A DNA stretch of 64,000 bases from Nannocystis pusilla. GTDB taxonomy: Bacteria; Myxococcota_A; Polyangia; Nannocystales; Nannocystaceae. Location of the stretch: assembly GCF_049337375.1 (NCBI RefSeq), contig NZ_JBMPIV010000001.1, one strand, 5' to 3'. A program made the translations under genes and the position numbers. Positions 1-64,000 of the stretch are shown here, piece after piece (position 1 is the stretch's first letter; each line of letters starts with the position of its first letter). The notes beneath the pieces are model-generated. The model did no database searches. It saw only the letters and a list, made by a program, of their open reading frames with translations, and was not told the DNA's origin.

Positions 1-879
1 GCGGCTCGGTCTTGAGGCCGCGCATGAGCGCGGCGATGAGCCACGCGGGCACGCCGTGGTTGCGCGGCGGGGGCCGCAGGTGGCCGTTGGTGATCGCGTG
101 CGAGAGCGCGAGGATGTCGTTGCCGGCGAACGGCGGCAGGCCGAACAGGGCCTCGTAGAGGGCGACGCAGAAGCTGAACTGATCGGAGGCCGGCTCGGCC
201 GCGCCGCCGCGCCAGCGCTCGGGCGCGAGATAGGCCGGCGTGCCGAGGATGTCCTCGCCGTCGTCGCCGACGCGGATCCGCATGCTCTGACTGGCGCCCG
301 AGGACAGGTCGAGCAGGCCCGGGCGATCGGGGGTGGCGCGCACGAGCCCGAAGTCGAGGACGCAGGCCCGGCCGGTGGCGTCGATCATGACGTTGCCCGG
401 CTTGAAGTCGCGGTGCAGGAGGCCGACCTCGTGGGCGGCGGCGAGGCCTCGCGCGGCTTGCGTGAAGACGTCGTGGATCTCGCGCCAGGTCCGCGGGCCG
501 GCGGCCAGCCAGGCCGGCAACGCGGCGCCGCGGATCAGCTCCATGGCGACGTAGACCTGGCCCTTGACGACGCCGGCCTCGAGCACGGTGATGACATTGG
601 GGTGGCTCACGCCGGCCATGGCCTGGGCCTCGCGCAGCAGCCGGATCTGGCCCTTCGACCCGGTGTCGGGCAGGACCTTGATCGCGACCTTGCGGTCGAG
701 GAGCTCGTCGTAAGCGGCGTAGACGACGGCAGTGCCGCCGCCGAGGCGCTCGAGGATGGTGAACCGACCGAGCCGCGGAGGCAGGGTCGCAGGGACCGAG
801 ATCGCGACACCAGGCAGCGACTGCGTGATGTCCACCGAGATCCCCGACGCGTCCGTATCGGGAATGATGACGCTCATGG
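1..879 (-). CDS. Ser/Thr protein kinase (Hanks-type), partial; N-terminal kinase domain in window, C-terminal part runs off window start
   Basis: Reverse-strand translation from ATG at 879: MSVIIPDTDASGISVD...GTAVVYAAYDELLDRKVAIKVL...HRDFKPGNVMID...DFGL...APE; classic subdomains I-VIII. Not in ORF track because it has no stop in the window. Confidence 0.8.
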
Positions 880-1972
880 GACTCGACCAGTCTTGCACCG
901 ACCCGCACGCACGCCCCAACCGCGGGGTCGCGAGGCCGATGCAGCGCGTTCAAGCGGCGCCGCCGGCCCGTGGCGCGTGTCCGCACGAACGCGACGCGCA
1001 GCGGGCGCTAATCATCGCCTGTCCCAAAGTTCTAAATCGGTGTGGGCGACGGAACGCCGGCAGAAGCGCGCGCAAGGCGGTCAGACCGCCGTTCTCGTGG
1101 AGTCGCCGAGGGCCCGTGGTTGTGCGGCGGATCAACGATCGAGCGGCGATCGAGGCGACGAAAGAGCGAGTATCGGCGGGCGCACTGTGCATAGACACGA
1201 TTGGGGCTCGTATGCGAAGCGGAGGCGGATCACGGGCGCCGCGCGGCTGCGAATGGCGCCTGTGCAGCGCGCCACGACGAGGCGTCTCGAGAATGGTCGA
1301 GCTCGCCGTCCGCGCGTGGCGACGAGGCGGACCGTGACGCCAAGGCCGCCGTGCCGGTTTGAGGGCCTCCGCGGCTGCGAACGCGTGAAGCCGGGGCGCG
1401 AGGGCGCCGGTGTGGTCGGCGTCACGGATCCGGCGACGAGCGAGCGGCGGGCGGGGTTCGAGCCGCCGCGATCGTCGTCGTCGTCGGTGCGAGGAGGTCG
1501 GCGGCGAATGATGATATGCCTTTAAGGACAGATGAATGACTGGGCCGGCGGGGAGGACGGCGGTGAGACTCGTTGCACAGGGGGCGCAGGATCGCGGCGC
1601 GCCGGCGGAGCGGCGGGGGCTTCGCAGCCGGCGCCGGCGCGGTCGGTCCGTGGCGTCGGCGGATCGCGGGCCGAGGGCGGCGAGACCGGCGAGGTCGAGG
1701 GCGCGAATACGGGGGGCCGTGGGCGTTGCGAGCGGCGCCTCGGCAAAGCGGGTCCGCTGGAACGGGCGGCCTCGTGACCGCGCTCGCGGAGGCTCGCGGA
1801 CACGACATCGCGTCCGCGGAGGCACGGGTCGCGCTTGCGAGGCACGCAGGCGAGGGCGGCGCGGACTCGGGTCGCGCTCGCGGGCCCGCGCTGGACTCAC
1901 GAGCGCTCGTGCGGGCACTTTGGCGCGGGAACCGGATTGCGCGCCGCGGCGGCAACGGGCACCTTCGGCCGG

Positions 1973-3268
1973 ATGTCGACGATCACCGACGGCCCCGCGA
2001 AGACCCCGTCCCGCGCCCGCGTGCTGCGGGGGCGCATGCTGTGCCCCGATCCGCGGCAGGCGAAGATCGAGCGCATCGCCGACGGGCTGCTGACGATCGG
2101 CGAGGACGGACGGATCGCCTCGATCGCGCCGGCGCCGGAGGACTGCACGCTGCCGCAGTCGTACCCGGGGGCGGTGATTTTGCCGGGCTTCGTCGACACG
2201 CATGTCCACTTTCCGCAGACCCGCGTGATCGGCAGCGCGAGCGGGCCGCTGCTCCGCTGGCTCGAGCGGACCGTGTTCCCCGAGGAGCAGCGGTTCCACA
2301 GCGTGCGCTACGCGGCGGCGGTGGCGTGGGAGTTCTGCGAGGCGATGATCCGCCAGGGCACCACGTGCGCGGCGATCTACGCCTCGAGCCACGAGGCCGC
2401 CACCGACGTGCTGTTCCAGGAGCTGAGCCGCTGCGGGCTGCGGGCGCTGGTCGGCATGACGCTGATGGATCGCGGGGCGCCGCCGGGGCTGCTCGTCGGG
2501 GCCGACGAGGCGATCGCGGGCTGCGAGCGGCTCATCGCCCGCTGGCACGGTCACGACGGCCGGCTCGGGTTCTGCGTCACGCCGCGGTTCGCCCTCAGCT
2601 GCACGCCGGAGCTGCTGCGCGCGGCCGGGCGGCTGGCGGAGGCGCACGGCTTACATGTCCAAACGCACCTGTCCGAAAATACCGATGAGTTGCTGCACAC
2701 CGCGACGGCCTTCCCGGCGGCCCGCGATTACCTCGAGGTGTACGAGTCGCACGGGCTCAGCGGGCCGCGCTCGTTGTTCGCGCACTGCGTGCACTTGTCG
2801 GACGGCGAGTGGGATCGACTGGCGGCGGCCGGCGGGGCGGTGGCACATTGCCCCGACAGCAACTTCTTCCTCGGCAGCGGCTGCATGCGCCTGCGGGCGG
2901 CCACCGGGCGGGACATCCGCGTCGGGCTCGGCACCGACGTCGGCGCCGGCCGCAGCTTCTCGCTGCGCCAGGTGGTCGCCAGCGCCTACGACGCGAGCCT
3001 CATCGCCGGGGCGCCCGCGACGGCCGAGGAGCTGTTGTGGCTGGCGACCCGGGGCGGAGCTTGCGCGCTGGGGATGGCGGCCGAGCTCGGTTGCCTGCAG
3101 CCCGGTTACTCGGCCGATCTGGCGGTGATCGACGCGCCCGAGATCGCGGCCGCCGACGGGCTGTTCGACGCCCTGGCGTTCCGGCGCGACGCGGCGCCCG
3201 CCCGCGCGGTGTTCGTCCGCGGGGCGCTGCTGCGGGGCGCGGTCGCTGCCGGTCCCGAGGTGGTGTAA
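1973..3268 (+). CDS. guaD: guanine deaminase (amidohydrolase superfamily)
   Basis: ORF 1835..3268, start trimmed to ATG 1973 (MSTITDGP). Contains PGFVDTHVHFPQ metal-binding signature, HxH...H...D amidohydrolase ligands; ~430 aa typical length. Confidence 0.75.
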   Translation: MSTITDGPAKTPSRARVLRGRMLCPDPRQAKIERIADGLLTIGEDGRIASIAPAPEDCTLPQSYPGAVILPGFVDTHVHFPQTRVIGSASGPLLRWLERTVFPEEQRFHSVRYAAAVAWEFCEAMIRQGTTCAAIYASSHEAATDVLFQELSRCGLRALVGMTLMDRGAPPGLLVGADEAIAGCERLIARWHGHDGRLGFCVTPRFALSCTPELLRAAGRLAEAHGLHVQTHLSENTDELLHTATAFPAARDYLEVYESHGLSGPRSLFAHCVHLSDGEWDRLAAAGGAVAHCPDSNFFLGSGCMRLRAATGRDIRVGLGTDVGAGRSFSLRQVVASAYDASLIAGAPATAEELLWLATRGGACALGMAAELGCLQPGYSADLAVIDAPEIAAADGLFDALAFRRDAAPARAVFVRGALLRGAVAAGPEVV

Positions 3269-3277
3269 ACCGAGGCA

Positions 3278-4699
3278 ATGCTCCGCGAGACATATCCCCT
3301 GTTCCTCGGCGGCCGCGCGGTGCAGGCCAACTTCGACCTGCCCGTGCTGGACAAGTTCTCCGGCGAGGAGGCGGCCCGCGTGGCTCAGGCCGACCCGGGC
3401 ACGCTCGACGCGGCGATCGCCGCCGCCGCCGGGACGACGCGGGCGATGGCTGCGCTGCCGCCCTACGCCCGCCAGGCCGCGCTCGAGCACTGCGCGCGCC
3501 AATTCGAGGCGCGCGCGGCCGAGCTGGCGATGGTGCTGTGCATCGAGGCGGGCAAGCCGATCCGCGACGCCCGCGGCGAGGTGGGCCGCCTGATCGAGAC
3601 GTTCAAGGCCGCGGCGGCCGAGGTGACGCGCCCGGCCGGCGAGGTGCTGGCGATGGCGAGCAGCCCGCGCCTGCGAGGCTACCGCGGCCAGTGGAAGCGG
3701 GTGCCGATCGGCGCGTGCTCGCTGATCTCGCCGTTCAACTTCCCGCTCAACCTGGCGGCCCACAAGATCGCGCCGGCGATCGCCGCGGGCTGCCCGTTCG
3801 TGCTCAAGCCGGCCAGCGCGACCCCGATCTCGGCGCTGCTGATCGGCGAGGTGCTGGCGGAGGCGAACCTGCCCGAAGGGTCATGGTCGATCGTGCCGTG
3901 CCCGCGCGCCGGCGCCGACGCGCTGGCCAGCGACGACCGCCTCAAGCTGCTCAGCTTCACCGGCTCGCCAGCGGTCGGCTGGGCGATGAAGGCCCGCGCC
4001 GGCAAGAAGAAGGTGGTGCTCGAGCTCGGCGGCAACGCGGCCTGCGTGGTCGACGAGACCGCCGACCTCGAGAAGGTGGTGCCGCGGCTCGTCACCGGGG
4101 CGTTCTACCAGTCGGGCCAGAGCTGCATCAGCGTGCAGCGGATCATCGCCCACACGTCGATCTACGCCGAGCTGCGCGAGCGCCTGGTCGCGGCCGTCCG
4201 CGAGCTGCGCGTCGGCGACCCGCGCGACGAAGACACGTTCATCGGGCCGATCATCTCCGAGAAGGAGGCGAGCCGGATCGCCGCGTGGATCGACGGCGCG
4301 GTCAAGGCCGGGGCGCGCCTGTTGTGCGGCGGCCAGCGCGACGGGGTGATGGTGGCGCCGACGCTGCTCGAGAACGTGCCGCGCGACCAGCCGATCGCCG
4401 CCGAGGAGGCGTTCGGGCCGGTGGCGCTGCTGCAGGAGTTCGCCAGCTTCGACGAGGCGCTGTGGCAGGTCAACGACAGCAAGTTCGGCCTGCAGGCGGG
4501 CGTGTTCACCCGCGACATCGACCGCATGCACCAGGCGTGGGACTCGCTCGAGGTCGGCGGGGTGATCATCAACGACGTGCCGTCGTTCCGCGCCGACCCG
4601 ATGCCCTACGGGGGGGTCAAGGACTCCGGTCTCGGTCGCGAGGGGCTCCGCTTCGCCATCGAGGACATGTCGGAGATCCGGATGCTCGTGGTGCGGTGA
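3278..4699 (+). CDS. NAD(P)-dependent aldehyde dehydrogenase family protein
   Basis: 473 aa; ELGGNA glutamate motif, catalytic Cys in GQSCISVQR, FTGS..G Rossmann motif; starts 10 nt after guaD stop (operon-like). Confidence 0.85.
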   Translation: MLRETYPLFLGGRAVQANFDLPVLDKFSGEEAARVAQADPGTLDAAIAAAAGTTRAMAALPPYARQAALEHCARQFEARAAELAMVLCIEAGKPIRDARGEVGRLIETFKAAAAEVTRPAGEVLAMASSPRLRGYRGQWKRVPIGACSLISPFNFPLNLAAHKIAPAIAAGCPFVLKPASATPISALLIGEVLAEANLPEGSWSIVPCPRAGADALASDDRLKLLSFTGSPAVGWAMKARAGKKKVVLELGGNAACVVDETADLEKVVPRLVTGAFYQSGQSCISVQRIIAHTSIYAELRERLVAAVRELRVGDPRDEDTFIGPIISEKEASRIAAWIDGAVKAGARLLCGGQRDGVMVAPTLLENVPRDQPIAAEEAFGPVALLQEFASFDEALWQVNDSKFGLQAGVFTRDIDRMHQAWDSLEVGGVIINDVPSFRADPMPYGGVKDSGLGREGLRFAIEDMSEIRMLVVR

Positions 4700-4710
4700 T
4701 GTTGTGAGGT

Positions 4711-4750
4711 GTCTTTTCGGGCATGTCGTCGAGGACATGCCCGAAAAGAC
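4711..4750. repeat. perfect 17-bp-stem palindrome GTCTTTTCGGGCATGTC-gtcgag-GACATGCCCGAAAAGAC between convergent gene 3' ends; member of GGRCATGYCC repeat family; bidirectional terminator-like
   Basis: Read directly: the two arms are exact reverse complements; CATG cores 14 bp apart; sits 12 nt after aldehyde DH stop and 7 nt after SDR stop. Confidence 0.7.
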
Positions 4751-4756
4751 CTCTCG

Positions 4757-5560
4757 TCACACGACCGGGACGGTGCCGCCGTCGATGGTGGTCTCGCTGC
4801 CGTGGATCGAGGCGGCGCGGTCGGAGACGAGGAAGGCGACGAGCTCGGCGACCTCCTCCGGCCGGCCGGGGCGGCCGATCGGGATGCCGCCGAGCGAGGT
4901 CATGAGGCCGTTGCGCGCGGTGGCCTCGTCGGTGCCGGCCTCGGCGGCCAGGCGGACGACGAGGGCGTGAGCGGCGGCGGTCTCGACGTAGCCGGGGGCG
5001 ATGCTGTTGACGCGCACGCCCTGGGGGCCGAACTCCTTGGCGAGGCCCTTGCTGTAGGTGCTGAGGGCGGCCTTGGCCGCGGCGTAGGCGAGGGTGGACT
5101 CGTAGAGCGGCATGCGCCGCTGGATCGACGAGACGTGGAGGATGGCGCCGTAGCGCTGGGCGACCATGCCGGGCAGGAAGGCGCGGTCGAAGCGGACGGC
5201 GGCGAGCAGGTTGAGGTCGAGTTCGTGGCGCCACTGGTCGTCGTCGAGGGCGAGGGCGCCGCCGCCGGGAGCGGTCGAACCACCGGCGTTGTCGACGAGG
5301 ATGTCGAGGCCGCCGAAAGCGTCGGTCACGGCGCGGACGACCCGCTCGACGCCCTCGCGGGTGGAGATGTCGGCCTGCACGAACAGGGCCGGCTCCTGTC
5401 CTTCGGGCAAGGCGGAGCGCGCGGTGGTGGCGACCGAGGCGCCGCCGGCGGCGAGCCGACGCACGATCGCGGCGCCCATGCCCTGCGTGCCGCCGGTGAC
5501 GAGGACGCGCTTGCCGGTGAATTCGCGGGGGTCGTAGAAGAGGGGCGTTGCCTGGCTCAT
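4757..5560 (-). CDS. SDR family NAD(P)-dependent oxidoreductase
   Basis: 267 aa; TGGTQGMG cofactor motif, NAG, YAAAK catalytic YxxxK. Confidence 0.85.
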   Translation of the reverse strand: MSQATPLFYDPREFTGKRVLVTGGTQGMGAAIVRRLAAGGASVATTARSALPEGQEPALFVQADISTREGVERVVRAVTDAFGGLDILVDNAGGSTAPGGGALALDDDQWRHELDLNLLAAVRFDRAFLPGMVAQRYGAILHVSSIQRRMPLYESTLAYAAAKAALSTYSKGLAKEFGPQGVRVNSIAPGYVETAAAHALVVRLAAEAGTDEATARNGLMTSLGGIPIGRPGRPEEVAELVAFLVSDRAASIHGSETTIDGGTVPVV

Positions 5561-5646
5561 GGGTCATCTCCGGGCGAGCGCACGCGCGGCGCGTGGTTCG
5601 CCGCCGCCGATTGCTCGGACCGCGAAGATGGGACTAGTCTGGTGGA

Positions 5647-6027
5647 GTGACAAGTACGCACGAAAAAGTCAGCCACTCACCCGCAGGTAAGTCCGAGCCG
5701 CTGACGCCGGAGGCGGCGGCCGAGGCGGTGGGCGAGGCGCTGGCGCTGCTCGAGGGGCGCTGGAAGCTGCGGATCTTGTTCAACCTGTTCGGCGGCAAGG
5801 TGCTGCGCTACTCGGAGCTCGAACGCGCCATTCCGGAGGTGTCGCAGAAGATGCTGGCGCAGCAGCTGCGCCGGCTCGAGAGCGACGGACTCGTGCAGCG
5901 CGAGGTGTTCGGCGAGGTGCCTCCGCGCGTCGAATACCGCCTGACCGAATGGGGCCAGTCGCTGTGCCCGACCCTCGATTCGCTGCTGCGCTGGTCGGCG
6001 CGGCGCGAGGCGGCGGGCGCGGAGTGA
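5647..6027 (+). CDS. HxlR-family winged-helix transcriptional regulator
   Basis: LEGRWKLRILFNLF...RYSELERAIPEVSQKMLAQQLRRLESDGLVQR...EYRLTEWG matches HxlR/MarR-like wHTH; divergent from SDR gene (typical HxlR-oxidoreductase pairing). GTG start; true start may be a little downstream. Confidence 0.7.
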   Translation: MTSTHEKVSHSPAGKSEPLTPEAAAEAVGEALALLEGRWKLRILFNLFGGKVLRYSELERAIPEVSQKMLAQQLRRLESDGLVQREVFGEVPPRVEYRLTEWGQSLCPTLDSLLRWSARREAAGAE

Positions 6028-6127
6028 GCGGGTGGTGAGCCGAGGAGGGCGGCTCGGGGCGTGAGAGGAGCGCAGCGAGCAGGCGCCGGCGAGCGCGAGC
6101 GAGGCGGAGCGTTACGGCTGCGAGGCG

Positions 6128-6432
6128 GCTGTCTCTCCGGACAGATGCTCACGGCTGTCGCTTCGGACAGGTGGTCGCCGCCGTGAGGCGAGAGGTTTTC
6201 GGGCAGGCGGGCGCTTCGGTCGCGGAGTGGCTGTCGCTTGGGACAGGTGTTAGCGGCCGTGAGGCGAGAGGTTTTCGGGCAGGCGGGCGCTTCGGTCGCG
6301 GAGTGGCTGTCACTTGGGACAGGTGCTCGCGAGCGGGAAGAGCGGGGGTTTCGGACAGGCGGTTCGCGGCGCCGGCTGTCGCTTCGGACAGGCGCTCGGC
6401 GCTGCAGGGCTGGCTGTCTCTTTGGACAGGCG
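6128..6432. repeat. non-coding tandem repeat block: two near-identical ~76-bp units (6181-6249, 6257-6325) plus flanking degenerate copies, each carrying GCTGTC-N-GGACAGG hairpin motifs
   Basis: Direct reading: ccgtgaggcgagaggttttcgggcaggcgggcgcttcggtcgcggagtggctgtc(g/a)cttgggacaggtg occurs twice; flanks contain ctgtctctccggacag, ctgtcgcttcggacag, ctgtctctttggacag. Confidence 0.7.
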
Positions 6433-6524
6433 AGCCGGCGCTACTCGAGATGCAACGCCGGCGCGCGGTCGCGACAGAGCCGCCCGGAGTCGCGGGACGC
6501 CGGGCGGACGGGCTCGGGCGCGGT

Positions 6525-6908
6525 TCAGCGCAGCGAGTTGCGGAGCCGCGGGATGGTGTCCGGGAGGACGACGCTGACGAGGATGCCGAGCGGCGCCTTG
6601 ATGCAGTCGACGGCCATGCCCATGCGGTACTTGTCGGTCAGGTCGACGACGATGATCATGACGTTGCCCTCCTCGCCGAGGCGCAGGAGCGTCTGATAGA
6701 CGAAGTCGGGCACCGGCAGCTGGGACTTCTTGAGCGCCTCGGTGATTCGTTCACAGAGGATGTTGAAGAGGGCGCACGCCTTGGGCGAGCTGCGGATGCC
6801 GGCGACCGACATACCGGACGTCTTGCTGAAGACGTCGATGGTGGCGAGGCCGCCCATCAGGCCGTCTTCGATCTCGGTGAGGGTCGAATTCACGTCTTTC
6901 AGGTTCAT
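6525..6908 (-). CDS. possible Roadblock/LC7 (MglB-like) domain protein
   Basis: 127 aa, normal GC3-biased codon usage, non-repetitive; weak resemblance to roadblock fold pattern (GGLATIDV...SGMSVAG...GNVMIIVVDLTDKYRMGMAV). Family call is tentative. Confidence 0.4.
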   Translation of the reverse strand: MNLKDVNSTLTEIEDGLMGGLATIDVFSKTSGMSVAGIRSSPKACALFNILCERITEALKKSQLPVPDFVYQTLLRLGEEGNVMIIVVDLTDKYRMGMAVDCIKAPLGILVSVVLPDTIPRLRNSLR

Positions 6909-7342
6909 CTCGGTGTGCCTCTCGGGCCGCGATCAGCGAGCGAGGACCACACTACATGGAGCCGGGGTCCGATCGGTGGGGTGTCGGCGAGAAAGCGGCC
7001 CTGCCGTTCCGCGGGGGCGAGCGCGTCGCGGGTTGCACGCGTTCCGCGAAAGCGGCCGCAGGGCCACCTCCGCGGCGGTTTGGCGCCGTTCACGGTTGCG
7101 CAAACGGCGCCGGACGGCGAGAAATCCCCCTTGGTCTGGGGGCATCCGGGGGCCTGGGGGGCCGGCGGCCGTAGATCACCCCCGCCCGGTCCCGGTGGGT
7201 CGGCCGGCCAACTGTCCTGCCAGTCAGGGTGGTGCGGAGAGGGGGGCGCGCTCGCAAAGGGGGAGCCGGCGGCTGTCCTTGAGGGCAGGTCAGGAGCGCC
7301 CGACGACGCGCGGCGGTGAATCGGAGGCTGTCCTGGGGGACA

Positions 7343-7650
7343 GGTGGCGTCGCGGCGGGCTCGAGCATCGGTGGAGTGCCGTCGCGGCGGCGGCCTCGAG
7401 CATCGGTGGAGTGCCGTCGCGGCGGCGGTAGCGAGAGCGGTTGCCCGGTAGCGACCGCGGCGAGGTCGCGGCGGCGGGCTCGAGCATCGGTGGAGTGCCA
7501 TCGGGGCGGCGGTAGCGAGAGCGGTTGCCCGGTAGCGACCGCGGCGAGGTCGCGGCGGCCTTGAGCCTCGGTGGAGTGCCATCGGGGCAGCGGTCTCGGA
7601 GCGGGACGGTAGCGACCGCGGCGAGGCCGGTGCACCGACCTCGCCGCGCG
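7343..7650. repeat. non-coding tandem satellite, ~84-bp unit x ~3.5 (unit starts 7358, 7395, 7478, 7563) with internal GCGACC-gcggcgag-GGTCGC hairpins
   Basis: Repeated ctcgagcatcggtggagtgcc(g/a)tcg(c/g)ggcggcggtagcgagagcggttgcccggtagcgaccgcggcgaggtcgcggcggc read directly; no unique spacers, so not CRISPR. Confidence 0.75.
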
Positions 7651-7651
7651 G

Positions 7652-7675
7652 GCTGTCCTTGCGGACAGGTTTTTT
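7652..7675 (+). terminator. intrinsic-terminator-like hairpin GCTGTCC-ttgc-GGACAGG followed by TTTTTT
   Basis: 6-7 bp GC-rich stem, tetraloop, six T; oriented for + strand; lies 10 nt beyond the stop of the minus-strand DUF1552 gene. Confidence 0.4.
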
Positions 7676-7684
7676 AGATGTCTC

Positions 7685-9065
7685 TCAGGCCAGGAGGGCG
7701 GCGCACGGGGTGTTGGAGTAGCCGTCGCCGTCGGCGTTGGTCGCGCCGACCTCGGTGGCCTCCGGCACCACCGACTGCAGGCAGGCGAGCAGGATGTCGG
7801 AGGTGTTCTCGCTCGAGGGCGAGTGGTAGTGCTCGGCGGGGTAGCGCAGGGTGCCGCCGCCGCGGCCGGCGACGATGCACGGCTGGTCGAACACGCTGTG
7901 GGTGTAGCCCGAGGCGGCGTCGCTGCCGAGGATCACGACCGAGTTGTCGAGCAGGTTGCCGTCGCCCTCGACCGTCTCCTTGAGGCGGTTGAGCAGGACC
8001 GCGAAGCACTCGACGGTCTTGATCGTGCACTGGTCGACCGCCTCGTTGTCGGCGGTGTCGTGGGTCATGTCGTGGTGACCCTTGGCGTGGCCGAGGCTCT
8101 TGAAGATGTGGTAGCCGACCGAGCCCGAGAACTGGATGCTGACGATCCGGGTGAGGTCGCAGCGGAACGCCTCGATGATGATCTCGACCATGGCCGCGTT
8201 GACGAGCTCGATCGGCTCGGCGCCGTCGATGTCCATGTTGGTCTCGATCGGCATGCCCGGCAGGGTGCAGGCCGGCGGCAGGGTCTCGATCTGCTTCTTG
8301 ATCTGCTCGACGCTGGCGAGGTGGGCGTCGAGGCGGATCTTGTCGGCGCTGCCGACCCGCAGCTTGAGCGCCTTCACGTCCTCGCGCACGGCGTCGAGGA
8401 TGTCGACGCGCGGGCCCTTGGTCGGGTCGTCGGGCGGGACGAAGCTCTCGAACAGGGCGGCGAACGCCTCCTGCGGGTTGAAGAACGGCGGCAGCGGCTG
8501 GTCCGGGCCCTTGTGCGAGAGGTACTGCAGGGTCGGCCCCTCGCCGGTGATGACCCGCTTCGACACCGCGAGCTGCAGCGACGGCAGGAAGGTCTGAGCG
8601 CCGACGGCGGCGGCGGCGACCTGGTCGATCGAGGGGCCGCCGAACTTCGACGAGTAGCTGTTCTCGGCGTGCGGCAGCTCGATGAAGGGATAGCCGGAGA
8701 AGAAGCCGGCGCAGCCGTCGTGGTGGCCGCGGCGGTGCTTCGAGGAGGCCTTGATGTCGAAGCCGGTGAGCAGGTTGCAGTAGTCGCGCACGCCCTCGAG
8801 CGCGGCCAGCTGCGGGGTCAGCGGGTAGTTCGGCCCGGTCTCGGCGGGGGCCCAGCGGTTGCCCTTGCCGACGTCGGCGGGGTCGACGAGGGCGACGCCG
8901 TTGCCGAAGTGCCAGGTGATCATGCGCCGCGGCAGGTTGGTGCCGTCGGCGTGGGCGGTGCCGTTCGAGTTGAGCATGGCCTCGAGCAGCGGGAGCGCGA
9001 GCGCGACGGAGGTGCCCCCGGCGACGCCGCGGAGCAGGGTGCGACGGCTGAGTTGATGGCGCTTC
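7685..9065 (-). CDS. DUF1552 family protein with twin-arginine (Tat) signal
   Basis: ATG at 9065 preceded by AAGGAG RBS; MKRHQLSRRTLLRGVAGGTSVALA (RRxLL Tat motif); ~460 aa; 16 nt downstream of DUF1592 gene (operon). Confidence 0.8.
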
Positions 9066-9081
9066 ATGATTCGTGCTCCTT

Positions 9082-10854
9082 TCACTCCGGGGTGCCCACG
9101 CGCAGGAAGGCGGGGCTGGCGACGAGCTCGGCGAGGAGCTCCTTCATGCGGTACTCGTTGTCCTCGAACGCCTGGTCGAGGTCCTTCAGCGCCCCGGCCT
9201 CGCCGGGCACCTCGAGGTGGCCGGTGGCGTGGCGGAACAGGTTGCGCACGAGGCAGCGCGTGACCGCGGGGCTCTGGCGCAGGAGGCTGCCGAGCTCGCG
9301 GGCGCCGTCGAACTCGCCGAGGCCGTCGAGGTTGCTGACGGTGTCGAGGGTGACGCCGTTCTCGACGAGGCGGAACACGCCGATGCCGTCGAAGTTCTCG
9401 AGGCCGAAGCCGATGTCGTCCATGAGCTTGTGGCAGCCCGAGCACGAGGGGTTGGTCTGGTGCTCGGCCAGGCGGTCGCGCATGGTCGGGTAGTCCTCGC
9501 CGACCGGCAGCTCGGTGACGACGTCGGGCGGCGGCGCCGGGATGCCCTGACACATCAAGACCTCGCGCACGAACTTGCCGCGCAGGGTCGGCGAGGTGCT
9601 GCTGATGTGCGCGTAGGCGGCGAGGAAGCCGCCCTGACCGAGCAGGCCGCCGCGCTTGCTGTCGACCGGGAGGTCGAACTGCTGCCAGGTGTCGCCGAGC
9701 ACCGCAGGGTCGGGGATGAGGCCGTAGAGCGCGGCGAGCGGGCCGTTGGCGAAGGTGTACGGGGCGTCGAGGAAGTCGCGGAAGTCGGCCTCGCGCGTGA
9801 AGGCGATGTCGTCGATGAGCTTCAACGCCTCCTCGCGCATGGCGGTCCCGAGGGCGGGCGACCAGGCGGGGAAGGTGGCGGGATCCTTGGGCAGCGCCTC
9901 GAGGGTGCGCAGGCGCAGGACCTCGGCGAAGAAGCCGCCGAGAGCGCCGCGCGCGGCTGGCGTTTCGAGCATGGTCCAAGCGACATCCCGGACGGCGTCG
10001 GCGGTGGCGAGGCCGTCGCCCTCGCCGAGGTCGATGAGCTCGCGCGTCGGGGTGGTGTCGAGCAAGAAGAAGCTGAGGCGCGTGGCGAGCTCGACGCCGG
10101 TCAGGACTCGCTGCGCCGGATCGTCGGGATCGGGCTCGCCGACCTCGACCTGGTAGAGGAAGTAGGGCGACTGCAGCAGGCCGGCGACGGCGTACTCGCG
10201 GCCCGACTCCCAGCTGCCGAACGCCAGCGCGGCGTCGCGGCCGACCGCGCCGTAGCGATCGATCTCGGCCTGGGTGAGGCTGCGGCGCCAGGCGACGCGG
10301 CCGAAGTTGGCGACGAACTCCTTGTGACAGGCTTCGTCATCGGCGCCGGTCGGCACGCAGGTGTGGTAGCTGGCGAGGATGGCGTCGTCGGCGGCGGCCG
10401 CGACCTTGCGCGCGGACTTCTCGTAGGTGTCGACGGCCTGATCGTTGAGCGCGAGCTGGGCGGCGCCGATCGACTCGAAGCCGTTGAGCGCGCTGTCCGG
10501 CGGGGTCTCGACCTCGGCGGCCGCGGCGTCGCCGAGCAAGTAGGCGACGGAGCTCCGGTACTGACGCGCGAGAAGGAGGCGCAGGCGCGCCGGGGCCGGA
10601 GCGAACTCTTCCCCACCGCCGTCAGTCGGGTCGGTGCCTTCGGTCGGATCGCCGTCGGTGCCGGCGGAGTTCGGCCCGCTGGTCTCGGTGGGATCCTCGC
10701 CGCCGGTCAGGGTGGGGTTGCTGGCGCTCTGGTCCTGGCCGGCGCCGTGGTAGCAACCGCCGGCGAGGCTCGCCGTGAGAGTGAGAAGGACCGCGAGCTC
10801 TCCCGGACCTTGCGGCCTGGATGGTGCGCGGGCGAAACGAGGCTGCCTGGGCAT
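9082..10854 (-). CDS. DUF1592/DUF1588-type protein with CxxCH heme-binding-like motif (partner of DUF1552)
   Basis: ATG 10854 with AAGGAG RBS; signal peptide/lipoprotein-like N-term (LTLTASLAGGC); motif NPSCSGCHKLMD (CXXCH); architecture matches the DUF1585/1587/1588/1592/1595 family that pairs with DUF1552. Confidence 0.8.
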   Translation of the reverse strand: MPRQPRFARAPSRPQGPGELAVLLTLTASLAGGCYHGAGQDQSASNPTLTGGEDPTETSGPNSAGTDGDPTEGTDPTDGGGEEFAPAPARLRLLLARQYRSSVAYLLGDAAAAEVETPPDSALNGFESIGAAQLALNDQAVDTYEKSARKVAAAADDAILASYHTCVPTGADDEACHKEFVANFGRVAWRRSLTQAEIDRYGAVGRDAALAFGSWESGREYAVAGLLQSPYFLYQVEVGEPDPDDPAQRVLTGVELATRLSFFLLDTTPTRELIDLGEGDGLATADAVRDVAWTMLETPAARGALGGFFAEVLRLRTLEALPKDPATFPAWSPALGTAMREEALKLIDDIAFTREADFRDFLDAPYTFANGPLAALYGLIPDPAVLGDTWQQFDLPVDSKRGGLLGQGGFLAAYAHISSTSPTLRGKFVREVLMCQGIPAPPPDVVTELPVGEDYPTMRDRLAEHQTNPSCSGCHKLMDDIGFGLENFDGIGVFRLVENGVTLDTVSNLDGLGEFDGARELGSLLRQSPAVTRCLVRNLFRHATGHLEVPGEAGALKDLDQAFEDNEYRMKELLAELVASPAFLRVGTPE

Positions 10855-11024
10855 GGGCGGCTCCTTGCTGGGGGATCCACCATAAGGGAGGGTCAAGATC
10901 TGCGTCCACGGCGCGCATCGTGAGGGGGGCTGTCTACTGAGGTTCCCTGTCCGCAGAAGACCCCACGCGCCGAGGTCGGGCCGTGACGCGCCCGCGAAAG
11001 CGTTGTATTACCGATCGTGGAGCG

Positions 11025-11555
11025 ATGAACCTCGTCCCGCCGACGTACATCTGCCTCGACCTGCCCGAGCCGCAGGCGTCGGAAGTGATGGCGCTGCGTC
11101 GCCGCTACTGTCAGCGCCTCAAAGACTTCCCGCCCGAGATCACGATCACGGGATCGAGCGGCGTGGGCGCGATGCTGCCGCAGCTCCACTGGGACCGCGT
11201 CGAACCCAAGCTCGAGGCCATCGCGCAGGAGTGGGCGCCGATCCGCGCGAGCCTCGGCGGGATGGTCCGCTTCCCGGACACCGACATCTTCTGCCTCAGC
11301 ATGTCGGACCCGATGCCGTTCATGGCCCTCCACGAGGCGCTCAAACACTCGGGGATCGCGTTCGAGGAGAGCCAGTTCCCGTTCTTCCCCCACTGCACGA
11401 TCCGCATGGCGGGGCCGCTCACCGACGCGGACGTCAGCGCGCTGTTCTCGCTCACCGTCCCCGGCGAATTCACGATCGCCGAGCTGGCCCTGTATCAGCG
11501 CACGACCGACGACCGGATCGTCCGCGTGTGGTCGCGGCCGCTCGCCGGCTCGTAG
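11025..11555 (+). CDS. 2H phosphoesterase superfamily (LigT/2'-5' RNA ligase-like) protein
   Basis: ~176 aa; second HxTx motif present (PHCTIRM); first motif degenerate; start chosen at MNLVPPTYICLD. Confidence 0.4.
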   Translation: MNLVPPTYICLDLPEPQASEVMALRRRYCQRLKDFPPEITITGSSGVGAMLPQLHWDRVEPKLEAIAQEWAPIRASLGGMVRFPDTDIFCLSMSDPMPFMALHEALKHSGIAFEESQFPFFPHCTIRMAGPLTDADVSALFSLTVPGEFTIAELALYQRTTDDRIVRVWSRPLAGS

Positions 11556-11617
11556 GCCCGTCGGCCGGCGAGAGGTGTTGCCGGTCGGGCCCGCGCTCGG
11601 GCACTCGGTCGATCGTG

Positions 11618-12658
11618 CGCAGATCGAGCCTCGTTTCCCTCGTCACCGTCGGCCTCGTCGCTTGCGAGGATCCGGCCGCGAGCAGCGCGACCGACGGCGC
11701 CTCGACCACCGGGGCGAGCTCCGAGATGTCCCCGACGACAGGTCCTATGGAACCTGTCCCAACGACCTCGTCATCGGGCAGCTCCGGATCTACCGCCGCG
11801 CAGGACGAGTGCCCCGAGGGCTGCGCGACGGACGAAGCGTGCGTCGGGGGCAGCTGCGAGGCCGTCGGTCGCGCGGACATCGAGGCCGGCTGCCACCCGC
11901 TCGGCGACCCCACAGGCCTCGGCCAGTGCGTGTACCCGTGGCCGTCGAACTTCTACACGACGCCGACAGCCGACAGCCCGACGGGCCTGGCAGTGGCGCT
12001 GCCGGCCGCGCTGCTGCCGAAGAACACGCAGCAGGCCGAGTTCCCCGCAGACGAGTTCCTCAATGGGAAGCCGGGGTTCACCCCGAACGCGCAGCTCCGG
12101 TTCGCGTCGGCGCAGCCCGTCGACGGATCGTCGCTGCCGCCGCTCGGCGACATCGGAAGCTCGCTGGCCGAGCAGGCGCCGATCGTGCTGCTCGAGGTCC
12201 GCTCGGGGGAACGCTGGCCGTACTTCGCGGAGGTCGATGCGACGGCCGTGGCAGGCGAGCCCCAGACGATCTTCGTGCGGCCGATGCGACGGCCGCGTGC
12301 GGGCGAGCGCTACGTGGTCGCCGTTCGCGGGCTGCGCGATAAAAACGGCGAGGAGATCCCGGCGTCGCCGCTGTTCCGCGCGCTGCGCGATGAACTGACG
12401 ACCGATGTGCCGCAGCTCGAGGCCGAGCGCGCGCGCTACGACGAGATCTTCGCGGCGCTGGCCCGGAGGTGGTGCAATGAGTGGCCGCATGTCGCCGATC
12501 CATCGCCGCCCCGGTCGGCAGCGCGCTCGCTCGCGTGCGGAGGGATATCCGCGGAGGCGGTAAGCCTGGCGACAAGGACATGTCCTTTGAGGAATGTCGG
12601 CCAGGCTATGTTGTATAGGACATGGCCTTTAGGGCATGTCCGTCAGGGCGTGGCGTGA
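11618..12658 (+). CDS. hypothetical lipoprotein (Ser/Thr-rich linker, Cys-rich segment); 3' end overlaps repeat array
   Basis: GTG start; SLVSLVTVGLVAC lipobox; ECPEGCATDEACVGGSCE; C-terminal ~30 codons run through the GGACATGTCC repeat array (12571-12645) so the true C-terminus is uncertain. Confidence 0.45.
   Translation, partial: RRSSLVSLVTVGLVACEDPAASSATDGASTTGASSEMSPTTGPMEPVPTTSSSGSSGSTAAQDECPEGCATDEACVGGSCEAVGRADIEAGCHPLGDPTGLGQCVYPWPSNFYTTPTADSPTGLAVALPAALLPKNTQQAEFPADEFLNGKPGFTPNAQLRFASAQPVDGSSLPPLGDIGSSLAEQAPIVLLEVRSGERWPYFAEVDATAVAGEPQTIFVRPMRRPRAGERYVVAVRGLRDKNGEEIPASPLFRALRDELTTDVPQLEAERARYDEIFAALARRWCNEWPHVADPSPPRSAARSLACGGISAEAVSLATRTCPLRNVGQAMLYRTWPLGHVRQGVA
12571..12645. repeat. 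array of five 14-bp-period (G)GRCATG(Y)CC units between/overlapping convergent gene ends
   Basis: ATG cores at offsets 10,24,38,52,66 of the block (exact 14-bp period), read directly. Confidence 0.7.
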
Positions 12659-14229
12659 AGGGTCGGCTGCAGCATGCCGGCGAGGCAGCCGAGGGCGGCG
12701 GTGTAGTCGCTGTCGCAGACGGACTCGATGCAGCAGCGCATGGCGCGTTCGTTGACGGCGGTGTCGGGGTCGTCGGGGATGTCGAGCGCCTGGCAGACTT
12801 CCTGGATCCGCCCGGGCGGGACGGCCTGGCCGGCAGGGCCGACGCAGCCGGGGCCGATGCCGAACTCGAATTGTTTGTCGTCCGGGGTGTCGGTGTCGCC
12901 GGGCAAGATGTCGTCGGGCCGCCAGTCGCGGTAGACGAGGGCGTCGACGCCGCCGGCGAGGGGCTCGAACGGAGGGGCTTGGTTGTGCTCGGTGACCTGG
13001 GGGACGCCGCCGAGGACGAGCATGACGACGTCCTTGCCGTGGAGCTGGCGCAGGTCGGCGAGGGCCTCGGTGTAGCGGGAGACGGGCTGGAGGACGTGCT
13101 TGTCCTCGGACATGCACCACTCGTACTCGCCGTCGTCGTCGTCGTCGGCGCAGGTCATGCCGGCGTTCCAGCACACGGCGCTGGTGGGCTCGGTCCGCTG
13201 GCCGCTGCTCGGGTGCGACGGCCAGTACTTGCTGAACTCGGGGTCGTCGTGCAGCTTGGGGTCGAAGTAGGCGAAGTTGAGGGTGGAGCAGTCGGTCTCG
13301 TCGGTGACGATGACGACCGCGAGCGGGGCGCCAGGGCGCAAGAAGGGCCGCTCGCCGATGTTCCACCGCGCCTCGAGGTCGAGCGCGCGCCGCATGGCCT
13401 CGAGCGGCGACTCCATGCCGCAGCCGTCGATGCCCTGCGGGCCGATGCAGGCGAGGGCGTCGGCCGCGGGGTCGCCCATGCCGTCAGGGTCGATGACGTT
13501 GTGGCCGGTGGGGCTGAAACGGATGAACGGATCGGTGGGGACGGAGGGGGCAGCCTCGGCGCAGCGCGAGGTGCAGATCTCGGACATCACCGGCGGATCG
13601 GCGCCGAGGCCGGTAAATCGCGCCAGGCGGTCGGTGCACGGGGTGTCGATCGGCTGGCCGTCGGCGGCGTCGTAGTCGGGCTTCTCGAACGGCGTGCACA
13701 GCGGGTGCGGCACGTCGGTGGTGGTGACCATGATGTGCACGTCGGCGCCGACGAGCTGACCGTTGGCGTCGCTGAGGCCGCGCAGCAGCTTGACGAAGGC
13801 AGGGAAGCTGTCGGCGAGCTGGCTCTGCTCCTCGCCCATGGTGCCGGAGTTGTCGATGACGAACAGGACGTCGAGCTGCTCGCAGGCGCCGCCGTCGATG
13901 CAGCCGGTCTCGGGCGGCGGATCTTCGCCGGTGGTGACGGGCTCGCCGGTGGTGCCGTCAGGCGGGTCGCCGGTGGTGTCCGGCTCGGCGGTGGTGGTCG
14001 GCAGCGGGTCGAGGGTGGTGTCGTCGACGTGCTGCGAGGTGACGACGAGGGTGTCGATGCTGATGGTGTCGGCGCCGTCGGTGTCACCGGGGAGCTCGCC
14101 CAGGGGGCTCGGATCGAGGATGCAGCCGAGATGTACGAAAGGACAGGTGAGAACCACGGCGAGGCACGCCCTCGCCGCGGAGGCGATCGGGCTGCGGTGC
14201 GTTCGAGAAGTGGGCACGGGTCGTCTCAC
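12643..14229 (-). CDS. secreted/lipoprotein with von Willebrand factor type A (vWA) domain
   Basis: DVLFVIDNSGTMGEEQ (DxSGT MIDAS), hydrophobic N-terminus; GTG start uncertain; follows anti-sigma gene in operon. Confidence 0.65.
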   Translation of the reverse strand: MRRPVPTSRTHRSPIASAARACLAVVLTCPFVHLGCILDPSPLGELPGDTDGADTISIDTLVVTSQHVDDTTLDPLPTTTAEPDTTGDPPDGTTGEPVTTGEDPPPETGCIDGGACEQLDVLFVIDNSGTMGEEQSQLADSFPAFVKLLRGLSDANGQLVGADVHIMVTTTDVPHPLCTPFEKPDYDAADGQPIDTPCTDRLARFTGLGADPPVMSEICTSRCAEAAPSVPTDPFIRFSPTGHNVIDPDGMGDPAADALACIGPQGIDGCGMESPLEAMRRALDLEARWNIGERPFLRPGAPLAVVIVTDETDCSTLNFAYFDPKLHDDPEFSKYWPSHPSSGQRTEPTSAVCWNAGMTCADDDDDGEYEWCMSEDKHVLQPVSRYTEALADLRQLHGKDVVMLVLGGVPQVTEHNQAPPFEPLAGGVDALVYRDWRPDDILPGDTDTPDDKQFEFGIGPGCVGPAGQAVPPGRIQEVCQALDIPDDPDTAVNERAMRCCIESVCDSDYTAALGCLAGMLQPTLHATP

Positions 14230-14241
14230 CCGCCGCGGGGG

Positions 14242-14952
14242 TCAGGGCTGCGCGGCAGATCCATTACAGAGCGTGGCCGCCCGGTCGACCAGAGGCGAGC
14301 CCGGAAAACGCTGCGGGAAGCTGGCGACCAGCTCGCGGGCGGCGTCGCGCTGGCCGAGGGCGCAGCGGGCCTCGATCTCGAGCAGGCTGCGCTCGGCGGC
14401 CAAAATGCCGCCGGGGAAGCGCCGGGCGTGCTCCTCGATCAACTGCAGGCGCTCGGCGGGCGCGGCCAGCTTGGCCCGCCGCAGCAGGTCGACCTCGGCG
14501 GCGACGGTGTCCTCACGCGCAGGGCGGCGCGCCTTGGAGGTGTCCGCAGGGCCAGGCTTGTCGGTGGGCTGCGCCTCGGGTGCGACCTCGGGCGCCGGAT
14601 CGGGCGCGGAGGCGCGGGCCGGATCGGGGCGCTGGACGGACTCGGCGGTCCGGGTCGCGTCGCCCTCGTGGGCCTGATACGGAGCGGCGACGTGGGTCTG
14701 CGGCGCCTCGCCGCCCTTCATGACGGCCCAGGTCAGGGCCAGCAGGACGCCGGCCGCCAAGGCGAAGCCGGCGAGCACCCGCGGGGCGAGGCGCGAGCGA
14801 GAGGGCGCTTCGTCGTCGAGGTCGTCGCCGCCGCCCTCCTCGACGCGCTGCTCGAGCGCGGCGAGGACTCGGTCGGCGATCGCGCGGTCGGGCGACTCGG
14901 CGCTGCGAAATGCGGCCAGGCGCGCCCGCGCCTCCGAACTCAGCGGTTCCAT
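14242..14952 (-). CDS. putative membrane anti-sigma factor
   Basis: Overlaps ECF sigma stop by 13 nt; cytoplasmic N-domain, single TM (LAGFALAAGVLLALTWAV), periplasmic C-domain; call based on position and architecture. Confidence 0.5.
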   Translation of the reverse strand: MEPLSSEARARLAAFRSAESPDRAIADRVLAALEQRVEEGGGDDLDDEAPSRSRLAPRVLAGFALAAGVLLALTWAVMKGGEAPQTHVAAPYQAHEGDATRTAESVQRPDPARASAPDPAPEVAPEAQPTDKPGPADTSKARRPAREDTVAAEVDLLRRAKLAAPAERLQLIEEHARRFPGGILAAERSLLEIEARCALGQRDAARELVASFPQRFPGSPLVDRAATLCNGSAAQP

Positions 14953-15506
14953 GCTGCTTGCCTCCCATCCGCTCGTTCGGTCTCGGCGATGGCCCGCTCG
15001 AACTCGGCCCGAGCGGCCCGCAGACGCGAATAAACGGTGTTCAATTTGACATCGAGGGCCTGGGAGATCTCCGGCGCCGTGAAGCCCTCGAGGTCGGCGA
15101 GGATGAAGACCATGCGCTTGTCGTTGTCGAGGCTGTCGAGGAAGCGTTGCACGAAGTCGGCGGCCTCGGCGCGCTCGGCGACGCGCTCGCGCGGTTGATG
15201 GGTATGGACGACGGCGAATGCCTGGATCCGGCGCTCGTGGCGCCGGAGGCCGCGGCGGAAGTCGCTGGCGACCCGCCGCGCGGTGCCGAACAGCCAGCTG
15301 CGCAGCGAGATCTGCGGGTCGAGGCCCGGGAGGCGGCGGTGCAGGACGAGGAATACGTCCTGGGCGGCGTCCTCGAGCTGGTCATAAGGGACCCCGAGGC
15401 GGCGAAGGATCCGCCAGACGAGGTCGAAGTAAGCGTAGTACACGGTGGCGAACCCGCGCTGCGCGTGCTCCTCGGGGCCAGATATGGGCGGCTGAAGCTT
15501 CAGCAC
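14940..15506 (-). CDS. ECF (sigma-70 family group 4) RNA polymerase sigma factor
   Basis: Region 2 (AQDVFLVLHRRL) and region 4 (APEISQALDVKLNTVYSRLRAARAEF) motifs. Confidence 0.8.
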   Translation of the reverse strand: MLKLQPPISGPEEHAQRGFATVYYAYFDLVWRILRRLGVPYDQLEDAAQDVFLVLHRRLPGLDPQISLRSWLFGTARRVASDFRRGLRRHERRIQAFAVVHTHQPRERVAERAEAADFVQRFLDSLDNDKRMVFILADLEGFTAPEISQALDVKLNTVYSRLRAARAEFERAIAETERADGRQAAWNR

Positions 15507-15515
15507 GGCAGGTAC

Positions 15516-16577
15516 TTATTTCTTTGGCCGGGCCGAGGTCGATCCGTCACGCCGCGCGCCGGGCCCGAGACGAATCTCGAGGCCGCCGCCGAAGCGCACG
15601 CCGACCGGCTGGGTGATGAAGACGAGCTCGTCGCTGACGGTGAACTGAGCCCGCAGCGGAGCGATGACGAAGTCGGTGCGGACGCCGAGGCCGACCCGAG
15701 GATGCGGCGACCACACGAGGCCGAGGCCGAGCAGGACGGCGAACCAGGGCGGGCGGGCCTGTCGGCGGTCGACGGTGATGCCGGCGCCCTCGGCGAGGAG
15801 CTGGCCGCCCTCGAGGCCGAGACACACCGGGATCTCGAGCGAACCGGGGAGGAACCGGCCGCAACCGCGGACCCCCAGCGCCCAGCGGGCGACGACGCCG
15901 ACCCGGGCGTCCTCGAAGGTCAGCGGGCGCGCCGGCATGTAGTGGCCCACGGCCTCGACGCGGAGGCGGTGGTAGAGGAAGCCGAAGGCGCCGCCGATGT
16001 CGCCGGCGATCGTCGGGGTGGCGCCGGCGTCGATCGCCCCGTCGACGCGCAGGAGGACGCTGAGCTTGTGGGCGCGCGCGGGTGGGGGCGCGGGCGGACG
16101 CGAGGGCGGAGCGGTGGGCGGCGCGGGCGGGGGATCGCGGACCGGCAAGGGCTCGGGATCGGCGGGCGCGGGCTCGACGGGGTCAGGCGGCGGCGGGACG
16201 GGGGTCGGAGGGGCTGGCTCGGGTTCGGGCTCGGGTTCAGGGGCAGGAGGCGCGAGCTGGTTGGCGAACTCGAGCGGGTCGATGGCGATGGCGATGATCA
16301 GCGCCGCGGCGCCGTCGAGCGAGTCGCAGGCGTCGGCGCGCTCGACCCGGCGCTGGGTGAGGCGCTGGGTGTGGATGTCGAGTCGCAGCTCGTAGCGCCC
16401 GGCGACCCGGCGGACGACGCCGCGCACGCGCACGCCCTCGAGGTCGGGCGGCCGGGTGAGGGCGGCCAGAGCTTCGAGGACGTCGTCGCGGGTCGGGCAG
16501 CCTGCGGGGGCGCGCCACTCGATCGCAGGCGGTCCGGCCAGCGACAGGAGGAGCAGCGCGGAGGTCGGACCGAGCAT
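15516..16577 (-). CDS. hypothetical secreted protein, Pro-rich linker (PEPEPEPAPP) and C-terminal beta-rich region
   Basis: ATG at 16577 (MLGPTSALLLLSLAGPPA signal-like); upstream part of 442-aa ORF is Arg-rich junk and excluded. Confidence 0.45.
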   Translation of the reverse strand: MLGPTSALLLLSLAGPPAIEWRAPAGCPTRDDVLEALAALTRPPDLEGVRVRGVVRRVAGRYELRLDIHTQRLTQRRVERADACDSLDGAAALIIAIAIDPLEFANQLAPPAPEPEPEPEPAPPTPVPPPPDPVEPAPADPEPLPVRDPPPAPPTAPPSRPPAPPPARAHKLSVLLRVDGAIDAGATPTIAGDIGGAFGFLYHRLRVEAVGHYMPARPLTFEDARVGVVARWALGVRGCGRFLPGSLEIPVCLGLEGGQLLAEGAGITVDRRQARPPWFAVLLGLGLVWSPHPRVGLGVRTDFVIAPLRAQFTVSDELVFITQPVGVRFGGGLEIRLGPGARRDGSTSARPKK

Positions 16578-16876
16578 GGCCGCAGCAGCCTCGGATGGTA
16601 GACGCGAGCCCGACCGGGACGCCAGGGGGCTGCGGCGGGGCGGCGCCGAGTTTGTTCGGCGTTCGGCGGCCGAGCGGTGAGCTGTCCTTCGGGACATGTG
16701 AACAGCGAGCGCGACGCGGCGCCCGGGGCGGAACCGCCCGGCGGTCGCGCGCGCGCCAGGACGCTCGGGGCGGTGTCCGCGGGGTGTCAGCGCGGGCGAG
16801 GCGGCGGCGTTGTGGGGCTGCACGCCGAGGCACGAGGCTGTCAAGCTGGCCCGTGCCCCGGCCCAAGGAGACGCGC

Positions 16877-19042
16877 ATGAACCCGTGGATGAAGTGGATC
16901 CTCCTGGCGACCCCGCTCGCGCTGACGCAGTGCCGCTCGAGCTCGGTGAGCCCGATCGGCACGGTGACGCCCGACGGCAACAACAACGTGATGCTGGCCC
17001 ACGGGCAAGGGGACGTGGCTTACGAGGCGCCGCCGCACACGTTCTCGGCGCGTCCGCACCCGCCGCGCAACCGCAGCGACGCGCCGCCGCCGAACCTGGC
17101 GGCCCTGCCGAAGATGGTGTCGCGGATCGATCAGTGCTACGGGCCGAGCGGCGGCGCCATCGCTTCCGGTGGCGGTCCCTCGGGCGGGGCGATACCCAAG
17201 CCGATCAAGAAGCCGGCGCCGCCGAAGCCGAAGTACAAGCAGGTGACCTACGGCGGCGGCTCGGCGCCTCCGCCCTCGCCGTCGCCGATCCAGACGACGC
17301 CGTCGGCCGGGGGGCTCGGCAAGGGCGAGGGGGCGGCGGGTCGCGGCAGCAGAGGGGGATTCGATGCCGGCGCAGCGCCGCCGCAGTCTCCTCCGCCGCC
17401 GCCGGTGACCGCGTCGAAGTCGGCGAACACGCAGGGGGACGCCGACATGCGCCGGGCCGAGAAGGCCGAGCAGAAGAAAAAGAAGGATCGCGGGCGCGAC
17501 AAGGCGGCCGAGGAGCGCCCGGGCACCGCCGCGGCGGCGCCGGCCGAGGCGCAGGTGGCCAGTGACGAGGCGGAGGACACGAACTCGGTGGCGTACGAGC
17601 CGGTCCAGCAGGTCGGCGACGGCGAGGCCCAGTACAGCGACTGGGGTCAGGCGACGTACCTGTCGAACGACGACACGATGAGCCTGTCGTCGGCGCAGCG
17701 GGTGATCTTCGCCATCGACAAGTTCCTGCCGGTGCCGCTCGAGCACATCCGGCCGCACGAGCTGCTCAACTACTTCTCGTTCGAGACGGCCGAGGTGGCG
17801 CCGACCGACGACTTCTCGGTGCTGCCCGAGATCGCCAAGGATCCGAAGCAGGACGGGATCTACAACCTGGCGCTGGCGATCCGCGGGCGCCCGGTCGACA
17901 AGCAGGCGCGGCGCAACGGCAACCTGACGTTCGTGGTCGACCGCTCGGGGTCGATGAGCGACGAGGGCCGCATGGACTACCTCAAGCGGGGCATGCGGAA
18001 GATGATGGGCGAGCTCAAGACCGGCGACCTCGTCAACGTGGTGCTGTTCGACCACGAGGTGTGCGTGCCGGTGGAGAACTTCGTGGTCGGGCGCGACAAG
18101 CCGGAGGTGCTCGAGAAGGCGATCGAGCGCATGAAGCCGCGTGGATCGACCGACGTGCACGCGGGCCTGACCCGCGGCTACGAGCTGGCCGACCGCGGCT
18201 ACCAGCACACCTACAACAACCGCGTGGTGCTGGTCACCGACGCGCTCGCCAACACCGGCAACACGGACCCGCGGACGATGTCGATGGTGGCCAAGTACTA
18301 CGACGAGCGGAAGATCCGCCTGTCGGGCGTCGGCGTCGGCACCGAGTTCAACGACGCGCTGCTCGACAAGCTGACCGAGCGCGGCAAGGGGGCCTACGTG
18401 TTCCTCGGCTCCGAGGCCGAGGTCGACGCGGTGTTCGGCCCGCGCTTCATCTCGCTGCTCGAGACGACCGCGATGGACGTCCACTTCCAGCTGCACCTGC
18501 CGCCGTCGCTGCGCATGAACGTGTTCTACGGCGAGGAGAGCTCGGCGGTGAAGGAGGACGTGCAGGCGATCCACTACTTCGCCAACACGTCGCAGCTGTT
18601 CCTGTCCGACCTGATGGCGCGCGGCAAGAAGCTGCGGCCGCAGGACCAGATCATGCTGACCATCGAGTACGAGGACCCGGAGTCGGGGCAGAAGATGGTC
18701 GAGGAGCGGGCGTTCCAGCTGGCGGAGATCGAGCGCGAGGCCTACAACATCCGCAAGGGTCGCCTGCTGATCGCGTGGGCCGACCGCCTGGCGCTGATGG
18801 CCTCGCGGCCGCAGCCGATCGGCACCGCGCCGGTCGCCGGGGCCTGGATCGACGCCGACGGCTGGCAGCAGTGCGAGCAGGGCAAGGCCGACCTGCGCGA
18901 CATGGCCCAGGGGATGAACGACCCCGAGGTCACCCGCGTGCTGTCGCTGTGGGACAAGTTCTGCGCGCGCTACGAGCAGCCGCGCAACCCCGTGCGCCGC
19001 ACCCCGGCGTCCGGGCCCGACGCGTGGCCGTCGGCCCGCTGA
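16877..19042 (+). CDS. YfbK-like secreted protein: vWA-interacting N-domain + vWA domain + DUF3520-like C-terminus
   Basis: ATG 16877 with AAGGAG RBS; signal peptide MNPWMKWILLATPLALTQC; SLSSAQRVIFAIDKFLPVP...NYFSF; vWA MIDAS FVVDRSGSM; ~720 aa. Confidence 0.75.
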   Translation: MNPWMKWILLATPLALTQCRSSSVSPIGTVTPDGNNNVMLAHGQGDVAYEAPPHTFSARPHPPRNRSDAPPPNLAALPKMVSRIDQCYGPSGGAIASGGGPSGGAIPKPIKKPAPPKPKYKQVTYGGGSAPPPSPSPIQTTPSAGGLGKGEGAAGRGSRGGFDAGAAPPQSPPPPPVTASKSANTQGDADMRRAEKAEQKKKKDRGRDKAAEERPGTAAAAPAEAQVASDEAEDTNSVAYEPVQQVGDGEAQYSDWGQATYLSNDDTMSLSSAQRVIFAIDKFLPVPLEHIRPHELLNYFSFETAEVAPTDDFSVLPEIAKDPKQDGIYNLALAIRGRPVDKQARRNGNLTFVVDRSGSMSDEGRMDYLKRGMRKMMGELKTGDLVNVVLFDHEVCVPVENFVVGRDKPEVLEKAIERMKPRGSTDVHAGLTRGYELADRGYQHTYNNRVVLVTDALANTGNTDPRTMSMVAKYYDERKIRLSGVGVGTEFNDALLDKLTERGKGAYVFLGSEAEVDAVFGPRFISLLETTAMDVHFQLHLPPSLRMNVFYGEESSAVKEDVQAIHYFANTSQLFLSDLMARGKKLRPQDQIMLTIEYEDPESGQKMVEERAFQLAEIEREAYNIRKGRLLIAWADRLALMASRPQPIGTAPVAGAWIDADGWQQCEQGKADLRDMAQGMNDPEVTRVLSLWDKFCARYEQPRNPVRRTPASGPDAWPSAR

Positions 19043-19055
19043 AGACGCAGCGACA

Positions 19056-19103
19056 CAGACGGCCGCGGCCCGACGCTTCGTCGCGGGGCCGCGGCCTGCG
19101 TCT
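19056..19103 (+). terminator. long GC-rich imperfect hairpin immediately after YfbK-like gene stop (terminator-like, no U tract)
   Basis: cagacggccgcggccc...ggggccgcggcctgcgtctg arms read directly; 14 nt after stop. Confidence 0.35.
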
Positions 19104-19246
19104 GAAGCGCGCCGCGCTGACGCTCCGCCGCGGGGCGACACGGCGGCCGTCGCTGCTTGCGGAGCGCGCTGCGACGCCGCGAGCGGGGCGCTCCGGCGCC
19201 GGTGCTGTCGGGCAGCCGCGGTCGTCGAGCCGGGCTGCCTGGCTTC

Positions 19247-19318
19247 GGGAGCATGTCCCCAGGAGCCTGCCCTTCGGAGCATGCTCCGAAGGACCTGCCC
19301 TTTGGGTCACATGCAGGG
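19247..19318. repeat. 14-bp-period C(A/C)TG motif array (GGRCATGYCC family) overlapping the stop of the minus-strand Cys-rich lipoprotein gene
   Basis: catg/cctg at offsets 6,20,34,48,62-64; last unit encodes the C-terminal ...PPCM* of the lipoprotein. Confidence 0.6.
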
Positions 19319-20095
19319 CGGCGAGGCCTCGATCGTGTGGCCGCAGTGGACCTGGGCCTCGGCCGGGCCGGTGGCGGCGATCGTGAGGTGGTAGAGGCGG
19401 CAGGCGAGGGTGTTGCCGGCGGCGTCCTCGGTGTTGTACGGCTCGGTGTCCATGAAGTTGGCGCAGGTGGCCATGCAGTCGCCGGGGCTCGGGTGCTCGG
19501 TCGGGCAGATCGAGGTGGCGATGGCGCAGAAGCCCTCGCAGCTCTGACCGCACGCGCCGGCGCCGCTGGGGCCGGCGTGGATGCAGTGGACGCCCGGATC
19601 GATCGAGGCCATGCCGGCGTGGTAGGCCCGGCAGGACAGCGAGTTGCCGGAGGTCTCGCCCGGCGAGCCCGGCGGGAGGCCGCCGCAGGCGCCGAGGCAG
19701 CTCTCGTTGCTCGGGTACTGGGCGTTGGTGCCGGTGCAGCTGCCCATCATCGCCGCGCAGTACATCTGGCAGCCGACGTCGGTGTCGCCGCCGGTGCTCG
19801 AGGTGCCGGTCGTCGGGTCGCCGGTGCTGGTGACCGGATCGACGTCGCTGGTGGTGGTCGAGGAGGTGGGCTCGCCGGAGGTCCAGTCGGTCGTGGAGGT
19901 GGTGGTCGACGTGGTGGCCGTGACGTCGCCGCTGACCTGGGTCGCGGTCGTGATCATCGCGGTGGTGCTCGCGGCCGAGCCGGTGTCGTCACCGCCCGAG
20001 TCGTCGAAGCAGGCGGGGAGCAGGAGGGTACCGAGGAGGGGAAGGAAGGCGCGAGAGGTCATGCGTGGGCCTTGCGTGGCGGCGTGAACCGGCAT
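19307..20095 (-). CDS. Cys-rich lipoprotein (paralog A), Thr/Ser-rich linker + ~130-aa Cys-rich domain ending SPPCM
   Basis: LLLPAC lipobox; >16 Cys; C-terminus LACRLYHLTIAATGPAEAQVHCGHTIEASPPCM nearly identical to paralog B. Confidence 0.65.
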   Translation of the reverse strand: MPVHAATQGPRMTSRAFLPLLGTLLLPACFDDSGGDDTGSAASTTAMITTATQVSGDVTATTSTTTSTTDWTSGEPTSSTTTSDVDPVTSTGDPTTGTSSTGGDTDVGCQMYCAAMMGSCTGTNAQYPSNESCLGACGGLPPGSPGETSGNSLSCRAYHAGMASIDPGVHCIHAGPSGAGACGQSCEGFCAIATSICPTEHPSPGDCMATCANFMDTEPYNTEDAAGNTLACRLYHLTIAATGPAEAQVHCGHTIEASPPCM

Positions 20096-20113
20096 GGTTG
20101 AAGGGACATGTCT

Positions 20114-20806
20114 TTACATGCAGGGCGGGGAGTCCTGGAGGGTGTGCGGGCAGTGCACCGCGGCGTCGGTCTCGCCGGTGGCGGCGACGGTGAGGTGATA
20201 GAGGCGGCAGGCGAGGGTGTCGCCGGCGACGTCGCCGACGTCGAACTTCTCGTCGTCGGTGAAGCCGGCGCAGGTGGCGAGGCAGACGCCCTGGCTGGGG
20301 TGCTCGCCCGGGCAGACGGACACCGCGAGGGCGCAGAAGCCGTCGCAGTTGTCGCCACAGGCACCGCCGCCGCCCGGGCCGGCGTGGACGCAGTGGGTCG
20401 GCGCGTCCATGGCGGCGGCGTCGGTGTGGTAGCGGCGGCAGGCGTAGCTGTTGCCCGAGACGTCACCGCGCGCGCCGGCGGGGAAGCTGGCGCAGGCGCG
20501 CTTGCAGCTGTCGGCGTTGGGGTACTGCGCCTGCGGGTCGAGACAGTTCGTCATGATGTCGGCGCAGTAGTCGGCGCACAGCGCCTCGTCGACGCCGGTG
20601 GTCGAGGTCTCGGTGTCGCCGGAGGTGGTCGACGTCGACGTGGGCTCGGCGGTGGTGGGCCCGGCGGTGGTGGGCGCGAGGGTGGCGGCGGAGGTCGTGG
20701 TGGTGCTGCTGCCGTCGCTGCCGCTGCCGGTGCTCTCGTCCCCGGGCTCCGACTTGCAGGCGGCGAGCACGAGCGCGACGACGAGCGCGGTGGCCGGCTT
20801 CCCCAT
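20114..20806 (-). CDS. Cys-rich lipoprotein (paralog B)
   Basis: VALVLAAC lipobox; conserved Cys pattern and C-terminus LACRLYHLTVAATGETDAAVHCPHTLQDSPPCM shared with 19307..20095. Confidence 0.65.
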   Translation of the reverse strand: MGKPATALVVALVLAACKSEPGDESTGSGSDGSSTTTTSAATLAPTTAGPTTAEPTSTSTTSGDTETSTTGVDEALCADYCADIMTNCLDPQAQYPNADSCKRACASFPAGARGDVSGNSYACRRYHTDAAAMDAPTHCVHAGPGGGGACGDNCDGFCALAVSVCPGEHPSQGVCLATCAGFTDDEKFDVGDVAGDTLACRLYHLTVAATGETDAAVHCPHTLQDSPPCM

Positions 20807-20957
20807 GGCGATCCGCAGTCTGCGGCCCGCGCGATCGCGTTGTCAACCACGGGCCGTGGGGCCGGAGGGCCGCAGCGGCGCCGCTTGAGGCCTGTCTGAA
20901 AGGACAGGTGAACGGAGGCGGCGAGCACAGGGCCGCGGGGCGGCGCGTGGACGCGCG

Positions 20958-21278
20958 TCAGCGCAGGCAGACGTGGCTGATCTCCTCGGCCGAGCCCGCC
21001 CGCGCGATGCACTCGCGCGCGCCCGGCGGGAGCGACAGGCCCTCGCAGCGCTGCAGCTCGGGGACGAACCGCCGCGCGAACTCCTGCTGCTTGCGCCGCG
21101 TGAGCTCGGGATCGCGGTAGCCCTGCTCGGCGAGCTCGAGGGCGACGATCCGGTCGAGGATGACGGCGCAGTCGTCGGCGCCGGCCCGCTCCGAGCGACA
21201 CGTGAGCAGCAGCAGCGCGACGCCCAGCGGGGCGAGGCGGCGCGGCTTCGGGGTCGGTGGCTGCTGCGGGTCGAGCAT
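20958..21278 (-). CDS. small hypothetical lipoprotein (106 aa)
   Basis: LAPLGVALLLLTC signal/lipobox; between TonB and Cys-rich lipoproteins on same strand. Confidence 0.4.
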   Translation of the reverse strand: MLDPQQPPTPKPRRLAPLGVALLLLTCRSERAGADDCAVILDRIVALELAEQGYRDPELTRRKQQEFARRFVPELQRCEGLSLPPGARECIARAGSAEEISHVCLR

Positions 21279-21326
21279 GGGCGGCGGGGAGTGGTGTTCA
21301 GGACATGTCTCGAAGTACAGGCGACA

Positions 21327-22205
21327 TCAGCGGTCGCGGGTGAAGTGGACGCGGATGGCAGGCGAGCGGGCGCGGACCGGGCGACCGTCGCGGTCGAGGG
21401 CGGGGGTAAAGCGGGTCCGGCGGGCGCAGGCGAGGGCGGCGGCGCCGAAGCCGTCGCCGGGGTCGGCGACGAGCTCGGCGGACTCGACGACGCCGCGGGC
21501 GTCGACGGCGACGCGGATGGTGGCGACCTGCTCGTCGAGCGCGAGGCCGTCGGCCTCGAGCGGCCAGGGGCAGTTCCACTCGTCGCTGGCGAGGGCGACC
21601 GGGCGCGAGCGATCGACGGCGCCGGGAGAGGCGGGCGGTGGGCTCGCGGGCGGCGCGGGCGGGGGCGGGGGCGATGGCTCCGAGCTGGCGTTCGGGACAG
21701 GTTTGGTGCCGGTGCCGGTCGAGCTGGTGGCGCCGCCGACGTAGGCGCTGGCGTTGCCGACGACGACGACGTCGCCGGTGAGGTCGAGGGCGCCCGGCGG
21801 AGCGGCGACGACCTTGCCTGCGCGCGCAGGCGCGGGCCGGGCCGGTCGCGCGGGGGCGGGCGGGGCCGCGGCGACCGCGGGGGCGGGCTCGCTGGCGGCC
21901 GGCGGAGGCTCGGACGGCGGCGGCTCGGGCGGCGGAGGCGTTGGCTCGGTGCGCTCGACGTCGGCGAGCTGCAGGCGGGTCAGCTCGTCGTGGACGCGGG
22001 CGGCCATGGTGGCGCTCCAGGTCTCCAGCGTCGGCTGTGCCCGCAAGATCATCACCGCGACGCCGAGGTGCAGGAGGACCGCGACGACGATCGCGTGGTG
22101 CCGCCGCGAGGCCGGCGGCGCGGCGGCGGCGAACACCTGGGCGGCGATGCCCGGCCGAGTCACGCGGGATGTCCCGAAGGACAGGTGATTCGGCGACCGG
22201 GTCAC
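21327..22205 (-). CDS. tonB: energy transducer TonB
   Basis: N-terminal TM (HHAIVVAVLLHLGVAVMIL), Pro-rich spacer (PTPPPPEPPPSEPPP), C-terminal TonB_C-like domain; ATGA overlap with exbD stop. Confidence 0.75.
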   Translation of the reverse strand: MTRSPNHLSFGTSRVTRPGIAAQVFAAAAPPASRRHHAIVVAVLLHLGVAVMILRAQPTLETWSATMAARVHDELTRLQLADVERTEPTPPPPEPPPSEPPPAASEPAPAVAAAPPAPARPARPAPARAGKVVAAPPGALDLTGDVVVVGNASAYVGGATSSTGTGTKPVPNASSEPSPPPPPAPPASPPPASPGAVDRSRPVALASDEWNCPWPLEADGLALDEQVATIRVAVDARGVVESAELVADPGDGFGAAALACARRTRFTPALDRDGRPVRARSPAIRVHFTRDR

Positions 22206-22642
22206 GGCGCCGCCTCCTGGCCGGCGGGGCCTGGCGCGGGGGACAGGGTGGCGAAGGCGACGCGGTAGACGCCGCCGCGCTGGAGGGCGTCGATGGTGGC
22301 GATCACGCGGCGGTGGGGGACCTCGCCGTCGGCGTGGATGACGGCGCGGACCTGGGGGGTGCGGGCGCGCACGGCGGCGGCGCGGGTGACGAGCTCGTCG
22401 TCGCCGGCGATCGGCTCGCCGTCGACGAGGGTGGCGCCGCGCTCGGGGACGATCACCGACAGGACGACCTGGACCTCGCCGGCGGTGCTGGCCTCCGGCA
22501 GGTCCATCTCGACCGCGGGGGTGACGATGATCTTGGCGGTGACGATGAAGATGATGAGCAGCACCAGGACGATGTCGACCATCGGCGTGACGTTGATGCC
22601 GACGATCATGCCGCCCGGATCGCCGCTGCTGTGGCCGGCCAT
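22202..22642 (-). CDS. exbD: biopolymer transport protein ExbD/TolR
   Basis: MAGHSSGDPGGMIVGINVTPMVDIVLVLLIIF... canonical ExbD TM and periplasmic domain; TGATG overlap with exbB. Confidence 0.85.
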   Translation of the reverse strand: MAGHSSGDPGGMIVGINVTPMVDIVLVLLIIFIVTAKIIVTPAVEMDLPEASTAGEVQVVLSVIVPERGATLVDGEPIAGDDELVTRAAAVRARTPQVRAVIHADGEVPHRRVIATIDALQRGGVYRVAFATLSPAPGPAGQEAAP

Positions 22643-23331
22643 CAACGCGCCTCCTGCTGGCCTTCGGGACCTGTCGTATCGGACATGTACGCGAGGACGA
22701 GGTTGGTGAGCGCCTCGCTGCCCTGGCACAGCGAGGTGATCTTGCGCTGGAAGGCGTTGTAGGCGGCGACGGCGGGGAGGGCGACGAGGAGGCCGACCGC
22801 GGTGGCGACGAGGGCCTCGGCGATGCTCGACATGACGGCGTTGGAGGCGACCTGCGAGGCGGCGCCGGTACCCCCGCCGTGGCCGGGGGCGGCGTGACCG
22901 AGCTCCTCGAAGGCCGCGATGACGCCGATGACGGTGCCGAGCAGGCCGACGAACGGGGCGTTGTTGCCGAGGGTGCCGAGGAAGATAAGGCCGCGCTCGA
23001 GCTGGCCGCGCTCGAGCGCGAGGGCGCTCTGCATGGCGTACTCGGCGGCCTTGGGCCCGCGGTCGGCGAGGCGCAGGCCGGCGGCCGCGATCGCCGCGGC
23101 GACGCTCGGCGAGGCGGCGAGCAGGGCCAGGGCGCCGTCGCGGTCGCCGGCCTGCAAGAGGACGGCGACGCGGCCGGCGAGCCCGCGCAGATCGCCGCCG
23201 CGGGCGCGCAGGACCAGCCAGCGCTCGACGGTGAGGGCGACGCTGACGAGCGAGAGCAGGCCGAGCAGCCACAGCACCCAGCCGGCGCCGGCGCGGAGGA
23301 AGAGCTGCTGGAGGGCGTCGATCGGGGTCAT
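22642..23331 (-). CDS. exbB: MotA/TolQ/ExbB proton channel family protein
   Basis: 229 aa, three TM helices, GLLGTVIGVIAAF signature. Confidence 0.85.
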   Translation of the reverse strand: MTPIDALQQLFLRAGAGWVLWLLGLLSLVSVALTVERWLVLRARGGDLRGLAGRVAVLLQAGDRDGALALLAASPSVAAAIAAAGLRLADRGPKAAEYAMQSALALERGQLERGLIFLGTLGNNAPFVGLLGTVIGVIAAFEELGHAAPGHGGGTGAASQVASNAVMSSIAEALVATAVGLLVALPAVAAYNAFQRKITSLCQGSEALTNLVLAYMSDTTGPEGQQEAR

Positions 23332-23335
23332 CGGG

Positions 23336-24064
23336 TCATTCCTCGGCGGCCCAGGCGAACCGCGGCGGGACGGCGATCATGGCGAAGCGGACGGCGGCCA
23401 GGGCGTCGGCGGCGGGCGAGGCCGGATCTTCGGCGGCCAGGGCGGCGAGGTCGTGCGGGCCAGGGCCGAGCGCGGCGAGGTCGTCGAAGTCGACGCCGGC
23501 CCACCAGGCGGCGCCGTCGATCGTGACGTCGAGCGCGCCGCCGAGGTCGAGGTCGAAGGGGCCGACCCGCAGGCCCTCGATGGTGCGGCTGCCGCGGAGC
23601 ACGGGGGCGACGTCGACGTCGGCGGTGAACTCGAAGGACATGTCCGCAGAGACAGCCGTACCGGCGAACCGGGCCGCGCGCCCGCCCGGCGCGCCGTCCT
23701 GGGCGCCCGGCTTGGCCTGCGTCTTGAGCCAGGTGACGCCGTAGTCGAGCATGGCCGAGCGGACCTGGCCGGGCAGGACGTCGAGCTCGCCGAGCGCCTG
23801 AGGCCCCGGGTCGAGCAGGTCGACGGGGGCGACCGCGGCGAACTCGGCGGCCGCGGTGGCGCACAGCTCGGAGGAGGCGGCCGCGGTGGCGCACAGGTAG
23901 AGCGGGCCGAGGCCGACTTCGGCGCGCGTGAGGGTCACGGTCCAGGCGCCCGCGGTCAGCTCGGCCGCGGCCCCGCGCGCCCGCAGCGGGGCCTGGAAGG
24001 CCGGCTCGCCGGTGGCGCCGCAGGCGGCGCAGAGCAGGAGGAGCAGGGCTGGTCGGAGGGACAT
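23336..24064 (-). CDS. hypothetical lipoprotein co-transcribed with exbB
   Basis: ALLLLLCAAC lipobox; 5-nt gap to exbB start. Confidence 0.55.
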   Translation of the reverse strand: MSLRPALLLLLCAACGATGEPAFQAPLRARGAAAELTAGAWTVTLTRAEVGLGPLYLCATAAASSELCATAAAEFAAVAPVDLLDPGPQALGELDVLPGQVRSAMLDYGVTWLKTQAKPGAQDGAPGGRAARFAGTAVSADMSFEFTADVDVAPVLRGSRTIEGLRVGPFDLDLGGALDVTIDGAAWWAGVDFDDLAALGPGPHDLAALAAEDPASPAADALAAVRFAMIAVPPRFAWAAEE

Positions 24065-24125
24065 GCGCGAAAGGACCGGTGATGAGGGACAGGTGCGAGA
24101 AGACAGGTCTGGAGGGACAGGCGGC
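24058..24125. repeat. cluster of GGACMGGTG/GGACAGG motifs in the TBDR-lipoprotein intergenic region
   Basis: gacatgcgcgaaaggaccggtgatgagggacaggtgcgagaagacaggtctggagggacaggcgg read directly. Confidence 0.6.
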
Positions 24126-26788
24126 TAGAAGTGCAGGGTGAGGGTGCCCATGACGCTGAGCGGGGGGCCGGCGGCGAAGTGGCGGGCGGGCAGGAGGGAG
24201 GGGATCGGGCGGGTGCCCCAGTCGGACACGAAGTTGTACTCGGTGGCGGCCCAGCGGCGGGCCAGCAGGTTGAAGGCCTCGACGCCGACCTCGACGACCG
24301 ACCAGCGCACGGCGGCGCTGGCGTCGAGGAGGTGGACGGGGTCGGCGAACTGTCCGTAAGGCAATGGCCGCGGGGACAGGTAGGAGTAGCCGAGGCCGAC
24401 GCGCAGGCCGAGCGGGCGACCCTTGAGCTCCACGAGGTCCTTGTCGAGGCCGATGTCGGCGCGCACGACCACCGGCGGGACGTAGGGAAGGAACTGGCCG
24501 GGGACGTAGGGCGGGGAGGGGTTCTCGGCGGTGGCCGGCGGCGGGGCGCGCAGGACGGCGTGGACGTAGGTGACGCTGCCGGCGGCGACCAGCCACGGCA
24601 GCGGGCGCGCGATCAGCTGGACCGCGGCGCCGGCCCGCCGCGTCGGACCGACTTTCTCGAGCCGGCCCTCCTCGGGGTCGAAGGCGAGGTCCTGGGCGAG
24701 GAAGGTGGCGAAGCCGGCGGCGCTGAGCTGGAGGCGACCGCCGAGCGGGCTCATGCGCACGCCGCCCTCGGTGCTGTGGACCTTGGCGAACGGGGCCCGC
24801 TCGCCCTCGTCGAGCTGGCGCGCCTGCGGCGAGCGGTAGCCCTGGCCGTAGGCGGCGAACAGGCTGACCCAAGGGACAGGTGCGACCTCGAGGCTGACGC
24901 GCGGGCCGGCGGCCACGCCGGTGGCGGTGCGGCGGTGACCGACGAGGTGGCTCTCGACCTGGTAGGGGGCGATGAAGTTGCCGAGGCGGTCGTCGATGTC
25001 GTAGTGGAGGACGTCGGCCCGACCGCCGCCGCGCAGGCGCACGCGCTTGCCGAGGCGGAGGTCGAGGTCGCCGTAGAGGCCGACGTCGCTGGCGAGGACG
25101 GTGGCGTCGACGCGCCGGTCCCAGGTCTCGTTCTGCGGCGCTTGCAGCAGGTTCTGCGCCTGCTGGATGTTGTGGATCCGCGCGGCGGCGCCGACCTCGA
25201 GGGCGGCGTGGAACCACGGGGCGGGGCGCCAGCCGGCTGTCCGATGGGACAGGCGCATGCCGCCGCCGAAGTCGCGGTTCTGCTGCTCGATGAGGTCGCC
25301 GCGGCCGACCCACTGCGGCATGACGACGCCGCGCTGGGTGTAGCCGGTGAAGTTCTCGCGGCTGTGGAAGTCGACGAGGGCGGTCCACACGGCCATGCGG
25401 GTGACCGCGCCGCCCTCGCCGCGGCGCTCGAGCTCGAGCGAGAGGTGGCCGCGCGCGGCCGAGGCGGACTGACTGTTGGCCGAGGGGCCGCCGTAGCTGT
25501 CGTAAAAGCCGACGACGCCGGCGGCGACGTCGTCGCGGCGCAAGACGCCGGCGAGGCCGGCCCGCGCGGCGTAGGCGGCGACGTGGACCTTGCCGCGCCA
25601 GCCGCCCGCGGCCGAGAAGGCGAACTGGCCCATGGCCATGCCCGAGAGGCCGCCGCGGTTCATGCCGAAGCCGCGGGTGCGACGGACGGCGGCGGCGGCG
25701 AAGGTCTCGTCCTCCTGGCCCTTGGGGGCCCACAGGACGAGCTGGCGGAAGGTGGCGAAGGAGCCGCCGGTGCTGCGCAGCTGGATGCCGCGGCGCGGGA
25801 CGGCGAGGTCGAAGTCGATGCTGCCGGCGACGGCGAAGTCGCCCTGCCGCGGGTCGTAGACGCCCTCGGTGACGCGGATCGATCGCACGGTCTCGGGGAC
25901 GATCCAGTTGAGGTCGGCGTAGCCCTGGCCGTGCAGGTGCGAGACCTGGTTGAGCGGCAAGGCGCCGGCGGTGATCTCGATGTCCTGGCCGTGCGCGGCG
26001 TTGAAGCCGCGCAGGGTGATCTCGTGCGCCACGGCCTCGCCCTCGGCCCGGGCGACGTAGACGCCGGGGGCGCTGCTCAGCATGTCGGCGGCGCTCTGCC
26101 GCGGCGGGGCGGCGAGGACGTCGCGCTCGACGACGAAGTCGCTGGCGGCCCGCGGCGGCGGCCGCCGGCTGCGCGCGGCGACGTCGAGCACCGGCTCGGG
26201 CTGGCTGGCCGCAGGGGCAGGTTTTGACGCGGGGGATGAACTGTCCGAAGAGGCAGCTTGTGACGGGCTGGCCGAAGGGACAGGTTGGGACGGGGCTGGC
26301 TGGCTGGCCGGAGGGGCAGGTTGGGAGGGGGCCGGCTGGCTGCCCGGAGGGACAGGTTGGGACGGACCCGGCTGGCTGGCCGAAGGGGCAGGTTGCCCGG
26401 GCGGGGCCGAAGGGGCAGGTTCATCCGCGGACGCCTCGGCGGGCTGGGCCGGCGGGGCGAAGTTGAAGGGCACGCGGATCTTGACGGCCACCGCGACGTC
26501 GTCGCGGCGCGCCGGGTCGAACCGCCACTGCTTGACCGCGGCGACCGCGGCGTCGTCGAAGGCCGCGCCGCCGCTCTTCAGCACTTCGACGGCGCCGACC
26601 CGCCCGTCAGCCTCGACGGTGACGGCCAGCTCGACCGCGACGACGTCGCTGCGCGCCTCGGCGAGCGGATAGACGGCGTCGACCCGGGTCCGCGGGCTCG
26701 GAGGGACGACCGCGGGCGCGGCGCGGCCGGGCGAGGCCCACAGGCACGCCGCGAGGCAGGTGCAGAGCGTGGCGCGAGCGCGTGGCAC
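24125..26788 (-). CDS. TonB-dependent outer-membrane receptor with N-terminal TonB_C-like domain and Pro/Ser-rich repeat linker
   Basis: 887 aa; N-term VDAVYPLAEARSDVVAVELAVTVEADGRVGAVEVLKSGGAAFDDAAVAAVKQWRFDP (TonB C-terminal fold signature); (PAPSQP)n linker encoded by DNA tandem repeats 26220-26420; plug + barrel; C-terminal ...TLTLHF aromatic terminus. Confidence 0.8.
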   Translation of the reverse strand: MPRARATLCTCLAACLWASPGRAAPAVVPPSPRTRVDAVYPLAEARSDVVAVELAVTVEADGRVGAVEVLKSGGAAFDDAAVAAVKQWRFDPARRDDVAVAVKIRVPFNFAPPAQPAEASADEPAPSAPPGQPAPSASQPGPSQPVPPGSQPAPSQPAPPASQPAPSQPVPSASPSQAASSDSSSPASKPAPAASQPEPVLDVAARSRRPPPRAASDFVVERDVLAAPPRQSAADMLSSAPGVYVARAEGEAVAHEITLRGFNAAHGQDIEITAGALPLNQVSHLHGQGYADLNWIVPETVRSIRVTEGVYDPRQGDFAVAGSIDFDLAVPRRGIQLRSTGGSFATFRQLVLWAPKGQEDETFAAAAVRRTRGFGMNRGGLSGMAMGQFAFSAAGGWRGKVHVAAYAARAGLAGVLRRDDVAAGVVGFYDSYGGPSANSQSASAARGHLSLELERRGEGGAVTRMAVWTALVDFHSRENFTGYTQRGVVMPQWVGRGDLIEQQNRDFGGGMRLSHRTAGWRPAPWFHAALEVGAAARIHNIQQAQNLLQAPQNETWDRRVDATVLASDVGLYGDLDLRLGKRVRLRGGGRADVLHYDIDDRLGNFIAPYQVESHLVGHRRTATGVAAGPRVSLEVAPVPWVSLFAAYGQGYRSPQARQLDEGERAPFAKVHSTEGGVRMSPLGGRLQLSAAGFATFLAQDLAFDPEEGRLEKVGPTRRAGAAVQLIARPLPWLVAAGSVTYVHAVLRAPPPATAENPSPPYVPGQFLPYVPPVVVRADIGLDKDLVELKGRPLGLRVGLGYSYLSPRPLPYGQFADPVHLLDASAAVRWSVVEVGVEAFNLLARRWAATEYNFVSDWGTRPIPSLLPARHFAAGPPLSVMGTLTLHF

Positions 26789-26870
26789 CGGGATCGAACG
26801 GTTAAGAGATCCCGGCCGAGGCCGTCAAGCGAGCGGGCCGCTCCCGCACTCGAGTCGCTGTTGTCAGCGG

Positions 26871-26898
26871 ACTGCAATTGCAATGCGAGTGCATGTGC
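26871..26898. promoter_or_regulatory. AT-richer palindromic operator-like site (TGCAATTGCA) upstream of the TBDR gene
   Basis: actgcaattgcaatgcgagtgcatgtgc ~80 nt upstream of TBDR start in otherwise GC-rich DNA; function unknown. Confidence 0.25.
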
Positions 26899-27013
26899 GG
26901 CTGGCGCGCGAACACGCTTCCGGCGGGCGACAGGGGCCTGCGCGGGCTCGACGGGCCGATCGACCGCGCGAACGGGGCGCGCGGGAGGCCGCCCGGTCGG
27001 AGTTAGGTCACGG

Positions 27014-28459
27014 TCAACCCGGCGGGCGGTCGCCGCCGGCGATGTCGGGCGCGCCGTCCATCAGCGGCCGCGGATCGCCGTCGACGTCGGTCCGCGGGTC
27101 GCCCTGCTTCCAGCGGGCGACCCCGGCGAGCGGGCCGCCGTCGCCGAACACGTGCAGGTCGCCGCCGTTCCAGTCCATGAAGAGCGGCGGGACATCTTGG
27201 GGCTGGATGACGCTGGTGTCGGTCTCGACGTTCTGCAGCTCCGAGGCGCTGACGACCGAGTCCGCGAGTTGGGCGGCACTGGCGGCACAGGAGAAGGTGT
27301 TGACGACGCCGTGGCTCAGCAGCGCCGAGTTGCGCGCGTCGAGCCCGGCGGTGCCGTCGAGGCAGGCGAACAGGCCCGACTCGTGCTGGGTGACGTCGCC
27401 GAGCGTGGTGTAGAGGAGGTGTGCGGTGCTGGCGTTGCCGATCTCGAGCGCCGCGCCCATGTTGAAGTGGGCGACGAGGCTGTTCTCCAGCCGCAACGTG
27501 GTGCCCTCGGCGATGTGGATGGCGTAGAGGTTCTGCGCGAGCTGGTTGCGGCGGACCACGGTGGTGCAGTCGGCGGCCGAGATGGCGCGACCGCCGTAGC
27601 CGACGATCCGGACGTCGTCGAGCCACAGCTGGGCGGAGGACCGGCAACGGACGGCGGCGGCGCCCTGACCGCCTTCGATGCGGATCTGGGAGACGTAGAG
27701 CTCGCTGTCGATGGCGAGGTCCTGCATCTCGTCGCCGAGGAGGACGGCGGGCTCGACGTCGACTGTGAAGGTGGTGAGCTCGCTGCCGAGGACGGCGATC
27801 TTGCGCCCGCCCTGCACGAGGTGGATGCCGGTCGAGTAGGTGCCGGGGAGCAGGTGGACGACGAGGTGGACGGCGTCCTGGTGCTGGCTCATCGCCTGGC
27901 TGATGGAGCAGCACGGCTGCTCCTTGGAGCAGGACTGGTCGGCGCAGACGAGCGTGGGGTCGATGAAGGCGTGGCTGGTGCTGTCCTTCGGGAAGCAGAC
28001 GCCGTCGTCGAGCTCGCAGGCGGTCTCCGGGCAGTCGTCGTGCTCGCGGCAGGCGCGGCAGACGTGGTCGACGGGGTCGCACACGCGGCCGTCGCAGGTG
28101 GTGCTGTCGATGCACTCGACGCACTGGCCCTCGTGACACTGCTGGCCGGGCCGGCACTCGGTGGCGCTGTCGCAGGGGCACACGTCGAGGTCGCAGGGCT
28201 GGCCGGTGGTGTCGGTGCCGGTCGAGGCGTCGCCGGTGAGGGTGACGGTGCTCTCCTCGCCGCTGGTGGGCCCGGTGGGCGCGAGGCTGGTGGTCGGGCC
28301 CTCGCCGCTGCTCGTACTCCCGGGCCCGACCGTGGCGGTGCTCGTGGTGGTCGGGCCGTCGCTGCCGCCGGTGCCGGTGGTGTCGCTGCCGGCCGGGTTG
28401 AAGCAGGCGGCGAGGAGGAGGGATGACGCGAGGGACAGGGGGGATGTCTTCACGGTCAT
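27014..28459 (-). CDS. lipoprotein with Cys-rich module and parallel beta-helix-like (pectate-lyase-fold-like) region
   Basis: SSLLLAAC lipobox; Ser/Thr/Gly linker; Cys-rich segment; repetitive beta-strand pattern; fold assignment is tentative. Confidence 0.55.
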   Translation of the reverse strand: MTVKTSPLSLASSLLLAACFNPAGSDTTGTGGSDGPTTTSTATVGPGSTSSGEGPTTSLAPTGPTSGEESTVTLTGDASTGTDTTGQPCDLDVCPCDSATECRPGQQCHEGQCVECIDSTTCDGRVCDPVDHVCRACREHDDCPETACELDDGVCFPKDSTSHAFIDPTLVCADQSCSKEQPCCSISQAMSQHQDAVHLVVHLLPGTYSTGIHLVQGGRKIAVLGSELTTFTVDVEPAVLLGDEMQDLAIDSELYVSQIRIEGGQGAAAVRCRSSAQLWLDDVRIVGYGGRAISAADCTTVVRRNQLAQNLYAIHIAEGTTLRLENSLVAHFNMGAALEIGNASTAHLLYTTLGDVTQHESGLFACLDGTAGLDARNSALLSHGVVNTFSCAASAAQLADSVVSASELQNVETDTSVIQPQDVPPLFMDWNGGDLHVFGDGGPLAGVARWKQGDPRTDVDGDPRPLMDGAPDIAGGDRPPG

Positions 28460-28657
28460 GCTCTTTCGGTCATGGTGGTTGGGTCATGAAACGAAGGACA
28501 GGTGAGCGGCGGCGCCGACCAGGCCCGGCGAGGCGGCGCCGCTCGGCTCACAGCGGCGCAGCGAGCTGACGAGCGGCAGGCTCGACCCGAGGAGGACGCG
28601 GGCGAGGGCGAGCGAGCGGGCATGACGGCGCCTGGTATTCAGGCAGCGGGCAGGGCT

Positions 28658-30370
<1,713 letters not shown>

Positions 30371-30415
30371 GCCTGGTCTCGCTTACCTACACCAGCCGTC
30401 GCCGTTCTGCACGCT

Positions 30416-30432
30416 AGAACGAAGTCCGTTCT
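30416..30432. promoter_or_regulatory. inverted repeat AGAACG-N5-CGTTCT ~45 nt upstream of the kinase start (candidate operator)
   Basis: Read directly in the kinase 5' region. Confidence 0.2.
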
Positions 30433-31178
30433 GGAGCGAGGCGGTGTGCGGGCGGCGGTGCGCCGGGCGGGCGGATCTGCGCTGAATCGGTGTCTTTTGC
30501 CATGTTGGCGGCGAAACGTCGATGGGCAGGGGTGTGCTCGCGGCGATCGATCGCCGGCAGTGCAGGTGTCCGGGATCCTCCCGGCTGCTGGCCGTGATGT
30601 GGGTCCCCGGCGCTGTTCGCTGCCCGCCGGCTGCGGTTCTCGGGCAGCGACCGCCGCGCCGGGAGGCGTCGACGAGCACGTGCGCCGACCTCGGGGCGCG
30701 GGGCCTCAGGCTCGTCGCACGAGGCTGGCGGACGCGACGCGAGATGACTGGGCGAAGGTCGACGAGCGCCGTGAAAGCCCCGGGCCGCGAGGGGGCGAGC
30801 CTTCGAACGCGAAGGCGTCGCCGTCACCGGGACGAGGGGCGGCGAGCGGCGCTGCAGCGAGGTGGCGGTCGGCGCCCTGGACCCCCGCAGCGGCTGCGAG
30901 AGGCCCGGCGGCGCGCCGGCGGCGCGGATCAGCGCGACGCTCGACGGGCGCAGGTGTTGTACACTCGCGCCGGTTTTTCCCCGGATGTCGCGCCGCCTCG
31001 CCCGCACCTGGTCGCTCGCCCTCGTCGAGGTCGACCGTGCCTGTGCGGGCCCGGACGGGCCGCCCCCCTCGGCCCAGCCTGCAGCCCGGCCCTCGCCCTC
31101 CGAGGCGCCCTGCTGACCGCGCCGGCGCGACGCACCGGTCCGATCCGCCCTGTCCTTTCGGACATCCCCCCCCACGAC

Positions 31179-32063
31179 ATGAAGCACGCCACGCGTCCCT
31201 CTCGGGTCCTGTCCCTCCTCACCGCGCTCGCGTTGCTGGCGCCCTCGCCGGCGCCGGCGGCCCCTGCCCAGGACACGAAGGCGCTGGCGGCGTTCGAGGC
31301 CGGGTTCAACGAGGGACAGGCCGAGTTCGACCGCGGCGAGAACCTCGCGGCGGCGCGCACGTGGATCGCGGCGGCGGCCAACCTCAAGGAGACGACGGCC
31401 CACCGGGACAACCGCACCGCGGTCTACGAGTACGTGGTCGACGCGTTCACGCGCGGGCTGCAGGGCGAGACGCGGCCGGAGGCGCTGCGCGAGGCGGCCC
31501 AGGCGCTCGACGCCTACTGCGAGGGCTTCACCCGCGCGTACGGGACCGAGACGCCGATCAGCCCGAAGATCGTGGCGGCGCGCGACGACTTCAAGCAGCG
31601 GCTGGCCGAGGCCGAAGCGGCGGCCGCGGCCGAGAAGCCGCAGGTGCCGGACGCGGTCGAGGGGCCCGAGGAGCTGCCGCCGCCGCCGCCCGACGCCGAG
31701 CCGGCGGCGAAGCCGTGGAAGGGGCTGGCGATCGGCGGCGGGGTGATGATCGGGCTCGGCGTGGGCGCGGCGGTGGTGGCCGGGGTCGGCGGGGCGCGCA
31801 TCGCTTCGCTCGAGAAGCAGGTCGACGACCCGGCCAACATGTGCGTGCTCAGCATGCCGTCGCCGTCGTGCCAGGACCTGCTCGACCGCGGCAAGGCGGC
31901 CGAGTCGATGACCATCGCCGGAGCGGTGCTGGCCCCGCTGCTGGCGGGCGCCGGCGTGGCCCTGCTGGTCGTGGGGCTCAAGCGCCGCTCGCAGGCCAAC
32001 ACGGCGTTCGCGCCGGCGCTGGCGCCGGGCTTCGTCGGGCTCAGCCTGCGCGGCTCGTTCTGA
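31179..32063 (+). CDS. hypothetical secreted/membrane protein
   Basis: ATG 31179; signal peptide MKHATRPSRVLSLLTALALLAPSPAPA; C-terminal TM segments; upstream 650 nt of the 513-aa ORF look non-coding. Confidence 0.5.
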   Translation: MKHATRPSRVLSLLTALALLAPSPAPAAPAQDTKALAAFEAGFNEGQAEFDRGENLAAARTWIAAAANLKETTAHRDNRTAVYEYVVDAFTRGLQGETRPEALREAAQALDAYCEGFTRAYGTETPISPKIVAARDDFKQRLAEAEAAAAAEKPQVPDAVEGPEELPPPPPDAEPAAKPWKGLAIGGGVMIGLGVGAAVVAGVGGARIASLEKQVDDPANMCVLSMPSPSCQDLLDRGKAAESMTIAGAVLAPLLAGAGVALLVVGLKRRSQANTAFAPALAPGFVGLSLRGSF

Positions 32064-32090
32064 GCGGGCGTCGGCGCGCCGTACAGGTGC

Positions 32091-32165
32091 GAGAGGACAT
32101 GTTTTTAAGGGCATGTCCGAGAGGGCATGTGCTCTCGGGCATGTTCGTATGGGCATGGCCGGAGA
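32091..32165. repeat. five-unit 14-bp-period GGRCATGY array upstream of czcC-like gene
   Basis: catg at offsets 8,22,36,50,64 read directly. Confidence 0.7.
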
Positions 32166-32491
32166 GGCAGGCGTTCGGACGGAGGGGGCGGGTCCGAGGG
32201 AGGGGGATCGTCCTGGGGGGCATGTGCTCGCGGAGCGCCGTGGGGCGGCGGACGTGCCCTCGGCGACAGGAGCTCATTTGCAAGGAGTAGGCTGCGAGCT
32301 TCAGGGCAGGGGGCCGGCGCAGGCGTGTCACGCAGGGCCGCGCAGTCGACCCGTCGATGACGGGCGGTGACGGGCTCGGGGCCGTTGATGTCCGAAAAGA
32401 CATGTCCCGACGGACTCCTCGCCGCTCGGCCGGCTGCAGGCGCGACCGGGCGCCCGCTTGCCGGGCCGGGCCGCCGGCATAACACCGTCGC

Positions 32492-33793
32492 GTGTCTCGC
32501 TCGCAGGCCCGTGCGCGCCGGCTCCGCGTCCGCGGGGCGGGGCTCGTGCTCATCTGGCTCTCGGGCCAGGCGAGCGCGGCGCCGCCGACGCCGGTGGAGG
32601 TGATGCGCGTGGAGGAGGCGGTCGACGAGGCGCTGGGGCACAACCTGGAGCTCCTGGCGCGGAGATACGAGGTGCCGCTGGCGCGGGCCGAGATCGTCTC
32701 GGCGCGGCTGCGCCTGAACCCCACGCTCAGCTTCGGCGCCGACCACCTCGACCTGCTCGGCACGCACTACGACGACGTCAACCACGCGGGCCCCGAGGAG
32801 TTCTTCGTCCGCACCGACTGGCTGTTCCGCAGCGGCCGCAAGCGCAAGCGCCGGATCGAGGTCGCCGAGACCGGCGTGGCGGTCGCCGAGCAGCGCCTCC
32901 GCGACGCGGTCCGCCTGCTGGTCCGCGACGTGCAGTCCGCCTGCGTCGACGTGCAGGCCGCGGCTGCGGCGGTCGAGCTCGCCGAGGTGAACCGCGACCT
33001 GTACGCCCGCGTGGTTGCGCTCAACGAGGTCCGCGTGGCCAACGGCGACCTCGCCAAGGTCGACCTGACGCGCGCGCAGATCGCCGAGCTGCAGGCGAGC
33101 AACGAGCTGCGGCAGGCGGAGGGGGCGCAGCGGGTCGCGAGCAACAACCTGGCGCTGCTGCTCGGCCGCACCGCGTCGCCGGCTGCGATCTCCGTCACGG
33201 GCGAGATGCGGGCCGACGCGACGCCGCGGGCGCTGGCGGAGATCCAGGCCCGGGCGCTGCGCGAGCGGCCCGATCTGCGGGCGGCGCACGGCGAGCAGCG
33301 CTTCACCCAGCTCGACGTGCGCCGCCAGATCGCCGAGGGCAAGATCGACCTGAGCGTCGGCGTCGAGGCGCGGCGCCAGCAAGGTCTGGCCGGCACCGGC
33401 AACTCGCTGGGGTTCTTCGTGGTGGTGCCGCTGCGGCTGTTCGACCGCAACCAGGGGCAGATCGAGCGCTCCCGCCAGCAGGCGGCGCAGGCCGACCAGC
33501 GGGCGCTGGCGGTGGAGCAGGCGATCCGCATCGAGGCGGCCAACGCCCACGTGGCCTATGAAGTGGCGCGCGAGCTGCTGGCGAGCTTCGAGGGCGGGAT
33601 GCTGGCGCGGGCCGAGCAGGTGCTGGCGACGGCGGAGTACGCGTACCGCCGCGGCGAGGCCAGCCTGATCGAGCTGATCGACGCCCAGCGAGCCCACAAC
33701 GACACGCGCCGGACCTACAACGAGGCGCGGGCGGCGTTCGCCCGGGCGCTGTACGAGATCGACGCGGTGACCGCGAGCGGAGGGTGGCAGTGA
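32492..33793 (+). CDS. TolC-family outer membrane efflux protein (CzcC-like)
   Basis: 433 aa, signal peptide, two-repeat coiled-coil/barrel OMF pattern; overlaps MFP gene start by 10 nt. Confidence 0.8.
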   Translation: MSRSQARARRLRVRGAGLVLIWLSGQASAAPPTPVEVMRVEEAVDEALGHNLELLARRYEVPLARAEIVSARLRLNPTLSFGADHLDLLGTHYDDVNHAGPEEFFVRTDWLFRSGRKRKRRIEVAETGVAVAEQRLRDAVRLLVRDVQSACVDVQAAAAAVELAEVNRDLYARVVALNEVRVANGDLAKVDLTRAQIAELQASNELRQAEGAQRVASNNLALLLGRTASPAAISVTGEMRADATPRALAEIQARALRERPDLRAAHGEQRFTQLDVRRQIAEGKIDLSVGVEARRQQGLAGTGNSLGFFVVVPLRLFDRNQGQIERSRQQAAQADQRALAVEQAIRIEAANAHVAYEVARELLASFEGGMLARAEQVLATAEYAYRRGEASLIELIDAQRAHNDTRRTYNEARAAFARALYEIDAVTASGGWQ

Positions 33794-34953
33794 GCGCGCG
33801 CGGGTGGTCGGTCGCGCTGTGGCTGATCGGCTCGCTCGGGCCGTGTCGACCGCGGGCGCCGCAGCGCGACGCCGCGTCGACGCCGGCGGCGGTGCCGGGC
33901 GGCTCGCCGCAGATCGAGCTGCCGGCCGACTCGCCGATGCTGTCGAGCCTGAAGATCGGCGAGGTCACCGCGCGCGAGCTGTCAACCGACGAGGTGGTGT
34001 CGCCGGCGCAGCTCGAGATCGATCCGGGCAGGTTGTCGCACGTGCTCCTGCCGGTGACCGGGCGCGTGCGCGAGGTCGACGTCCGCGTCGGCGACCGCGT
34101 GGCGGCCGGCGACGTGCTGCTGGTGCTCGACAGCCCCGAGGCCGACGCGGCGATCGCCCACTACGAGCAGTCCGAGGCCGACGTGCTGGCGGCCCGGGCC
34201 GGGCTGGTCAAGGCCAACGCCGACCGCGAGCGCGTCCACGGGCTTTTCGCCCACGACGCGGTGGCGCGCAAGGAGGTCGACAACGTCGACGCGGCCCACG
34301 CCGAGGCCCGGGCGGCATTGGTCCGCAGCGAGGCCGATCGCAGGCAGGCGCGCCGGCGCCTCGGGCTGCTCGGGCTGGTCGCGGGCGACCGGCGCGACAC
34401 GATCTCGGTGCGCGCGCCGATCGCCGGCAAGGTGCTCGAGCTGCACGTCGCGCCGGGCGAGTTCCACTCCGACACGGCCCAGCCGCTGATGACGATCGCC
34501 GACCTCAGCGCGGTGCTGGTGACGGCCGACGTGCCGGAGAACTTGATCCGCTTCGTCGGGCTCGGCGAGTCGATGCAGACCGAGCTGGCGGCCTACCCGG
34601 GCGAGACGTTCGCGGCCAGGGTGGTGCGGATCGCCGACACGGTCGAGCCGAAGACGCGGACGATCAAGGTCCAGGCGGCGCTGCCCAACCCCGACGGCCG
34701 CCTGCGCCCGGAGATGTTCGGTCGCGTGCGCCACTCGCGGGCGACCACGTCGATGCCGGCGGTGCCGCAGTCGGCGGTGCTGCACCGCGACGGCGGCGAC
34801 GTGGTGCTGGTCGAGCGCGGGCCGGGCCGCTTCGAGGTCCGGCCGGTGCGGATCGGGGCGCGCAGCGGCGAGTGGCTCGGGCTGGCGGAGGGGGCGAAGG
34901 TCGGCGAGCGGGTGGTGATCGACGGCGGGCTGTTGCTGCTGCCGTCGGAGTGA
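33784..34953 (+). CDS. efflux RND transporter periplasmic adaptor (membrane fusion protein, CzcB-like)
   Basis: 389 aa; biotinyl-lipoyl/beta-barrel MFP pattern (VRAPIAGKVLELHV...). Confidence 0.8.
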   Translation: MAVSARGWSVALWLIGSLGPCRPRAPQRDAASTPAAVPGGSPQIELPADSPMLSSLKIGEVTARELSTDEVVSPAQLEIDPGRLSHVLLPVTGRVREVDVRVGDRVAAGDVLLVLDSPEADAAIAHYEQSEADVLAARAGLVKANADRERVHGLFAHDAVARKEVDNVDAAHAEARAALVRSEADRRQARRRLGLLGLVAGDRRDTISVRAPIAGKVLELHVAPGEFHSDTAQPLMTIADLSAVLVTADVPENLIRFVGLGESMQTELAAYPGETFAARVVRIADTVEPKTRTIKVQAALPNPDGRLRPEMFGRVRHSRATTSMPAVPQSAVLHRDGGDVVLVERGPGRFEVRPVRIGARSGEWLGLAEGAKVGERVVIDGGLLLLPSE

Positions 34954-34959
34954 GGATCG

Positions 34960-37900
34960 ATGCTGACGCGGCTGCCGCTCCTCGCCCTGCGCTTCCGCCT
35001 CGCGGTGCTGCTGGCCGCGGCGGTGTGGATCGCGGCGGGGGCGTACTCCCTGGCGACGCTGAAGATCGAGGCCTATCCGGACGTGTCGGACACGCAGGTG
35101 GTGGTGATCACGATGCTGCCGGGCTACGCGGCGGAGGAGGTCGAGCAGCTGGTGACGGTGCCGATCGAGCGGGCGCTCGGCAGCGTGCCGCACGTGATCG
35201 GTCGCCGCTCGCGGACGATCTTCGGCCTGTCGGTGGTCGAGCTGACCTTCGACGACGCGATCGACGACCTGGTCGCGCGCCAGGTGGTGCTGGAGAAGCT
35301 GCGCGACGCCGATCTGCCGCCGGGAGTGGAGTCGTCGCTCGGGCCGATGTCGACGGCGATCGGCGAGATGTTCCGCTACCACCTGGTGAGCGCCACGCTG
35401 ACGACGATGCAGCTGCGCACGCTGCAGGACTGGGTAGTGGCGCCGCGGCTGCTGCAGGCGCCTGGGGTGGCCGACGTCGTCACGTTCGGCGGCGAGGTCC
35501 GGCAGTACCAGGTCGAGCTCGACCCGCTCGCGCTCGACAAGTTCCACCTGTCGATCGACGACATCGCGGCGGCGATCGAGGAGAACAACGAGAACGCCGG
35601 CGGCGGGGTGATCGACAACGGGCAGCAGTCGATCGCGGTGCGCAGCGTCGGCCAGCTGCAGTCGGCCGAGGACATCGCGTCGACGCTGGTCGGGGTCGAT
35701 GGCGGGGTGCCGATCTTCGTCCGCGACGTCGCCACGGTGCGGATCGGCCCGGCGCCGCCGACCGGGATCTTCGGCCTCGACGCGGCCCAGGGCGGGGTCG
35801 AGGGCGTGGTGCTGATGCGGCGGTGGGAGAACCCGAGCGAGGTGCTGCGGGGCATCCACGCCCGCGTCGACGCGCTGAACGCCGGCGAGGAGCTGGCCGG
35901 GGCCCGCATCGAGGGCTTCTACGACCGCAGCGAGCTGGTCGGTCGGACGCTGCGCACCGTCTCGCGCACGCTCGCCGAGGGGGTGACCATCGTCGTGTTC
36001 GTCCTGGTGCTGCTGCTCGCCAGCGTGCGCGCGGCGCTGCTGACGGCGCTGATGATCCCGTTGTCGCTGCTGTTCGCGTTCGTGTGCATGAAGCTGGCCG
36101 GGGTCCCGGCCAACCTGCTGAGCCTCGGGGCGATCGACTTCGGCATCATCGTCGACGGCACGCTGGTGATGGTCGAGGCGATCGTGCACCGGCTGCAGCA
36201 GCGGCCCGACCCGCGGGCCCCGGCCGAGCCGGACGAGTTCGCCGCGGCGGCCCGCGAGGTGACGCGCCCGATCGTGTTCTCGCTGGCGATCATCATCGCC
36301 GCGTACCTGCCGCTGTTCATGCTGCAGCGGGTCGAGCGGCGGCTGTTCACGCCGATGGCGTTCACCGTCAGTACGGCGCTGCTGGGCGCGTTGCTGCTGA
36401 GCTTGACGCTGACGCCGGTGCTGGCCAGCTACGTGTTCCGCCGCGGGGTGAAGAGCCGCCCGAGCCGGGTGATGTCGGCGATCGCGGCCGGCTACGCGGG
36501 GCTCGTCCGGCGCCTCGTGGGGCGGGCCAGAGTGGTGGTGGCAGTGGCGGCGGTGGTGACAGTGGCGGCGTTGGTGCTGGTCGGCGGCCGCGTCGGCACC
36601 GAGTTCCTGCCGCAGCTCGACGAGGGATCGATCTGGATCCGCTGCAACCTGCCGCGCGGGCTGTCGCTGTTCAAGTCGGCCGAGATCGCGTCGACGATCC
36701 GGGGCCTGGTGCTGCAGTCGCCCGAGGTCCGGCAAGTCGCCTCGCAGACCGGCCGCAACGACTCGGGCACCGACCCGTACGGGCCCAACCGCAACGAATT
36801 TCTGGTCGACCTGCAGCCGTACGACACGTGGCCGAAGGGACAGGTCAAGGCCGACCTGGTCGAGGCGCTGGCGCGGCGGCTGCGAGCGGCGATCCCCGGC
36901 GCCACGTTCAGCTTCACCCAGCCGATCCTCGACAACGCGACCGAGGCGGCGACGGGGTCGTCAGCCGACCTGGCGATCATCCTCCGCGGCCCCGACCTCG
37001 GCGAGCTGCGGCGGCTGGCGGTGCAGAGCCGCGCGATCGTGGCCGGGATCGCGGGCGCGGCCGACACGGCGATCGAGCAGGAGGCGGCGCAGGAGCAGCT
37101 GCGGCTGCGCCTGCGCCGGGCCGACATGGCGCGCTACGGGGTCGACGTGGCGGACGTGCAGCAGCTGGTGAGCCTGGCGATCGGCGGGCGGCCGATCGCC
37201 ACGGTGTACGAGGGCTCGCGGCGGTTCGCGGCGGCGTTGCGGTACATCCCGGAGGCGCGCGCCAGCGGGGAGGCGATCGGGCGCCTGATGGTGATGCCGC
37301 ACCGCGGCGGCCGGGTGCCGCTGGCCGAGGTCGCCGACATCGAGGTGGCCGAGGGCGCGACGATCATCGCGCGGCGCGAGAACCAGCGCCAGGTCACCGT
37401 GCGCACCAACATCCGCGGGCGCGATCAGGGCAGCTTCGTCGCCGAGGCGCAGCGGCGGCTGCAGGCGGCGCTGCAGCTGCCGCCCGGCTACCGGCTCGAG
37501 TGGGGCGGGCAGTTCGAGAACCTGGCGCGGGCGCGGCGACGCCTGGTGGTGATCTTGCCGCTGACGCTGGGCATCATCCTGGCGCTGCTGTGCTTCGCCT
37601 TCCGCTCGCTGCGCTGGGCGCTGCTGGTGCTGGCGTGCGTGCCGTTCTCGCTGCTCGGCGGGGTGCTCGCGCTGTGGCTGCGCGGGATCCACCTCAGCGT
37701 GTCGGCGGCGGTCGGGATGGTGTCGCTGTTCGGCGTGGCGGTGATGAGCGGGGTGCTGCTGGTCGAGTCGATCCGCGCGGTCGCGGCCGGCGGCGACGCG
37801 GTCGAGGACACGGTGCAGGGGGCCGCCCGGGCGGTGCGCCCGCTGCTGCTCATGATCCTGGTCGCGCTGCTCGGGATGGTCCCGGCGGCGCGGGCGACCG

Positions 37901-38055
37901 GGATCGGCTCCGACGTGCAGCGGCCGCTGGCGACGGTGGTGGTCGGCGGGCTGGTGTCGACGCTGTTCCTGACGCTGCTGGTGCTGCCGTGCGCGGCGTC
38001 GCTGGTGCGGCCGCGGCGGCGAGAGGGCGCGAAGGACATGTCTTCAGGGACATGA
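34960..38055 (+). CDS. czcA: heavy-metal-efflux RND permease (CzcA/CusA family)
   Basis: 1031 aa, 12 TM, DFGIIVDGTLVMVEAIVH and AIGEMFRY motifs typical of HME-RND; last 9 codons (GAKDMSSGT) encoded by the palindromic repeat. Confidence 0.9.
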   Translation: MLTRLPLLALRFRLAVLLAAAVWIAAGAYSLATLKIEAYPDVSDTQVVVITMLPGYAAEEVEQLVTVPIERALGSVPHVIGRRSRTIFGLSVVELTFDDAIDDLVARQVVLEKLRDADLPPGVESSLGPMSTAIGEMFRYHLVSATLTTMQLRTLQDWVVAPRLLQAPGVADVVTFGGEVRQYQVELDPLALDKFHLSIDDIAAAIEENNENAGGGVIDNGQQSIAVRSVGQLQSAEDIASTLVGVDGGVPIFVRDVATVRIGPAPPTGIFGLDAAQGGVEGVVLMRRWENPSEVLRGIHARVDALNAGEELAGARIEGFYDRSELVGRTLRTVSRTLAEGVTIVVFVLVLLLASVRAALLTALMIPLSLLFAFVCMKLAGVPANLLSLGAIDFGIIVDGTLVMVEAIVHRLQQRPDPRAPAEPDEFAAAAREVTRPIVFSLAIIIAAYLPLFMLQRVERRLFTPMAFTVSTALLGALLLSLTLTPVLASYVFRRGVKSRPSRVMSAIAAGYAGLVRRLVGRARVVVAVAAVVTVAALVLVGGRVGTEFLPQLDEGSIWIRCNLPRGLSLFKSAEIASTIRGLVLQSPEVRQVASQTGRNDSGTDPYGPNRNEFLVDLQPYDTWPKGQVKADLVEALARRLRAAIPGATFSFTQPILDNATEAATGSSADLAIILRGPDLGELRRLAVQSRAIVAGIAGAADTAIEQEAAQEQLRLRLRRADMARYGVDVADVQQLVSLAIGGRPIATVYEGSRRFAAALRYIPEARASGEAIGRLMVMPHRGGRVPLAEVADIEVAEGATIIARRENQRQVTVRTNIRGRDQGSFVAEAQRRLQAALQLPPGYRLEWGGQFENLARARRRLVVILPLTLGIILALLCFAFRSLRWALLVLACVPFSLLGGVLALWLRGIHLSVSAAVGMVSLFGVAVMSGVLLVESIRAVAAGGDAVEDTVQGAARAVRPLLLMILVALLGMVPAARATGIGSDVQRPLATVVVGGLVSTLFLTLLVLPCAASLVRPRRREGAKDMSSGT

Positions 38056-38090
38056 GCGCGGCGGCGGGCTGCAGCGGCGCGGGTGTCCCT

Positions 38091-38172
38091 GGCGACATGT
38101 CCGATGCGGCATGCGCCTCGGGGCATGTCCAGGAGGGCATGCGCTTACGGGCATGTCCCGGGCGACATGCCG
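38091..38172. repeat. six-unit array of GNGGCATGYCC with exact 14-bp period immediately 3' of czcA (plus two more units at 38031-38057 overlapping czcA stop)
   Basis: catg at offsets 6,20,34,48,62,76 of ggcgacatgtccgatgcggcatgcgcctcggggcatgtccaggagggcatgcgcttacgggcatgtcccgggcgacatgcc. Confidence 0.8.
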
Positions 38173-38188
38173 GCAGCGGCCGCGCCGC

Positions 38189-39802
38189 TCACTCGCCGCC
38201 GAGGCAGACACCGTCGCGGCGGGGGTCGCCGAAGCCCGACAGGCGGCCGTCCTTGGCGCGCTGGACGGTGTGGACGCCGCCGAAGAACATGTTGAGGCCG
38301 GGCCAGGCGGTGGTGCGGTCGAACAGGCCGGCGAGGAGCTCGGCGGCGGCCGGGGAGAGGCCGGCCTCGAAGCTGACGTGGTCGCCCTCGACGTGGATCC
38401 GCGGGGCCGCGATCGCCGCGGGCAGGGGCAGGCCGAAGTCGAGGACGTTGGAGACGACTTGGAGGACGGCGGTGCGGATCCGCTTCGAGCCGCCGCTGCC
38501 GCACACGAGCAGGCCGCCGTCGTCGCCGACGATCGCCGTCGGCGACATCATCGACGCCAGGCGCTGATCGAGCGGCCAGGCGTGCGGGCCCGGCGGGTTG
38601 ACGTCGTCCTCGCCGAGCATGTTGTTGAGCATCATGCCGGTGCCGGGGACGATCTCGCCGCAGCCCTCGCCGTTGCTGACGGTGGCGGAGGCGGCGTTGC
38701 CGGCGGCGTCGATGACGCTGACGTGGGTGGTGCCGCGGCTGCGCAGCGGGCCGGCCAGCGCCGCGGCGTGGGCCGCCAGCAGGTCGCCGCCGAGCCAGGT
38801 CGCCTCGACGCCCTCGCGCGGCGGGCCGGCGGTCGCGCGCGCGCGCACGGTCTCGGCCTGGACGCGGGCCAGCAGGGCCGCGTGCTCGGCTGTGTGAAAG
38901 CCCATGTCTTTCAGGGCATGTCCGGAGAGCAAGGCGAGGGCGAAGGCGATCATCAGCCCGCCGGCGGCCGGCGGCGGGTTGGTGAGCAGGGTGGCGTCGC
39001 GGTAGCGCAGGCGCAGCGGGGCGCGGGCCTTTACGCGGTAGGCGGCGAGGTCGTCGGCGGTGATGTGGCCGCCGGCCTCGCGGCTCTGGCGGACGATCGC
39101 GGCGGCGACGTCGCCGCGGTAGAACAGGTCCTCGCCCTCGCGCGCGAGCTGCTCGAGCATGTCCCCGAGGACAGGGTTGACGAGGCGCCCGCCGGCCTTG
39201 ACCGGCGTCGGCGCGCCGCCCTCGACGGCCGCGGGGTCGCCGAAGATCGCGCGGGCGGCCGGCAGCTCGAGGTAGATCGGCGCCACCAGCGTCATGAGGT
39301 AGGCCATGAACGGCGACACGGCGATGCCGTCGCGGGCGGCCTGCACCGCGGGGGCGGCGATGACGGGCATCGGCAGGCGCGCGAGCTCGCGGTGGACGGC
39401 GAACATGCCGGCGACGAGGCCCGGCGTGGCGGCGCAGCCGACCCCGATGTGGAACGCCTGCTGCGCGGTGCCCCAGTCGGTGATCACCTCGCGCGCGTTG
39501 GCCTCGGCCTGCGGCCGGCGCACGCGCGGCGTGTGCACGAAGGCGTCGTAGAGCCGCGGCTCGCCGCCGGCCGGGAGCGCGAGGATGAAGCCGCCGCCGC
39601 CGGGCGAGGCGAGCACCGGCTCGGCGACACACGCGGCCATCAGCGCGGCGAGCACGGCGTCGAACGCGTTGCCCCCGGCCGCGAGCGCGTGCATGGCGGC
39701 CGCTGCGGTGACGGGGTGACCGGCGGCGACGCAGCCGCGGCGGTCGTGATGGAACTCGGGTGGCGTGACCGCTGTGTATCGTGCGTGAGGGGTCGCGCGC
39801 AA
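38189..39802 (-). CDS. ggt: gamma-glutamyltransferase family protein
   Basis: 537 aa; Thr nucleophile region GTTHVSVIDAAGNA, GGS..GGS motifs; two GGRCATGYCC repeat units lie inside the CDS (38900-38925, 39155-39177). Confidence 0.85.
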   Translation of the reverse strand: MRATPHARYTAVTPPEFHHDRRGCVAAGHPVTAAAAMHALAAGGNAFDAVLAALMAACVAEPVLASPGGGGFILALPAGGEPRLYDAFVHTPRVRRPQAEANAREVITDWGTAQQAFHIGVGCAATPGLVAGMFAVHRELARLPMPVIAAPAVQAARDGIAVSPFMAYLMTLVAPIYLELPAARAIFGDPAAVEGGAPTPVKAGGRLVNPVLGDMLEQLAREGEDLFYRGDVAAAIVRQSREAGGHITADDLAAYRVKARAPLRLRYRDATLLTNPPPAAGGLMIAFALALLSGHALKDMGFHTAEHAALLARVQAETVRARATAGPPREGVEATWLGGDLLAAHAAALAGPLRSRGTTHVSVIDAAGNAASATVSNGEGCGEIVPGTGMMLNNMLGEDDVNPPGPHAWPLDQRLASMMSPTAIVGDDGGLLVCGSGGSKRIRTAVLQVVSNVLDFGLPLPAAIAAPRIHVEGDHVSFEAGLSPAAAELLAGLFDRTTAWPGLNMFFGGVHTVQRAKDGRLSGFGDPRRDGVCLGGE

Positions 39803-39845
39803 CGGCGCTTGGCGCGTCGGGGGGCCGCCGGTATCCTCGCCGCCG

Positions 39846-40772
39846 ATGTCGACCCCGCATCCTGCTTCGCCCGAGGCCCGTGATCGTCTGGTGCTGGGAG
39901 TCGTCGGCGGCTCGGGGCTGTACGAGATCGAGGGGCTCGAAGAGGTCGAGCAGGTCGCGCTCGAGACGCCCTTCGGACGACCGTCCGACGCCTACACGGT
40001 GGGGCTCCTGCCGCGGGCGGACGGGCTGCCGCCGGTGCGCGCGGTGTTCCTGCCGCGGCACGGACGCGGACACGTGCTGCTGCCTTCGGAGATCAACTTC
40101 CGCGCCAACGTGCACGGCTTCAAGCAGCTCGGCGTGACCCACCTGCTCAGCGTGTCGGCGGTCGGCTCGCTGCGCGAGGACATCGCGCCCGGCGACGTCG
40201 TCATCCCCGACCAGTTCATCGACCGCACCGCCGGCCGCGCCCAGACCTTCTTCGGCGGCGGGCTGGTGGCGCACGTGCAGATGGGCGACCCGGTCGACGC
40301 CGGGCTGTCGCGCCGCGTCGCCGGCGCGGCCGAGGCCGAGGGCGCCCGCGTCCACGTCGGCGGCACGTGCGTGGTGATGGAGGGCCCGGCGTTCTCGACC
40401 CGCGCCGAGTCCAACCTGTACCGCTCGTGGGGCGCGCACGTGATCGGCATGACCGCGCTGCCCGAGGCCAAGCTCGCCCGCGAGGCCGAGATCGCCTACG
40501 CCCTGGTGGCGCTGGCCACCGACTACGACTGCTGGCACCAGAGCGAGGGCGAGGTCAGCGTCGAGGCCGTGATCGCGGTGCTCAAGGCCAACGTGGCGCT
40601 GTCGCGCCGCCTCATCGCCCGCGTGGCCGCCGGCCTGCCGGTGTCGACCGCCGAGCTGCCGTACCCGCGCGCGCTGCAGCACGCGCTCATCACCGATCCC
40701 ACGCGGATCCCGGCGGAGACGCGCGAGCGCCTCGAGCTGATCGCGGGGCACCTGCTGCAGGCGCCGGAGTGA
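39846..40772 (+). CDS. mtnP: S-methyl-5'-thioadenosine phosphorylase
   Basis: 308 aa PNP/MTAP family: GVVGGSGLY, GMTALPEAKLAREAEI, phosphate/purine-binding motifs. Confidence 0.85.
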   Translation: MSTPHPASPEARDRLVLGVVGGSGLYEIEGLEEVEQVALETPFGRPSDAYTVGLLPRADGLPPVRAVFLPRHGRGHVLLPSEINFRANVHGFKQLGVTHLLSVSAVGSLREDIAPGDVVIPDQFIDRTAGRAQTFFGGGLVAHVQMGDPVDAGLSRRVAGAAEAEGARVHVGGTCVVMEGPAFSTRAESNLYRSWGAHVIGMTALPEAKLAREAEIAYALVALATDYDCWHQSEGEVSVEAVIAVLKANVALSRRLIARVAAGLPVSTAELPYPRALQHALITDPTRIPAETRERLELIAGHLLQAPE

Positions 40773-40834
40773 GATGTCCCAGAGGACATGTGCCAGTGCG
40801 CATGTCCGTCGATGCCTGTCCTTTCAGGCATGTT
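40771..40834. repeat. ATGTCC-caga-GGACAT hairpin plus CATGTCC / CTGTCCTTTCAGGCATG units between mtnP and PfkB kinase gene
   Basis: Read directly; overlaps mtnP stop. Confidence 0.65.
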
Positions 40835-40861
40835 TGAACGAACAGCAACGAAGAGAGAGCC

Positions 40862-41803
40862 ATGACCGTCAGTAAGCCCCACCTCGTCGTCGTCGGCAGC
40901 GTCGCCATCGACTGGATCATCACGCCCCGCGCCGAGCGGCCCGAGAGCGTCGGCGGATCGGCGACCTTCTTCGCGATGGCGGCGTCGTACCTGTCCCAGG
41001 TGCGGCTGGTCGGCGTGGTCGGGCGCGACTTCCCCGACTACGCGGTGGCCGACCTCAAGGCGGCGGGCGTCGACACGTCCGGCCTCGAGATCGTGCAGGA
41101 CGGGCTGACCTTCCGCTGGAAGGGCCAGTACCACGAGAACATGAACGACCGGACGACGCTCGAGACGCACCTCAACGTGTTCGAGAAGTTCCAGCCGCGC
41201 CTGCCGGACGAGTTCCGCGGCAGCGAGTTCCTGTTCCTGGCCAACATCCAGCCGCGCCTGCAGAGCGACGTGTTCGCGCAGATGCAGCGGCCCCGCCTGG
41301 TCGGCCTCGACACGATGAACCTGTGGATCTCGATCGCCAACGACGACCTCAAGGCGGTGCTGAAGAACGTCGACGTGCTGACCCTCAACGACGAGGAGGC
41401 CCGCCAGCTCAGCGGGGAGCACAACATCGTGAAGGCGGCCCGCGCGGTCCGAGCCCTCGGACCCCGCAACGTGGTGATCAAGCGCGGCGAGTACGGGGCG
41501 CTGCTGTTCGACGCGGACGGCGAGGTGTTCTCGGCGCCGGCGCTGCCGCTCGAAGAGGTGGTCGACCCGACGGGCGCAGGCGACAGCTTCGCCGGCGGCT
41601 TCATGGGCTACCTGGCCCGCCCTGGCGTGGAGACCAGCGGAGCCTCGCTGCGCACCGCGATGATCTACGGGTCGGTGATGGCCTCGTTCTGCGTCGAGGG
41701 GTTCTCGTACGACCGGCTGAAGGGGCTCGACGCGGCGACGATCCAGAAGCGCTTCGAGACGTTCGCTTCGCTGACGAACTTTGCGCGGGCCAGCTTGACC
41801 TGA
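40862..41803 (+). CDS. PfkB-family carbohydrate/nucleoside kinase
   Basis: 313 aa; DPTGAGDSFAGGF ATP-binding signature, N-terminal GS..D ribokinase-like motif. Confidence 0.8.
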   Translation: MTVSKPHLVVVGSVAIDWIITPRAERPESVGGSATFFAMAASYLSQVRLVGVVGRDFPDYAVADLKAAGVDTSGLEIVQDGLTFRWKGQYHENMNDRTTLETHLNVFEKFQPRLPDEFRGSEFLFLANIQPRLQSDVFAQMQRPRLVGLDTMNLWISIANDDLKAVLKNVDVLTLNDEEARQLSGEHNIVKAARAVRALGPRNVVIKRGEYGALLFDADGEVFSAPALPLEEVVDPTGAGDSFAGGFMGYLARPGVETSGASLRTAMIYGSVMASFCVEGFSYDRLKGLDAATIQKRFETFASLTNFARASLT

Positions 41804-41988
41804 GGCCGGAGATTGGCGGTTCGCTAATTGCCGACTGTGAATTTGGCTCAGTTCCGGCGCATACGCCGGAATTCGGGCTACTTGCCAGCCAGTGCCAGGC
41901 GGTTGCCACGGACCGGCGGGGTCGGCCGCATCGGCACCACGGGCGCCAGCGTCGGGGGCGGGGCGGTTCCCGCCAGCATGTCCACCGT

Positions 41989-42226
41989 CTAGCGAGCTTT
42001 CCGGAGCTTGTCGAGGTGGATGTAGTACGTCATGGTCGTGGCCATGAGTGAGTGGCGCGCGAACGCCTGCAGGGCGTAGGGGGCACGCGCCGCCCTCGGC
42101 GAGCAGCGTGAGTACGCTGTGCCGGATCCGGTGAGGTCCCCTATCTGACAATGTCGTGTGAGACACGGCCCCCGCGAAATTTAGAGAGCGGGGCGAGTCC
42201 GTGAATCCAGAGCATGAGCAACCCAA
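41989..42226 (-). pseudogene. tyrosine recombinase (phage integrase) C-terminal remnant with a frameshift
   Basis: Two minus-strand frames give ...LSDRGPHRIRHSVLTLLAEGGA / (shift) / PYALQAFARHSLMATTMTYYIHLDKLRKAR*, i.e. box II HxxRH...LLxxG and LGHSxxxTTxxYxH with catalytic Tyr; N-terminal ~300 aa absent. Confidence 0.55.
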
Positions 42227-42227
42227 C

Positions 42228-42517
42228 CATCAAGAGAAGCGGCAACGAGGAGCAATCGAGTAGGCGGAGCGTGAGCGGGTCGAGGTCGTCGGCCGTCGAT
42301 GTGACGAGTCAGCGACGGCGTAGTCCGGTCGAAGGTCTTGCTGTGCCTGCGGCGGCAACAAGCACCAGAAGCGCCTTCCAAAAGAGCGGCAACGAGGAGC
42401 CATCGAGTAGGCGGGGCGAGCGCGCGTCGCGGTTGTCCACGATGCGAGGCATCCGCAACGATGTAGTCCCGTCGAAATTCTTGCTTCGCCGGGGTCTTCG
42501 TGCGGCGAAGAGCGCAC
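42228..42517. repeat. ~145-bp unit duplicated in tandem (~75% identity) adjacent to integrase remnant
   Basis: aagagaagcggcaacgaggagcaatcgagtaggcggagcg / aaaagagcggcaacgaggagccatcgagtaggcggggcg and gtagtccggtcgaaggtcttgct / gtagtcccgtcgaaattcttgct pairs 145 bp apart. Confidence 0.4.
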
Positions 42518-42719
42518 GAGGGTGGCGTTCGGACTGGAATCGGGCGATGCCACGGAGGCATGGACCTGATGGCGACTCAAGCACGAGAGCCCGACCCCGA
42601 GACTGCCGAGAAGGCGACGCGGCGCCGCTTCACGCCCGCTGACCCTGCGAACCTGCTCCGTGGACCTCCAAGCGTTCTCGTACTCGATACTTCGACGAAA
42701 TTCCCACTTCGAACCGCTT

Positions 42720-43137
42720 AAGCGCCACCACCCTGCCGTTCGCGGTGGTCGGCGGCGTCGCCGGCGTGTGGTGGACCGGCGGCGTGCTGTCGCTCGGCTC
42801 TCTGGTCGGCCTCGTCACTGCCCTGGGGATCGCCGCGCGCAACGGCATCATGCTCATCAGTCACTTCCGTCACCTCGAGCGCGAGGAAGGCGAGCCGTTC
42901 GGCCCGGCGCTGGTCCTGCGCGGCGCCGCCGAGCGCGTCACGCCGATCATGATGACCGCGCTCGCCACCGGCCTGGCCCTCGTCCCGCTGGCCCTCGGCG
43001 ACGACCGCCCAGGTCAGGAGATCGAGCACCCGATGGCAGTGGTGATCCTCGGCGGCCTGGTGACCTCGACGGCCCTCAACCTGTTCGTCGTGCCGGTCCT
43101 GTATCTGCGCTTCGGCGCGACTCAACGGCCTCGGTGA
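42720..43137 (+). pseudogene. CzcA/CusA-family RND permease, C-terminal fragment only (~135 aa)
   Basis: ...[58 protein letters not shown]...[23 protein letters not shown] matches the last TM helices of HME-RND pumps; no upstream continuation. Confidence 0.65.
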
Positions 43138-43153
43138 TCGTAGCCCCATCCGG

Positions 43154-44212
43154 TCATCCGCGTGACCCGGTCCGGGGGAGGCGGACGACGAACGCCGCCC
43201 CGCCGCGAGCGGCGCGCTCGACGTGGATCTCACCCCCGTGGCCCTCGATGACCCGCCGGACGATCGCCAGCCCCAGCCCGAGCCCTGCGCGGGCGTCGAC
43301 ACGATCGGCGACGGGCGACGCTCCGCGCACGAACGGCTGGAAGATCCGCTCGCGCTCCTGGGCCGGCACCCCGGGCCCCTCATCGCTGACGACGATGTCG
43401 ATCGCGGCGGTCGTGACCCGGCTTTCGAGGCAGACGGTGCTGCCGCGCGGAGTATGTGCAATCGCGTTGGCGACGATGTTCCCCAGTGCGCCTTCCATCA
43501 ATCCGCGCTCGACCGTCAATTCGTCCAGCCCCACACGACAGACCTGGATCACCACTCCCGCAGCCCTCGCCGCAGGCAGCCAGCGCTCGGCGACCGCATG
43601 AGCGAGGCTGGCCACGCTCGCAGGCTCGCGGCGGATGATGATGCCGGCGCGCGCCAGCATCAGCAACGATTCGACCAGCCTGGACATATGGCGGACCTCT
43701 CCCAGCGCGCGATTCGCCGCCACTTCCCACTCCTCGCGCGTGCGAGGCCTGCGCAGGGCGACCTCGAGCGTGCTCGACAGCACCGCGAGTGGCGAACGCA
43801 GCTCGTGCGAAGCGTCGGCCGCGAATTGGCGCTGCAGGGCGGTGCCCCGCTCGAGCCGGGTGAACAGGCCGTTGAGCGCCTCGCTGAGGGCGTCGAGCTC
43901 GTCGCCGGTCGACGACACCGGCAGTCGTTCGCCGAGGTGCTCCGCCGACATACGGGCCGCCGCGCGGACGACCGTGTCCACGCGCTTCACGGCCCGGCGC
44001 GCGTGCCAGTGGGCGCCGAAGACGGCGAGCAGGAGCCCGAGCGGGGCCGCCGCGGCCAGCGCCAGCCCGACCTGCTCGAACGCCTCGGCCAGCGCGTCCT
44101 CCTCGACAAATGCCCCCGCCTGCTCCTCCTCCTCTTCGTCGAGATAGACGATGAGGCCGGCCGTCCCCGCGAAGACCACCAGACTGAGCGCGGTCGAGGC
44201 GCCGATCCACAT
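43154..44212 (-). CDS. sensor histidine kinase (two TM, short periplasmic loop, HisKA + HATPase_c; CusS/CzcS-like)
   Basis: ATG at 44212 (MWIGASTALSLVVF); H-box ASHELRSPL; N, G1 (DEGPGV), G2 (GLGLGLAIV) boxes. Confidence 0.75.
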   Translation of the reverse strand: MWIGASTALSLVVFAGTAGLIVYLDEEEEEQAGAFVEEDALAEAFEQVGLALAAAAPLGLLLAVFGAHWHARRAVKRVDTVVRAAARMSAEHLGERLPVSSTGDELDALSEALNGLFTRLERGTALQRQFAADASHELRSPLAVLSSTLEVALRRPRTREEWEVAANRALGEVRHMSRLVESLLMLARAGIIIRREPASVASLAHAVAERWLPAARAAGVVIQVCRVGLDELTVERGLMEGALGNIVANAIAHTPRGSTVCLESRVTTAAIDIVVSDEGPGVPAQERERIFQPFVRGASPVADRVDARAGLGLGLAIVRRVIEGHGGEIHVERAARGGAAFVVRLPRTGSRG

Positions 44213-44250
44213 GGCTAGCCCCGCGCCGAACGACCGCGTGCCGCGCCGCC

Positions 44251-44919
44251 TCAATTGGCACCTACCTTGCAGCGCAACCCGGCGCCGCGCACCGTCTCGA
44301 TTCGGACCGCCTTGCCGACGAGCTTGCGCCGCAGGTGCGTGAGGTGGACATCGATCGTATTCGTGCCCGGATCGACGGCGCAGCCGAACACGTCGCGGAG
44401 GATGTCGCCGCGCGGTACGACCTCGCCGCGGCGGCGCAGCAGATACGACAGTAGGGCGTACTCTCGCGGCGAGAGCGCGACTTCCTGGCCCGCGCAGCGG
44501 ACCACGTGGCCGTCGTCGAGGACCACCTCCTCGCTGCTCCGCGGCCACCAGCGCGGCTGACTCGCCCGCCGGCTCAGGGCGCGGATCCTGGCGACCAACT
44601 CGCCGAACGCGAACGGCTTGACGAGGTAATCATCAGCACCCAGCTCGAATGCCCGCACCCGCGCCTCGAGGGCGTCACGCGCGGTCAGGACCAGCACCGG
44701 CACGGGTCGATGCAGTCGTCGCAATTCCTGCAAAACATCGAGTCCGTCGCCGTCGGGCAAGCCGAGGTCGAGGACGATGACGTCCAGATCGGCGCCGCGG
44801 GCGCGACACAACGCGGCGGCCGCCTCCGCCACGTGGACCACGTCCATCCCTTCCTCTTGGAGACCCTGCTGAATGACCTCGAACAATGTTGCATTGTCCT
44901 CGACGAGCAGAATTCTCAT
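44251..44919 (-). CDS. OmpR-family response regulator (CusR/CzcR-like)
   Basis: ATG at 44919 (MRILLVEDN); receiver Asp in VIVLDLGLPDGDG; winged-helix C-domain ...VHLTHLRRKL. Confidence 0.85.
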   Translation of the reverse strand: MRILLVEDNATLFEVIQQGLQEEGMDVVHVAEAAAALCRARGADLDVIVLDLGLPDGDGLDVLQELRRLHRPVPVLVLTARDALEARVRAFELGADDYLVKPFAFGELVARIRALSRRASQPRWWPRSSEEVVLDDGHVVRCAGQEVALSPREYALLSYLLRRRGEVVPRGDILRDVFGCAVDPGTNTIDVHLTHLRRKLVGKAVRIETVRGAGLRCKVGAN

Positions 44920-45155
44920 GGGCACTCCTTGCAATCTCTGCACAGCGCGCAGCGCTCGCGCCGCGCCCCGCTTGGGCCGCCGGGCGGAGCGGACGGGCGC
45001 AGGACGCGTCACGCGCTCGCTTATGCCAGTTTTCCCGGCCCGAGACCATCGGACCGAACATTAAGATCTCATGAATCGTTAAATCTTCGTGTAGCAAACG
45101 AATCGTCGATTGATCCGAGGACGAATGCGATAAAGTGAGAGCAGGAGTGAATCAC

Positions 45156-45683
<528 letters not shown>

Positions 45684-46789
45684 GCAGGTTCGCTGTCCGC
45701 ATGCACCCGCGCTACACCGTCGCGCGTGGACCAACAATAGACAGTCGTCCGGCGAAAGCCGGCTGGCTGTCTATTTCGCGGCCGCGGGCGTGGCGCTCGC
45801 ATTGATCCGAAAGCTCACCCGATCCTGCACACCACCGAGGGCGAGCCTCGCGCAGCGCGGCGGAGATGCGGACCGGCGAACGAATGACGGCGCGGCTCAT
45901 CGCACCGAGCGTTACGGATCGGCACCGGCCGTTCCGAGCCGCCGATCACTCGCGGTTCTGTTCGTCGTTGTCACCGTCGTGGCGACGCACTGGATGATCT
46001 CGCACTGGCCGGGTTGCAGCAGCATGGTCGTCGCGGCCTCGCAGACGACCATGGCCATGCTGACCTCGCCTGCGCGATGGACGGTTCCCGAAGCTGGGCA
46101 CCGCAGCGAGGTCTTGATCGCGGGCGAGAGCCTCAGCCGTCCCGCCTGCGACACGTTCGGCACCCTGCTCCACGAGGCTGCGCATGGGGTTCGGGCACCT
46201 GGGCGCAGACATTCCCGCCCGACTCCGACCTCGTGCCGCTGCTGACAAAGGGCTCGTCCTCGCGGGTCGGCCGGAGTCCTTGACGTTCGCCGCCACGGGA
46301 CGCGGAGGAGGGCCCGCGTCGACGCGCGGGCCCTCATGTCAGGGGCACGCCGGGCGGCCGGTCGTCGCGCGCGAGCTCGGCCGCGCTGGCGCATAGGTCG
46401 GGCCATTGCTCGAGCAGGGCGCCGAAGCGGGCGAGCAGTATGCGATCCGAGTGAGCCGAGGACTCCGATGCCGCATGACGCCGCCGATCCCCACGTCCGT
46501 GATGCGCGACGGCGACGAGCTCGGCCATCCGCGCGGGAGGTCGAGCCACGGTCGGTGAACATCAGGGAAGACACGCAACCCCCTTGCGCCTCTTGCGCCA
46601 GTCCCCTCGTGCGAGCTGCAAGCCCCAAGAAAATGCAGGGCAGGATCGCGCGGGCCACCTGGAGTGAGCCGCTTGTGGCAGCCTCAAGGGGAAGGAAGCG
46701 CGACGATGGAGACCTCTCCAAGCCCCTAGCCCAACGGACGGACCTCTCCAAGCCCCTCGCCCTGCGAACGGACTTGGTCCGAGCACAAG

Positions 46790-46925
46790 GAAGTCGGGGC
46801 CGACTTCATCGGCGGGCTGATTGACGGCCGCTATGAGGTCACCCGCAGGCTGGCCAAGGGCGGCATGGCCCACGTGTTCCTCGCTAAGGACCGGACGCGG
46901 AAGTGCCACGTGGCGATCAAGATTC
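46790..46925 (+). pseudogene. Ser/Thr protein kinase N-terminal fragment (subdomains I-II only)
   Basis: ...DFIGGLIDGRYEVTRRLAKGGMAHVFLAKDRTRKCHVAIKILHR then sequence diverges into non-kinase text; no catalytic loop follows. Confidence 0.45.
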
Positions 46926-46976
46926 TGCACCGCGTCAGCGCATCGGCTCGGCGCCGCATATACTGGACGCGTGCGG

Positions 46977-47642
46977 ATGCCGTGGTTGTTGTTCGCGCTG
47001 CTCTGCGCCTGTGGGCCGACCCCGCCCGAGCCAGCCGGCACCGCGACGGAGACGACTTCGAACGTGACGTCCTCGACGTCCTCGTCGACATCGTCCGGCG
47101 CGAGCGACCCAGTCACCACCACGACCGAGCCTCCGCTCGATCTGCCGTCCGTCACGCCCGAGGCCGGCTGCGCAGCGCTGTGTGCGGCGCAGGCGGCGTG
47201 CCGCGGCGTGCCAGTCGATCCCGAGTGCGTCCCCGGATGTGTCGATGGCCTCGGACACGGAGCGGGCCATGAGCCCGGATGCATCGCCGCTGACGCCGTG
47301 CTCACCGACTGCCTCGCCACCCTGAGCTGCGAGGTCGTGCAGGACGATGGCGGTGTCCGAGCCTGCGAGCCCGAGCTGCGGGCGATGCTGGAGGCCTGCT
47401 CCCTCTGTCACAGCGACGCCGGTTGGCTCGACCTGGACTCCTGCTTCATCGATGACCTCTGCCCCGAAGGCCTCCGACGCGTCGAGTGTGACGCCTCCTC
47501 GTGTGTATGCACCTTCGAGGGCGAGGTGCTCGCCGTCTGTCCGGGCGGGTGCGACCCCGACGGCCTCCCGTCGGGCGGTTTCGCCTGCTGCTCCCAGCTC
47601 GCGCGCTCGCATCCTCCAAGCAGTGCAGGACTCCAGCTCTGA
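46977..47642 (+). CDS. hypothetical Cys-rich lipoprotein
   Basis: ATG 46977; MPWLLFALLCAC signal/lipobox; Ser/Thr linker; >20 Cys in ~150 aa. Confidence 0.45.
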   Translation: MPWLLFALLCACGPTPPEPAGTATETTSNVTSSTSSSTSSGASDPVTTTTEPPLDLPSVTPEAGCAALCAAQAACRGVPVDPECVPGCVDGLGHGAGHEPGCIAADAVLTDCLATLSCEVVQDDGGVRACEPELRAMLEACSLCHSDAGWLDLDSCFIDDLCPEGLRRVECDASSCVCTFEGEVLAVCPGGCDPDGLPSGGFACCSQLARSHPPSSAGLQL

Positions 47643-47696
47643 CTGGGGGGGCGGCAGGACGTCCGTCAGCTCGAGGCTGCTGCCTGAAGGTATGAT

Positions 47697-48239
47697 GTGG
47701 CCATGAAGAAGCTCCCCGAAATCCGCGACGCGTTCCTCGGACTCGAGTGGGAAGAGGCGGACAAGACCACCGCTGACTACCGCCTCCTGGAGCGGCTGCA
47801 CAAGGAGGGCTATCATCCGATCCAGGTCGGCCGCTCGACCTTCGTGATCGAACAGTGCGAGGACGGCGACTCGGTGCCCCATCTCGGCGCCACAGACGCG
47901 CTGCGGATTACCGTCCACGGCGACAAGGACCTCCACGAGCAGGAAAACATCTATTACATCTGGGGCGGTCGCTACGGAATCGCCTCTGGAGGGATATACG
48001 AGTCCGATGGCGCCCAGGTCAGCGCGACGCCCTTCGACCGGGACGAGTTGGTAACGCCCCGAGCGGTGGTCCCCGCGGTTCGCATGCTCCTCGACAGTGC
48101 TCGCAACAAGCTAGATCACCACCCGTGCGAAGCTGACGGAAAGTTCGTCGCTGACGACCACTACCGAGAGCTACGACAGAACGTCATTGGCGCCCTTGAA
48201 GCCCTCCAGCAGTATGTCGGCGTGCGATATGGTCGCTAG
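47697..48239 (+). CDS. hypothetical protein (180 aa), lower-GC gene
   Basis: Balanced amino-acid composition, ~60% GC versus ~70% surroundings; no recognisable motif. Confidence 0.45.
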   Translation: MAMKKLPEIRDAFLGLEWEEADKTTADYRLLERLHKEGYHPIQVGRSTFVIEQCEDGDSVPHLGATDALRITVHGDKDLHEQENIYYIWGGRYGIASGGIYESDGAQVSATPFDRDELVTPRAVVPAVRMLLDSARNKLDHHPCEADGKFVADDHYRELRQNVIGALEALQQYVGVRYGR

Positions 48240-48384
48240 GTTACCCGCAAGGCCCCGAGGCCACGGACGGAGGCCGGAGGCTGCCGGGAACCCCTGCCGG
48301 GACAAAGTGGACCAAGGGCCGGACCTTTACGAGCGCCGCGCAGATCCAATGGCTGAAGGCCCCTGGGCGACGAGGCCGGTGAGG

Positions 48385-49626
48385 CTAACCCTTCCGATCG
48401 GGCGGGTAGGCGGCGCGGAGCCCGAGGGCGACTCGACGCTCGTCGTCGCCGAGTTCGTCCGCGTCGTCGGGGTCGTCGAGGCCGTCCTCGTCCACACCGG
48501 CGGGGCGCTCGACCCGGGCTGCTTCGAGCTCGCGGTGGCACCAGGGCTGGTCGATCGCGGCGAGCATGTCGGTGATGTCGGCCCTCGCCATCGGTGTGGT
48601 CGAACGCAGGGCGCGGCGCACCAGGCCGAGTGCGAGATCAGGGAGGTAACGCAAGGCGAGGATCGTTAACTTACCGAGGAAGGGGTTGCCGAGGAAGCCC
48701 GCGGCCCGCTCGACGGCCGCAAACTCGATGAATCGGGCGCGCAGGCCCGGTGCTCGCGCGTCGTGTTCGAGCTGGAAGGCGAGGCACTGATAGGTGGGGT
48801 AGGGGGGGTCGTCGTTCGTCACACGCGCGAACAGCCGGCGGACCAGCGGCACGCCGCGCGGGTCGAAGGAGGTGCACAGCAGCTCGACAGCCTTGCCGGC
48901 TGACGCGTCGATCGGGCCTGCAAGCAGCAGCGACTCGTACACGCGCAGGAGCTCGTCGGGCGTCAGGATTTGGGCGGCGGCCGGGAGGAAGTCGTAGGCG
49001 CGCGGATGGGCGCTCGCGCGGGCGCTCAGCCAGCGACCATGCGCCGAGATCACCGCCGGTGCGTCGTTGTCACCGAGCGCCTCTAGCCAGCACGCGACGA
49101 CCCCGGGATCGGCGAAGTCGACCTCGCCGAGCGCCGCGACCCGCTGCTCGAGCGCGTCGCACAGGCGAAACACATGCTCGCCCTGCGGATGCTCGAGGAT
49201 CGCGGCGTCACGCAGCTCGGCGAGCGAGGCTATGAGTGCGTTCTCGTGCGGCAACCAGCGCCATAGTCGTCGCTCAGGCAGGTCGCGCTCGCGAATGCTG
49301 GCGACGCGGACGGCGAAGAACCACGGATCGATCAAAGCGGCGTCGTCGTCGAGGAAGTCGACGTCGACGAGCTCACCGTCGGGGCCGATGAGGCAACAGC
49401 CGATGCCGTGAAATCGATAGTCCCATCCGGGCTGGCCGGGGACCGGGCCGACACCTTCGTCGTCTCGGTCGGGAAGGGTCTCGACGATGCGGCGGTGCCA
49501 CACCTGACGCGCGCGCTGGCGCATCAGCGCAAGCGTCAGCCAGGCGAGCCAGGGCGACGCCACCGGCGCGACGGTCCGCCCCGCGAGCGCGCCGTCGATA
49601 GCCCGGACGAAATCCATCAGGTTCAT
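48385..49626 (-). CDS. hypothetical protein (~413 aa)
   Basis: ATG at 49626 (MNLMDFVRAIDG); upstream 118 codons of the ORF are Arg/Ser-rich junk; no recognisable motif. Confidence 0.45.
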   Translation of the reverse strand: MNLMDFVRAIDGALAGRTVAPVASPWLAWLTLALMRQRARQVWHRRIVETLPDRDDEGVGPVPGQPGWDYRFHGIGCCLIGPDGELVDVDFLDDDAALIDPWFFAVRVASIRERDLPERRLWRWLPHENALIASLAELRDAAILEHPQGEHVFRLCDALEQRVAALGEVDFADPGVVACWLEALGDNDAPAVISAHGRWLSARASAHPRAYDFLPAAAQILTPDELLRVYESLLLAGPIDASAGKAVELLCTSFDPRGVPLVRRLFARVTNDDPPYPTYQCLAFQLEHDARAPGLRARFIEFAAVERAAGFLGNPFLGKLTILALRYLPDLALGLVRRALRSTTPMARADITDMLAAIDQPWCHRELEAARVERPAGVDEDGLDDPDDADELGDDERRVALGLRAAYPPDRKG

Positions 49627-50732
49627 AGCGGCACCCCGTCGGTCATTCCCGCCGACTGTACTTCGGGAGCCGGCCCGGTGGACAGCCTGCGGCTCACTCG
49701 CTGCAGCCGCGGCGCCCGAGCTCGTGTCGCTGCAGCCGTCACGGCGGCGCGAACCACAGGCCGGGGCAGACGTCGCAGAACTCCGCCGCCTCCTCGGCGC
49801 AGACCGTGTCCGATGCGGCGCCCCACTTGTCTTGCCGCCACTGTCGATCGTGTTGTGGTCCGCCTCGGTGCCGATACATGTGAGAAAAGCGAGGTGCGCC
49901 GCGGCATAGGCCAAGGGCGGCTGAAATGTACTTTTCATGGATTCATTGCGTATTCCGTCGAGGGCATGACGACGTGGCACATGCCGCCTGTCAAGAGCTT
50001 AATTCCGCACTGGAACACGGTTCCACTTGCACCGGACAGAGTGCCCAAGGTTGCCTCTGAACGCCGTTCTTCGTAGATATTGTTGGTGAAGTGATAGGTG
50101 CGCGGAATCCAGATCTGGTCGTCGCTGGATGAATTCCCGGCACCTCGAGCGTTGCCACGGCGTTGCCCAGCCGCTCCGTTGCCAACGTTTGAGCGGGCCG
50201 CGTCGGGCCACGGCGGATGACCCAAACCCTCACCGAACACCGATCTGAGCCAGGAGACGAGAGGCCGGGGGATCAGGGCGTTCGGGGAGGAATTAATTGC
50301 CGACTGCGCCTCGCGGGGGGGGGGCGGGGAAGGTCCGTCCGCGAGTTAACCGACCGGATGAACGCTCGTTCCTCGCGCTCATCCGGTCTCTAATTCGCGG
50401 CCGGCGCTTCCCCGCACCCCTGGCACGGCTGCAGCCGTGAGGAGCCGCCGCGCCGAACTCGGCTTCGTTCGTGAGCGGCTTTTGAAGCCGTGCGTCGGCG
50501 TCGATGCGACGGCCAGGGCTGGCGGTCGCATCGACGCTTTCTCGCGAGCTTTCGGCGCGGCCTGGTGCGCGGGGGATTTCGTGGGGGCGAGCGCGAGCGT
50601 GCCAGACGCGGCCGCAGAACGCCGTGTGCTCGGGGGTCGTCCAGCTGGGGGCGGAGAGAGGTGCGCAGCGTCAACCTTCATCGTTGCCGCATCTGCGACG
50701 TGTCGCATATTCGAGGCGCCCGGGAGAATCCC

Positions 50733-51380
50733 ATGAACTACACCACGATCGCGTTGAGCGGCCTATTGTGCACAATCCCCTATCTTCAAAATTGCGAGGT
50801 CGATCACGACGACCAGGACGACCACGACGACGATAACGACGACCACGACGATAACGACGACGACGACGACGATGATGGCGGCTCCGAGCCGCTGTACTGG
50901 GCGGAGGGGCCGCAGCAGGACGTGCCCGAGGGCGACCTCGTCGGCTGGACCGAGTGCTTCGCGAATCTCTACGGCGAGGCCGAGCCCGACCTCACGGGGA
51001 CGATCCTCGGCCAGGAGTGCACCGGGTCGAAGCTCCTCATGGCCTGCCGCCCGGTCGGTTCGCCCGACTTCCAGCTGCTGGCGATGGGGGAGCGCGCCGA
51101 CGTCCTGTTCGACGTCGGCATCCAGAGCGACGGCAAGCACGAGGCCAACGGGGTCGCCTGGTACTTCAGCGACAACTTCTCGTGGGGCTTCGCGCCTGCG
51201 GGCGACACGGTGAATCGTACGGAGTGCGACACTCAATTCGGCGGCCCGGAGGCCGACTCCAATCTGCGCCTGTGCTGGCACACTCTCGGCAACGAGATCG
51301 GCTCCGGCTACCGCTGCGGCGCGAACGAGAACCTCAACGGGTCCGGTGACTTCGAGCGCGTGATCTTCGAGGCCGATTGA
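50733..51380 (+). CDS. secreted protein with poly-Asp/His acidic tract (DHDDQDDHDDDNDDHDDNDDDDDDD) and Cys-containing C-terminal domain
   Basis: ATG 50733; signal-like MNYTTIALSGLLCTIPYLQNC; preceded by ~700 bp of low-GC (~55%) non-coding DNA. Confidence 0.5.
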   Translation: MNYTTIALSGLLCTIPYLQNCEVDHDDQDDHDDDNDDHDDNDDDDDDDGGSEPLYWAEGPQQDVPEGDLVGWTECFANLYGEAEPDLTGTILGQECTGSKLLMACRPVGSPDFQLLAMGERADVLFDVGIQSDGKHEANGVAWYFSDNFSWGFAPAGDTVNRTECDTQFGGPEADSNLRLCWHTLGNEIGSGYRCGANENLNGSGDFERVIFEAD

Positions 51381-51420
51381 CGCGGCGCCCCCAGCGACAT
51401 GGCCCCGGGGACAGATTGGC

Positions 51421-52404
51421 TCAGGACCGCGCGCGCGGTGGCGGGGGCCGCAGGGCGGCGACGACGAGGGCGCGGAAGAACTGCGCGCCGGGGTCGGCGT
51501 CGGTGCGCGCGTGCCAGTGCAGGGCGAGCGGGAAGTCGACGATCTCGAGCGGGGCGGCGACGGTGCGCAGGGGGAGGCGGCGGCTGACCTCGGCGGCGAA
51601 GCGGCGCGGGAGGCCGGTCATCCAGTCGGTGCGCGAGACGGCGACGGCGGCGGCCATGAAGTGCGGGACGGTGAGGACGACGCGGCGGCGCAGGCCGGCG
51701 CGGGCGAGGTTGTCGCGGGCGACGCGGTGGCCGTGGCCGCCCTCGCCGAGGATCTGCACGTCGACGTAGGGGGTGGCCTCGAAGCCGGCGCGGTCGAGGC
51801 GGCGGCCGACCTTGCGGTTGTCGCGGCGGACGACGAGGACGCCCTGTTCGCTGTAGAGCGGGGTCTGGCGCAGGCCGGGCGCAGTGACGGCGGCGGGGGC
51901 GAGGGCGAGGTCGACGAGGCCGGCGGCGAGGCCGTCGCTGGCGATCAGACGCTCGACGGTGATGACCTGCAAGGAGGCGCGCGGGAGCTGGCGCTCGAAG
52001 CGGGCGACGATCCGCGGCAGGTCGGAGACCTCCTGGTTGTCGGTGAGGGCGATGGAGAAGCGGCGGGTTGTGGTGGCAGGGTCGAAGTCGCGGCCGGCGG
52101 CGAGGGCAGCCCGCAGCTCGTGCAGGCCGGCGGCGATCCGCGGCTGCAGCTGGAGCGCCACCGGGGTCGGCGCCAGGCCGCGGCCGCGCCGGACCACGAG
52201 CGGGTCGCCGACGACCTCGCGCAGCCGCGCGAGGGCGTTCGAGACCGCCGACTGGGTGACGTGCAGGCGTCGCGCCGCCGCAGTGGCGCTGCCCTCGGTG
52301 AGCACCGCGTCGAGGACGAGGAACAGGTTGAGGTCGATCGCCGCGAGATCCACGAGTATCACCGCCAGTGATGGAGGAGATGAGGAAGTATCACTGGTCG
52401 TCAT
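51421..52404 (-). CDS. LysR-family transcriptional regulator
   Basis: N-terminal HTH IDLNLFLVLDAVLTEGSATAAARRLHVTQSAVSNALARLRE; LysR substrate-binding domain length. Confidence 0.8.
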   Translation of the reverse strand: MTTSDTSSSPPSLAVILVDLAAIDLNLFLVLDAVLTEGSATAAARRLHVTQSAVSNALARLREVVGDPLVVRRGRGLAPTPVALQLQPRIAAGLHELRAALAAGRDFDPATTTRRFSIALTDNQEVSDLPRIVARFERQLPRASLQVITVERLIASDGLAAGLVDLALAPAAVTAPGLRQTPLYSEQGVLVVRRDNRKVGRRLDRAGFEATPYVDVQILGEGGHGHRVARDNLARAGLRRRVVLTVPHFMAAAVAVSRTDWMTGLPRRFAAEVSRRLPLRTVAAPLEIVDFPLALHWHARTDADPGAQFFRALVVAALRPPPPRARS

Positions 52405-52429
52405 CGCCGGCCAGGGTTACTCCGATCGC

Positions 52430-52903
52430 ATGCAAACCGACGAGGCGGAGATCCGTGGGCATGTGCTGGCGACCTTCGAGGCGTGGAGCCGCGGCGACGC
52501 GCGGGCCTTCGCGGCCCTGTTCGCGCCGGAGGTCGATTACGTGACGTTCGACGGCGGGCTGGCGCGCGGGCGGGCGGAGGTCGAGCGGGCCCACGCGGCG
52601 CTGTTCGCGACGGTGCTACGTGGGACGAGCCTGCGCGGGGAGGTCACCGACGTGCGCACGATCGGCGAGGACGCGGCGGTGGCCCACGCGATCGGCGGGG
52701 CGGTGTGGCCGTGGCAGCGCGGGATCCCGGCTGACCGGCTGTCCCGGCAGACCTACGTGCTGGTCCGCGCCGGCGAGGGCTGGACGATCACCGCGTTTCA
52801 CAACACGCGCGTGCGGCCGCTGCCGCGGCCGGAGTCGCTCGCGTTCAAGCTGTTCGCGTGGTTCGTGCGGCTGCGGCTGCGGCTGCGCGGGGCGATCGGG
52901 TGA
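52430..52903 (+). CDS. SgcJ/EcaC-type (NTF2-like, DUF4440/SnoaL-like) protein
   Basis: ATG 52430; EAEIRGHVLATFEAWSRGDARAFAALFAPEVDYVTFDG typical NTF2-like N-terminus; divergent from LysR gene. Confidence 0.6.
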   Translation: MQTDEAEIRGHVLATFEAWSRGDARAFAALFAPEVDYVTFDGGLARGRAEVERAHAALFATVLRGTSLRGEVTDVRTIGEDAAVAHAIGGAVWPWQRGIPADRLSRQTYVLVRAGEGWTITAFHNTRVRPLPRPESLAFKLFAWFVRLRLRLRGAIG

Positions 52904-53080
52904 GGTGCACGAGCCTCGGCTCGAGGTCGCGGGCGGGCCGCCCGCAAGCGAGGGCGGGCGAGGTTCGGCGCAGCACGCGGACGGGCGAGAGGGCGCTTCG
53001 ACGCGCGCGTCGCCGAGCAGGGCCGAGGGGCGCCGGCGGGCCCGGTGGTTTTCCCCGGCGGGCTACGCCACGGTATTTGC

Positions 53081-56000
53081 ATGGGCGACGCAGGGACAGC
53101 GGACCCGGCGAAGTACCGCACCACCGGGCTGCTCAGTCAGAGCGCGGGCGCGGGCATCTATCGCGCGATCCGGCTGGAGGACAACTGCGCGGTCGTCATC
53201 AAGACGCTCGACCCACGGCTGCGCCCGGCGCGGGAGCTCGAGCGGTTGCGGGCGGAGTACGAGCTGGGGCGATCGCTCGACCTCCCGGGGACGGTCAAGC
53301 CGATCGCGCTGGACACGTACCGCGGCATGCCGGCGCTGGTGTTCGAACACTTCGAGGGGACGTTCCTCGAGCAGCTGCTCACGGCGACGCCGCTGCCGCT
53401 CGAGCGCTTCCTGACGCTGGCGATCGGCATCGCCGGGGCGGTCGAGGAGCTCCACCGAAGCGACGTGGTCCACAAGGACCTCAAGCCCGACAACATCGTG
53501 GTCGACCCGGTCCGCGGCGAGGTCAAGCTGGCCAACCTCGGCGTGGCGTCGCCGCAGCAGCGCGAGTCCGGGCTCGCGCCCACCGCGGGGATCCTGACCG
53601 GATCGCTGCCGTACATGTCGCCGGAGCAGACCGGGCGGATGAACCGCCCGCTCGACTTTCGCAGCGACCTCTACTCGCTGGGCGTGACGTTCTACCGCAT
53701 GCTGACCGGACGCCTGCCGTTCCGCGCCAGCGACCCCCTGGAATGGATCCACTGCCACGTGGCGCGCCGCGTCACGCCGCCGTCGGCGCTGCGCCCGTCG
53801 GTGCCGGAGGTGGTGTCGGCGATCGTGGTGAAGCTGCTGGCCAAGGTCGCGGAGGACCGCTACCAGAGCGCGCGGGGGCTCCGCCGCGATCTCGAGCGGT
53901 GCCTGGCGGCATGGCGCGCGCGCGGGCAGATCGAGCCGTTCCCGCTCGGCGAGGAGGACCTGGCGGAGCGGCCGCGCGTGCCGCTGCAGCTGTACGGGCG
54001 CGAGCGCGAGCTGGCGGCGCTCCGCGGCGCGTTCGAGGCGATGGTCGAGACCGGGGCGCCGGGGGTCGTGCGCGTGTCCGGCTATTCCGGGGTGGGCAAG
54101 TCGTCCCTGGTCCACAAGCTGCAGCGACCGATCATCCAGGCCCACGGGTTCTTCCTCGCGGGCAAGTTCGATCAGTACCAGCGCGGGATCCCCTACGCGA
54201 CGATCTCGCAGGCCTTCCGCGCGCTCGTCCGCGACATCCTCGCCGAGCCCGAGGAGCGCGTCACCGAGTGGCGCGGGCGCTTGAAGGCGGCGCTCGGCCT
54301 GAACGCGCGGCTCATCGTCGACATCATCCCCGAGCTGTCTCTCGTGATCGGCGAGCAGCCGCCGGTGCCCGAGCTGTCGGGGTCGGACGCGCAGAGCCGG
54401 TTCCACCTGGTCTTTCGCCAATTCCTCGGGGTGTTCGCGGCGCGTGAGCACCCGGTGGCGCTGTTCCTCGACGACCTGCAATGGGTCGATCCGGCCAGCC
54501 TGGCGCTGCTCACCCACCTGATCACGCACCCCGACATCCACTATTTCCTGTGGATCTGCGCGTACCGGGACAACGAGGTGAGCGCGGCGCATCCGTTGAT
54601 GACGGCGCTCGCCCGGGTGCGCGCGGCGAACGTCGCGGTGCGCGACATCTTCCTCGGTCCGCTGTCCGAGGAGCACCTCGCCGCGCTCGTCACCGCCACG
54701 TTCGGCGGGCGCGTCCGCGACGCGGCGGCGCTCGCTCGCCTGATCCACGGCAAGACCGCCGGCAACCCGTTCTTCGCGCTGCAGTTCTTGAACATGCTGC
54801 ATCAGGAGGGGCTCATCGCGCTCGACCTGTCGACCGGGATGTGGGCGGGGGACATCCCGCGGATCCAGGCCAAGACGACGACGATCAACGTGGCCGAGCT
54901 CATGGTGCAGACGCTGCAGCGCCTGTCGCCGGGGGCGCGCGAGGCCCTCGAGCTGGCCGCCTGCATCGGCGGGACCACCGAGCTCGGCCTGCTCGCGGCG
55001 CTCGCCGACCGGTCGGAAGAGGAGGTGCGGCGCGACCTGTCGGCTGCCGTCCAGGCGGGGCTGGTGCTGCGCGACGGCGACGCCTACAAGTTCGCCCACG
55101 ACCGCGTGCAGGAGGCGGCGTTCAGCCTGATCCCCGCGGCGGAGCAAGCCGCCGTCCACCTGCGGATCGGGCGGGCGCTGCTGGCTCGCCTGACGCGCGA
55201 GGAGCTCGAGGCGCAGCTGTTCGAGGTCGCCGGTCACTTCGAAGCGGCTGCGCACCTGCTCGAAAGGACAGACGAGAAGGTCCGCGTCGCCGGGCTCCAC
55301 CTGGCGGCCGGGCGCAAGGCCCAGGCGTCGACGGCCTACGACGCGGCGGTCCGCTACTACTCGGCCGGGAGCGCGTTGCTGTGCGCCGAGGCGTGGGACG
55401 AGCAGCACTCGCTGGCGTTCTCGCTGGGGTTCGGTCGGGCCGAGTGTGAATATTTACAGGGCCGATTCGACGCGGCGGAGTCGCAATTCGCGGCGCTCTT
55501 CGAGCGCGCGCAGACCCGCCGCGAGCGCGCGGAGATCCGACGGGTCGAGGTCGACCTGTTCACCAGCCGGCAGGAGCTCCGCACCGCGGTCGAGCGCGGG
55601 ATCGAGGGCCTGCGGTGGCTCGGGGTCGAGGTGCCGGTGCACCCGACGCCCGCGCAGGTGCAGCGCGAGCTGCAGACGATCCGGGACGCGCTCGGCGAGC
55701 GGCGGATCGAGGACCTCATCGATCTGCCGCCGCTCGTCGACCCCGACATGCGCGCGGCGCTCGGGATCCTCGCGGTGTTGTTCGCGCCGGCGCTCAACAC
55801 CGACCCGGAGCTGCCGTTCCTCTGTTATTGCCGCATGGTCGAGATCAGCCTGCGCCACGGCAACGGCGAGGCCTCGGCGCTCGGCTACGCGTACTTCGGG
55901 ATGGTGCTCGGGCCGGCGTTCGGCCGCTACCGCGAGGGGTACCAATTCGGCAAGCTGGGGTACGACCTGGCGGAGCGGCTCGGCCTGGTGGCGTATCGCG

Positions 56001-58786
56001 CCAAGCTGCACTGCATCTTCGGCGATTGCATCTGCTTCTGGACGCAGCACCTGCGCGGCGCGCTGCGCTACCTCGATATCGCGTTCCAGACGGCGCTCCA
56101 GACCGGCGACATCACGTTCGCCTGCTACTGCTGCAATCATTACGTGGCCGATCTGCTGGTCCTGGGCGAGCCGCTCGACCGGGTCGACCGGGAGCTCGAG
56201 CGCCGGCTGGCCTTCACGCGCAACGCGAACTTCGCCGGCTCGTCGCAGGTGCTGGTCGGGATCCAGCGGCTGGTCCGCAACCTCCAAGGGCGGACCCGCA
56301 GCCGCGCGAGCTTCAGCGACGAGGCGTTCGACGACGAGGCGTACCAGGCGGAGATGAGCGCGTCGCCGTGGACGGTGGTGAAGTGCTGGTACTTCATCAT
56401 GAAGCTGCAGGGCCTGTTCCTCAGCGGCGATTACGCGGCGGCGCTGGCGGCCGGCGACGCGGCGGCGCCGCTGCTGTGGTGCTCGCTGGCGCATATCCAG
56501 GAGCCCGAGTACTGGTATTATTATGCGCTGACGCTGGCGGCCCACGTGTCGTCCGCCGCGCCGGTGCGGCAGCGCGAGGCGCTCGCGGTGCTGGCGCGCC
56601 ACGAGGCGAAGCTGGCGGAGTGGGCGGCCTCGTGCCCGCAGAACTTCGGCCACAAGCACGCGCTGGTCTCGGCCGAGATCGCCCGCCTGGAGGGCCGCGA
56701 GCGCGACGCGCTGCAATGCTACGACCGCGCGATCAAGGGGGCGCGCGACGAGGGCTTCGTGCAAAACCAGGCGATCGCCGACGAGCTGCTGGCCCGCTTC
56801 TACCGCGACCGCGGGCTCGAGATGCTGGCCGAGACGCACCTGCACGCCGCGCGTGCCAGCTATGTGAAGTGGGGGGCCCACGGCAAGGTGCGCCAGCTCG
56901 ACGAGCAGGAGGAGGGCCTGTCCGAGCCGCCGCCGGGCGCTTGCGAGGCCAGCGACACGGTCACCGCGGAGCACATCGACCTGCTGGCGGTGACCAAGGC
57001 GTCGCAGTCGATCTCGAGCGAGATCGTGCAGGAGAAGCTGCTGCGCCGCCTGCTCAGCGTGGTGCTCGAGCAGAGCGGGGCCCGCACCGCGCACCTCATC
57101 GGGGTGAGGCACGGCGAGCTGACGCTCGAGGCCAGCGCCACGCTCGACGAGGCGGGGATGCGCGCCGACCTGCGCCGACGCGGCCCCGAGGAGCTCGCCA
57201 GGCTGGTGCCGGCGTCGATCGTGCAATACGTGCACCGCACCGGCGAGCGCGTGCTCCTCGACGACGCGCGCGCCGACCCGGGCCGGTTCGGCCTCGACGA
57301 GTACGTCGCGCAGGTCCAGCCGCGCTCGCTCCTGTGCTTCCCGATCCGCCGCCGCGGGGCAGTGCAGGACGTCCTCTACCTCGAGAACAGCCTGGTCCCG
57401 AGCGCGTTCCGCAGCGAGCATTTGACGGTGCTCGAGCTGCTGGCCGCGCAGGCGGCCATCTCGCTCGAGAACGCGACGCTGCTGATGCAGGAGCAGGCGG
57501 CCCGGCAGGCGGCCGAGGCGGACCACCGGCGCGCGGCGTTCCTCGGCGACGCGAGCAAGCTGCTCGGCGAGTCGCTCGACTACGAAGAGGTGCTGCACCG
57601 CCTGGCCGACCTGTGCGTGGGCTCGTTCGCCGACTGGTGCGCGATCGATGTCGTCGAGGGCCAGGAGATCCGCCGCCGCACGTCGGCGCCGAGCAGCCCG
57701 GCGCAGGCGGCGGTGCTCGAGGAGATCCGGGCTCGCTACCCGCCGCGCCTCGACTCACCGCACCCGTCGTCGACGGCGATCCGCGCCGGCGCGCCGCTCC
57801 TCGTCGAGATGACCGATGAGAACCTCGCGCGCTACTGCGTCGACGAGGGTCACGCCCAGCTGCTGCGCGAGCTCGGGGTCAGGACCGCGATCGTGGCGCC
57901 GCTGCCGACCGGGTCGCGGATCCTCGGCGCCATCACGCTCGGCTCGGGGCGGCCGGACTTTCACTACGCGGCCGCCGACCTCGATCTCTTGGTGGAGCTC
58001 GCCCGCCGCGCGGCCATGGCGATCGACAACGCCAGGCTCTACCGCCAGGCCCAGGCCGCGCTGCGGCTGCGCGACGAATTCCTGTCGGTCGCGTCGCACG
58101 AGCTGCGCACGCCGATGACGTCGCTGACCCTCGCGCTGCAGACGATCGTCAAGCCGACCCCGACCGGCAAGCCGCTCGATCCGCAGATCACGAGCAAGCT
58201 GCTCGACCTGGCGATCCGTCAGTCCGGGCGGATGAACCGTCTGATCGGCGACCTCCTCGACGTGTCGCGCATCGAGACCTGGCAGCTCGCGCTGTCGCTC
58301 GGCGAGGTCGAGTTGAGCGGCCTCGTGCGCGAGGTCCTGGCCCGGTTCCAGCCCGATCTGGCGCGCGCAGGCAGCTCGGCGACGATCGAGGCCCCGGCGC
58401 CGGTGGTCGGACGCTGGGACCGTTCGCGCCTCGAGCAGGTCGTCTCCAACATCCTCTCGAACGCGGCCAAGTTCGGGGCCGGGGCGCCGATCGAGATCAC
58501 GGTGAGGCGCCTGGGCGACATGGCGCGGTTGACGATCCGCGACCACGGGCTCGGCATCGACCCGGAGCGTTTGCCGAGGATCTTCGACCGCTTCGAGCGC
58601 GGCGTGTCGGCGCAGAACTACGGCGGGCTGGGGCTGGGCCTCTACATCGCCCGCAAGATCGTCGAGGGCCACTGTGGTACGATCCGCGCCACGAGTACGC
58701 CGGGCGAGGGGACGACGTTCATCGTCGAACTGCCGTGCTGCGCGAGCACGCCGCCGACGGCGACGGACGGAGGTCCACGGTCATGA
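53081..58786 (+). CDS. multidomain signalling protein: Ser/Thr kinase + AAA/STAND-type P-loop ATPase + helical/TPR-like region + GAF domains + histidine kinase (HisKA/HATPase_c)
   Basis: Kinase HKDLKPDNIVV..., Walker A GYSGVGKSSLV, Walker B LFLDDLQWVD, H-box ASHELRTPMTSL, G-boxes DHGLGI / GGLGLGLYIA; ~1900 aa. Confidence 0.85.
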   Translation: MGDAGTADPAKYRTTGLLSQSAGAGIYRAIRLEDNCAVVIKTLDPRLRPARELERLRAEYELGRSLDLPGTVKPIALDTYRGMPALVFEHFEGTFLEQLLTATPLPLERFLTLAIGIAGAVEELHRSDVVHKDLKPDNIVVDPVRGEVKLANLGVASPQQRESGLAPTAGILTGSLPYMSPEQTGRMNRPLDFRSDLYSLGVTFYRMLTGRLPFRASDPLEWIHCHVARRVTPPSALRPSVPEVVSAIVVKLLAKVAEDRYQSARGLRRDLERCLAAWRARGQIEPFPLGEEDLAERPRVPLQLYGRERELAALRGAFEAMVETGAPGVVRVSGYSGVGKSSLVHKLQRPIIQAHGFFLAGKFDQYQRGIPYATISQAFRALVRDILAEPEERVTEWRGRLKAALGLNARLIVDIIPELSLVIGEQPPVPELSGSDAQSRFHLVFRQFLGVFAAREHPVALFLDDLQWVDPASLALLTHLITHPDIHYFLWICAYRDNEVSAAHPLMTALARVRAANVAVRDIFLGPLSEEHLAALVTATFGGRVRDAAALARLIHGKTAGNPFFALQFLNMLHQEGLIALDLSTGMWAGDIPRIQAKTTTINVAELMVQTLQRLSPGAREALELAACIGGTTELGLLAALADRSEEEVRRDLSAAVQAGLVLRDGDAYKFAHDRVQEAAFSLIPAAEQAAVHLRIGRALLARLTREELEAQLFEVAGHFEAAAHLLERTDEKVRVAGLHLAAGRKAQASTAYDAAVRYYSAGSALLCAEAWDEQHSLAFSLGFGRAECEYLQGRFDAAESQFAALFERAQTRRERAEIRRVEVDLFTSRQELRTAVERGIEGLRWLGVEVPVHPTPAQVQRELQTIRDALGERRIEDLIDLPPLVDPDMRAALGILAVLFAPALNTDPELPFLCYCRMVEISLRHGNGEASALGYAYFGMVLGPAFGRYREGYQFGKLGYDLAERLGLVAYRAKLHCIFGDCICFWTQHLRGALRYLDIAFQTALQTGDITFACYCCNHYVADLLVLGEPLDRVDRELERRLAFTRNANFAGSSQVLVGIQRLVRNLQGRTRSRASFSDEAFDDEAYQAEMSASPWTVVKCWYFIMKLQGLFLSGDYAAALAAGDAAAPLLWCSLAHIQEPEYWYYYALTLAAHVSSAAPVRQREALAVLARHEAKLAEWAASCPQNFGHKHALVSAEIARLEGRERDALQCYDRAIKGARDEGFVQNQAIADELLARFYRDRGLEMLAETHLHAARASYVKWGAHGKVRQLDEQEEGLSEPPPGACEASDTVTAEHIDLLAVTKASQSISSEIVQEKLLRRLLSVVLEQSGARTAHLIGVRHGELTLEASATLDEAGMRADLRRRGPEELARLVPASIVQYVHRTGERVLLDDARADPGRFGLDEYVAQVQPRSLLCFPIRRRGAVQDVLYLENSLVPSAFRSEHLTVLELLAAQAAISLENATLLMQEQAARQAAEADHRRAAFLGDASKLLGESLDYEEVLHRLADLCVGSFADWCAIDVVEGQEIRRRTSAPSSPAQAAVLEEIRARYPPRLDSPHPSSTAIRAGAPLLVEMTDENLARYCVDEGHAQLLRELGVRTAIVAPLPTGSRILGAITLGSGRPDFHYAAADLDLLVELARRAAMAIDNARLYRQAQAALRLRDEFLSVASHELRTPMTSLTLALQTIVKPTPTGKPLDPQITSKLLDLAIRQSGRMNRLIGDLLDVSRIETWQLALSLGEVELSGLVREVLARFQPDLARAGSSATIEAPAPVVGRWDRSRLEQVVSNILSNAAKFGAGAPIEITVRRLGDMARLTIRDHGLGIDPERLPRIFDRFERGVSAQNYGGLGLGLYIARKIVEGHCGTIRATSTPGEGTTFIVELPCCASTPPTATDGGPRS

Positions 58787-59181
58787 CGGTCGAGAAGAAG
58801 GAGGCGGGCGGGCTGGTGCTCGTGGTCGACGACGACCCGGACGTCTGCGAGACGCTGCAGACGGTCCTCGAGGTGTCGGGCTATCGCGTCGCCGCGGCGG
58901 GCAACGGCGAGGAGGCCCTGAAGACGCTGCGCAGCGGGGTTCGTCCGTGTCTGGTCTTGCTCGACCTGATGATGCCGGTGATGAACGGGCAGGAGTTCCG
59001 CGCCCAGCAACGCGAGGACCCGGCGATCGCCGGGGTCCCGGTGGTGGTGGTCTCGGGCGATCACCGCGTGGCCGAGAAGGCGGTCGAGATGGGCCTGGAA
59101 GGGCTGAGCAAGCCGATCGACATCGACGACCTCCTGCAGCTCGTGGGCCGGTTCTGCGGGCCGCCGGCGTGTACGTGCTGA
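58783..59181 (+). CDS. single-domain (CheY-like) response regulator, translationally coupled to the megaprotein (ATGA overlap)
   Basis: LVLVVDDDPDVCETL...LVLLDLMMPVMNGQEF...SKP receiver motifs. Confidence 0.8.
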   Translation: MTVEKKEAGGLVLVVDDDPDVCETLQTVLEVSGYRVAAAGNGEEALKTLRSGVRPCLVLLDLMMPVMNGQEFRAQQREDPAIAGVPVVVVSGDHRVAEKAVEMGLEGLSKPIDIDDLLQLVGRFCGPPACTC

Positions 59182-59233
59182 CGCCGACGAGCCCCGGCCG
59201 GTGCGTCGAGGCGTCCGCGAGCGGGCGCCCGCG

Positions 59234-60739
59234 TCACTGCGGGAGGACGAGCTTGAGGCCCTGGCCCGTCATGTCCGAGTAGGTGTACGGATTGACGAGG
59301 CCGGTGACGACGAGCTTGATCTCGTAGGTGTCGGGGTCGACCTTGTAGGCCTTGTTGGCCTTGTCGACGACCCATACGTAGCCCTCGTTGTCGATGCTGA
59401 CGCCCCACGGCGAGCCGCAGTCGGGCAATGTGATGTTCTGGTTGGTCCAGGTCTTGGTGTCGCCGTCGAGCTCGATGAGGCGGCAGGGGCCGTTGGCGGC
59501 GCCCCACACCCGGTTCTCGTCGTCGACGGCGATGCCGAGCGCGCCGCCGCCGTTGTTGCCGCCGTTGCCCATGCCCTGCCACTGCTTGGCGACCGGATCG
59601 TAGAAGTACATGTGGTCGGTGCCCGAGAAGCTGCCGACCCACATGTTGCCGTTCTGGTCGACGCCCATGCCGTACTTGTACTGGCCGGGAGAGAGGCCGA
59701 GCTCCTCGATCTCGAGGGTGGCCGCGTCGATGCGGATCGAGACCTCGTTGTCGTAGCCGATGACGAACAGGTCGCCGGCGGAGTTGACGGCGCCGCCGTA
59801 GGGGCCGAACGTGTTGGTGGTCCAGCCGGGGCGCTGGACGTCGTCGAGGATCGCGCCGGTGTCGCCCTCGAGGCGCGCGAAGTGAGCGACGCCGTTCACG
59901 TCCTTGTAGCCGACCCACAGCCGCGGGACCGGGGTCTCGCAGGTGACGGGGTCCTGGGCCACGCCCTCCCACGCGGTCGGGCGCGCGCCGCCGTAATAAC
60001 CGTCGGCCAGCGGCAGCGCGGTGTGCCACACCACGCATTCGTCCTGACCCCACGGGCGAATGTCGCCAGGGCCGGTCGAGGTGTCGATCACGCCGTTGGC
60101 GTTCTTGTCGACGCACTTCTCCGGCAATGCCATGACCTTGGTGACGCTGCCCGGGTTGCGGTTGCTGACCGCGACGTCGCCGAACTGGTTGACGGAGGTG
60201 CGCGACGGCTCGCCGCTGCCCGGCACCGGGTTGGTGTAATAGCGGCCCTCCTCGACGCCCGTCATCGTGTTGATCTTCGAGACGGTGCCCTGGGTGGTGT
60301 TGGCGATCCAGATGTAATCGAAGGTGACGGGCTGATCGTCGGGCGGACAGACCGGCGGACCGCCCATGTCGAGCTTCATGCCGCCCGTGGTGGTGGTCGT
60401 GGCGGTGGTGGCGGTGCCGTCGGTGCCGGTCAGCGTGACGCCGTCGGTGGTGGTCGCGGTGGTCGTGCTGGTGGGCGCGGTGGTGGTGGGCGCGGTCGTT
60501 GTGGTGCCCTGGGTCTCGCCCTGCGTCCCGGTGCCGGTGGGTACGTCGCCCGAGGTCTCGGTCGCGGTGCCGGTGCCGGTGCCGGTCATCGTCCCGGCGG
60601 TACCGGTCGGGCTCGTGCCCTGGGTGGCGCTGCCGTCGCTCGTCGTGCTGCCGCCGGCGTCGCCGCATCCGTGGATCGCCGCGAGGGTGGCGAGGGTAAA
60701 TGCGGTGGCTTTCCAGCGAATACGAGGCGAACTACGCAT
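59234..60739 (-). CDS. lipoprotein with Thr/Gly-rich linker and beta-propeller-like repeat domain
   Basis: ATG at 60739; LATLAAIHGC; repeated G..W/Y..D blocks suggestive of a propeller; fold call tentative. Confidence 0.5.
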   Translation of the reverse strand: MRSSPRIRWKATAFTLATLAAIHGCGDAGGSTTSDGSATQGTSPTGTAGTMTGTGTGTATETSGDVPTGTGTQGETQGTTTTAPTTTAPTSTTTATTTDGVTLTGTDGTATTATTTTTGGMKLDMGGPPVCPPDDQPVTFDYIWIANTTQGTVSKINTMTGVEEGRYYTNPVPGSGEPSRTSVNQFGDVAVSNRNPGSVTKVMALPEKCVDKNANGVIDTSTGPGDIRPWGQDECVVWHTALPLADGYYGGARPTAWEGVAQDPVTCETPVPRLWVGYKDVNGVAHFARLEGDTGAILDDVQRPGWTTNTFGPYGGAVNSAGDLFVIGYDNEVSIRIDAATLEIEELGLSPGQYKYGMGVDQNGNMWVGSFSGTDHMYFYDPVAKQWQGMGNGGNNGGGALGIAVDDENRVWGAANGPCRLIELDGDTKTWTNQNITLPDCGSPWGVSIDNEGYVWVVDKANKAYKVDPDTYEIKLVVTGLVNPYTYSDMTGQGLKLVLPQ

Positions 60740-61012
60740 CGCTCGATAAGAGCAGAAACCCTCGATCGAGACAAGCGCGAGAGCGCTCGCAGGGCCTGCG
60801 GAGGGCCCAGGCAGGGGTTCACGGGCGCTGGCGAGACATGGGTCAGGGAAGTGCGCTGAGTGGCATCGGTGCTTCCCGTGCGCGAGACCGCGAGCGCGCC
60901 GGGATGCGTCGTCGGTGACGGCGACGAGAGCCGGACGCGGTCGCGCTCGAGAGGATGGTGCGAAGAGGGGTCGGCCGGCACGTCGCGTGCGTCGCCTGCC
61001 TGGCCGCACGGA

Positions 61013-62545
61013 TCAGCGCGGCGGGAACGGGAGGGTCCAGATGCCCGGCCTGGACGCCTCGAGGTCGAGGTACAGGAGCCCGACGCCCTCGACGAGCGCC
61101 GCCTCGCCTGTCCTTTCGACCAGGAGCTCGTAATCACCGGTGTCGGGGTCGACCAGCGCGTACTCGAACTCGTGCTTGATCTCGTCGTCGCTGATGTCGA
61201 GGCGCGAGAGGAGGCGGCCGTCCTCCAGGACGAGCCACTCGTCGCCCAGGCGCGGGATGACGGTGGTGGCCGCGCCCGAGGCCAGATCGACGGCGATTCG
61301 CCGCATGCTGCCGTCGGCGTTCGGGCGCTCGTAGTGCACGCGACCGCTGTCGTGGATCAGGCGGAACCGCCAGTCCGGCTCGGGGCCGCGGTAGACCTCG
61401 ACCATCGCGCCAGTCAGCGCGTTCCACACGGCGATCACGTGGTCCTCGGGATCGGGCACGACGAGCGCGAACCCGGGGTAACTCCCCTGAATGAAGGTTG
61501 AGGGGCCGACGTGGTCGGGGATCGCGAGGGGCTCGAGGGTGTCGAGGCGGTAGGCCTCGACGAAGCGAGAGTCGAGGCCGCGGAGCGCGAGCACCGTGGT
61601 GTCGGGGCCGGCCGCCACGCGCCAAAGGCCGGCGCCGGTCGTCGGACCGCGACCCCAGGATTCGGCCGCGAAGTCGTTGACGGTGACCTCGCGCTCCTCG
61701 CCGGTCTCGAGGTCGCGGATGCGCACGGGCTCGGACGTGTCGTCGCCCATGACCTGGTAGAGCAGGTGGAGGTGGCCGTCCGCGGTCCACACCGATTCGA
61801 TGTAGCGGGCGCCGTCGAGGACGTGCGCGGCCTCGCCGGTCTCGCGGTCGAAGGTGTCGACGCTGCCGTCGTCGCCGAGCATGAAGGCGAGGTTCTCGGC
61901 CTGGTAGTAACGGACGATGTCGTCGCCGATGAGCACGGTCGGCGTGTCGGGTTCGCCGCTGTGGAAGTAGTAGCGCGAGCGCGCGCCGCCGAGCCCCGCC
62001 ACGCCGTCGACCACCACGGGGTCCGGAGCTTGGGCGGTGACGGTGAATCCGTACATCATGCCGAAGTCGCCGCCGCGGAACGACACCGACAGCAGGGAGC
62101 CCTCGCTCGCCTGGGGCGGGGCGAATTCACCGGCTCGCCGGACCTCGTCGCGGCCGGGGACCTCGAGGCGATCGATCAGGTCCAGCGTGTAATCCCCGAA
62201 CTGATAGAGCACCGGGCCTTGCTTCGAATTGATCACCGAATAGGACGTGAACGAGGGGCTCTTCTCGGCGACGAACTCGGGGGCGCCGCCGCAGAGCGGG
62301 ACGAGGTCGAACCGGCCTTTTTGCCCCGCCTGGTCGAAGGAGTAGAGCAGGCGATTCTCGGTGACCCACATATTGACGCCGGAGGACGGCTCACGCGGGT
62401 CCCAACCGGCCGGGAGAGGCACGAGGAGGGACGGCTGGTCGAGCGCGCAACCACCCTCGGGCTGGTCCTCGAGCGGGCGATCGCCGCACGCGGAGAGGAA
62501 GAGGGTCGATACGGCGAATACGGCGGACAGGCTTCGAGTTGGCAT
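61013..62545 (-). CDS. hypothetical lipoprotein
   Basis: ATG at 62545; MPTRSLSAVFAVSTLFLSAC lipobox. Confidence 0.55.
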   Translation of the reverse strand: MPTRSLSAVFAVSTLFLSACGDRPLEDQPEGGCALDQPSLLVPLPAGWDPREPSSGVNMWVTENRLLYSFDQAGQKGRFDLVPLCGGAPEFVAEKSPSFTSYSVINSKQGPVLYQFGDYTLDLIDRLEVPGRDEVRRAGEFAPPQASEGSLLSVSFRGGDFGMMYGFTVTAQAPDPVVVDGVAGLGGARSRYYFHSGEPDTPTVLIGDDIVRYYQAENLAFMLGDDGSVDTFDRETGEAAHVLDGARYIESVWTADGHLHLLYQVMGDDTSEPVRIRDLETGEEREVTVNDFAAESWGRGPTTGAGLWRVAAGPDTTVLALRGLDSRFVEAYRLDTLEPLAIPDHVGPSTFIQGSYPGFALVVPDPEDHVIAVWNALTGAMVEVYRGPEPDWRFRLIHDSGRVHYERPNADGSMRRIAVDLASGAATTVIPRLGDEWLVLEDGRLLSRLDISDDEIKHEFEYALVDPDTGDYELLVERTGEAALVEGVGLLYLDLEASRPGIWTLPFPPR

Positions 62546-62843
62546 GAAGAGGGGCCCGACAAGGCTGCTCAAGCCTGGATCGACGGCGCAGGGTGTTCAA
62601 GGGCGGACCGGCGGTCGCGTGCAGACGCCCGGCGGCGGCCTTGCCCGGGGCCAGGACGCGGACCGGCAGGGTCGCCCCATCGGCGCGCGCTGGCGGCCTC
62701 GCGCGGGTGGGGCACCAGGGCGCACTCGCATGCCGGGGTCGGATTGCCACGGCGAGGTCGCCACCTCCCCTCAGGACGCGAGGTTCGCCTCGCTGCGAGG
62801 CGCGCTGTCCCTCACCCGCCTGGCGTGAACGCGCTCGGATGCT

Positions 62844-62986
62844 TCGGAGCGCGGGCCTGGGATGTCCGCGGGGACATGTCAAAACGAATGATCCGGAGCG
62901 CGCGGGCCGGGGATGTCCGCGAGGACATGTCACTCGAAGGATCCGGAGCGCAAGGACGGGGATGTCCGCGGGGACATGTCACTCGA
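62844..62986. repeat. three tandem ~50-bp units each containing hairpin GGATGTCC-gcgg-GGACATGTC; overlaps stop codon of upstream gene
   Basis: tccggagcgcgcgggcc(t/g)gggatgtccgcg(g/a)ggacatgtc(a)a/actcga repeated three times. Confidence 0.75.
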
Positions 62987-64000
62987 GGCGGCCGTGCCAG
63001 ATCGAGCGGTCGCCGACCTGGTACTGGCCGCACACGGCGAACTCGAGCGCGCCGGCCGGGGCGGGCTGGTAGGTCGGTGATTCGACGTAGATCGCGGACG
63101 GGGCGGCGAAGCCGGGGCCGGGGCTGGTGACGTCGACGATCTCTGCGCTCGCCCAGTCGACCGGCCCGCCGCGTCGGGTCGGCGCTCGCAGCAGCTGGAC
63201 GCCCTGGCCGCTGGCGCTGCCGCGCACGAGCCACAGGCGGTCGTCCGCGGGTCGGATGAAGCGAGCGCGGTAGGTGTCCGGGAACACGTGCAGCGGGGCG
63301 GTGTGCCCGGCCCAGCCGGCGCCGGCGGGGCGGTGGTAGTAGGCGATGAGGCCGTCGAAGTAGGCGAGCACGTGGGTGTCGCCGGCGTCGTCGTAAAACA
63401 GGTCGGCGCCGCTGCGGACCTGCGCGGCCGGATCGGGTGGCTCGAGGGACATGAACGTCGGGACCTGTCCCAAGGTGACGTCGGCGACCACCGCGGCGTA
63501 GGTGCCGTCGGGGTACTGGCCGGTGAAGGTCTGGCCGACCAGCGCCAGCTGGCCGCCGGGCGTGGCCATGGCGTGGACGTAGCCGAGGTCGTTGGCGCCG
63601 CCGAGGTCGACCTCGACCGGGCCGTTCCAGCCGCCGCCGAAGTTGTAGGTGTAGACCCAGCGACCGGGACCGCCGCCCTCGCCGACGACGGTAAACCACG
63701 CGACGCGGGCGCCGGGGCCGAGCACCGCGGCGCCGACGTAATTCGAGGCGGGCGGGGTGGTGTAGACCTGGCCGCTGACGAGCACCGCGTTGCAGGCGTG
63801 CACCGACGGATCGGCGGTGTCGAGGTAGCACTCCTCGAGGAAGTGCTGCTGGATGTTGACGCCGTAGGTGAGGATCGTCGAGCCGACCAGCACGCTGGCC
63901 GCGTTCTGCTGGATCACGTCGGTGTGCGGTTGCTCGGCGACGAGGCTCCACGCGGGCTCGCCGGCGCTGCGGCGGAAATAGCGGATCGTGCGGTTGTGGT
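62979..64000 (-). CDS. hypothetical protein, 5'-truncated by window end
   Basis: Good-composition frame ending ...IWHGRLE* at 62979; reading frame stays open to position 64000. Confidence 0.5.
   Translation of the reverse strand, partial: HNRTIRYFRRSAGEPAWSLVAEQPHTDVIQQNAASVLVGSTILTYGVNIQQHFLEECYLDTADPSVHACNAVLVSGQVYTTPPASNYVGAAVLGPGARVAWFTVVGEGGGPGRWVYTYNFGGGWNGPVEVDLGGANDLGYVHAMATPGGQLALVGQTFTGQYPDGTYAAVVADVTLGQVPTFMSLEPPDPAAQVRSGADLFYDDAGDTHVLAYFDGLIAYYHRPAGAGWAGHTAPLHVFPDTYRARFIRPADDRLWLVRGSASGQGVQLLRAPTRRGGPVDWASAEIVDVTSPGPGFAAPSAIYVESPTYQPAPAGALEFAVCGQYQVGDRSIWHGRLE

What the first reader, a model, noticed from the sequence alone, without database searches (positions are those of the whole stretch)
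7685..10854. DUF1552 (Tat-signal) plus DUF1592-type CxxCH protein operon: conserved pair of unknown function
Two translationally adjacent minus-strand genes with strong AAGGAG RBSs. Upstream is a 590-aa secreted protein carrying a CSGCH heme-c-type motif, in the DUF1585/1587/1588/1592/1595 architecture. Downstream is a 460-aa Tat-exported DUF1552 protein. This pair is widespread in Planctomycetes, Verrucomicrobia and myxobacteria. To my knowledge it has never been functionally characterised. The CxxCH plus Tat-partner combination suggests a periplasmic redox or binding module.
Basis: partly seen in the sequence, partly recalled or inferred. Interest (0 to 1): 0.6.

Follow-up and report, generated by a model that had tools for sequence, protein, structure and literature searches.

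The report
Haem-motif lipoprotein plus phosphatase-fold partner operon
This is a real two-gene operon in a Nannocystis-like myxobacterium, and an ordinary member of a very large gene pair that is already described but has no known function: a secreted protein with an invariant haem-attachment motif, always encoded next to a Tat-exported protein that I show has an alkaline-phosphatase-type fold with a histidine-rich metal site.

Summary
Gene A (9082-10854, minus strand, 590 aa) has the architecture PSD3-PSD5-PSD4-PSCyt3-PSD2 and CSGCH at residues 471-475. Gene B (7685-9067, minus strand, 460 aa) is DUF1552/HXXSHH with an SRRTLL Tat signal. Both have AAGGAG ribosome-binding sites, and 14 nt separate them.

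The pairing is essentially obligate. An A-type gene is adjacent in 78 of 80 genome loci; the other two are cut by contig ends. It also holds in 5 of 5 metagenome loci. No third gene is conserved. CxxCH is invariant in 150/150 distant representatives.

New here:
- A gives a confident all-helical model with no solved relative and no resemblance to known cytochromes c.
- Some relatives of A add an N-terminal cytochrome c-type PSCyt1 domain.

Best model: a periplasmic two-subunit enzyme, with B as the Tat-exported metal subunit and A as a lipid-anchored haem c subunit. The substrate is unknown and electron transfer is inferred.

The pair itself was reported by He et al. 2017, so this is a new member of a known, uncharacterised kind. 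Interest is moderate.

The parts
9082..10854 (-). Gene A: 590-aa secreted PSD3-PSD5-PSD4-PSCyt3-PSD2 protein ('DUF1592 domain-containing')
   Evidence: ORF and start codon. All five Pfam domains are above their gathering scores. It is 98% identical to the DUF1592 protein of Nannocystis sp. RBIL2. AF2 model: pLDDT 86.6 overall and above 90 for residues 82-590, almost all helical.
10861..10866 (-). AAGGAG ribosome-binding site of gene A, 6 nt before the ATG
10753..10854 (-). Signal peptide of A ending in a probable lipobox (LAGG-C34)
   Evidence: Read from the sequence. C34 is invariant in 60 orthologues and present in 75% of 150 distant representatives. No signal-peptide predictor was available, so lipoprotein status is inferred.
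10600..10752 (-). Acidic Gly/Thr/Pro/Asp-rich linker (residues 35-85), probably a flexible tether
   Evidence: AF2 pLDDT is below 50 for residues 1-81. Sequence.
9370..9654 (-). PSCyt3 (DUF1588) domain of A, residues 401-495
   Evidence: Pfam 3.4e-29. The family motif is T-x-R-x5-H-x5-C-x-x-C-H-x2-M-D-P-x-G-x3-E-x-F-D-x2-G-x2-R.
9430..9444 (-). CSGCH (residues 471-475), the candidate haem c attachment site
   Evidence: C471, C474 and H475 are 100% conserved in 151 sequences, and nearby H465 is 94% conserved.
9076..9081 (-). AAGGAG ribosome-binding site of gene B, abutting A's stop codon (9082-9084), 8 nt before B's ATG
   Evidence: In 70 related loci the A-to-B junction is a -4 nt overlap (19 loci) or mostly 5-38 nt.
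7685..9067 (-). Gene B: 460-aa Tat-exported DUF1552/HXXSHH protein with an alkaline-phosphatase-superfamily fold
8948..9067 (-). Tat signal peptide of B (SRRTLL; AHA cleavage site at residues 38-40)
   Evidence: R8, R9, A38 and A40 are invariant. RR is present in 119/120 orthologues. The Pfam TAT_signal model gives only weak hits (best E 0.011) in 16/59 members. RR is also kept in the second subfamily and in 5 metagenomic lineages.
8714..8737 (-). HRRGHHDG (residues 111-118). Gly114 sits where topology places the superfamily nucleophile. H116 is invariant and position 115 is H or D.
   Evidence: The secondary-structure order (strand 97-101, then helix 116-124) comes. The mapping to the nucleophile position is by topology only.
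8057..8074 (-). HDMTHD (residues 332-337), this protein's version of the family's HxxSHH motif. H332 and H336 are invariant.
   Evidence: The aligned paralogue in L033 reads HSLSHH. Conservation.
7895..7927 (-). GSDAASGYTHS (residues 381-391). D383 (D or E) and H390 are invariant, following strand 376-382.
7651..7669 (.). Palindromic hairpin GGCTGTCCTTGCGGACAGG, 16 nt after B's stop. It marks the likely 3' end of the operon and is one copy of a local repeat family.

Best explanation
The operon encodes a self-contained two-subunit enzyme of the cell envelope.

Subunit B is exported folded by the Tat pathway. It has an alkaline-phosphatase-superfamily alpha/beta core and an invariant cluster of five histidines plus acidic residues: H116, H332, H336, H390, H413 and D/E383, with D148 and D242 also invariant. 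By strand topology this cluster lies where the superfamily binds its metals. B lacks the Ser/Thr/formylglycine nucleophile of the classical members.

Subunit A is exported unfolded by Sec. It is probably lipid-anchored at Cys34 and hangs on an acidic tether of about 50 residues. It would receive one covalently bound haem at its invariant CxxCH, within a large all-helical body that has no solved relative.

Working model: B is the catalytic metal subunit, and A is its dedicated haem c electron-transfer and anchoring subunit. This is the same logic as in periplasmic Tat-enzyme plus Sec-cytochrome pairs such as SorAB. The complex would carry out a redox-dependent, probably oxidative, transformation of an unknown envelope or extracellular substrate.

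Shown: the gene pair, the domain content, the fold of B, the conservation patterns and the obligate linkage.
Inferred: lipidation, haem binding, metal binding, physical association, electron transfer and any substrate.
For: - Obligate tight linkage. An A-type gene is adjacent on the same strand in 78 of 80 genome loci spanning 36-98% B identity; the other two loci are truncated by contig ends. The same holds in 5/5 metagenome loci of 52-72% GC. Junctions are a -4 nt overlap or mostly 5-38 nt. No third gene is conserved.
- CxxCH is 100% conserved in 150 representatives at 36-51% identity. The family has 20,171 representatives at E<=1e-3.
- Export routes differ in the way expected for a haem c subunit paired with a cofactor-loaded subunit. 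A has a Sec/lipoprotein-type N-terminus with no RR motif. B has an invariant RR motif and AxA site.
- Of 10 longer relatives of A scanned, 3 carry an extra N-terminal PSCyt1 domain. One of these also matches Pfam Cytochrome_CBB3 (7.5e-6), and these proteins are still followed by a DUF1552 gene. This argues for electron transfer.
- H116, H332, H336, H390, H413 and D/E383 are invariant across two divergent DUF1552 subfamilies (203 sequences) and five further lineages.
- The position where topology places the nucleophile is Gly in this protein and in all of subfamily 2. This argues against classical covalent phospho- or sulfo-transfer.
Against: - No member of either family has been studied biochemically, as far as four literature searches show.
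- No conserved distal Met is evident. H465 lies only 6 residues before the first Cys.
- To my knowledge, every characterised member of the alkaline-phosphatase superfamily is a hydrolase, transferase or mutase, and none is a redox enzyme.
- No A-B complex prediction could be run.
- 14 of 60 A orthologues weakly match DUF1800. From my own recollection, DUF1800 lacks CxxCH, although it pairs with the Tat protein DUF1501. If so, haem may not be essential to this type of module.
Confidence: 0.42

Rival explanations
1. Non-redox esterase or transferase with an accessory subunit. B would be a divergent metal-dependent phospho-, sulfo- or similar esterase or group transferase of the alkaline-phosphatase superfamily. 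It would use a water or another residue (for example the invariant S/T335) in place of the classical nucleophile. A would be a substrate-binding and membrane-anchoring subunit, with its haem or metal site serving a structural or regulatory role.
For: - The fold of B is that of hydrolases and transferases.
- S/T335 lies within HxxSHH. In the two Myxococcota-derived subfamilies it is T or S in 81 of 83 sequences and S in 120 of 120.
- Relatives of A in PVC bacteria and Cellvibrio carry carbohydrate-binding modules (He et al. 2017 Text S1; a CBM2-DUF1592 protein in a lignocellulose secretome, PMC6004670). Laminin_G_3 genes flank L085. Both point to substrate targeting by A.
- The weak DUF1800 similarity links A to partners of DUF1501 that, from my recollection, have no haem motif.
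Against: - Absolute invariance of C-x-x-C-H over 150 divergent representatives is more than a dispensable site would show.
- Recurrent fusion to cytochrome c-type PSCyt1 domains is hard to explain without electron transfer.
- S/T335 is not kept outside those two subfamilies: it is Cys in L084 and Asn in L085.
Confidence: 0.28
2. A is the enzyme and B is a non-catalytic partner. A would use its haem, which might be five-coordinate or His/His-ligated, together with its many invariant charged residues to carry out peroxidase- or oxygenase-like chemistry. B would be a pseudo-enzyme of the alkaline-phosphatase fold that binds or presents a ligand, as PbgA/YejM does.
For: - A has numerous invariant Arg, Glu, Asp and Tyr residues: R190, R191, E197, E237, E255, R259, Y377, R401, R425, D479, E486, D489, R495.
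- B lacks the canonical nucleophile.
Against: - The invariant five-His/acid cluster of B, and its strict Tat export across all lineages, are typical of a cofactor-bearing active subunit rather than a passive binder.
- A resembles no known haem enzyme.
Confidence: 0.15
3. The CxxCH of A is not a haem site. Together with H465 it would form a Cys2His2-type metal site (Zn, Cu or Fe), and A would act as a metal-binding or metal-delivering partner of B.
For: - H465, C471, C474 and H475 are all at least 94% conserved and lie close together in sequence.
- There is no similarity to any cytochrome c family or fold.
- Some relatives carry extra 'Cu-binding_MopE' putative metal-binding motifs.
Against: - C-x-x-C-H with the His immediately after the second Cys is the canonical haem c signature.
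- A uses a Sec-type signal, as apocytochromes c must.
- Relatives add further cytochrome c-type domains (PSCyt1), not metallochaperone domains.
- B's Tat export suggests that it is already metal-loaded before export.
Confidence: 0.1

Closest known systems
PSCyt3/PSD ('Group III') protein plus DUF1552 gene pair, described in Verrucomicrobia MAGs (He et al. 2017, mSphere, PMC5615132 Text S1). The domains were first defined in Rhodopirellula baltica; the Studholme et al. 2004 attribution is as cited in Kamneva et al. 2012.
   Same: Same Pfam domain set and order in A, same DUF1552 partner, and same immediate adjacency. The window's locus is an ordinary member.
   Different: This copy comes from a myxobacterium (Nannocystis). 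It has no carbohydrate-binding or protein-interaction add-on domains. Instead it has a lipobox and an acidic tether. No function is known for the family.
DUF1501 plus PSCyt1/PSCyt2/PSD1 module of PVC bacteria (Kamneva et al. 2012, PMC3542564), and DUF1800 plus DUF1501 operons of Proteobacteria (PMC5122149)
   Same: Same logic: a Tat-signal protein of unknown function encoded next to a large secreted protein that carries a CxxCH motif (or, in the Proteobacteria operons, a DUF1800 domain). Kamneva et al. proposed electron transport. 14 of 60 A orthologues weakly match DUF1800, and one matches PSD1.
   Different: B does not match the DUF1501 model at any reported threshold. A has no PSCyt2 domain, and only one of 60 orthologues weakly matches PSD1 (E 0.015). 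At most these are sister modules. That DUF1501 also has an alkaline-phosphatase-like fold is my recollection and was not tested here.
Alkaline-phosphatase superfamily (PafA, NPP/ENPP, S1 sulfatases, phosphonate monoester hydrolases, MCR-1/EptA, LtaS, PbgA/YejM)
   Different: Sequence identity is 7-16%, and no sequence-level match exists to any Pfam or PDB member. There is no Ser/Thr/formylglycine nucleophile: the position is Gly114 here. The ligand set is richer in His. B is roughly equidistant from all subfamilies and has an obligate CxxCH partner, which no characterised member has.
Periplasmic heterodimers made of a Tat-exported catalytic subunit and a Sec-exported monohaem cytochrome c, e.g. 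sulfite dehydrogenase SorAB (from established knowledge)
   Same: Two adjacent genes. The cofactor-bearing enzyme subunit has a twin-arginine signal, and the partner has a single CxxCH and a Sec signal. The complex is periplasmic.
   Different: B has no molybdopterin or other known redox-cofactor domain; Pfam reports only HXXSHH. A has 590 residues and a novel helical fold, and is not a small class I cytochrome. The comparison is an analogy of design, not homology.
Cellvibrio japonicus Cbp2D (CBM2, X158, FN3, DUF1587 and two CxxCH domains). Its X183 domain is a proven c-type cytochrome that reduces LPMOs (Branch et al. 2021, PMC8981238).
   Same: It contains a DUF1587/PSD3 domain alongside single-CxxCH domains in a secreted protein with a redox role.
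   Different: Only PSD3 is shared. Cbp2D is not reported to have the PSD5-PSD4-PSCyt3-PSD2 core or a DUF1552 partner.

Membership tests
PSCyt3/PSD 'Group III' proteins (Pfam PF07626, PF07637, PF07631, PF07627, PF07624) | All five domains present in the order PSD3-PSD5-PSD4-PSCyt3-PSD2, each above its Pfam gathering score | tested here: met
   bit scores 26.2/56.2/103.7/101.5/53.7 against cut-offs 23/34.2/23.3/27/25.8. All 60 orthologues match all five domains.
PSCyt3/PSD 'Group III' proteins (Pfam PF07626, PF07637, PF07631, PF07627, PF07624) | Conserved CxxCH within PSCyt3 | tested here: met
   CSGCH at residues 471-475. Invariant in 120/120 orthologues and 150/150 representatives.
PSCyt3/PSD 'Group III' proteins (Pfam PF07626, PF07637, PF07631, PF07627, PF07624) | Encoded next to a DUF1552 gene | tested here: met
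   14-nt gap in the window. Adjacent in 78 of 80 genome loci; the other two are cut by contig ends. Adjacent in 5/5 metagenome loci.
DUF1552 / HXXSHH (PF07586) | Match to the family profile above the gathering score | tested here: met
   185.8 bits against a cut-off of 30, covering profile positions 1-295 of 307.
DUF1552 / HXXSHH (PF07586) | The HxxSHH motif | tested here: met
   Present as the variant H332-D-M-T-H336-D. The first and fifth positions (both His) are invariant, S is replaced by T, and the last H is replaced by D. The aligned paralogue in L033 reads HSLSHH.
DUF1552 / HXXSHH (PF07586) | Twin-arginine signal peptide | tested here: met
   SRRTLL motif. R8 and R9 are invariant across subfamilies. 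Actual export by Tat is not testable here.
c-type cytochromes | CxxCH haem-attachment motif | tested here: met
c-type cytochromes | Export as an unfolded apoprotein by Sec, to reach the haem ligation machinery | tested here: inconclusive
   The N-terminus has a basic region, a hydrophobic stretch and LAGG-C34, and no RR motif. No signal-peptide predictor was available. The presence of ccm genes in the genome was not checked.
c-type cytochromes | Sequence or fold similarity to a known cytochrome c class | tested here: not met
c-type cytochromes | Covalently bound haem with defined axial ligands | not testable with these tools
   Requires haem staining and spectroscopy. The candidate distal ligand H465 is 94% conserved. 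M478 is only 68% conserved and lies on the same helix as H475.
Alkaline-phosphatase superfamily | Core alpha/beta fold | tested here: met
Alkaline-phosphatase superfamily | Metal-binding Asp/His residues at the C-terminal ends of the core strands | tested here: inconclusive
   The invariant residues N/C56, H116, H332, H336, D/E383, H390 and H413 follow strands 48-54, 97-101, 306-312, 376-382 and 412-415. No superposition or coordinates were available, so the equivalence is topological only.
Alkaline-phosphatase superfamily | Ser, Thr or formylglycine nucleophile at the N-terminus of the helix that follows the second core strand | tested here: not met
   The position mapped by topology is Gly114 here. 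It is Gly in 120/120 sequences of subfamily 2, and Gly 58% / Thr 37% in subfamily 1.
DUF1501 plus PSCyt2/PSD1 (or DUF1800) module | Tat partner matches DUF1501 (PF07394), and the large partner matches PSCyt2/PSD1 or DUF1800 | tested here: not met
   B and its 59 relatives match only HXXSHH. A matches DUF1800 only below threshold (16 bits against 26.1; 14 of 60 orthologues, best E 3e-4). PSD1 is matched by 1 of 60.

The most novel reading that the evidence does not exclude
The PSCyt3/PSD plus DUF1552 pair would be the first redox enzyme built on the alkaline-phosphatase scaffold. In this reading, a five-His/carboxylate metal centre (possibly Fe or Cu) has replaced the hydrolytic Zn/Mg/Ca site and its nucleophile. 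The centre is wired to a dedicated haem c subunit that has a previously unseen all-helical fold. The enzyme would perform oxidative cleavage or modification of esterified or glycan substrates in the envelope of Myxococcota, Planctomycetota, Verrucomicrobiota and others. With more than 20,000 sequence clusters, this would be a major unrecognised enzyme class.
Probability: 0.25. Interest if true: 0.8.

Novelty: new member of a known kind. Interest (0 to 1): 0.45.

Why it matters
The family is very large. A-type proteins have 20,171 50%-identity cluster representatives at E<=1e-3. [quoted passage not shown]

This analysis adds concrete handles for experiments:
- B is an alkaline-phosphatase-fold protein with a defined invariant His/acid cluster and no classical nucleophile.
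- A gives a confident model with no solved relative and carries an absolutely conserved CxxCH.
- The two genes are obligately linked and need no third partner.
- Some relatives of A add a cytochrome c-type PSCyt1 domain.

Together these results turn 'two DUFs' into a testable hypothesis: a metal subunit working with a haem subunit. They also name the residues to mutate.

The locus in this window is not unusual within the family.

Tried and rejected
- NCBIfam gave no match for either protein.
- PDB sequence searches with single proteins and with family profiles gave only chance-level hits.
- Pfam at E<=10 showed no link from B to DUF1501, Sulfatase, Phosphodiest or Metalloenzyme, and no link from A to any cytochrome family.
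- I searched for a conserved third gene by clustering flanking ORFs from the 80 loci. Only Ser/Thr kinases (11 loci) and sigma-54/FHA activators (5 loci) recurred. Both are abundant in myxobacteria and sit at inconsistent positions, so I rejected them as chance.
- There is no second copy of either gene in the window. No DUF1800-like or DUF1501-like ORF turned up in the fetched loci that could serve for a profile-profile test.
- The promoter scan found nothing. The only terminator-like site is on the opposite strand and is a repeat-family hairpin.
- Cluster look-up of distant representatives gave no organism names.
- Four literature searches found no functional study.
- I considered reading STSPTLRG (residues 419-426 of A) as a sulfatase-type C/S-x-P-x-R maturation motif. 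I rejected it because the spacing to Arg is off by one.


Full report
**1. Is it there?**

Yes. The window has about 71-75% GC. The real reading frames stand out by third-position GC of 0.9 or more.

- Gene A runs from 10854 to 9082 on the minus strand (ATG, 590 aa). AAGGAG lies 6 nt upstream of the ATG.
- Gene B runs from 9067 to 7685 (ATG, 460 aa). Its AAGGAG directly abuts A's TGA, and 14 nt separate the two genes.
- A contains CSGCH at residues 471-475.
- B begins MKRHQLSRRTLLRG and has a conserved AxA site at residues 38-40.

Pfam places A in PSD3(92-155)-PSD5(176-237)-PSD4(251-379)-PSCyt3(401-495)-PSD2(514-583), and B in HXXSHH/DUF1552 (48-347, E 1.8e-54). All are above their gathering scores. 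NCBIfam has no model for either protein.

The closest database proteins are the DUF1592 and DUF1552 proteins of Nannocystis sp. RBIL2, N. bainbridge and N. exedens, at 95-98% identity. At the DNA level the operon is about 97% identical to strain RBIL2.

**2. Surroundings**

The operon stands alone.

- Upstream, a divergent 2H-phosphoesterase-family gene (10983-11555, plus strand) is conserved only among close Nannocystis relatives.
- Downstream lies about 750 bp of repeat-rich non-coding DNA, then a small orphan gene (6525-6908), then HxlR and SDR genes.
- A palindromic hairpin sits 16 nt after B's stop codon.
- No sigma-70-like promoter was found.

**3. Linkage and conservation**

A scan of one genome per species returned 80 Myxococcota loci encoding B relatives at 36-98% identity.

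- An A-family gene is adjacent on the same strand in 78 of them. The other two loci are cut by the contig end just upstream of B.
- The order is A then B in 76 loci, and B then A in 2.
- A's stop and B's start overlap by 4 nt (ATGA) in 19 loci. In most of the others they are 5-38 nt apart.
- Five metagenomic A-type representatives at 36-42% identity, from contigs of 52-72% GC, are each followed by an HXXSHH gene between -4 and +22 nt away.
- Clustering of all flanking ORFs found no third conserved partner. Only kinases and sigma-54 activators recur, and they sit at inconsistent positions.
- Genomes hold several paralogous pairs. For example, L001 and L050 both come from strain RBIL2.

The A family is very large: 20,171 50%-identity representatives at E<=1e-3, and 6,848 at E<=1e-30.

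Among the best 150 representatives:
- C471, C474 and H475 are 100% conserved.
- The motif is embedded in T-x-R-x5-H465-x5-C-x-x-C-H-x2-M-D-P-x-G-x3-E-x-F-D-x2-G-x2-R.
- Two further Cys pairs (C166/C176 and C435/C534) are 97-99% conserved. They are likely disulfides.
- The lipobox Cys34 is present in 75%.

**4. What the proteins look like**

*Protein B.* The AF2 model has pLDDT 81 and pTM 0.82, and only the signal peptide is disordered. It has an alkaline-phosphatase-superfamily fold.

- B is about equally distant from every subfamily.
- No sequence method connects B to the superfamily.

I used the last large protein search on a divergent paralogue (L033 10928-12379). It retrieved a second DUF1552 subfamily whose motif reads GHHSLSHH. 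This shows that Pfam's 'HXXSHH' corresponds to H332-D-M-T-H336-D in B.

Conservation across both subfamilies (203 sequences) and the five extra lineages:

| Position | Residue(s) |
|---|---|
| 116, 332, 336, 390, 413 | His, invariant |
| 148, 242, 304 | Asp, invariant |
| 307 | Arg, invariant |
| 383 | Asp or Glu |
| 115 | mostly His or Asp (Gly in L085) |
| 56 | mostly Asn or Cys (Gly in L085) |
| 114 | Gly in all of subfamily 2; Gly 58% / Thr 37% in subfamily 1 |

N56, H116, H332, H336, D383, H390 and H413 each follow a core strand in the model. In this superfamily, that is where the metal ligands sit.

The spacing H332-x3-H336, then 47 residues to D383, mirrors the D-x3-H, then about 43 residues to D-H, of NPP and PafA. 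Those NPP/PafA residue numbers are from memory. The equivalence is inferred, not superposed.

So the classical covalent-catalysis residue is not a feature of this family, while a His-rich site is.

*Protein A.* The model is very confident (pLDDT above 90 for residues 82-590) and almost entirely helical. Residues 1-81 are disordered and comprise the signal peptide, the lipobox and an acidic tether.

- No cytochrome Pfam family matches it, even at E<=10.
- The 'cytochrome' label therefore rests on the invariant CxxCH and on context.

The context does support it:
- A uses a Sec-type signal, whereas B uses Tat.
- Of ten longer relatives scanned, three carry an additional N-terminal PSCyt1 domain. 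One of these also matches Cytochrome_CBB3.
- Three others carry C-terminal MopE-type putative metal-binding motifs.
- The PSCyt1-fused forms are still paired with DUF1552.
- 14 of 60 orthologues weakly match DUF1800 through the PSD2 region (best E 3e-4), and one matches PSD1. This hints at distant kinship with the partners of DUF1501.

**5. Mechanism**

The best-supported reading is a self-contained two-subunit envelope enzyme. B is a Tat-exported metal subunit on an alkaline-phosphatase scaffold. A is a lipid-tethered monohaem c subunit that feeds or drains electrons and may also bind substrate. This is the design of SorAB-like periplasmic enzymes.

- Shown: the operon structure, domain membership, the fold of B, the invariant residues, the obligate pairing, and the fusions to cytochrome c-type PSCyt1 domains.
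- Inferred: lipidation, haem and metal binding, complex formation, electron transfer and the substrate.

Rivals:
- (i) An ordinary non-redox esterase or transferase with a binding and anchoring subunit.
- (ii) A is a haem enzyme and B is a PbgA-like non-catalytic binder.
- (iii) CxxCH together with H465 forms a non-haem metal site.

To my knowledge, every characterised alkaline-phosphatase-superfamily member is non-redox. That fact is the main argument against the preferred model, and it is also what would make the model interesting if true.

**6. Comparison with what is known**

- The domains were defined in Rhodopirellula baltica.
- Kamneva et al. 2012 described the analogous DUF1501 plus PSCyt1/2/PSD1 module and proposed electron transport.
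- He et al. [quoted passage not shown]
- Other mentions are incidental: a stress-regulated DUF1552 gene in R. baltica, a CBM2-DUF1592 protein in a lignocellulose secretome, DUF1587 in Cellvibrio Cbp2D, and presence of these domains in facultatively anaerobic Pseudomonas.
- I found no biochemical or genetic characterisation.

**7. Verdict**

However, the pair is already on record as a conserved module of unknown function, and the Nannocystis copy is a plain member of it.

The added value is the structural and residue-level description, and a sharpened, testable hypothesis. Interest is moderate (0.45). Novelty: new member of a known kind.

Noticed in passing
window 6126-7670 (also 25235-25253): A small palindromic hairpin, GGCTGTC-N5-GGACAGG, occurs 8 times in the window, where 0 are expected. 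Seven copies lie between 6153 and 7669, all in the same orientation. They are embedded in two tandem arrays: a 76-nt unit repeated 3 times at 6153-6380, and an 84-nt unit repeated about 3.5 times at 7346-7629. The arrays flank the small gene 6525-6908, and the last copy sits just after gene B's stop codon. This looks like a REP- or MITE-like repeat. The alignment to strain RBIL2 breaks at the 84-nt array.
   Followed up: partly
window 6525-6908 (-): A 127-aa ORF with strong coding-type GC3 (0.93) but unusually low GC at codon positions 1 and 2. It has no Pfam match. It sits between the two repeat arrays.
   Followed up: no
window 11603-12658 (+) and 12463-12617: A secreted-looking ORF with no Pfam hit appears shortened relative to Nannocystis sp. 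RBIL2 and N. radixulma. Those genomes carry about 1.7-1.8 kb between the points that align to window 12463 and 12617, while N. bainbridge lacks the 11553-12617 segment. This is a strain-variable indel hotspot next to the operon.
   Followed up: partly
window 12643-14229 (-), 14940-15506 (-), 16595-19042 (+): The neighbourhood holds three further genes: a 528-aa secreted protein with a DxSGS-like motif (DNSGT) but no Pfam hit, an ECF sigma factor, and an 815-aa vWA-domain protein.
   Followed up: no
window 40001-52000: GC content drops to 0.675-0.70, against 0.73-0.757 at 20-40 kb, and GC skew is near zero. This may be a region of different origin.
   Followed up: no
L076 1618-3180 (-): A very divergent DUF1552-like ORF (E about 6e-11 to the B profile). 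It keeps the His equivalent to H336, the S-E equivalent to S382-D383, and the His equivalent to H390. Its N-terminus looks lipoprotein-like rather than Tat-like. It lies convergent to a normal B gene, and no A-type gene is visible on the short contig.
   Followed up: partly
L084 5001-7883; P0340, P0349, P0379: Some A-type proteins (824-960 aa) have long C-terminal extensions carrying Cu-binding_MopE putative metal-binding motifs. L084 also has a vWA/MopE protein nearby.
   Followed up: partly

Follow-up and report, generated by a model that had tools for sequence, protein, structure and literature searches.

A stretch of 8,469 bp inserted beside the sugar-kinase gene pfkB in one strain of the soil bacterium Nannocystis pusilla is very probably a site-specifically integrated genomic island that is now immobile and decaying. 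This reading was adopted because close relatives have an empty site, 13-bp repeats flank the region, an integrase remnant is present, and the opposite end carries an attP-type arm. Analysis of a stretch of 64,000 nucleotides of contig NZ_JBMPIV010000001.1 (the window) placed the borders to the base, from 41825 to 50306 (Table 1). Together with several gene fragments, these features bore out the original prediction of a decayed integrated element.

Table 1. Features of the genomic island (positions in the window)
Feature	Position	Strand	Details
attL core	41825..41837	+	TAATTGCCGACTG; left copy of 13-bp direct repeat
Tyrosine-recombinase (integrase) pseudogene	41869..42139	-	Adjoins attL; tblastn, PHROG, Pfam
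IS3-like insertion sequence, left end	42146..42239	+	Terminal sequence TGACAATGTCGTGTGAGACACGG; rest of IS missing
Diverged tandem duplication	42227..42520	+	147-bp period; identity between the two copies 77-81%
78-bp low-GC (55%) sequence	42649..42726	+	Abuts pump breakpoint; blastn
RND efflux permease gene, 3' fragment	42727..43137	+	136 codons + stop, 411 bp
Histidine kinase, intact	43154..44278	-	HAMP, HisKA, HATPase (Pfam); start codon uncertain
OmpR-family response regulator, intact	44251..44919	-	222 aa, MFZ6177273.1; Response_reg + Trans_reg_C
Divergent promoter region, regulator/lipoprotein gene	44920..45155		AT-rich
Lipoprotein gene	45156..45683	+	Signal peptide, LSAC lipobox, ~110-aa poly-Asp/Glu tail
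HEAAH-motif protein gene, internal fragment	46066..46197	+	42 codons; pseudogene remnant of mobile-element backbone gene
Ser/Thr protein kinase, N-terminal stub	46823..46930	+	Glycine loop, VAIK lysine
Probable secreted or lipoprotein ORF	46977..47642	+	Thr/Ser-rich linker, Cys-rich domain; apparently intact
Hypothetical protein	47703..48239	+	178 aa, MFZ6177278.1; lowest-GC gene of island (62.6%)
DUF6896-domain protein, intact	48385..49626	-	413 aa, MFZ6177279.1; PF21837, E 2.7e-9
Right arm of element	50050..50293	-	GTTGCC repeats at 50050, 50151, 50162, 50178
attR core	50294..50306	+	TAATTGCCGACTG; right copy of direct repeat; host DNA restarts here

Borders and composition of the island

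The 13-bp core TAATTGCCGACTG was present in exactly two copies in the window, the left one starting 22 bp past the pfkB stop codon. A second N. pusilla genome (GCA_026626665.1, L001) was 96.6 to 97.7% identical on both flanks and lacked 41838-50306; at this empty site the core occurred as a single copy, at position 10977. Four metagenome contigs (98.7% identity) ran uninterrupted across the empty site, each with one copy of the core. No tRNA gene was detected in the window, and the target was the intergenic site after pfkB.

As predicted, the composition of the region deviated from that of its surroundings. No other 8.47-kb stretch of the window had as low a GC content as the island (68.2% versus a mean of 72.0%, with a standard deviation of 1.8), and island GC3 was 0.78 to 0.91 compared to 0.94 to 0.98 in the flanks. 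Individual genes had GC contents of 62.6 to 72%, however, and not the 55 to 62% that had been proposed. Similarly, a supposed stretch of ~700 bp of low-GC noncoding DNA was heterogeneous: its first part was the right arm of the element (61% GC), followed by attR, and its last part was conserved host intergenic DNA (69 to 70% GC). Within the arm, 50176-50290 was 69 to 75% identical to segments located 40 to 160 bp past the integrase stop codon in four attP-type contigs with intact integrases (L033, L039, L040, and L044).

The 13-bp direct repeat would also fit an ancestral occupied state, with the empty sites in other strains arising from deletions that left one copy. This explanation is very unlikely: the integrase remnant lies at one repeat, the arm at the other has its counterpart beside integrase genes in attP-type contigs, the composition of the island is foreign, and protein accession numbers suggested that N. 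exedens, ILAH1, RBIL2, and a further N. pusilla strain have only one to two genes between pfkB and lysR. Precise excision by an integrase would look alike, yet still implies an integrated element. The number of short, unrelated blocks and of gene fragments would also fit a chimeric contig produced in assembly. Such an artefact is extremely improbable in view of the coherent junctions (the att duplication, an IS end that coincides with the limit of integrase homology, and terminators at the edges of blocks) and of the host sequence, which on either side is collinear with the complete genome of a relative.

Tyrosine-recombinase genomic islands and integrative elements, of which the Mx8 Int/attP system is the classic myxobacterial example, share with this region an integrase gene beside one att site, a short duplicated core, empty sites in sister strains, foreign composition, variable cargo, and decay by IS insertion and deletions. 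As a decaying genomic island, the region is an ordinary one. It differs in having an intergenic target rather than a tRNA gene and an integrase of a large family (~490 to 540 aa) with an N-terminal HTH_17 domain. Unlike in phage-type integrase islands, the integrase is a pseudogene and no phage genes were recognizable in the island or its relatives.

Decay of the integrase gene

Only the last ~85 codons of the integrase gene were left, comprising the HRIRH...ARH...YYIHL catalytic region and a degenerate C-terminal extension. This remnant aligned to residues 450 to 535 of a 541-aa relative (tblastn E value of 6e-12), was 69% identical to a metagenome integrase (P0001), and matched PHROG integrase families (E value of 1.5e-6), while a strict 49-aa fragment scored 21.9 bits on PF00589, under the Pfam gathering score of 27.1 bits. 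The full-length relatives, some of which are annotated in Nannocystis genomes (N. pusilla and Nannocystis sp.), contained both PF12728 and PF00589; with these as tblastn queries, no N-terminal part was found anywhere in the window.

The gene was damaged by one frameshift (~42080-42096), two in-frame stops, and a 5' truncation. A frameshifted recombinase C terminus had been predicted, with the proviso that the frameshift might be a sequencing error. The first part was confirmed for 42139 to 41869 on the minus strand; the proviso is moot, since four independent lesions cannot be accounted for by a single sequencing error. Because its integrase is a pseudogene, the element is no longer mobile, and the island cannot excise by itself. 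The segment 42146-42239, most of which had also been assigned to the integrase in the original prediction, was rejected as such and is an IS end.

This IS end was placed exactly where integrase homology stops and truncates the gene, as IS3 family elements do. It was 93% identical to a sequence of Nannocystis sp. ILAH1 (L034, 12129-12228) that abuts an rve (DDE) transposase fragment (E value of 5.8e-12), and its terminal sequence begins with TG, as in the IS3 family. Unlike a complete member, only ~95 bp of one end is left in the window, and the IS3 assignment is by association only because no transposase, second end, or target duplication was identifiable there.

The tandem duplication expected from the original prediction was present with a period of 147 bp rather than 145 bp. 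Its copies (about 42227-42373 and 42374-42520) were missed by Tandem Repeats Finder and had no coding signal and no Pfam match in any frame. Farther downstream, an 81-bp blastn match (42649-42729) was 83% identical to a sequence of N. exedens DSM 71 (L016, 7866-7944), and the similarity stopped at the identical point in both genomes. The best explanation does not account for the 487 bp that separate the IS end from the pump breakpoint, and these were counted against it.

Remains of an efflux operon

Like the integrase frame, the RND frame gave significant protein family matches. The permease fragment covered positions 894 to 1020 of the 1,021 positions of Pfam ACR_tran (E value of 9e-35) and 909 to 1033 of the 1,051 positions of TIGR00914, and the breakpoint was exact (42726/42727). 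A block with 95% nucleotide identity to 42726-45778 was present in N. bainbridge BB15-2 (NZ_JAQNDL010000001.1, L006), with homology beginning exactly at 42726 and ending just past the lipoprotein hairpin. This locus has intact outer-membrane, adaptor, and 1057-aa pump genes, and the fragment had 96% nucleotide identity to the 3' end of the last. The order and orientation of the pump 3' end, kinase, regulator, promoter, acidic lipoprotein, and terminator were the same in both loci, whereas only N. bainbridge has the whole three-gene operon and a second, different two-component system that immediately precedes the pump on the pump strand; its locus lies at another chromosomal position, without integrase or arms. 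As N. bainbridge carries the matching block with a full pump operon, these results indicated that the pump was lost from the island, which is missing the first ~920 pump codons and the adaptor and outer-membrane genes.

The fragment had been described as CzcA/CusA and as the relic of a metal-resistance czc module. An RND efflux operon was indeed once present, but the czc or metal label is loose because the parent pump failed two tests of this type, with a TIGR00914 score of 583.9 bits, below the cutoff of 701, and a TM4 proton-relay motif of VDDAI, not DFG..DG. The czcCBA-czcRS system of Cupriavidus metallidurans and the cusCFBA-cusRS system of Escherichia coli consist of a tripartite RND operon beside an OmpR-type two-component system. 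The same arrangement applied here, and the best models were heavy-metal sensor kinase for the kinase and CusA/CzcA for the pump. In contrast to these modules, all three proteins fell below curated cutoffs, the parent pump has VDDAI instead of DFG..DGA, the kinase is without the ~150-residue periplasmic sensor part, and the pump is deleted in the island.

The kinase-regulator-lipoprotein unit

The histidine kinase has two transmembrane helices with a ~23-aa poly-acidic loop, followed by HAMP, HisKA, and HATPase domains. A periplasmic sensor domain was absent, with the TIGR01386 match limited to profile positions 157 to 457 (202.5 bits versus a cutoff of 292.55). The regulator, annotated as the exact protein in N. 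pusilla, scored 186 bits on the PmrA model and 172.7 bits on TIGR01387, each below its cutoff. The predicted kinase/OmpR pair was confirmed and is intact.

Both proteins were full length with catalytic motifs, and the kinase had 98% amino acid identity to that of N. bainbridge. For the kinase, dN/dS was 0.20, and for the regulator it was 0.35, values resting on 12 to 26 substitutions per gene. Judged from these comparisons, the intact two-component system looks to be under constraint. It had been proposed as the sole intact survivor; the divergent poly-acidic lipoprotein gene, however, was kept too. This gene was conserved in N. bainbridge, the sole differences in length being two indels of 12 and 36 bp that keep the frame, and past it lies a terminator (hairpin plus T run) with its end at ~45777; the lipoprotein had no family match in profile searches including Pfam and PHROG. 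The divergent promoter was nearly identical in N. bainbridge, had a GC content of 48% in a 180-nt window at 45001, and contained TTAAGATCT/TTAAATCTT and two GAATCGT motifs, which were unique to this spot in the window. On sequence grounds, this unit is probably what still works. The kinase, whose sole part outside the membrane is a short acidic loop, may sense an envelope or cation signal, and the two-component system may drive the shared divergent promoter and so control its own operon and the acidic lipoprotein.

Cross-regulation of the resident czcCBA operon (32.5 to 38.1 kb) by the two-component system, now orphaned, had also been suggested. In the window, no two-component system adjoins this operon, and the best family match of the kinase is a heavy-metal sensor model. 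Cross-regulation is nevertheless very unlikely, and nothing was found to link the regulator to the resident pump. The latter is of another RND lineage, with 33% identity over the fragment, and has DFGIIVDG and 883 bits on TIGR00914 compared to VDDAI and 584 bits for the parent of the fragment. The resident promoter has its own GGGCATGT array with a 14-bp period, and no motifs were shared in either direction between it and the AT-rich promoter of the regulator. Furthermore, the same czcCBA is present in the empty-site strain, which lacks the island two-component system, and the system upstream of the pump in N. bainbridge is a different one.

Other genes and gene fragments

A predicted HExxH fragment, for which SprT-like is a tentative label, matched the conserved HEAAH family (phmmer E value of 6.8e-14 in a search of 1.84 billion proteins). 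In tblastn comparisons (E values of 4e-19 to 1e-9), only residues ~50 to 100 of the 222 to 262 aa of family members were covered, and one member (P0100) is encoded among DnaB, ParA, resolvase, and methyltransferase genes. The evidence for the Ser/Thr kinase stub was weak but consistent with the prediction, with a match to Pkinase positions 1 to 40 of 263 (E value of 0.005) and tblastn matches to kinases in the window and in the compared sequence L015 (E values of 2e-5 and 3e-6).

Besides the kinase-regulator-lipoprotein unit, three intact ORFs remain. That at 46977-47642 was recognized from the GC-frame signal and the ORF itself and had no family match in profile searches including Pfam and PHROG. 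MFZ6177278.1, annotated as the exact protein in N. pusilla and likewise without a family match, lies in a 595-bp block shared at 91% identity with a metagenome contig, where the neighboring genes differ. For the DUF6896 protein, 33 homologues were detected, including proteins of Nannocystis, Pendulispora, and Sorangium, and its block was 93% identical to ILAH1, where the context is different.

History of the region

The most likely history starts with an element of a Nannocystis-associated family, which was mobilized by a tyrosine recombinase of ~500 aa bearing HTH_17 at its N terminus and carried an attP with the 13-bp core. Recombination 22 bp downstream of pfkB produced the core duplication seen at both ends. 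An IS3-like element would then have entered the integrase gene, with loss of everything upstream of codon ~415 to 450, and the leftover codons would have gained the frameshift and two stops; the lesions are evident, and we infer their order. The cargo would have included an RND efflux operon, followed by the convergent kinase/regulator pair and the divergent lipoprotein gene, and the comparison with N. bainbridge shows a deletion that took away ~920 pump codons along with the genes for the adaptor and the outer-membrane protein. The HEAAH backbone gene and the kinase gene would have been cut to stubs.

Against this history, every block of the island turned up by itself and in another setting, one in N. 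bainbridge, one in ILAH1, and one in a metagenome, and no intact copy with all blocks was found among the compared genomes and metagenome contigs. A possible but doubtful alternative is that the integrase and arms constituted one small element that never had an efflux module, with the pump-kinase-regulator-lipoprotein block and other genes joining later by separate recombination. The sharp block borders and different nearest relatives (identities of 95%, 93%, and 91%) are consistent with such accretion, as are the quite different cargo of integrase relatives and the position of the N. bainbridge block, which is near an rve/Mu-type transposase and without an adjacent related integrase or arm. 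However, no second repeat set or recombinase was found inside the island, every block lies strictly inside the two att cores, and the HEAAH fragment shows that the island formerly contained mobile-element backbone genes. Accretion would alter the history of the region, not its nature.

Genomic setting and borders of the island

The interval between pfkB and lysR contains a site-specifically integrated genomic island, now immobile and decaying, which is present in one strain of N. pusilla. The original prediction of a decayed island was right in outline and required four corrections, which concern the integrase, the label given to the pump, the identity of the surviving unit and cross-regulation. 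The island belongs to a well-known kind and leaves current understanding unchanged.

The window has a GC content of ~72%, and genes were called from third-position GC. An exact-sequence look-up found the window proteins annotated in N. pusilla as MFZ6177270-281. The PfkB protein is identical in a second N. pusilla strain (GCA_026626665.1, locus L001). Locus L001 aligned to the window in three matches (1-10943 to window 30931-41804, with 96.6% identity; 10977-11241 to 50294-50561, with 90% identity; and 17929-20942 to 51396-54411, with 97.7% identity), and therefore ~8.5 kb of the window is absent from L001. In the short metagenome or SRA contigs L002 to L005 (98.7% identity), pfkB runs directly into the sequence that follows position 50294. 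A direct repeat, TAATTGCCGACTG, was detected at both junctions and as a single copy in L001; the island is 8,469 bp long with one repeat copy counted. Comparison with related genomes, which had been suggested as a means of defining the borders, thus yielded both an empty site and the island borders (L001 and L002 to L005). The borders first proposed (41804-50732) were 21 bp off on the left and extended ~430 bp too far on the right, into host DNA. A tRNA or tmRNA gene was considered as the integration target and rejected, as there is none in the window. Rfam searches of the att site and the island produced just two sub-threshold, miRNA-like matches.

Coordinates of features in the island and its flanks
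Feature	Position	Strand	Remark
czcCBA operon	32483-38055		Resident, upstream of island
Gamma-glutamyl transpeptidase gene, then methylthioadenosine phosphorylase gene			Between czcCBA and pfkB
pfkB	40862-41803		Last gene upstream of island
attL core	41825-41837		Left copy of direct repeat
Integrase remnant	42139-41869	minus	tblastn match
Pump fragment ORF	42643-43137		RND permease 3' end
Histidine kinase	43154-44278	minus
OmpR-type regulator	44251-44919	minus
Acidic lipoprotein	45156-45683	plus	Divergent from regulator
HEAAH-family fragment	46066-46197		42 codons
Protein kinase stub	46823-46930
Cys-rich secreted protein	46977-47642		Apparently intact ORF
178-aa hypothetical protein	47703-48239		Apparently intact ORF
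DUF6896 protein	48385-49626		Apparently intact ORF
attR core	50294-50306		Right copy of direct repeat
LysR gene	51421-52404	minus	Downstream of island
Multidomain kinase ORF			Downstream of island; 1961 codons stop to stop

No other 8,469-bp stretch of the window has a GC content as low as that of the island (68.2%, versus a mean of 72.0% with a standard deviation of 1.8), and the GC3 of its genes is depressed (0.78 to 0.91, versus 0.94 to 0.98 in the flanks). The expected compositional deviation from the window is thus real yet modest. A GC content of ~55 to 62% had been claimed for several of the genes, but no island gene falls below 62.6%.

A second strain-variable segment adjoins the island. 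In the window it spans 50562-51395 (834 bp) and contains an ORF (50733-51380) whose product has an Asp/His-rich N-terminal run; at the corresponding site L001 has 6.7 kb (11242-17928), which comprises a LysR gene along with three others that have no known domain. The stretch from pfkB to lysR has the appearance of a hot spot. The host intergenic DNA contains a 72-nt hairpin (-42 kcal/mol; 50333-50405, L001 11014-11086), which lies ~27 nt beyond the att core on its right side. The two N. pusilla strains differ in this hairpin at four positions only, and these form two compensatory double substitutions by which the stem is preserved. This hairpin has no Rfam family and is single copy in the window.

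Integrase remnant and the IS end

The integrase remnant lies on the minus strand and, across one frameshift, reads GPHRIRHSVLTLLAEGGACPYALQAFARHSLMATTMTYYIHLDKLRKAR followed by a stop codon. Read in this way it retains the C-terminal signature of tyrosine recombinases, HxxR...H...Y (GPHRIRHS...ARH...TYYIHL), which aligns column by column with the closest metagenome integrase, P0001, and with full-length relatives. The 49-aa peptide scored 21.9 bits on PF00589 (profile positions 129-170 of 172) against a gathering score of 27.1, matched two PHROG integrase families (E values of 1.5e-6 and 6e-6) and was 69% identical to P0001. A 65-aa version that scored 28.2 bits on PF00589 was discarded, its first ~16 residues being encoded by an IS end. 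P0001 itself (L033 67-710) is split into two overlapping gene calls, and this copy may also be frameshifted.

A scan with two conserved peptides detected integrase relatives at 23 loci in metagenome contigs, and those with a complete gene encode 490 to 541 aa. In a search with one full-length integrase, the relatives were found to carry PF12728 (HTH_17) and PF00589 and to include annotated proteins of N. pusilla, a Nannocystis MAG and Nannocystis sp. ILAH1. When five full-length integrases were compared with the whole window by tblastn, the sole match covered residues 450-535 of 541 and contained two in-frame stops; no trace of the N-terminal ~415 to 450 residues was found anywhere in the 64 kb. 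The complete, translatable integrase gene that is needed for mobility is lacking.

Homology to the integrase stops at 42139, and an IS terminus begins at 42146. Window positions 42139-42239 were 93% identical to a locus of Nannocystis sp. ILAH1 (L034 12129-12228), where the IS end likewise begins with TGACAATGTCGTGTGAGACACGG and lies beside a fragment of a DDE transposase (rve, E value of 5.8e-12). The IS end of the window starts with TGACAATG and was assessed for membership of the IS3 family by TG...CA inverted repeats together with an rve DDE transposase; neither an IS transposase nor a second IS end was detected in the window. The simplest reading would be that an IS3-like element inserted into the integrase gene and that everything beyond was then lost. 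The integrase has four lesions, and therefore a single sequencing error, which had been put forward as a source of the frameshift, is not the issue. The remnant and its frameshift, as originally proposed, were borne out, with the correction that the gene runs along the minus strand, is truncated by an IS and carries multiple breaks.

An integron was rejected as the source of these sequences: the integrase relatives are ~500 aa with HTH_17, the genes are in mixed orientation, and neither ORFs nor inverted repeats were found between the 147-bp repeats. A prophage remnant was likewise rejected, the integrase fragment being the sole PHROG match; PHROG matches were also absent from the nine genes (seven upstream, two downstream) that flank the integrase of an intact relative in N. 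pusilla CP185339 and from one gene beside the P0044 integrase (L060). The predicted 145-bp tandem duplication was recovered by pairwise methods only and was not reported by Tandem Repeats Finder. A tblastx comparison of 42140-42730, which comprises the 147-bp repeats and an 81-bp element, with all fetched loci gave high-GC noise only.

At the other end of the island, positions 50176-50290 were 69 to 75% identical to sequence located 40 to 160 bp past the integrase stop in four independent contigs (L033, L039, L040 and L044), in which these homologues are oriented as expected for an unintegrated attP junction; the contigs represent relatives and not the same element. Since the right arm is homologous to DNA past the integrase stop in relatives, both ends of the island belong to one element family. 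The right arm contains three copies of GTTGCC in 33 bp (50151, 50162 and 50178), versus 0.75 per kb in the window; L033 carries the same repeat as GGCAAC, and the att core itself contains TTGCC. Judged by sequence, the GTTGCC repeats are candidate integrase-binding sites. The island defines an attB site and, in addition, a family of large tyrosine integrases that have HTH_17 and whose arm sequences are conserved. Nannocystis is a natural-product-rich genus, and the intact HTH_17 integrases annotated in its genomes could seed site-specific integration vectors.

The metagenome relatives of the integrase (L036, L037, L041 and L048, integrated; L033, L039 and L040, attP type) end ~20 bp before TTGGACTTCGGCAAC, which is followed in several contigs by myxobacterial Cys-rich repeat coding sequence (GNMDDTDAC...) and in others by a conserved element arm. 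It seems that these relatives were sampled in integrated as well as unintegrated form, and their targets may be genes for Cys-rich repeat proteins.

Loss of an RND pump operon

The pump fragment ORF matched positions 894-1020 of 1021 of ACR_tran (PF00873; E value of 9.1e-35), which correspond to the C-terminal transmembrane region. When genomes were scanned with the histidine kinase, a protein of 98% identity was found in N. bainbridge BB15-2. DNA identity between the two loci was 95% and confined to window positions 42726-45778, and the alignment placed the switch in homology exactly at 42726/42727. In N. bainbridge the block runs on into an intact permease gene of the RND type (1057 aa) and genes for an adaptor (HlyD_3) and an outer-membrane factor (OEP), and therefore the window's copy has lost the pump operon. 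Upstream of the pump, and on its strand, N. bainbridge has a further kinase/regulator pair (L006 16940-19302; 135.9 bits on TIGR01386, with a PhoB-like regulator), so that the pump sits between two two-component systems.

The fragment had been assigned to CzcA/CusA. Its identification as the 3' end of an RND gene held, but the czc label proved weaker than supposed. On TIGR00914 (cut-off, 701.45) the fragment scored 98.5 bits and cannot reach the cut-off, and the intact N. bainbridge orthologue also fell below it with 583.9 bits; the resident CzcA scored 883.6 bits. The motif DFGxxxDGAxxxVEN in TM4 serves to classify CusA/CzcA metal pumps. TM4 is deleted from the fragment, and the parent pump in N. 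bainbridge has LGEVVDDAIIDVEN, with VDDAIIDVEN where metal pumps have DFG..DGA..VEN; the motif of the resident CzcA is DFGIIVDGTLVMVE. Identity between the fragment and the resident CzcA was only 33%. What was lost is an RND pump whose substrate is uncertain, rather than a demonstrated Czc.

In N. exedens DSM 71 (L016), an 81-bp match (83%; 7866-7944) to the sequence abutting the pump breakpoint lies ~2 kb from a 200-bp match (86 to 90%; 10007-10206) to the 5' end of the kinase gene, after which no kinase domains follow. The locus resembles a partial copy of the module that has decayed independently.

Mosaic structure of the remaining island

No sustained coding frame was found between 45779 and 46790, but the stretch contains a piece of a conserved family of 222 to 262 aa with the motif EVLIAGE.L.R....TLLHEAAHG (E value of 6.8e-14 against 1.84 billion proteins), of which residues ~50 to 100 alone remain. 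A SprT-like HExxH fragment had been proposed here; the fragment is real, but it gave no Pfam match, to SprT (PF10263) or otherwise, at E values up to 1 to 10. The family member P0100 has no Pfam match on record, and a family profile found nothing in the PDB. P0100 lies in a tight, one-directional array, a mobile-element backbone, together with genes for DnaB, ParA, a resolvase and a DNA methyltransferase.

The protein kinase stub matched Pkinase positions 1-40 (E value of 0.005), in agreement with the N-terminal stub proposed. Directly upstream of it is a non-coding 30-bp tandem repeat (46711-46773; 2.1 copies, 87% match). The 595-bp block of the 178-aa ORF had a match of 91% identity in a metagenome contig, where its neighbours differ, and the DNA of the DUF6896 gene shared 93% identity with ILAH1, where the gene occurs in a different context. 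Pfam found nothing in the long ORFs located at 45.7-47.9 kb and at 50.0-50.7 kb, and PADLOC and PHROG searches of the cargo ORFs returned nothing beyond weak receiver-domain noise. The blocks end near gene ends. The island is a mosaic, and no intact copy of it was found. It provides a clearly bounded example of island death, in which the integrase would have been hit by an IS and the main cargo operon has been deleted, leaving a regulatory module.

The surviving regulatory module and the resident czcCBA operon

The kinase has HAMP, HisKA and HATPase domains, and the regulator has a receiver and an OmpR-type output domain; their translations retain the H-box, the ATP-binding motifs and the receiver aspartates. 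The kinase scored 202.5 bits on TIGR01386, the kinase model for heavy-metal two-component systems of the CusRS/CzcRS type, against a cut-off of 292.55, over profile positions 157-457 only. It has no periplasmic sensor domain, and the ~23 residues between its TM helices (DEEEEEQAGAFVEEDALAEAFEQ) are mostly Glu, Asp and Ala. The best model for the regulator was PmrA (186.2 bits; cut-off, 330), and it scored 172.7 bits on TIGR01387 (cut-off, 279.2), the regulator model for heavy-metal systems. The orthologous pair in N. bainbridge is convergent on the intact RND operon, of which the window keeps the pump 3' end only. In comparisons with N. bainbridge, dN/dS was 0.20 for the kinase (17 synonymous and 9 non-synonymous changes), 0.35 for the regulator (6 and 6) and 0.52 for the pump fragment (7 and 9), values that, with such small counts, are a trend and not a test.

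The acidic lipoprotein has a signal peptide, an LSAC lipobox and an Asp/Glu tail of ~110 residues, and relative to N. bainbridge its gene has in-frame indels (12 and 36 bp). Its gene closes with a hairpin-plus-T-run terminator, after which the N. bainbridge homology stops. The AT-rich region between the regulator and lipoprotein genes is almost identical in the two species, and the TTAAGATCT/TTAAATCTT and GAATCGT motifs of this promoter occur nowhere else near promoters in the window. The tail-coding sequence (45375-45663) consists of GAGGAC-type repeats with a period of 6/18 and varies in length between the two species.

From these sequence features we infer that the kinase, regulator and acidic lipoprotein form a working unit, so that the surviving unit is larger than the two-component system alone that had been proposed. 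It seems improbable that the three constitute a self-contained, pump-independent module for sensing and buffering cations in the envelope, retained under purifying selection after the deletion because it works without an efflux pump; were that so, the lipoprotein would be a cation sink or a co-sensor of the kinase. For annotators, the island carries a warning, as the "heavy-metal" two-component system here is an orphan without a pump.

It had also been suggested that this system still cross-regulates the resident czcCBA operon. No support was obtained for this: an RBS-like 11-mer was the sole sequence shared by the czcC upstream region and the island promoter, and the empty-site strain L001 has the same czcCBA without the island two-component system.

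The region upstream of czcC has an array of its own, in which GGGCATGT recurs with an exact 14-bp period (32109, 32123, 32137 and 32151). The form GGGCATGT/G occurs four times in this array (32109-32158), again directly after the stop codon of czcA and in a few further intergenic places (in all, 32109-32158, 32218, 38121, 38149, 4719/4735 and 52457), and the pattern GRGCATGK had 27 matches versus 7.9 ± 2.9 expected. We consider this array a candidate binding region for a regulator of the resident metal pump.
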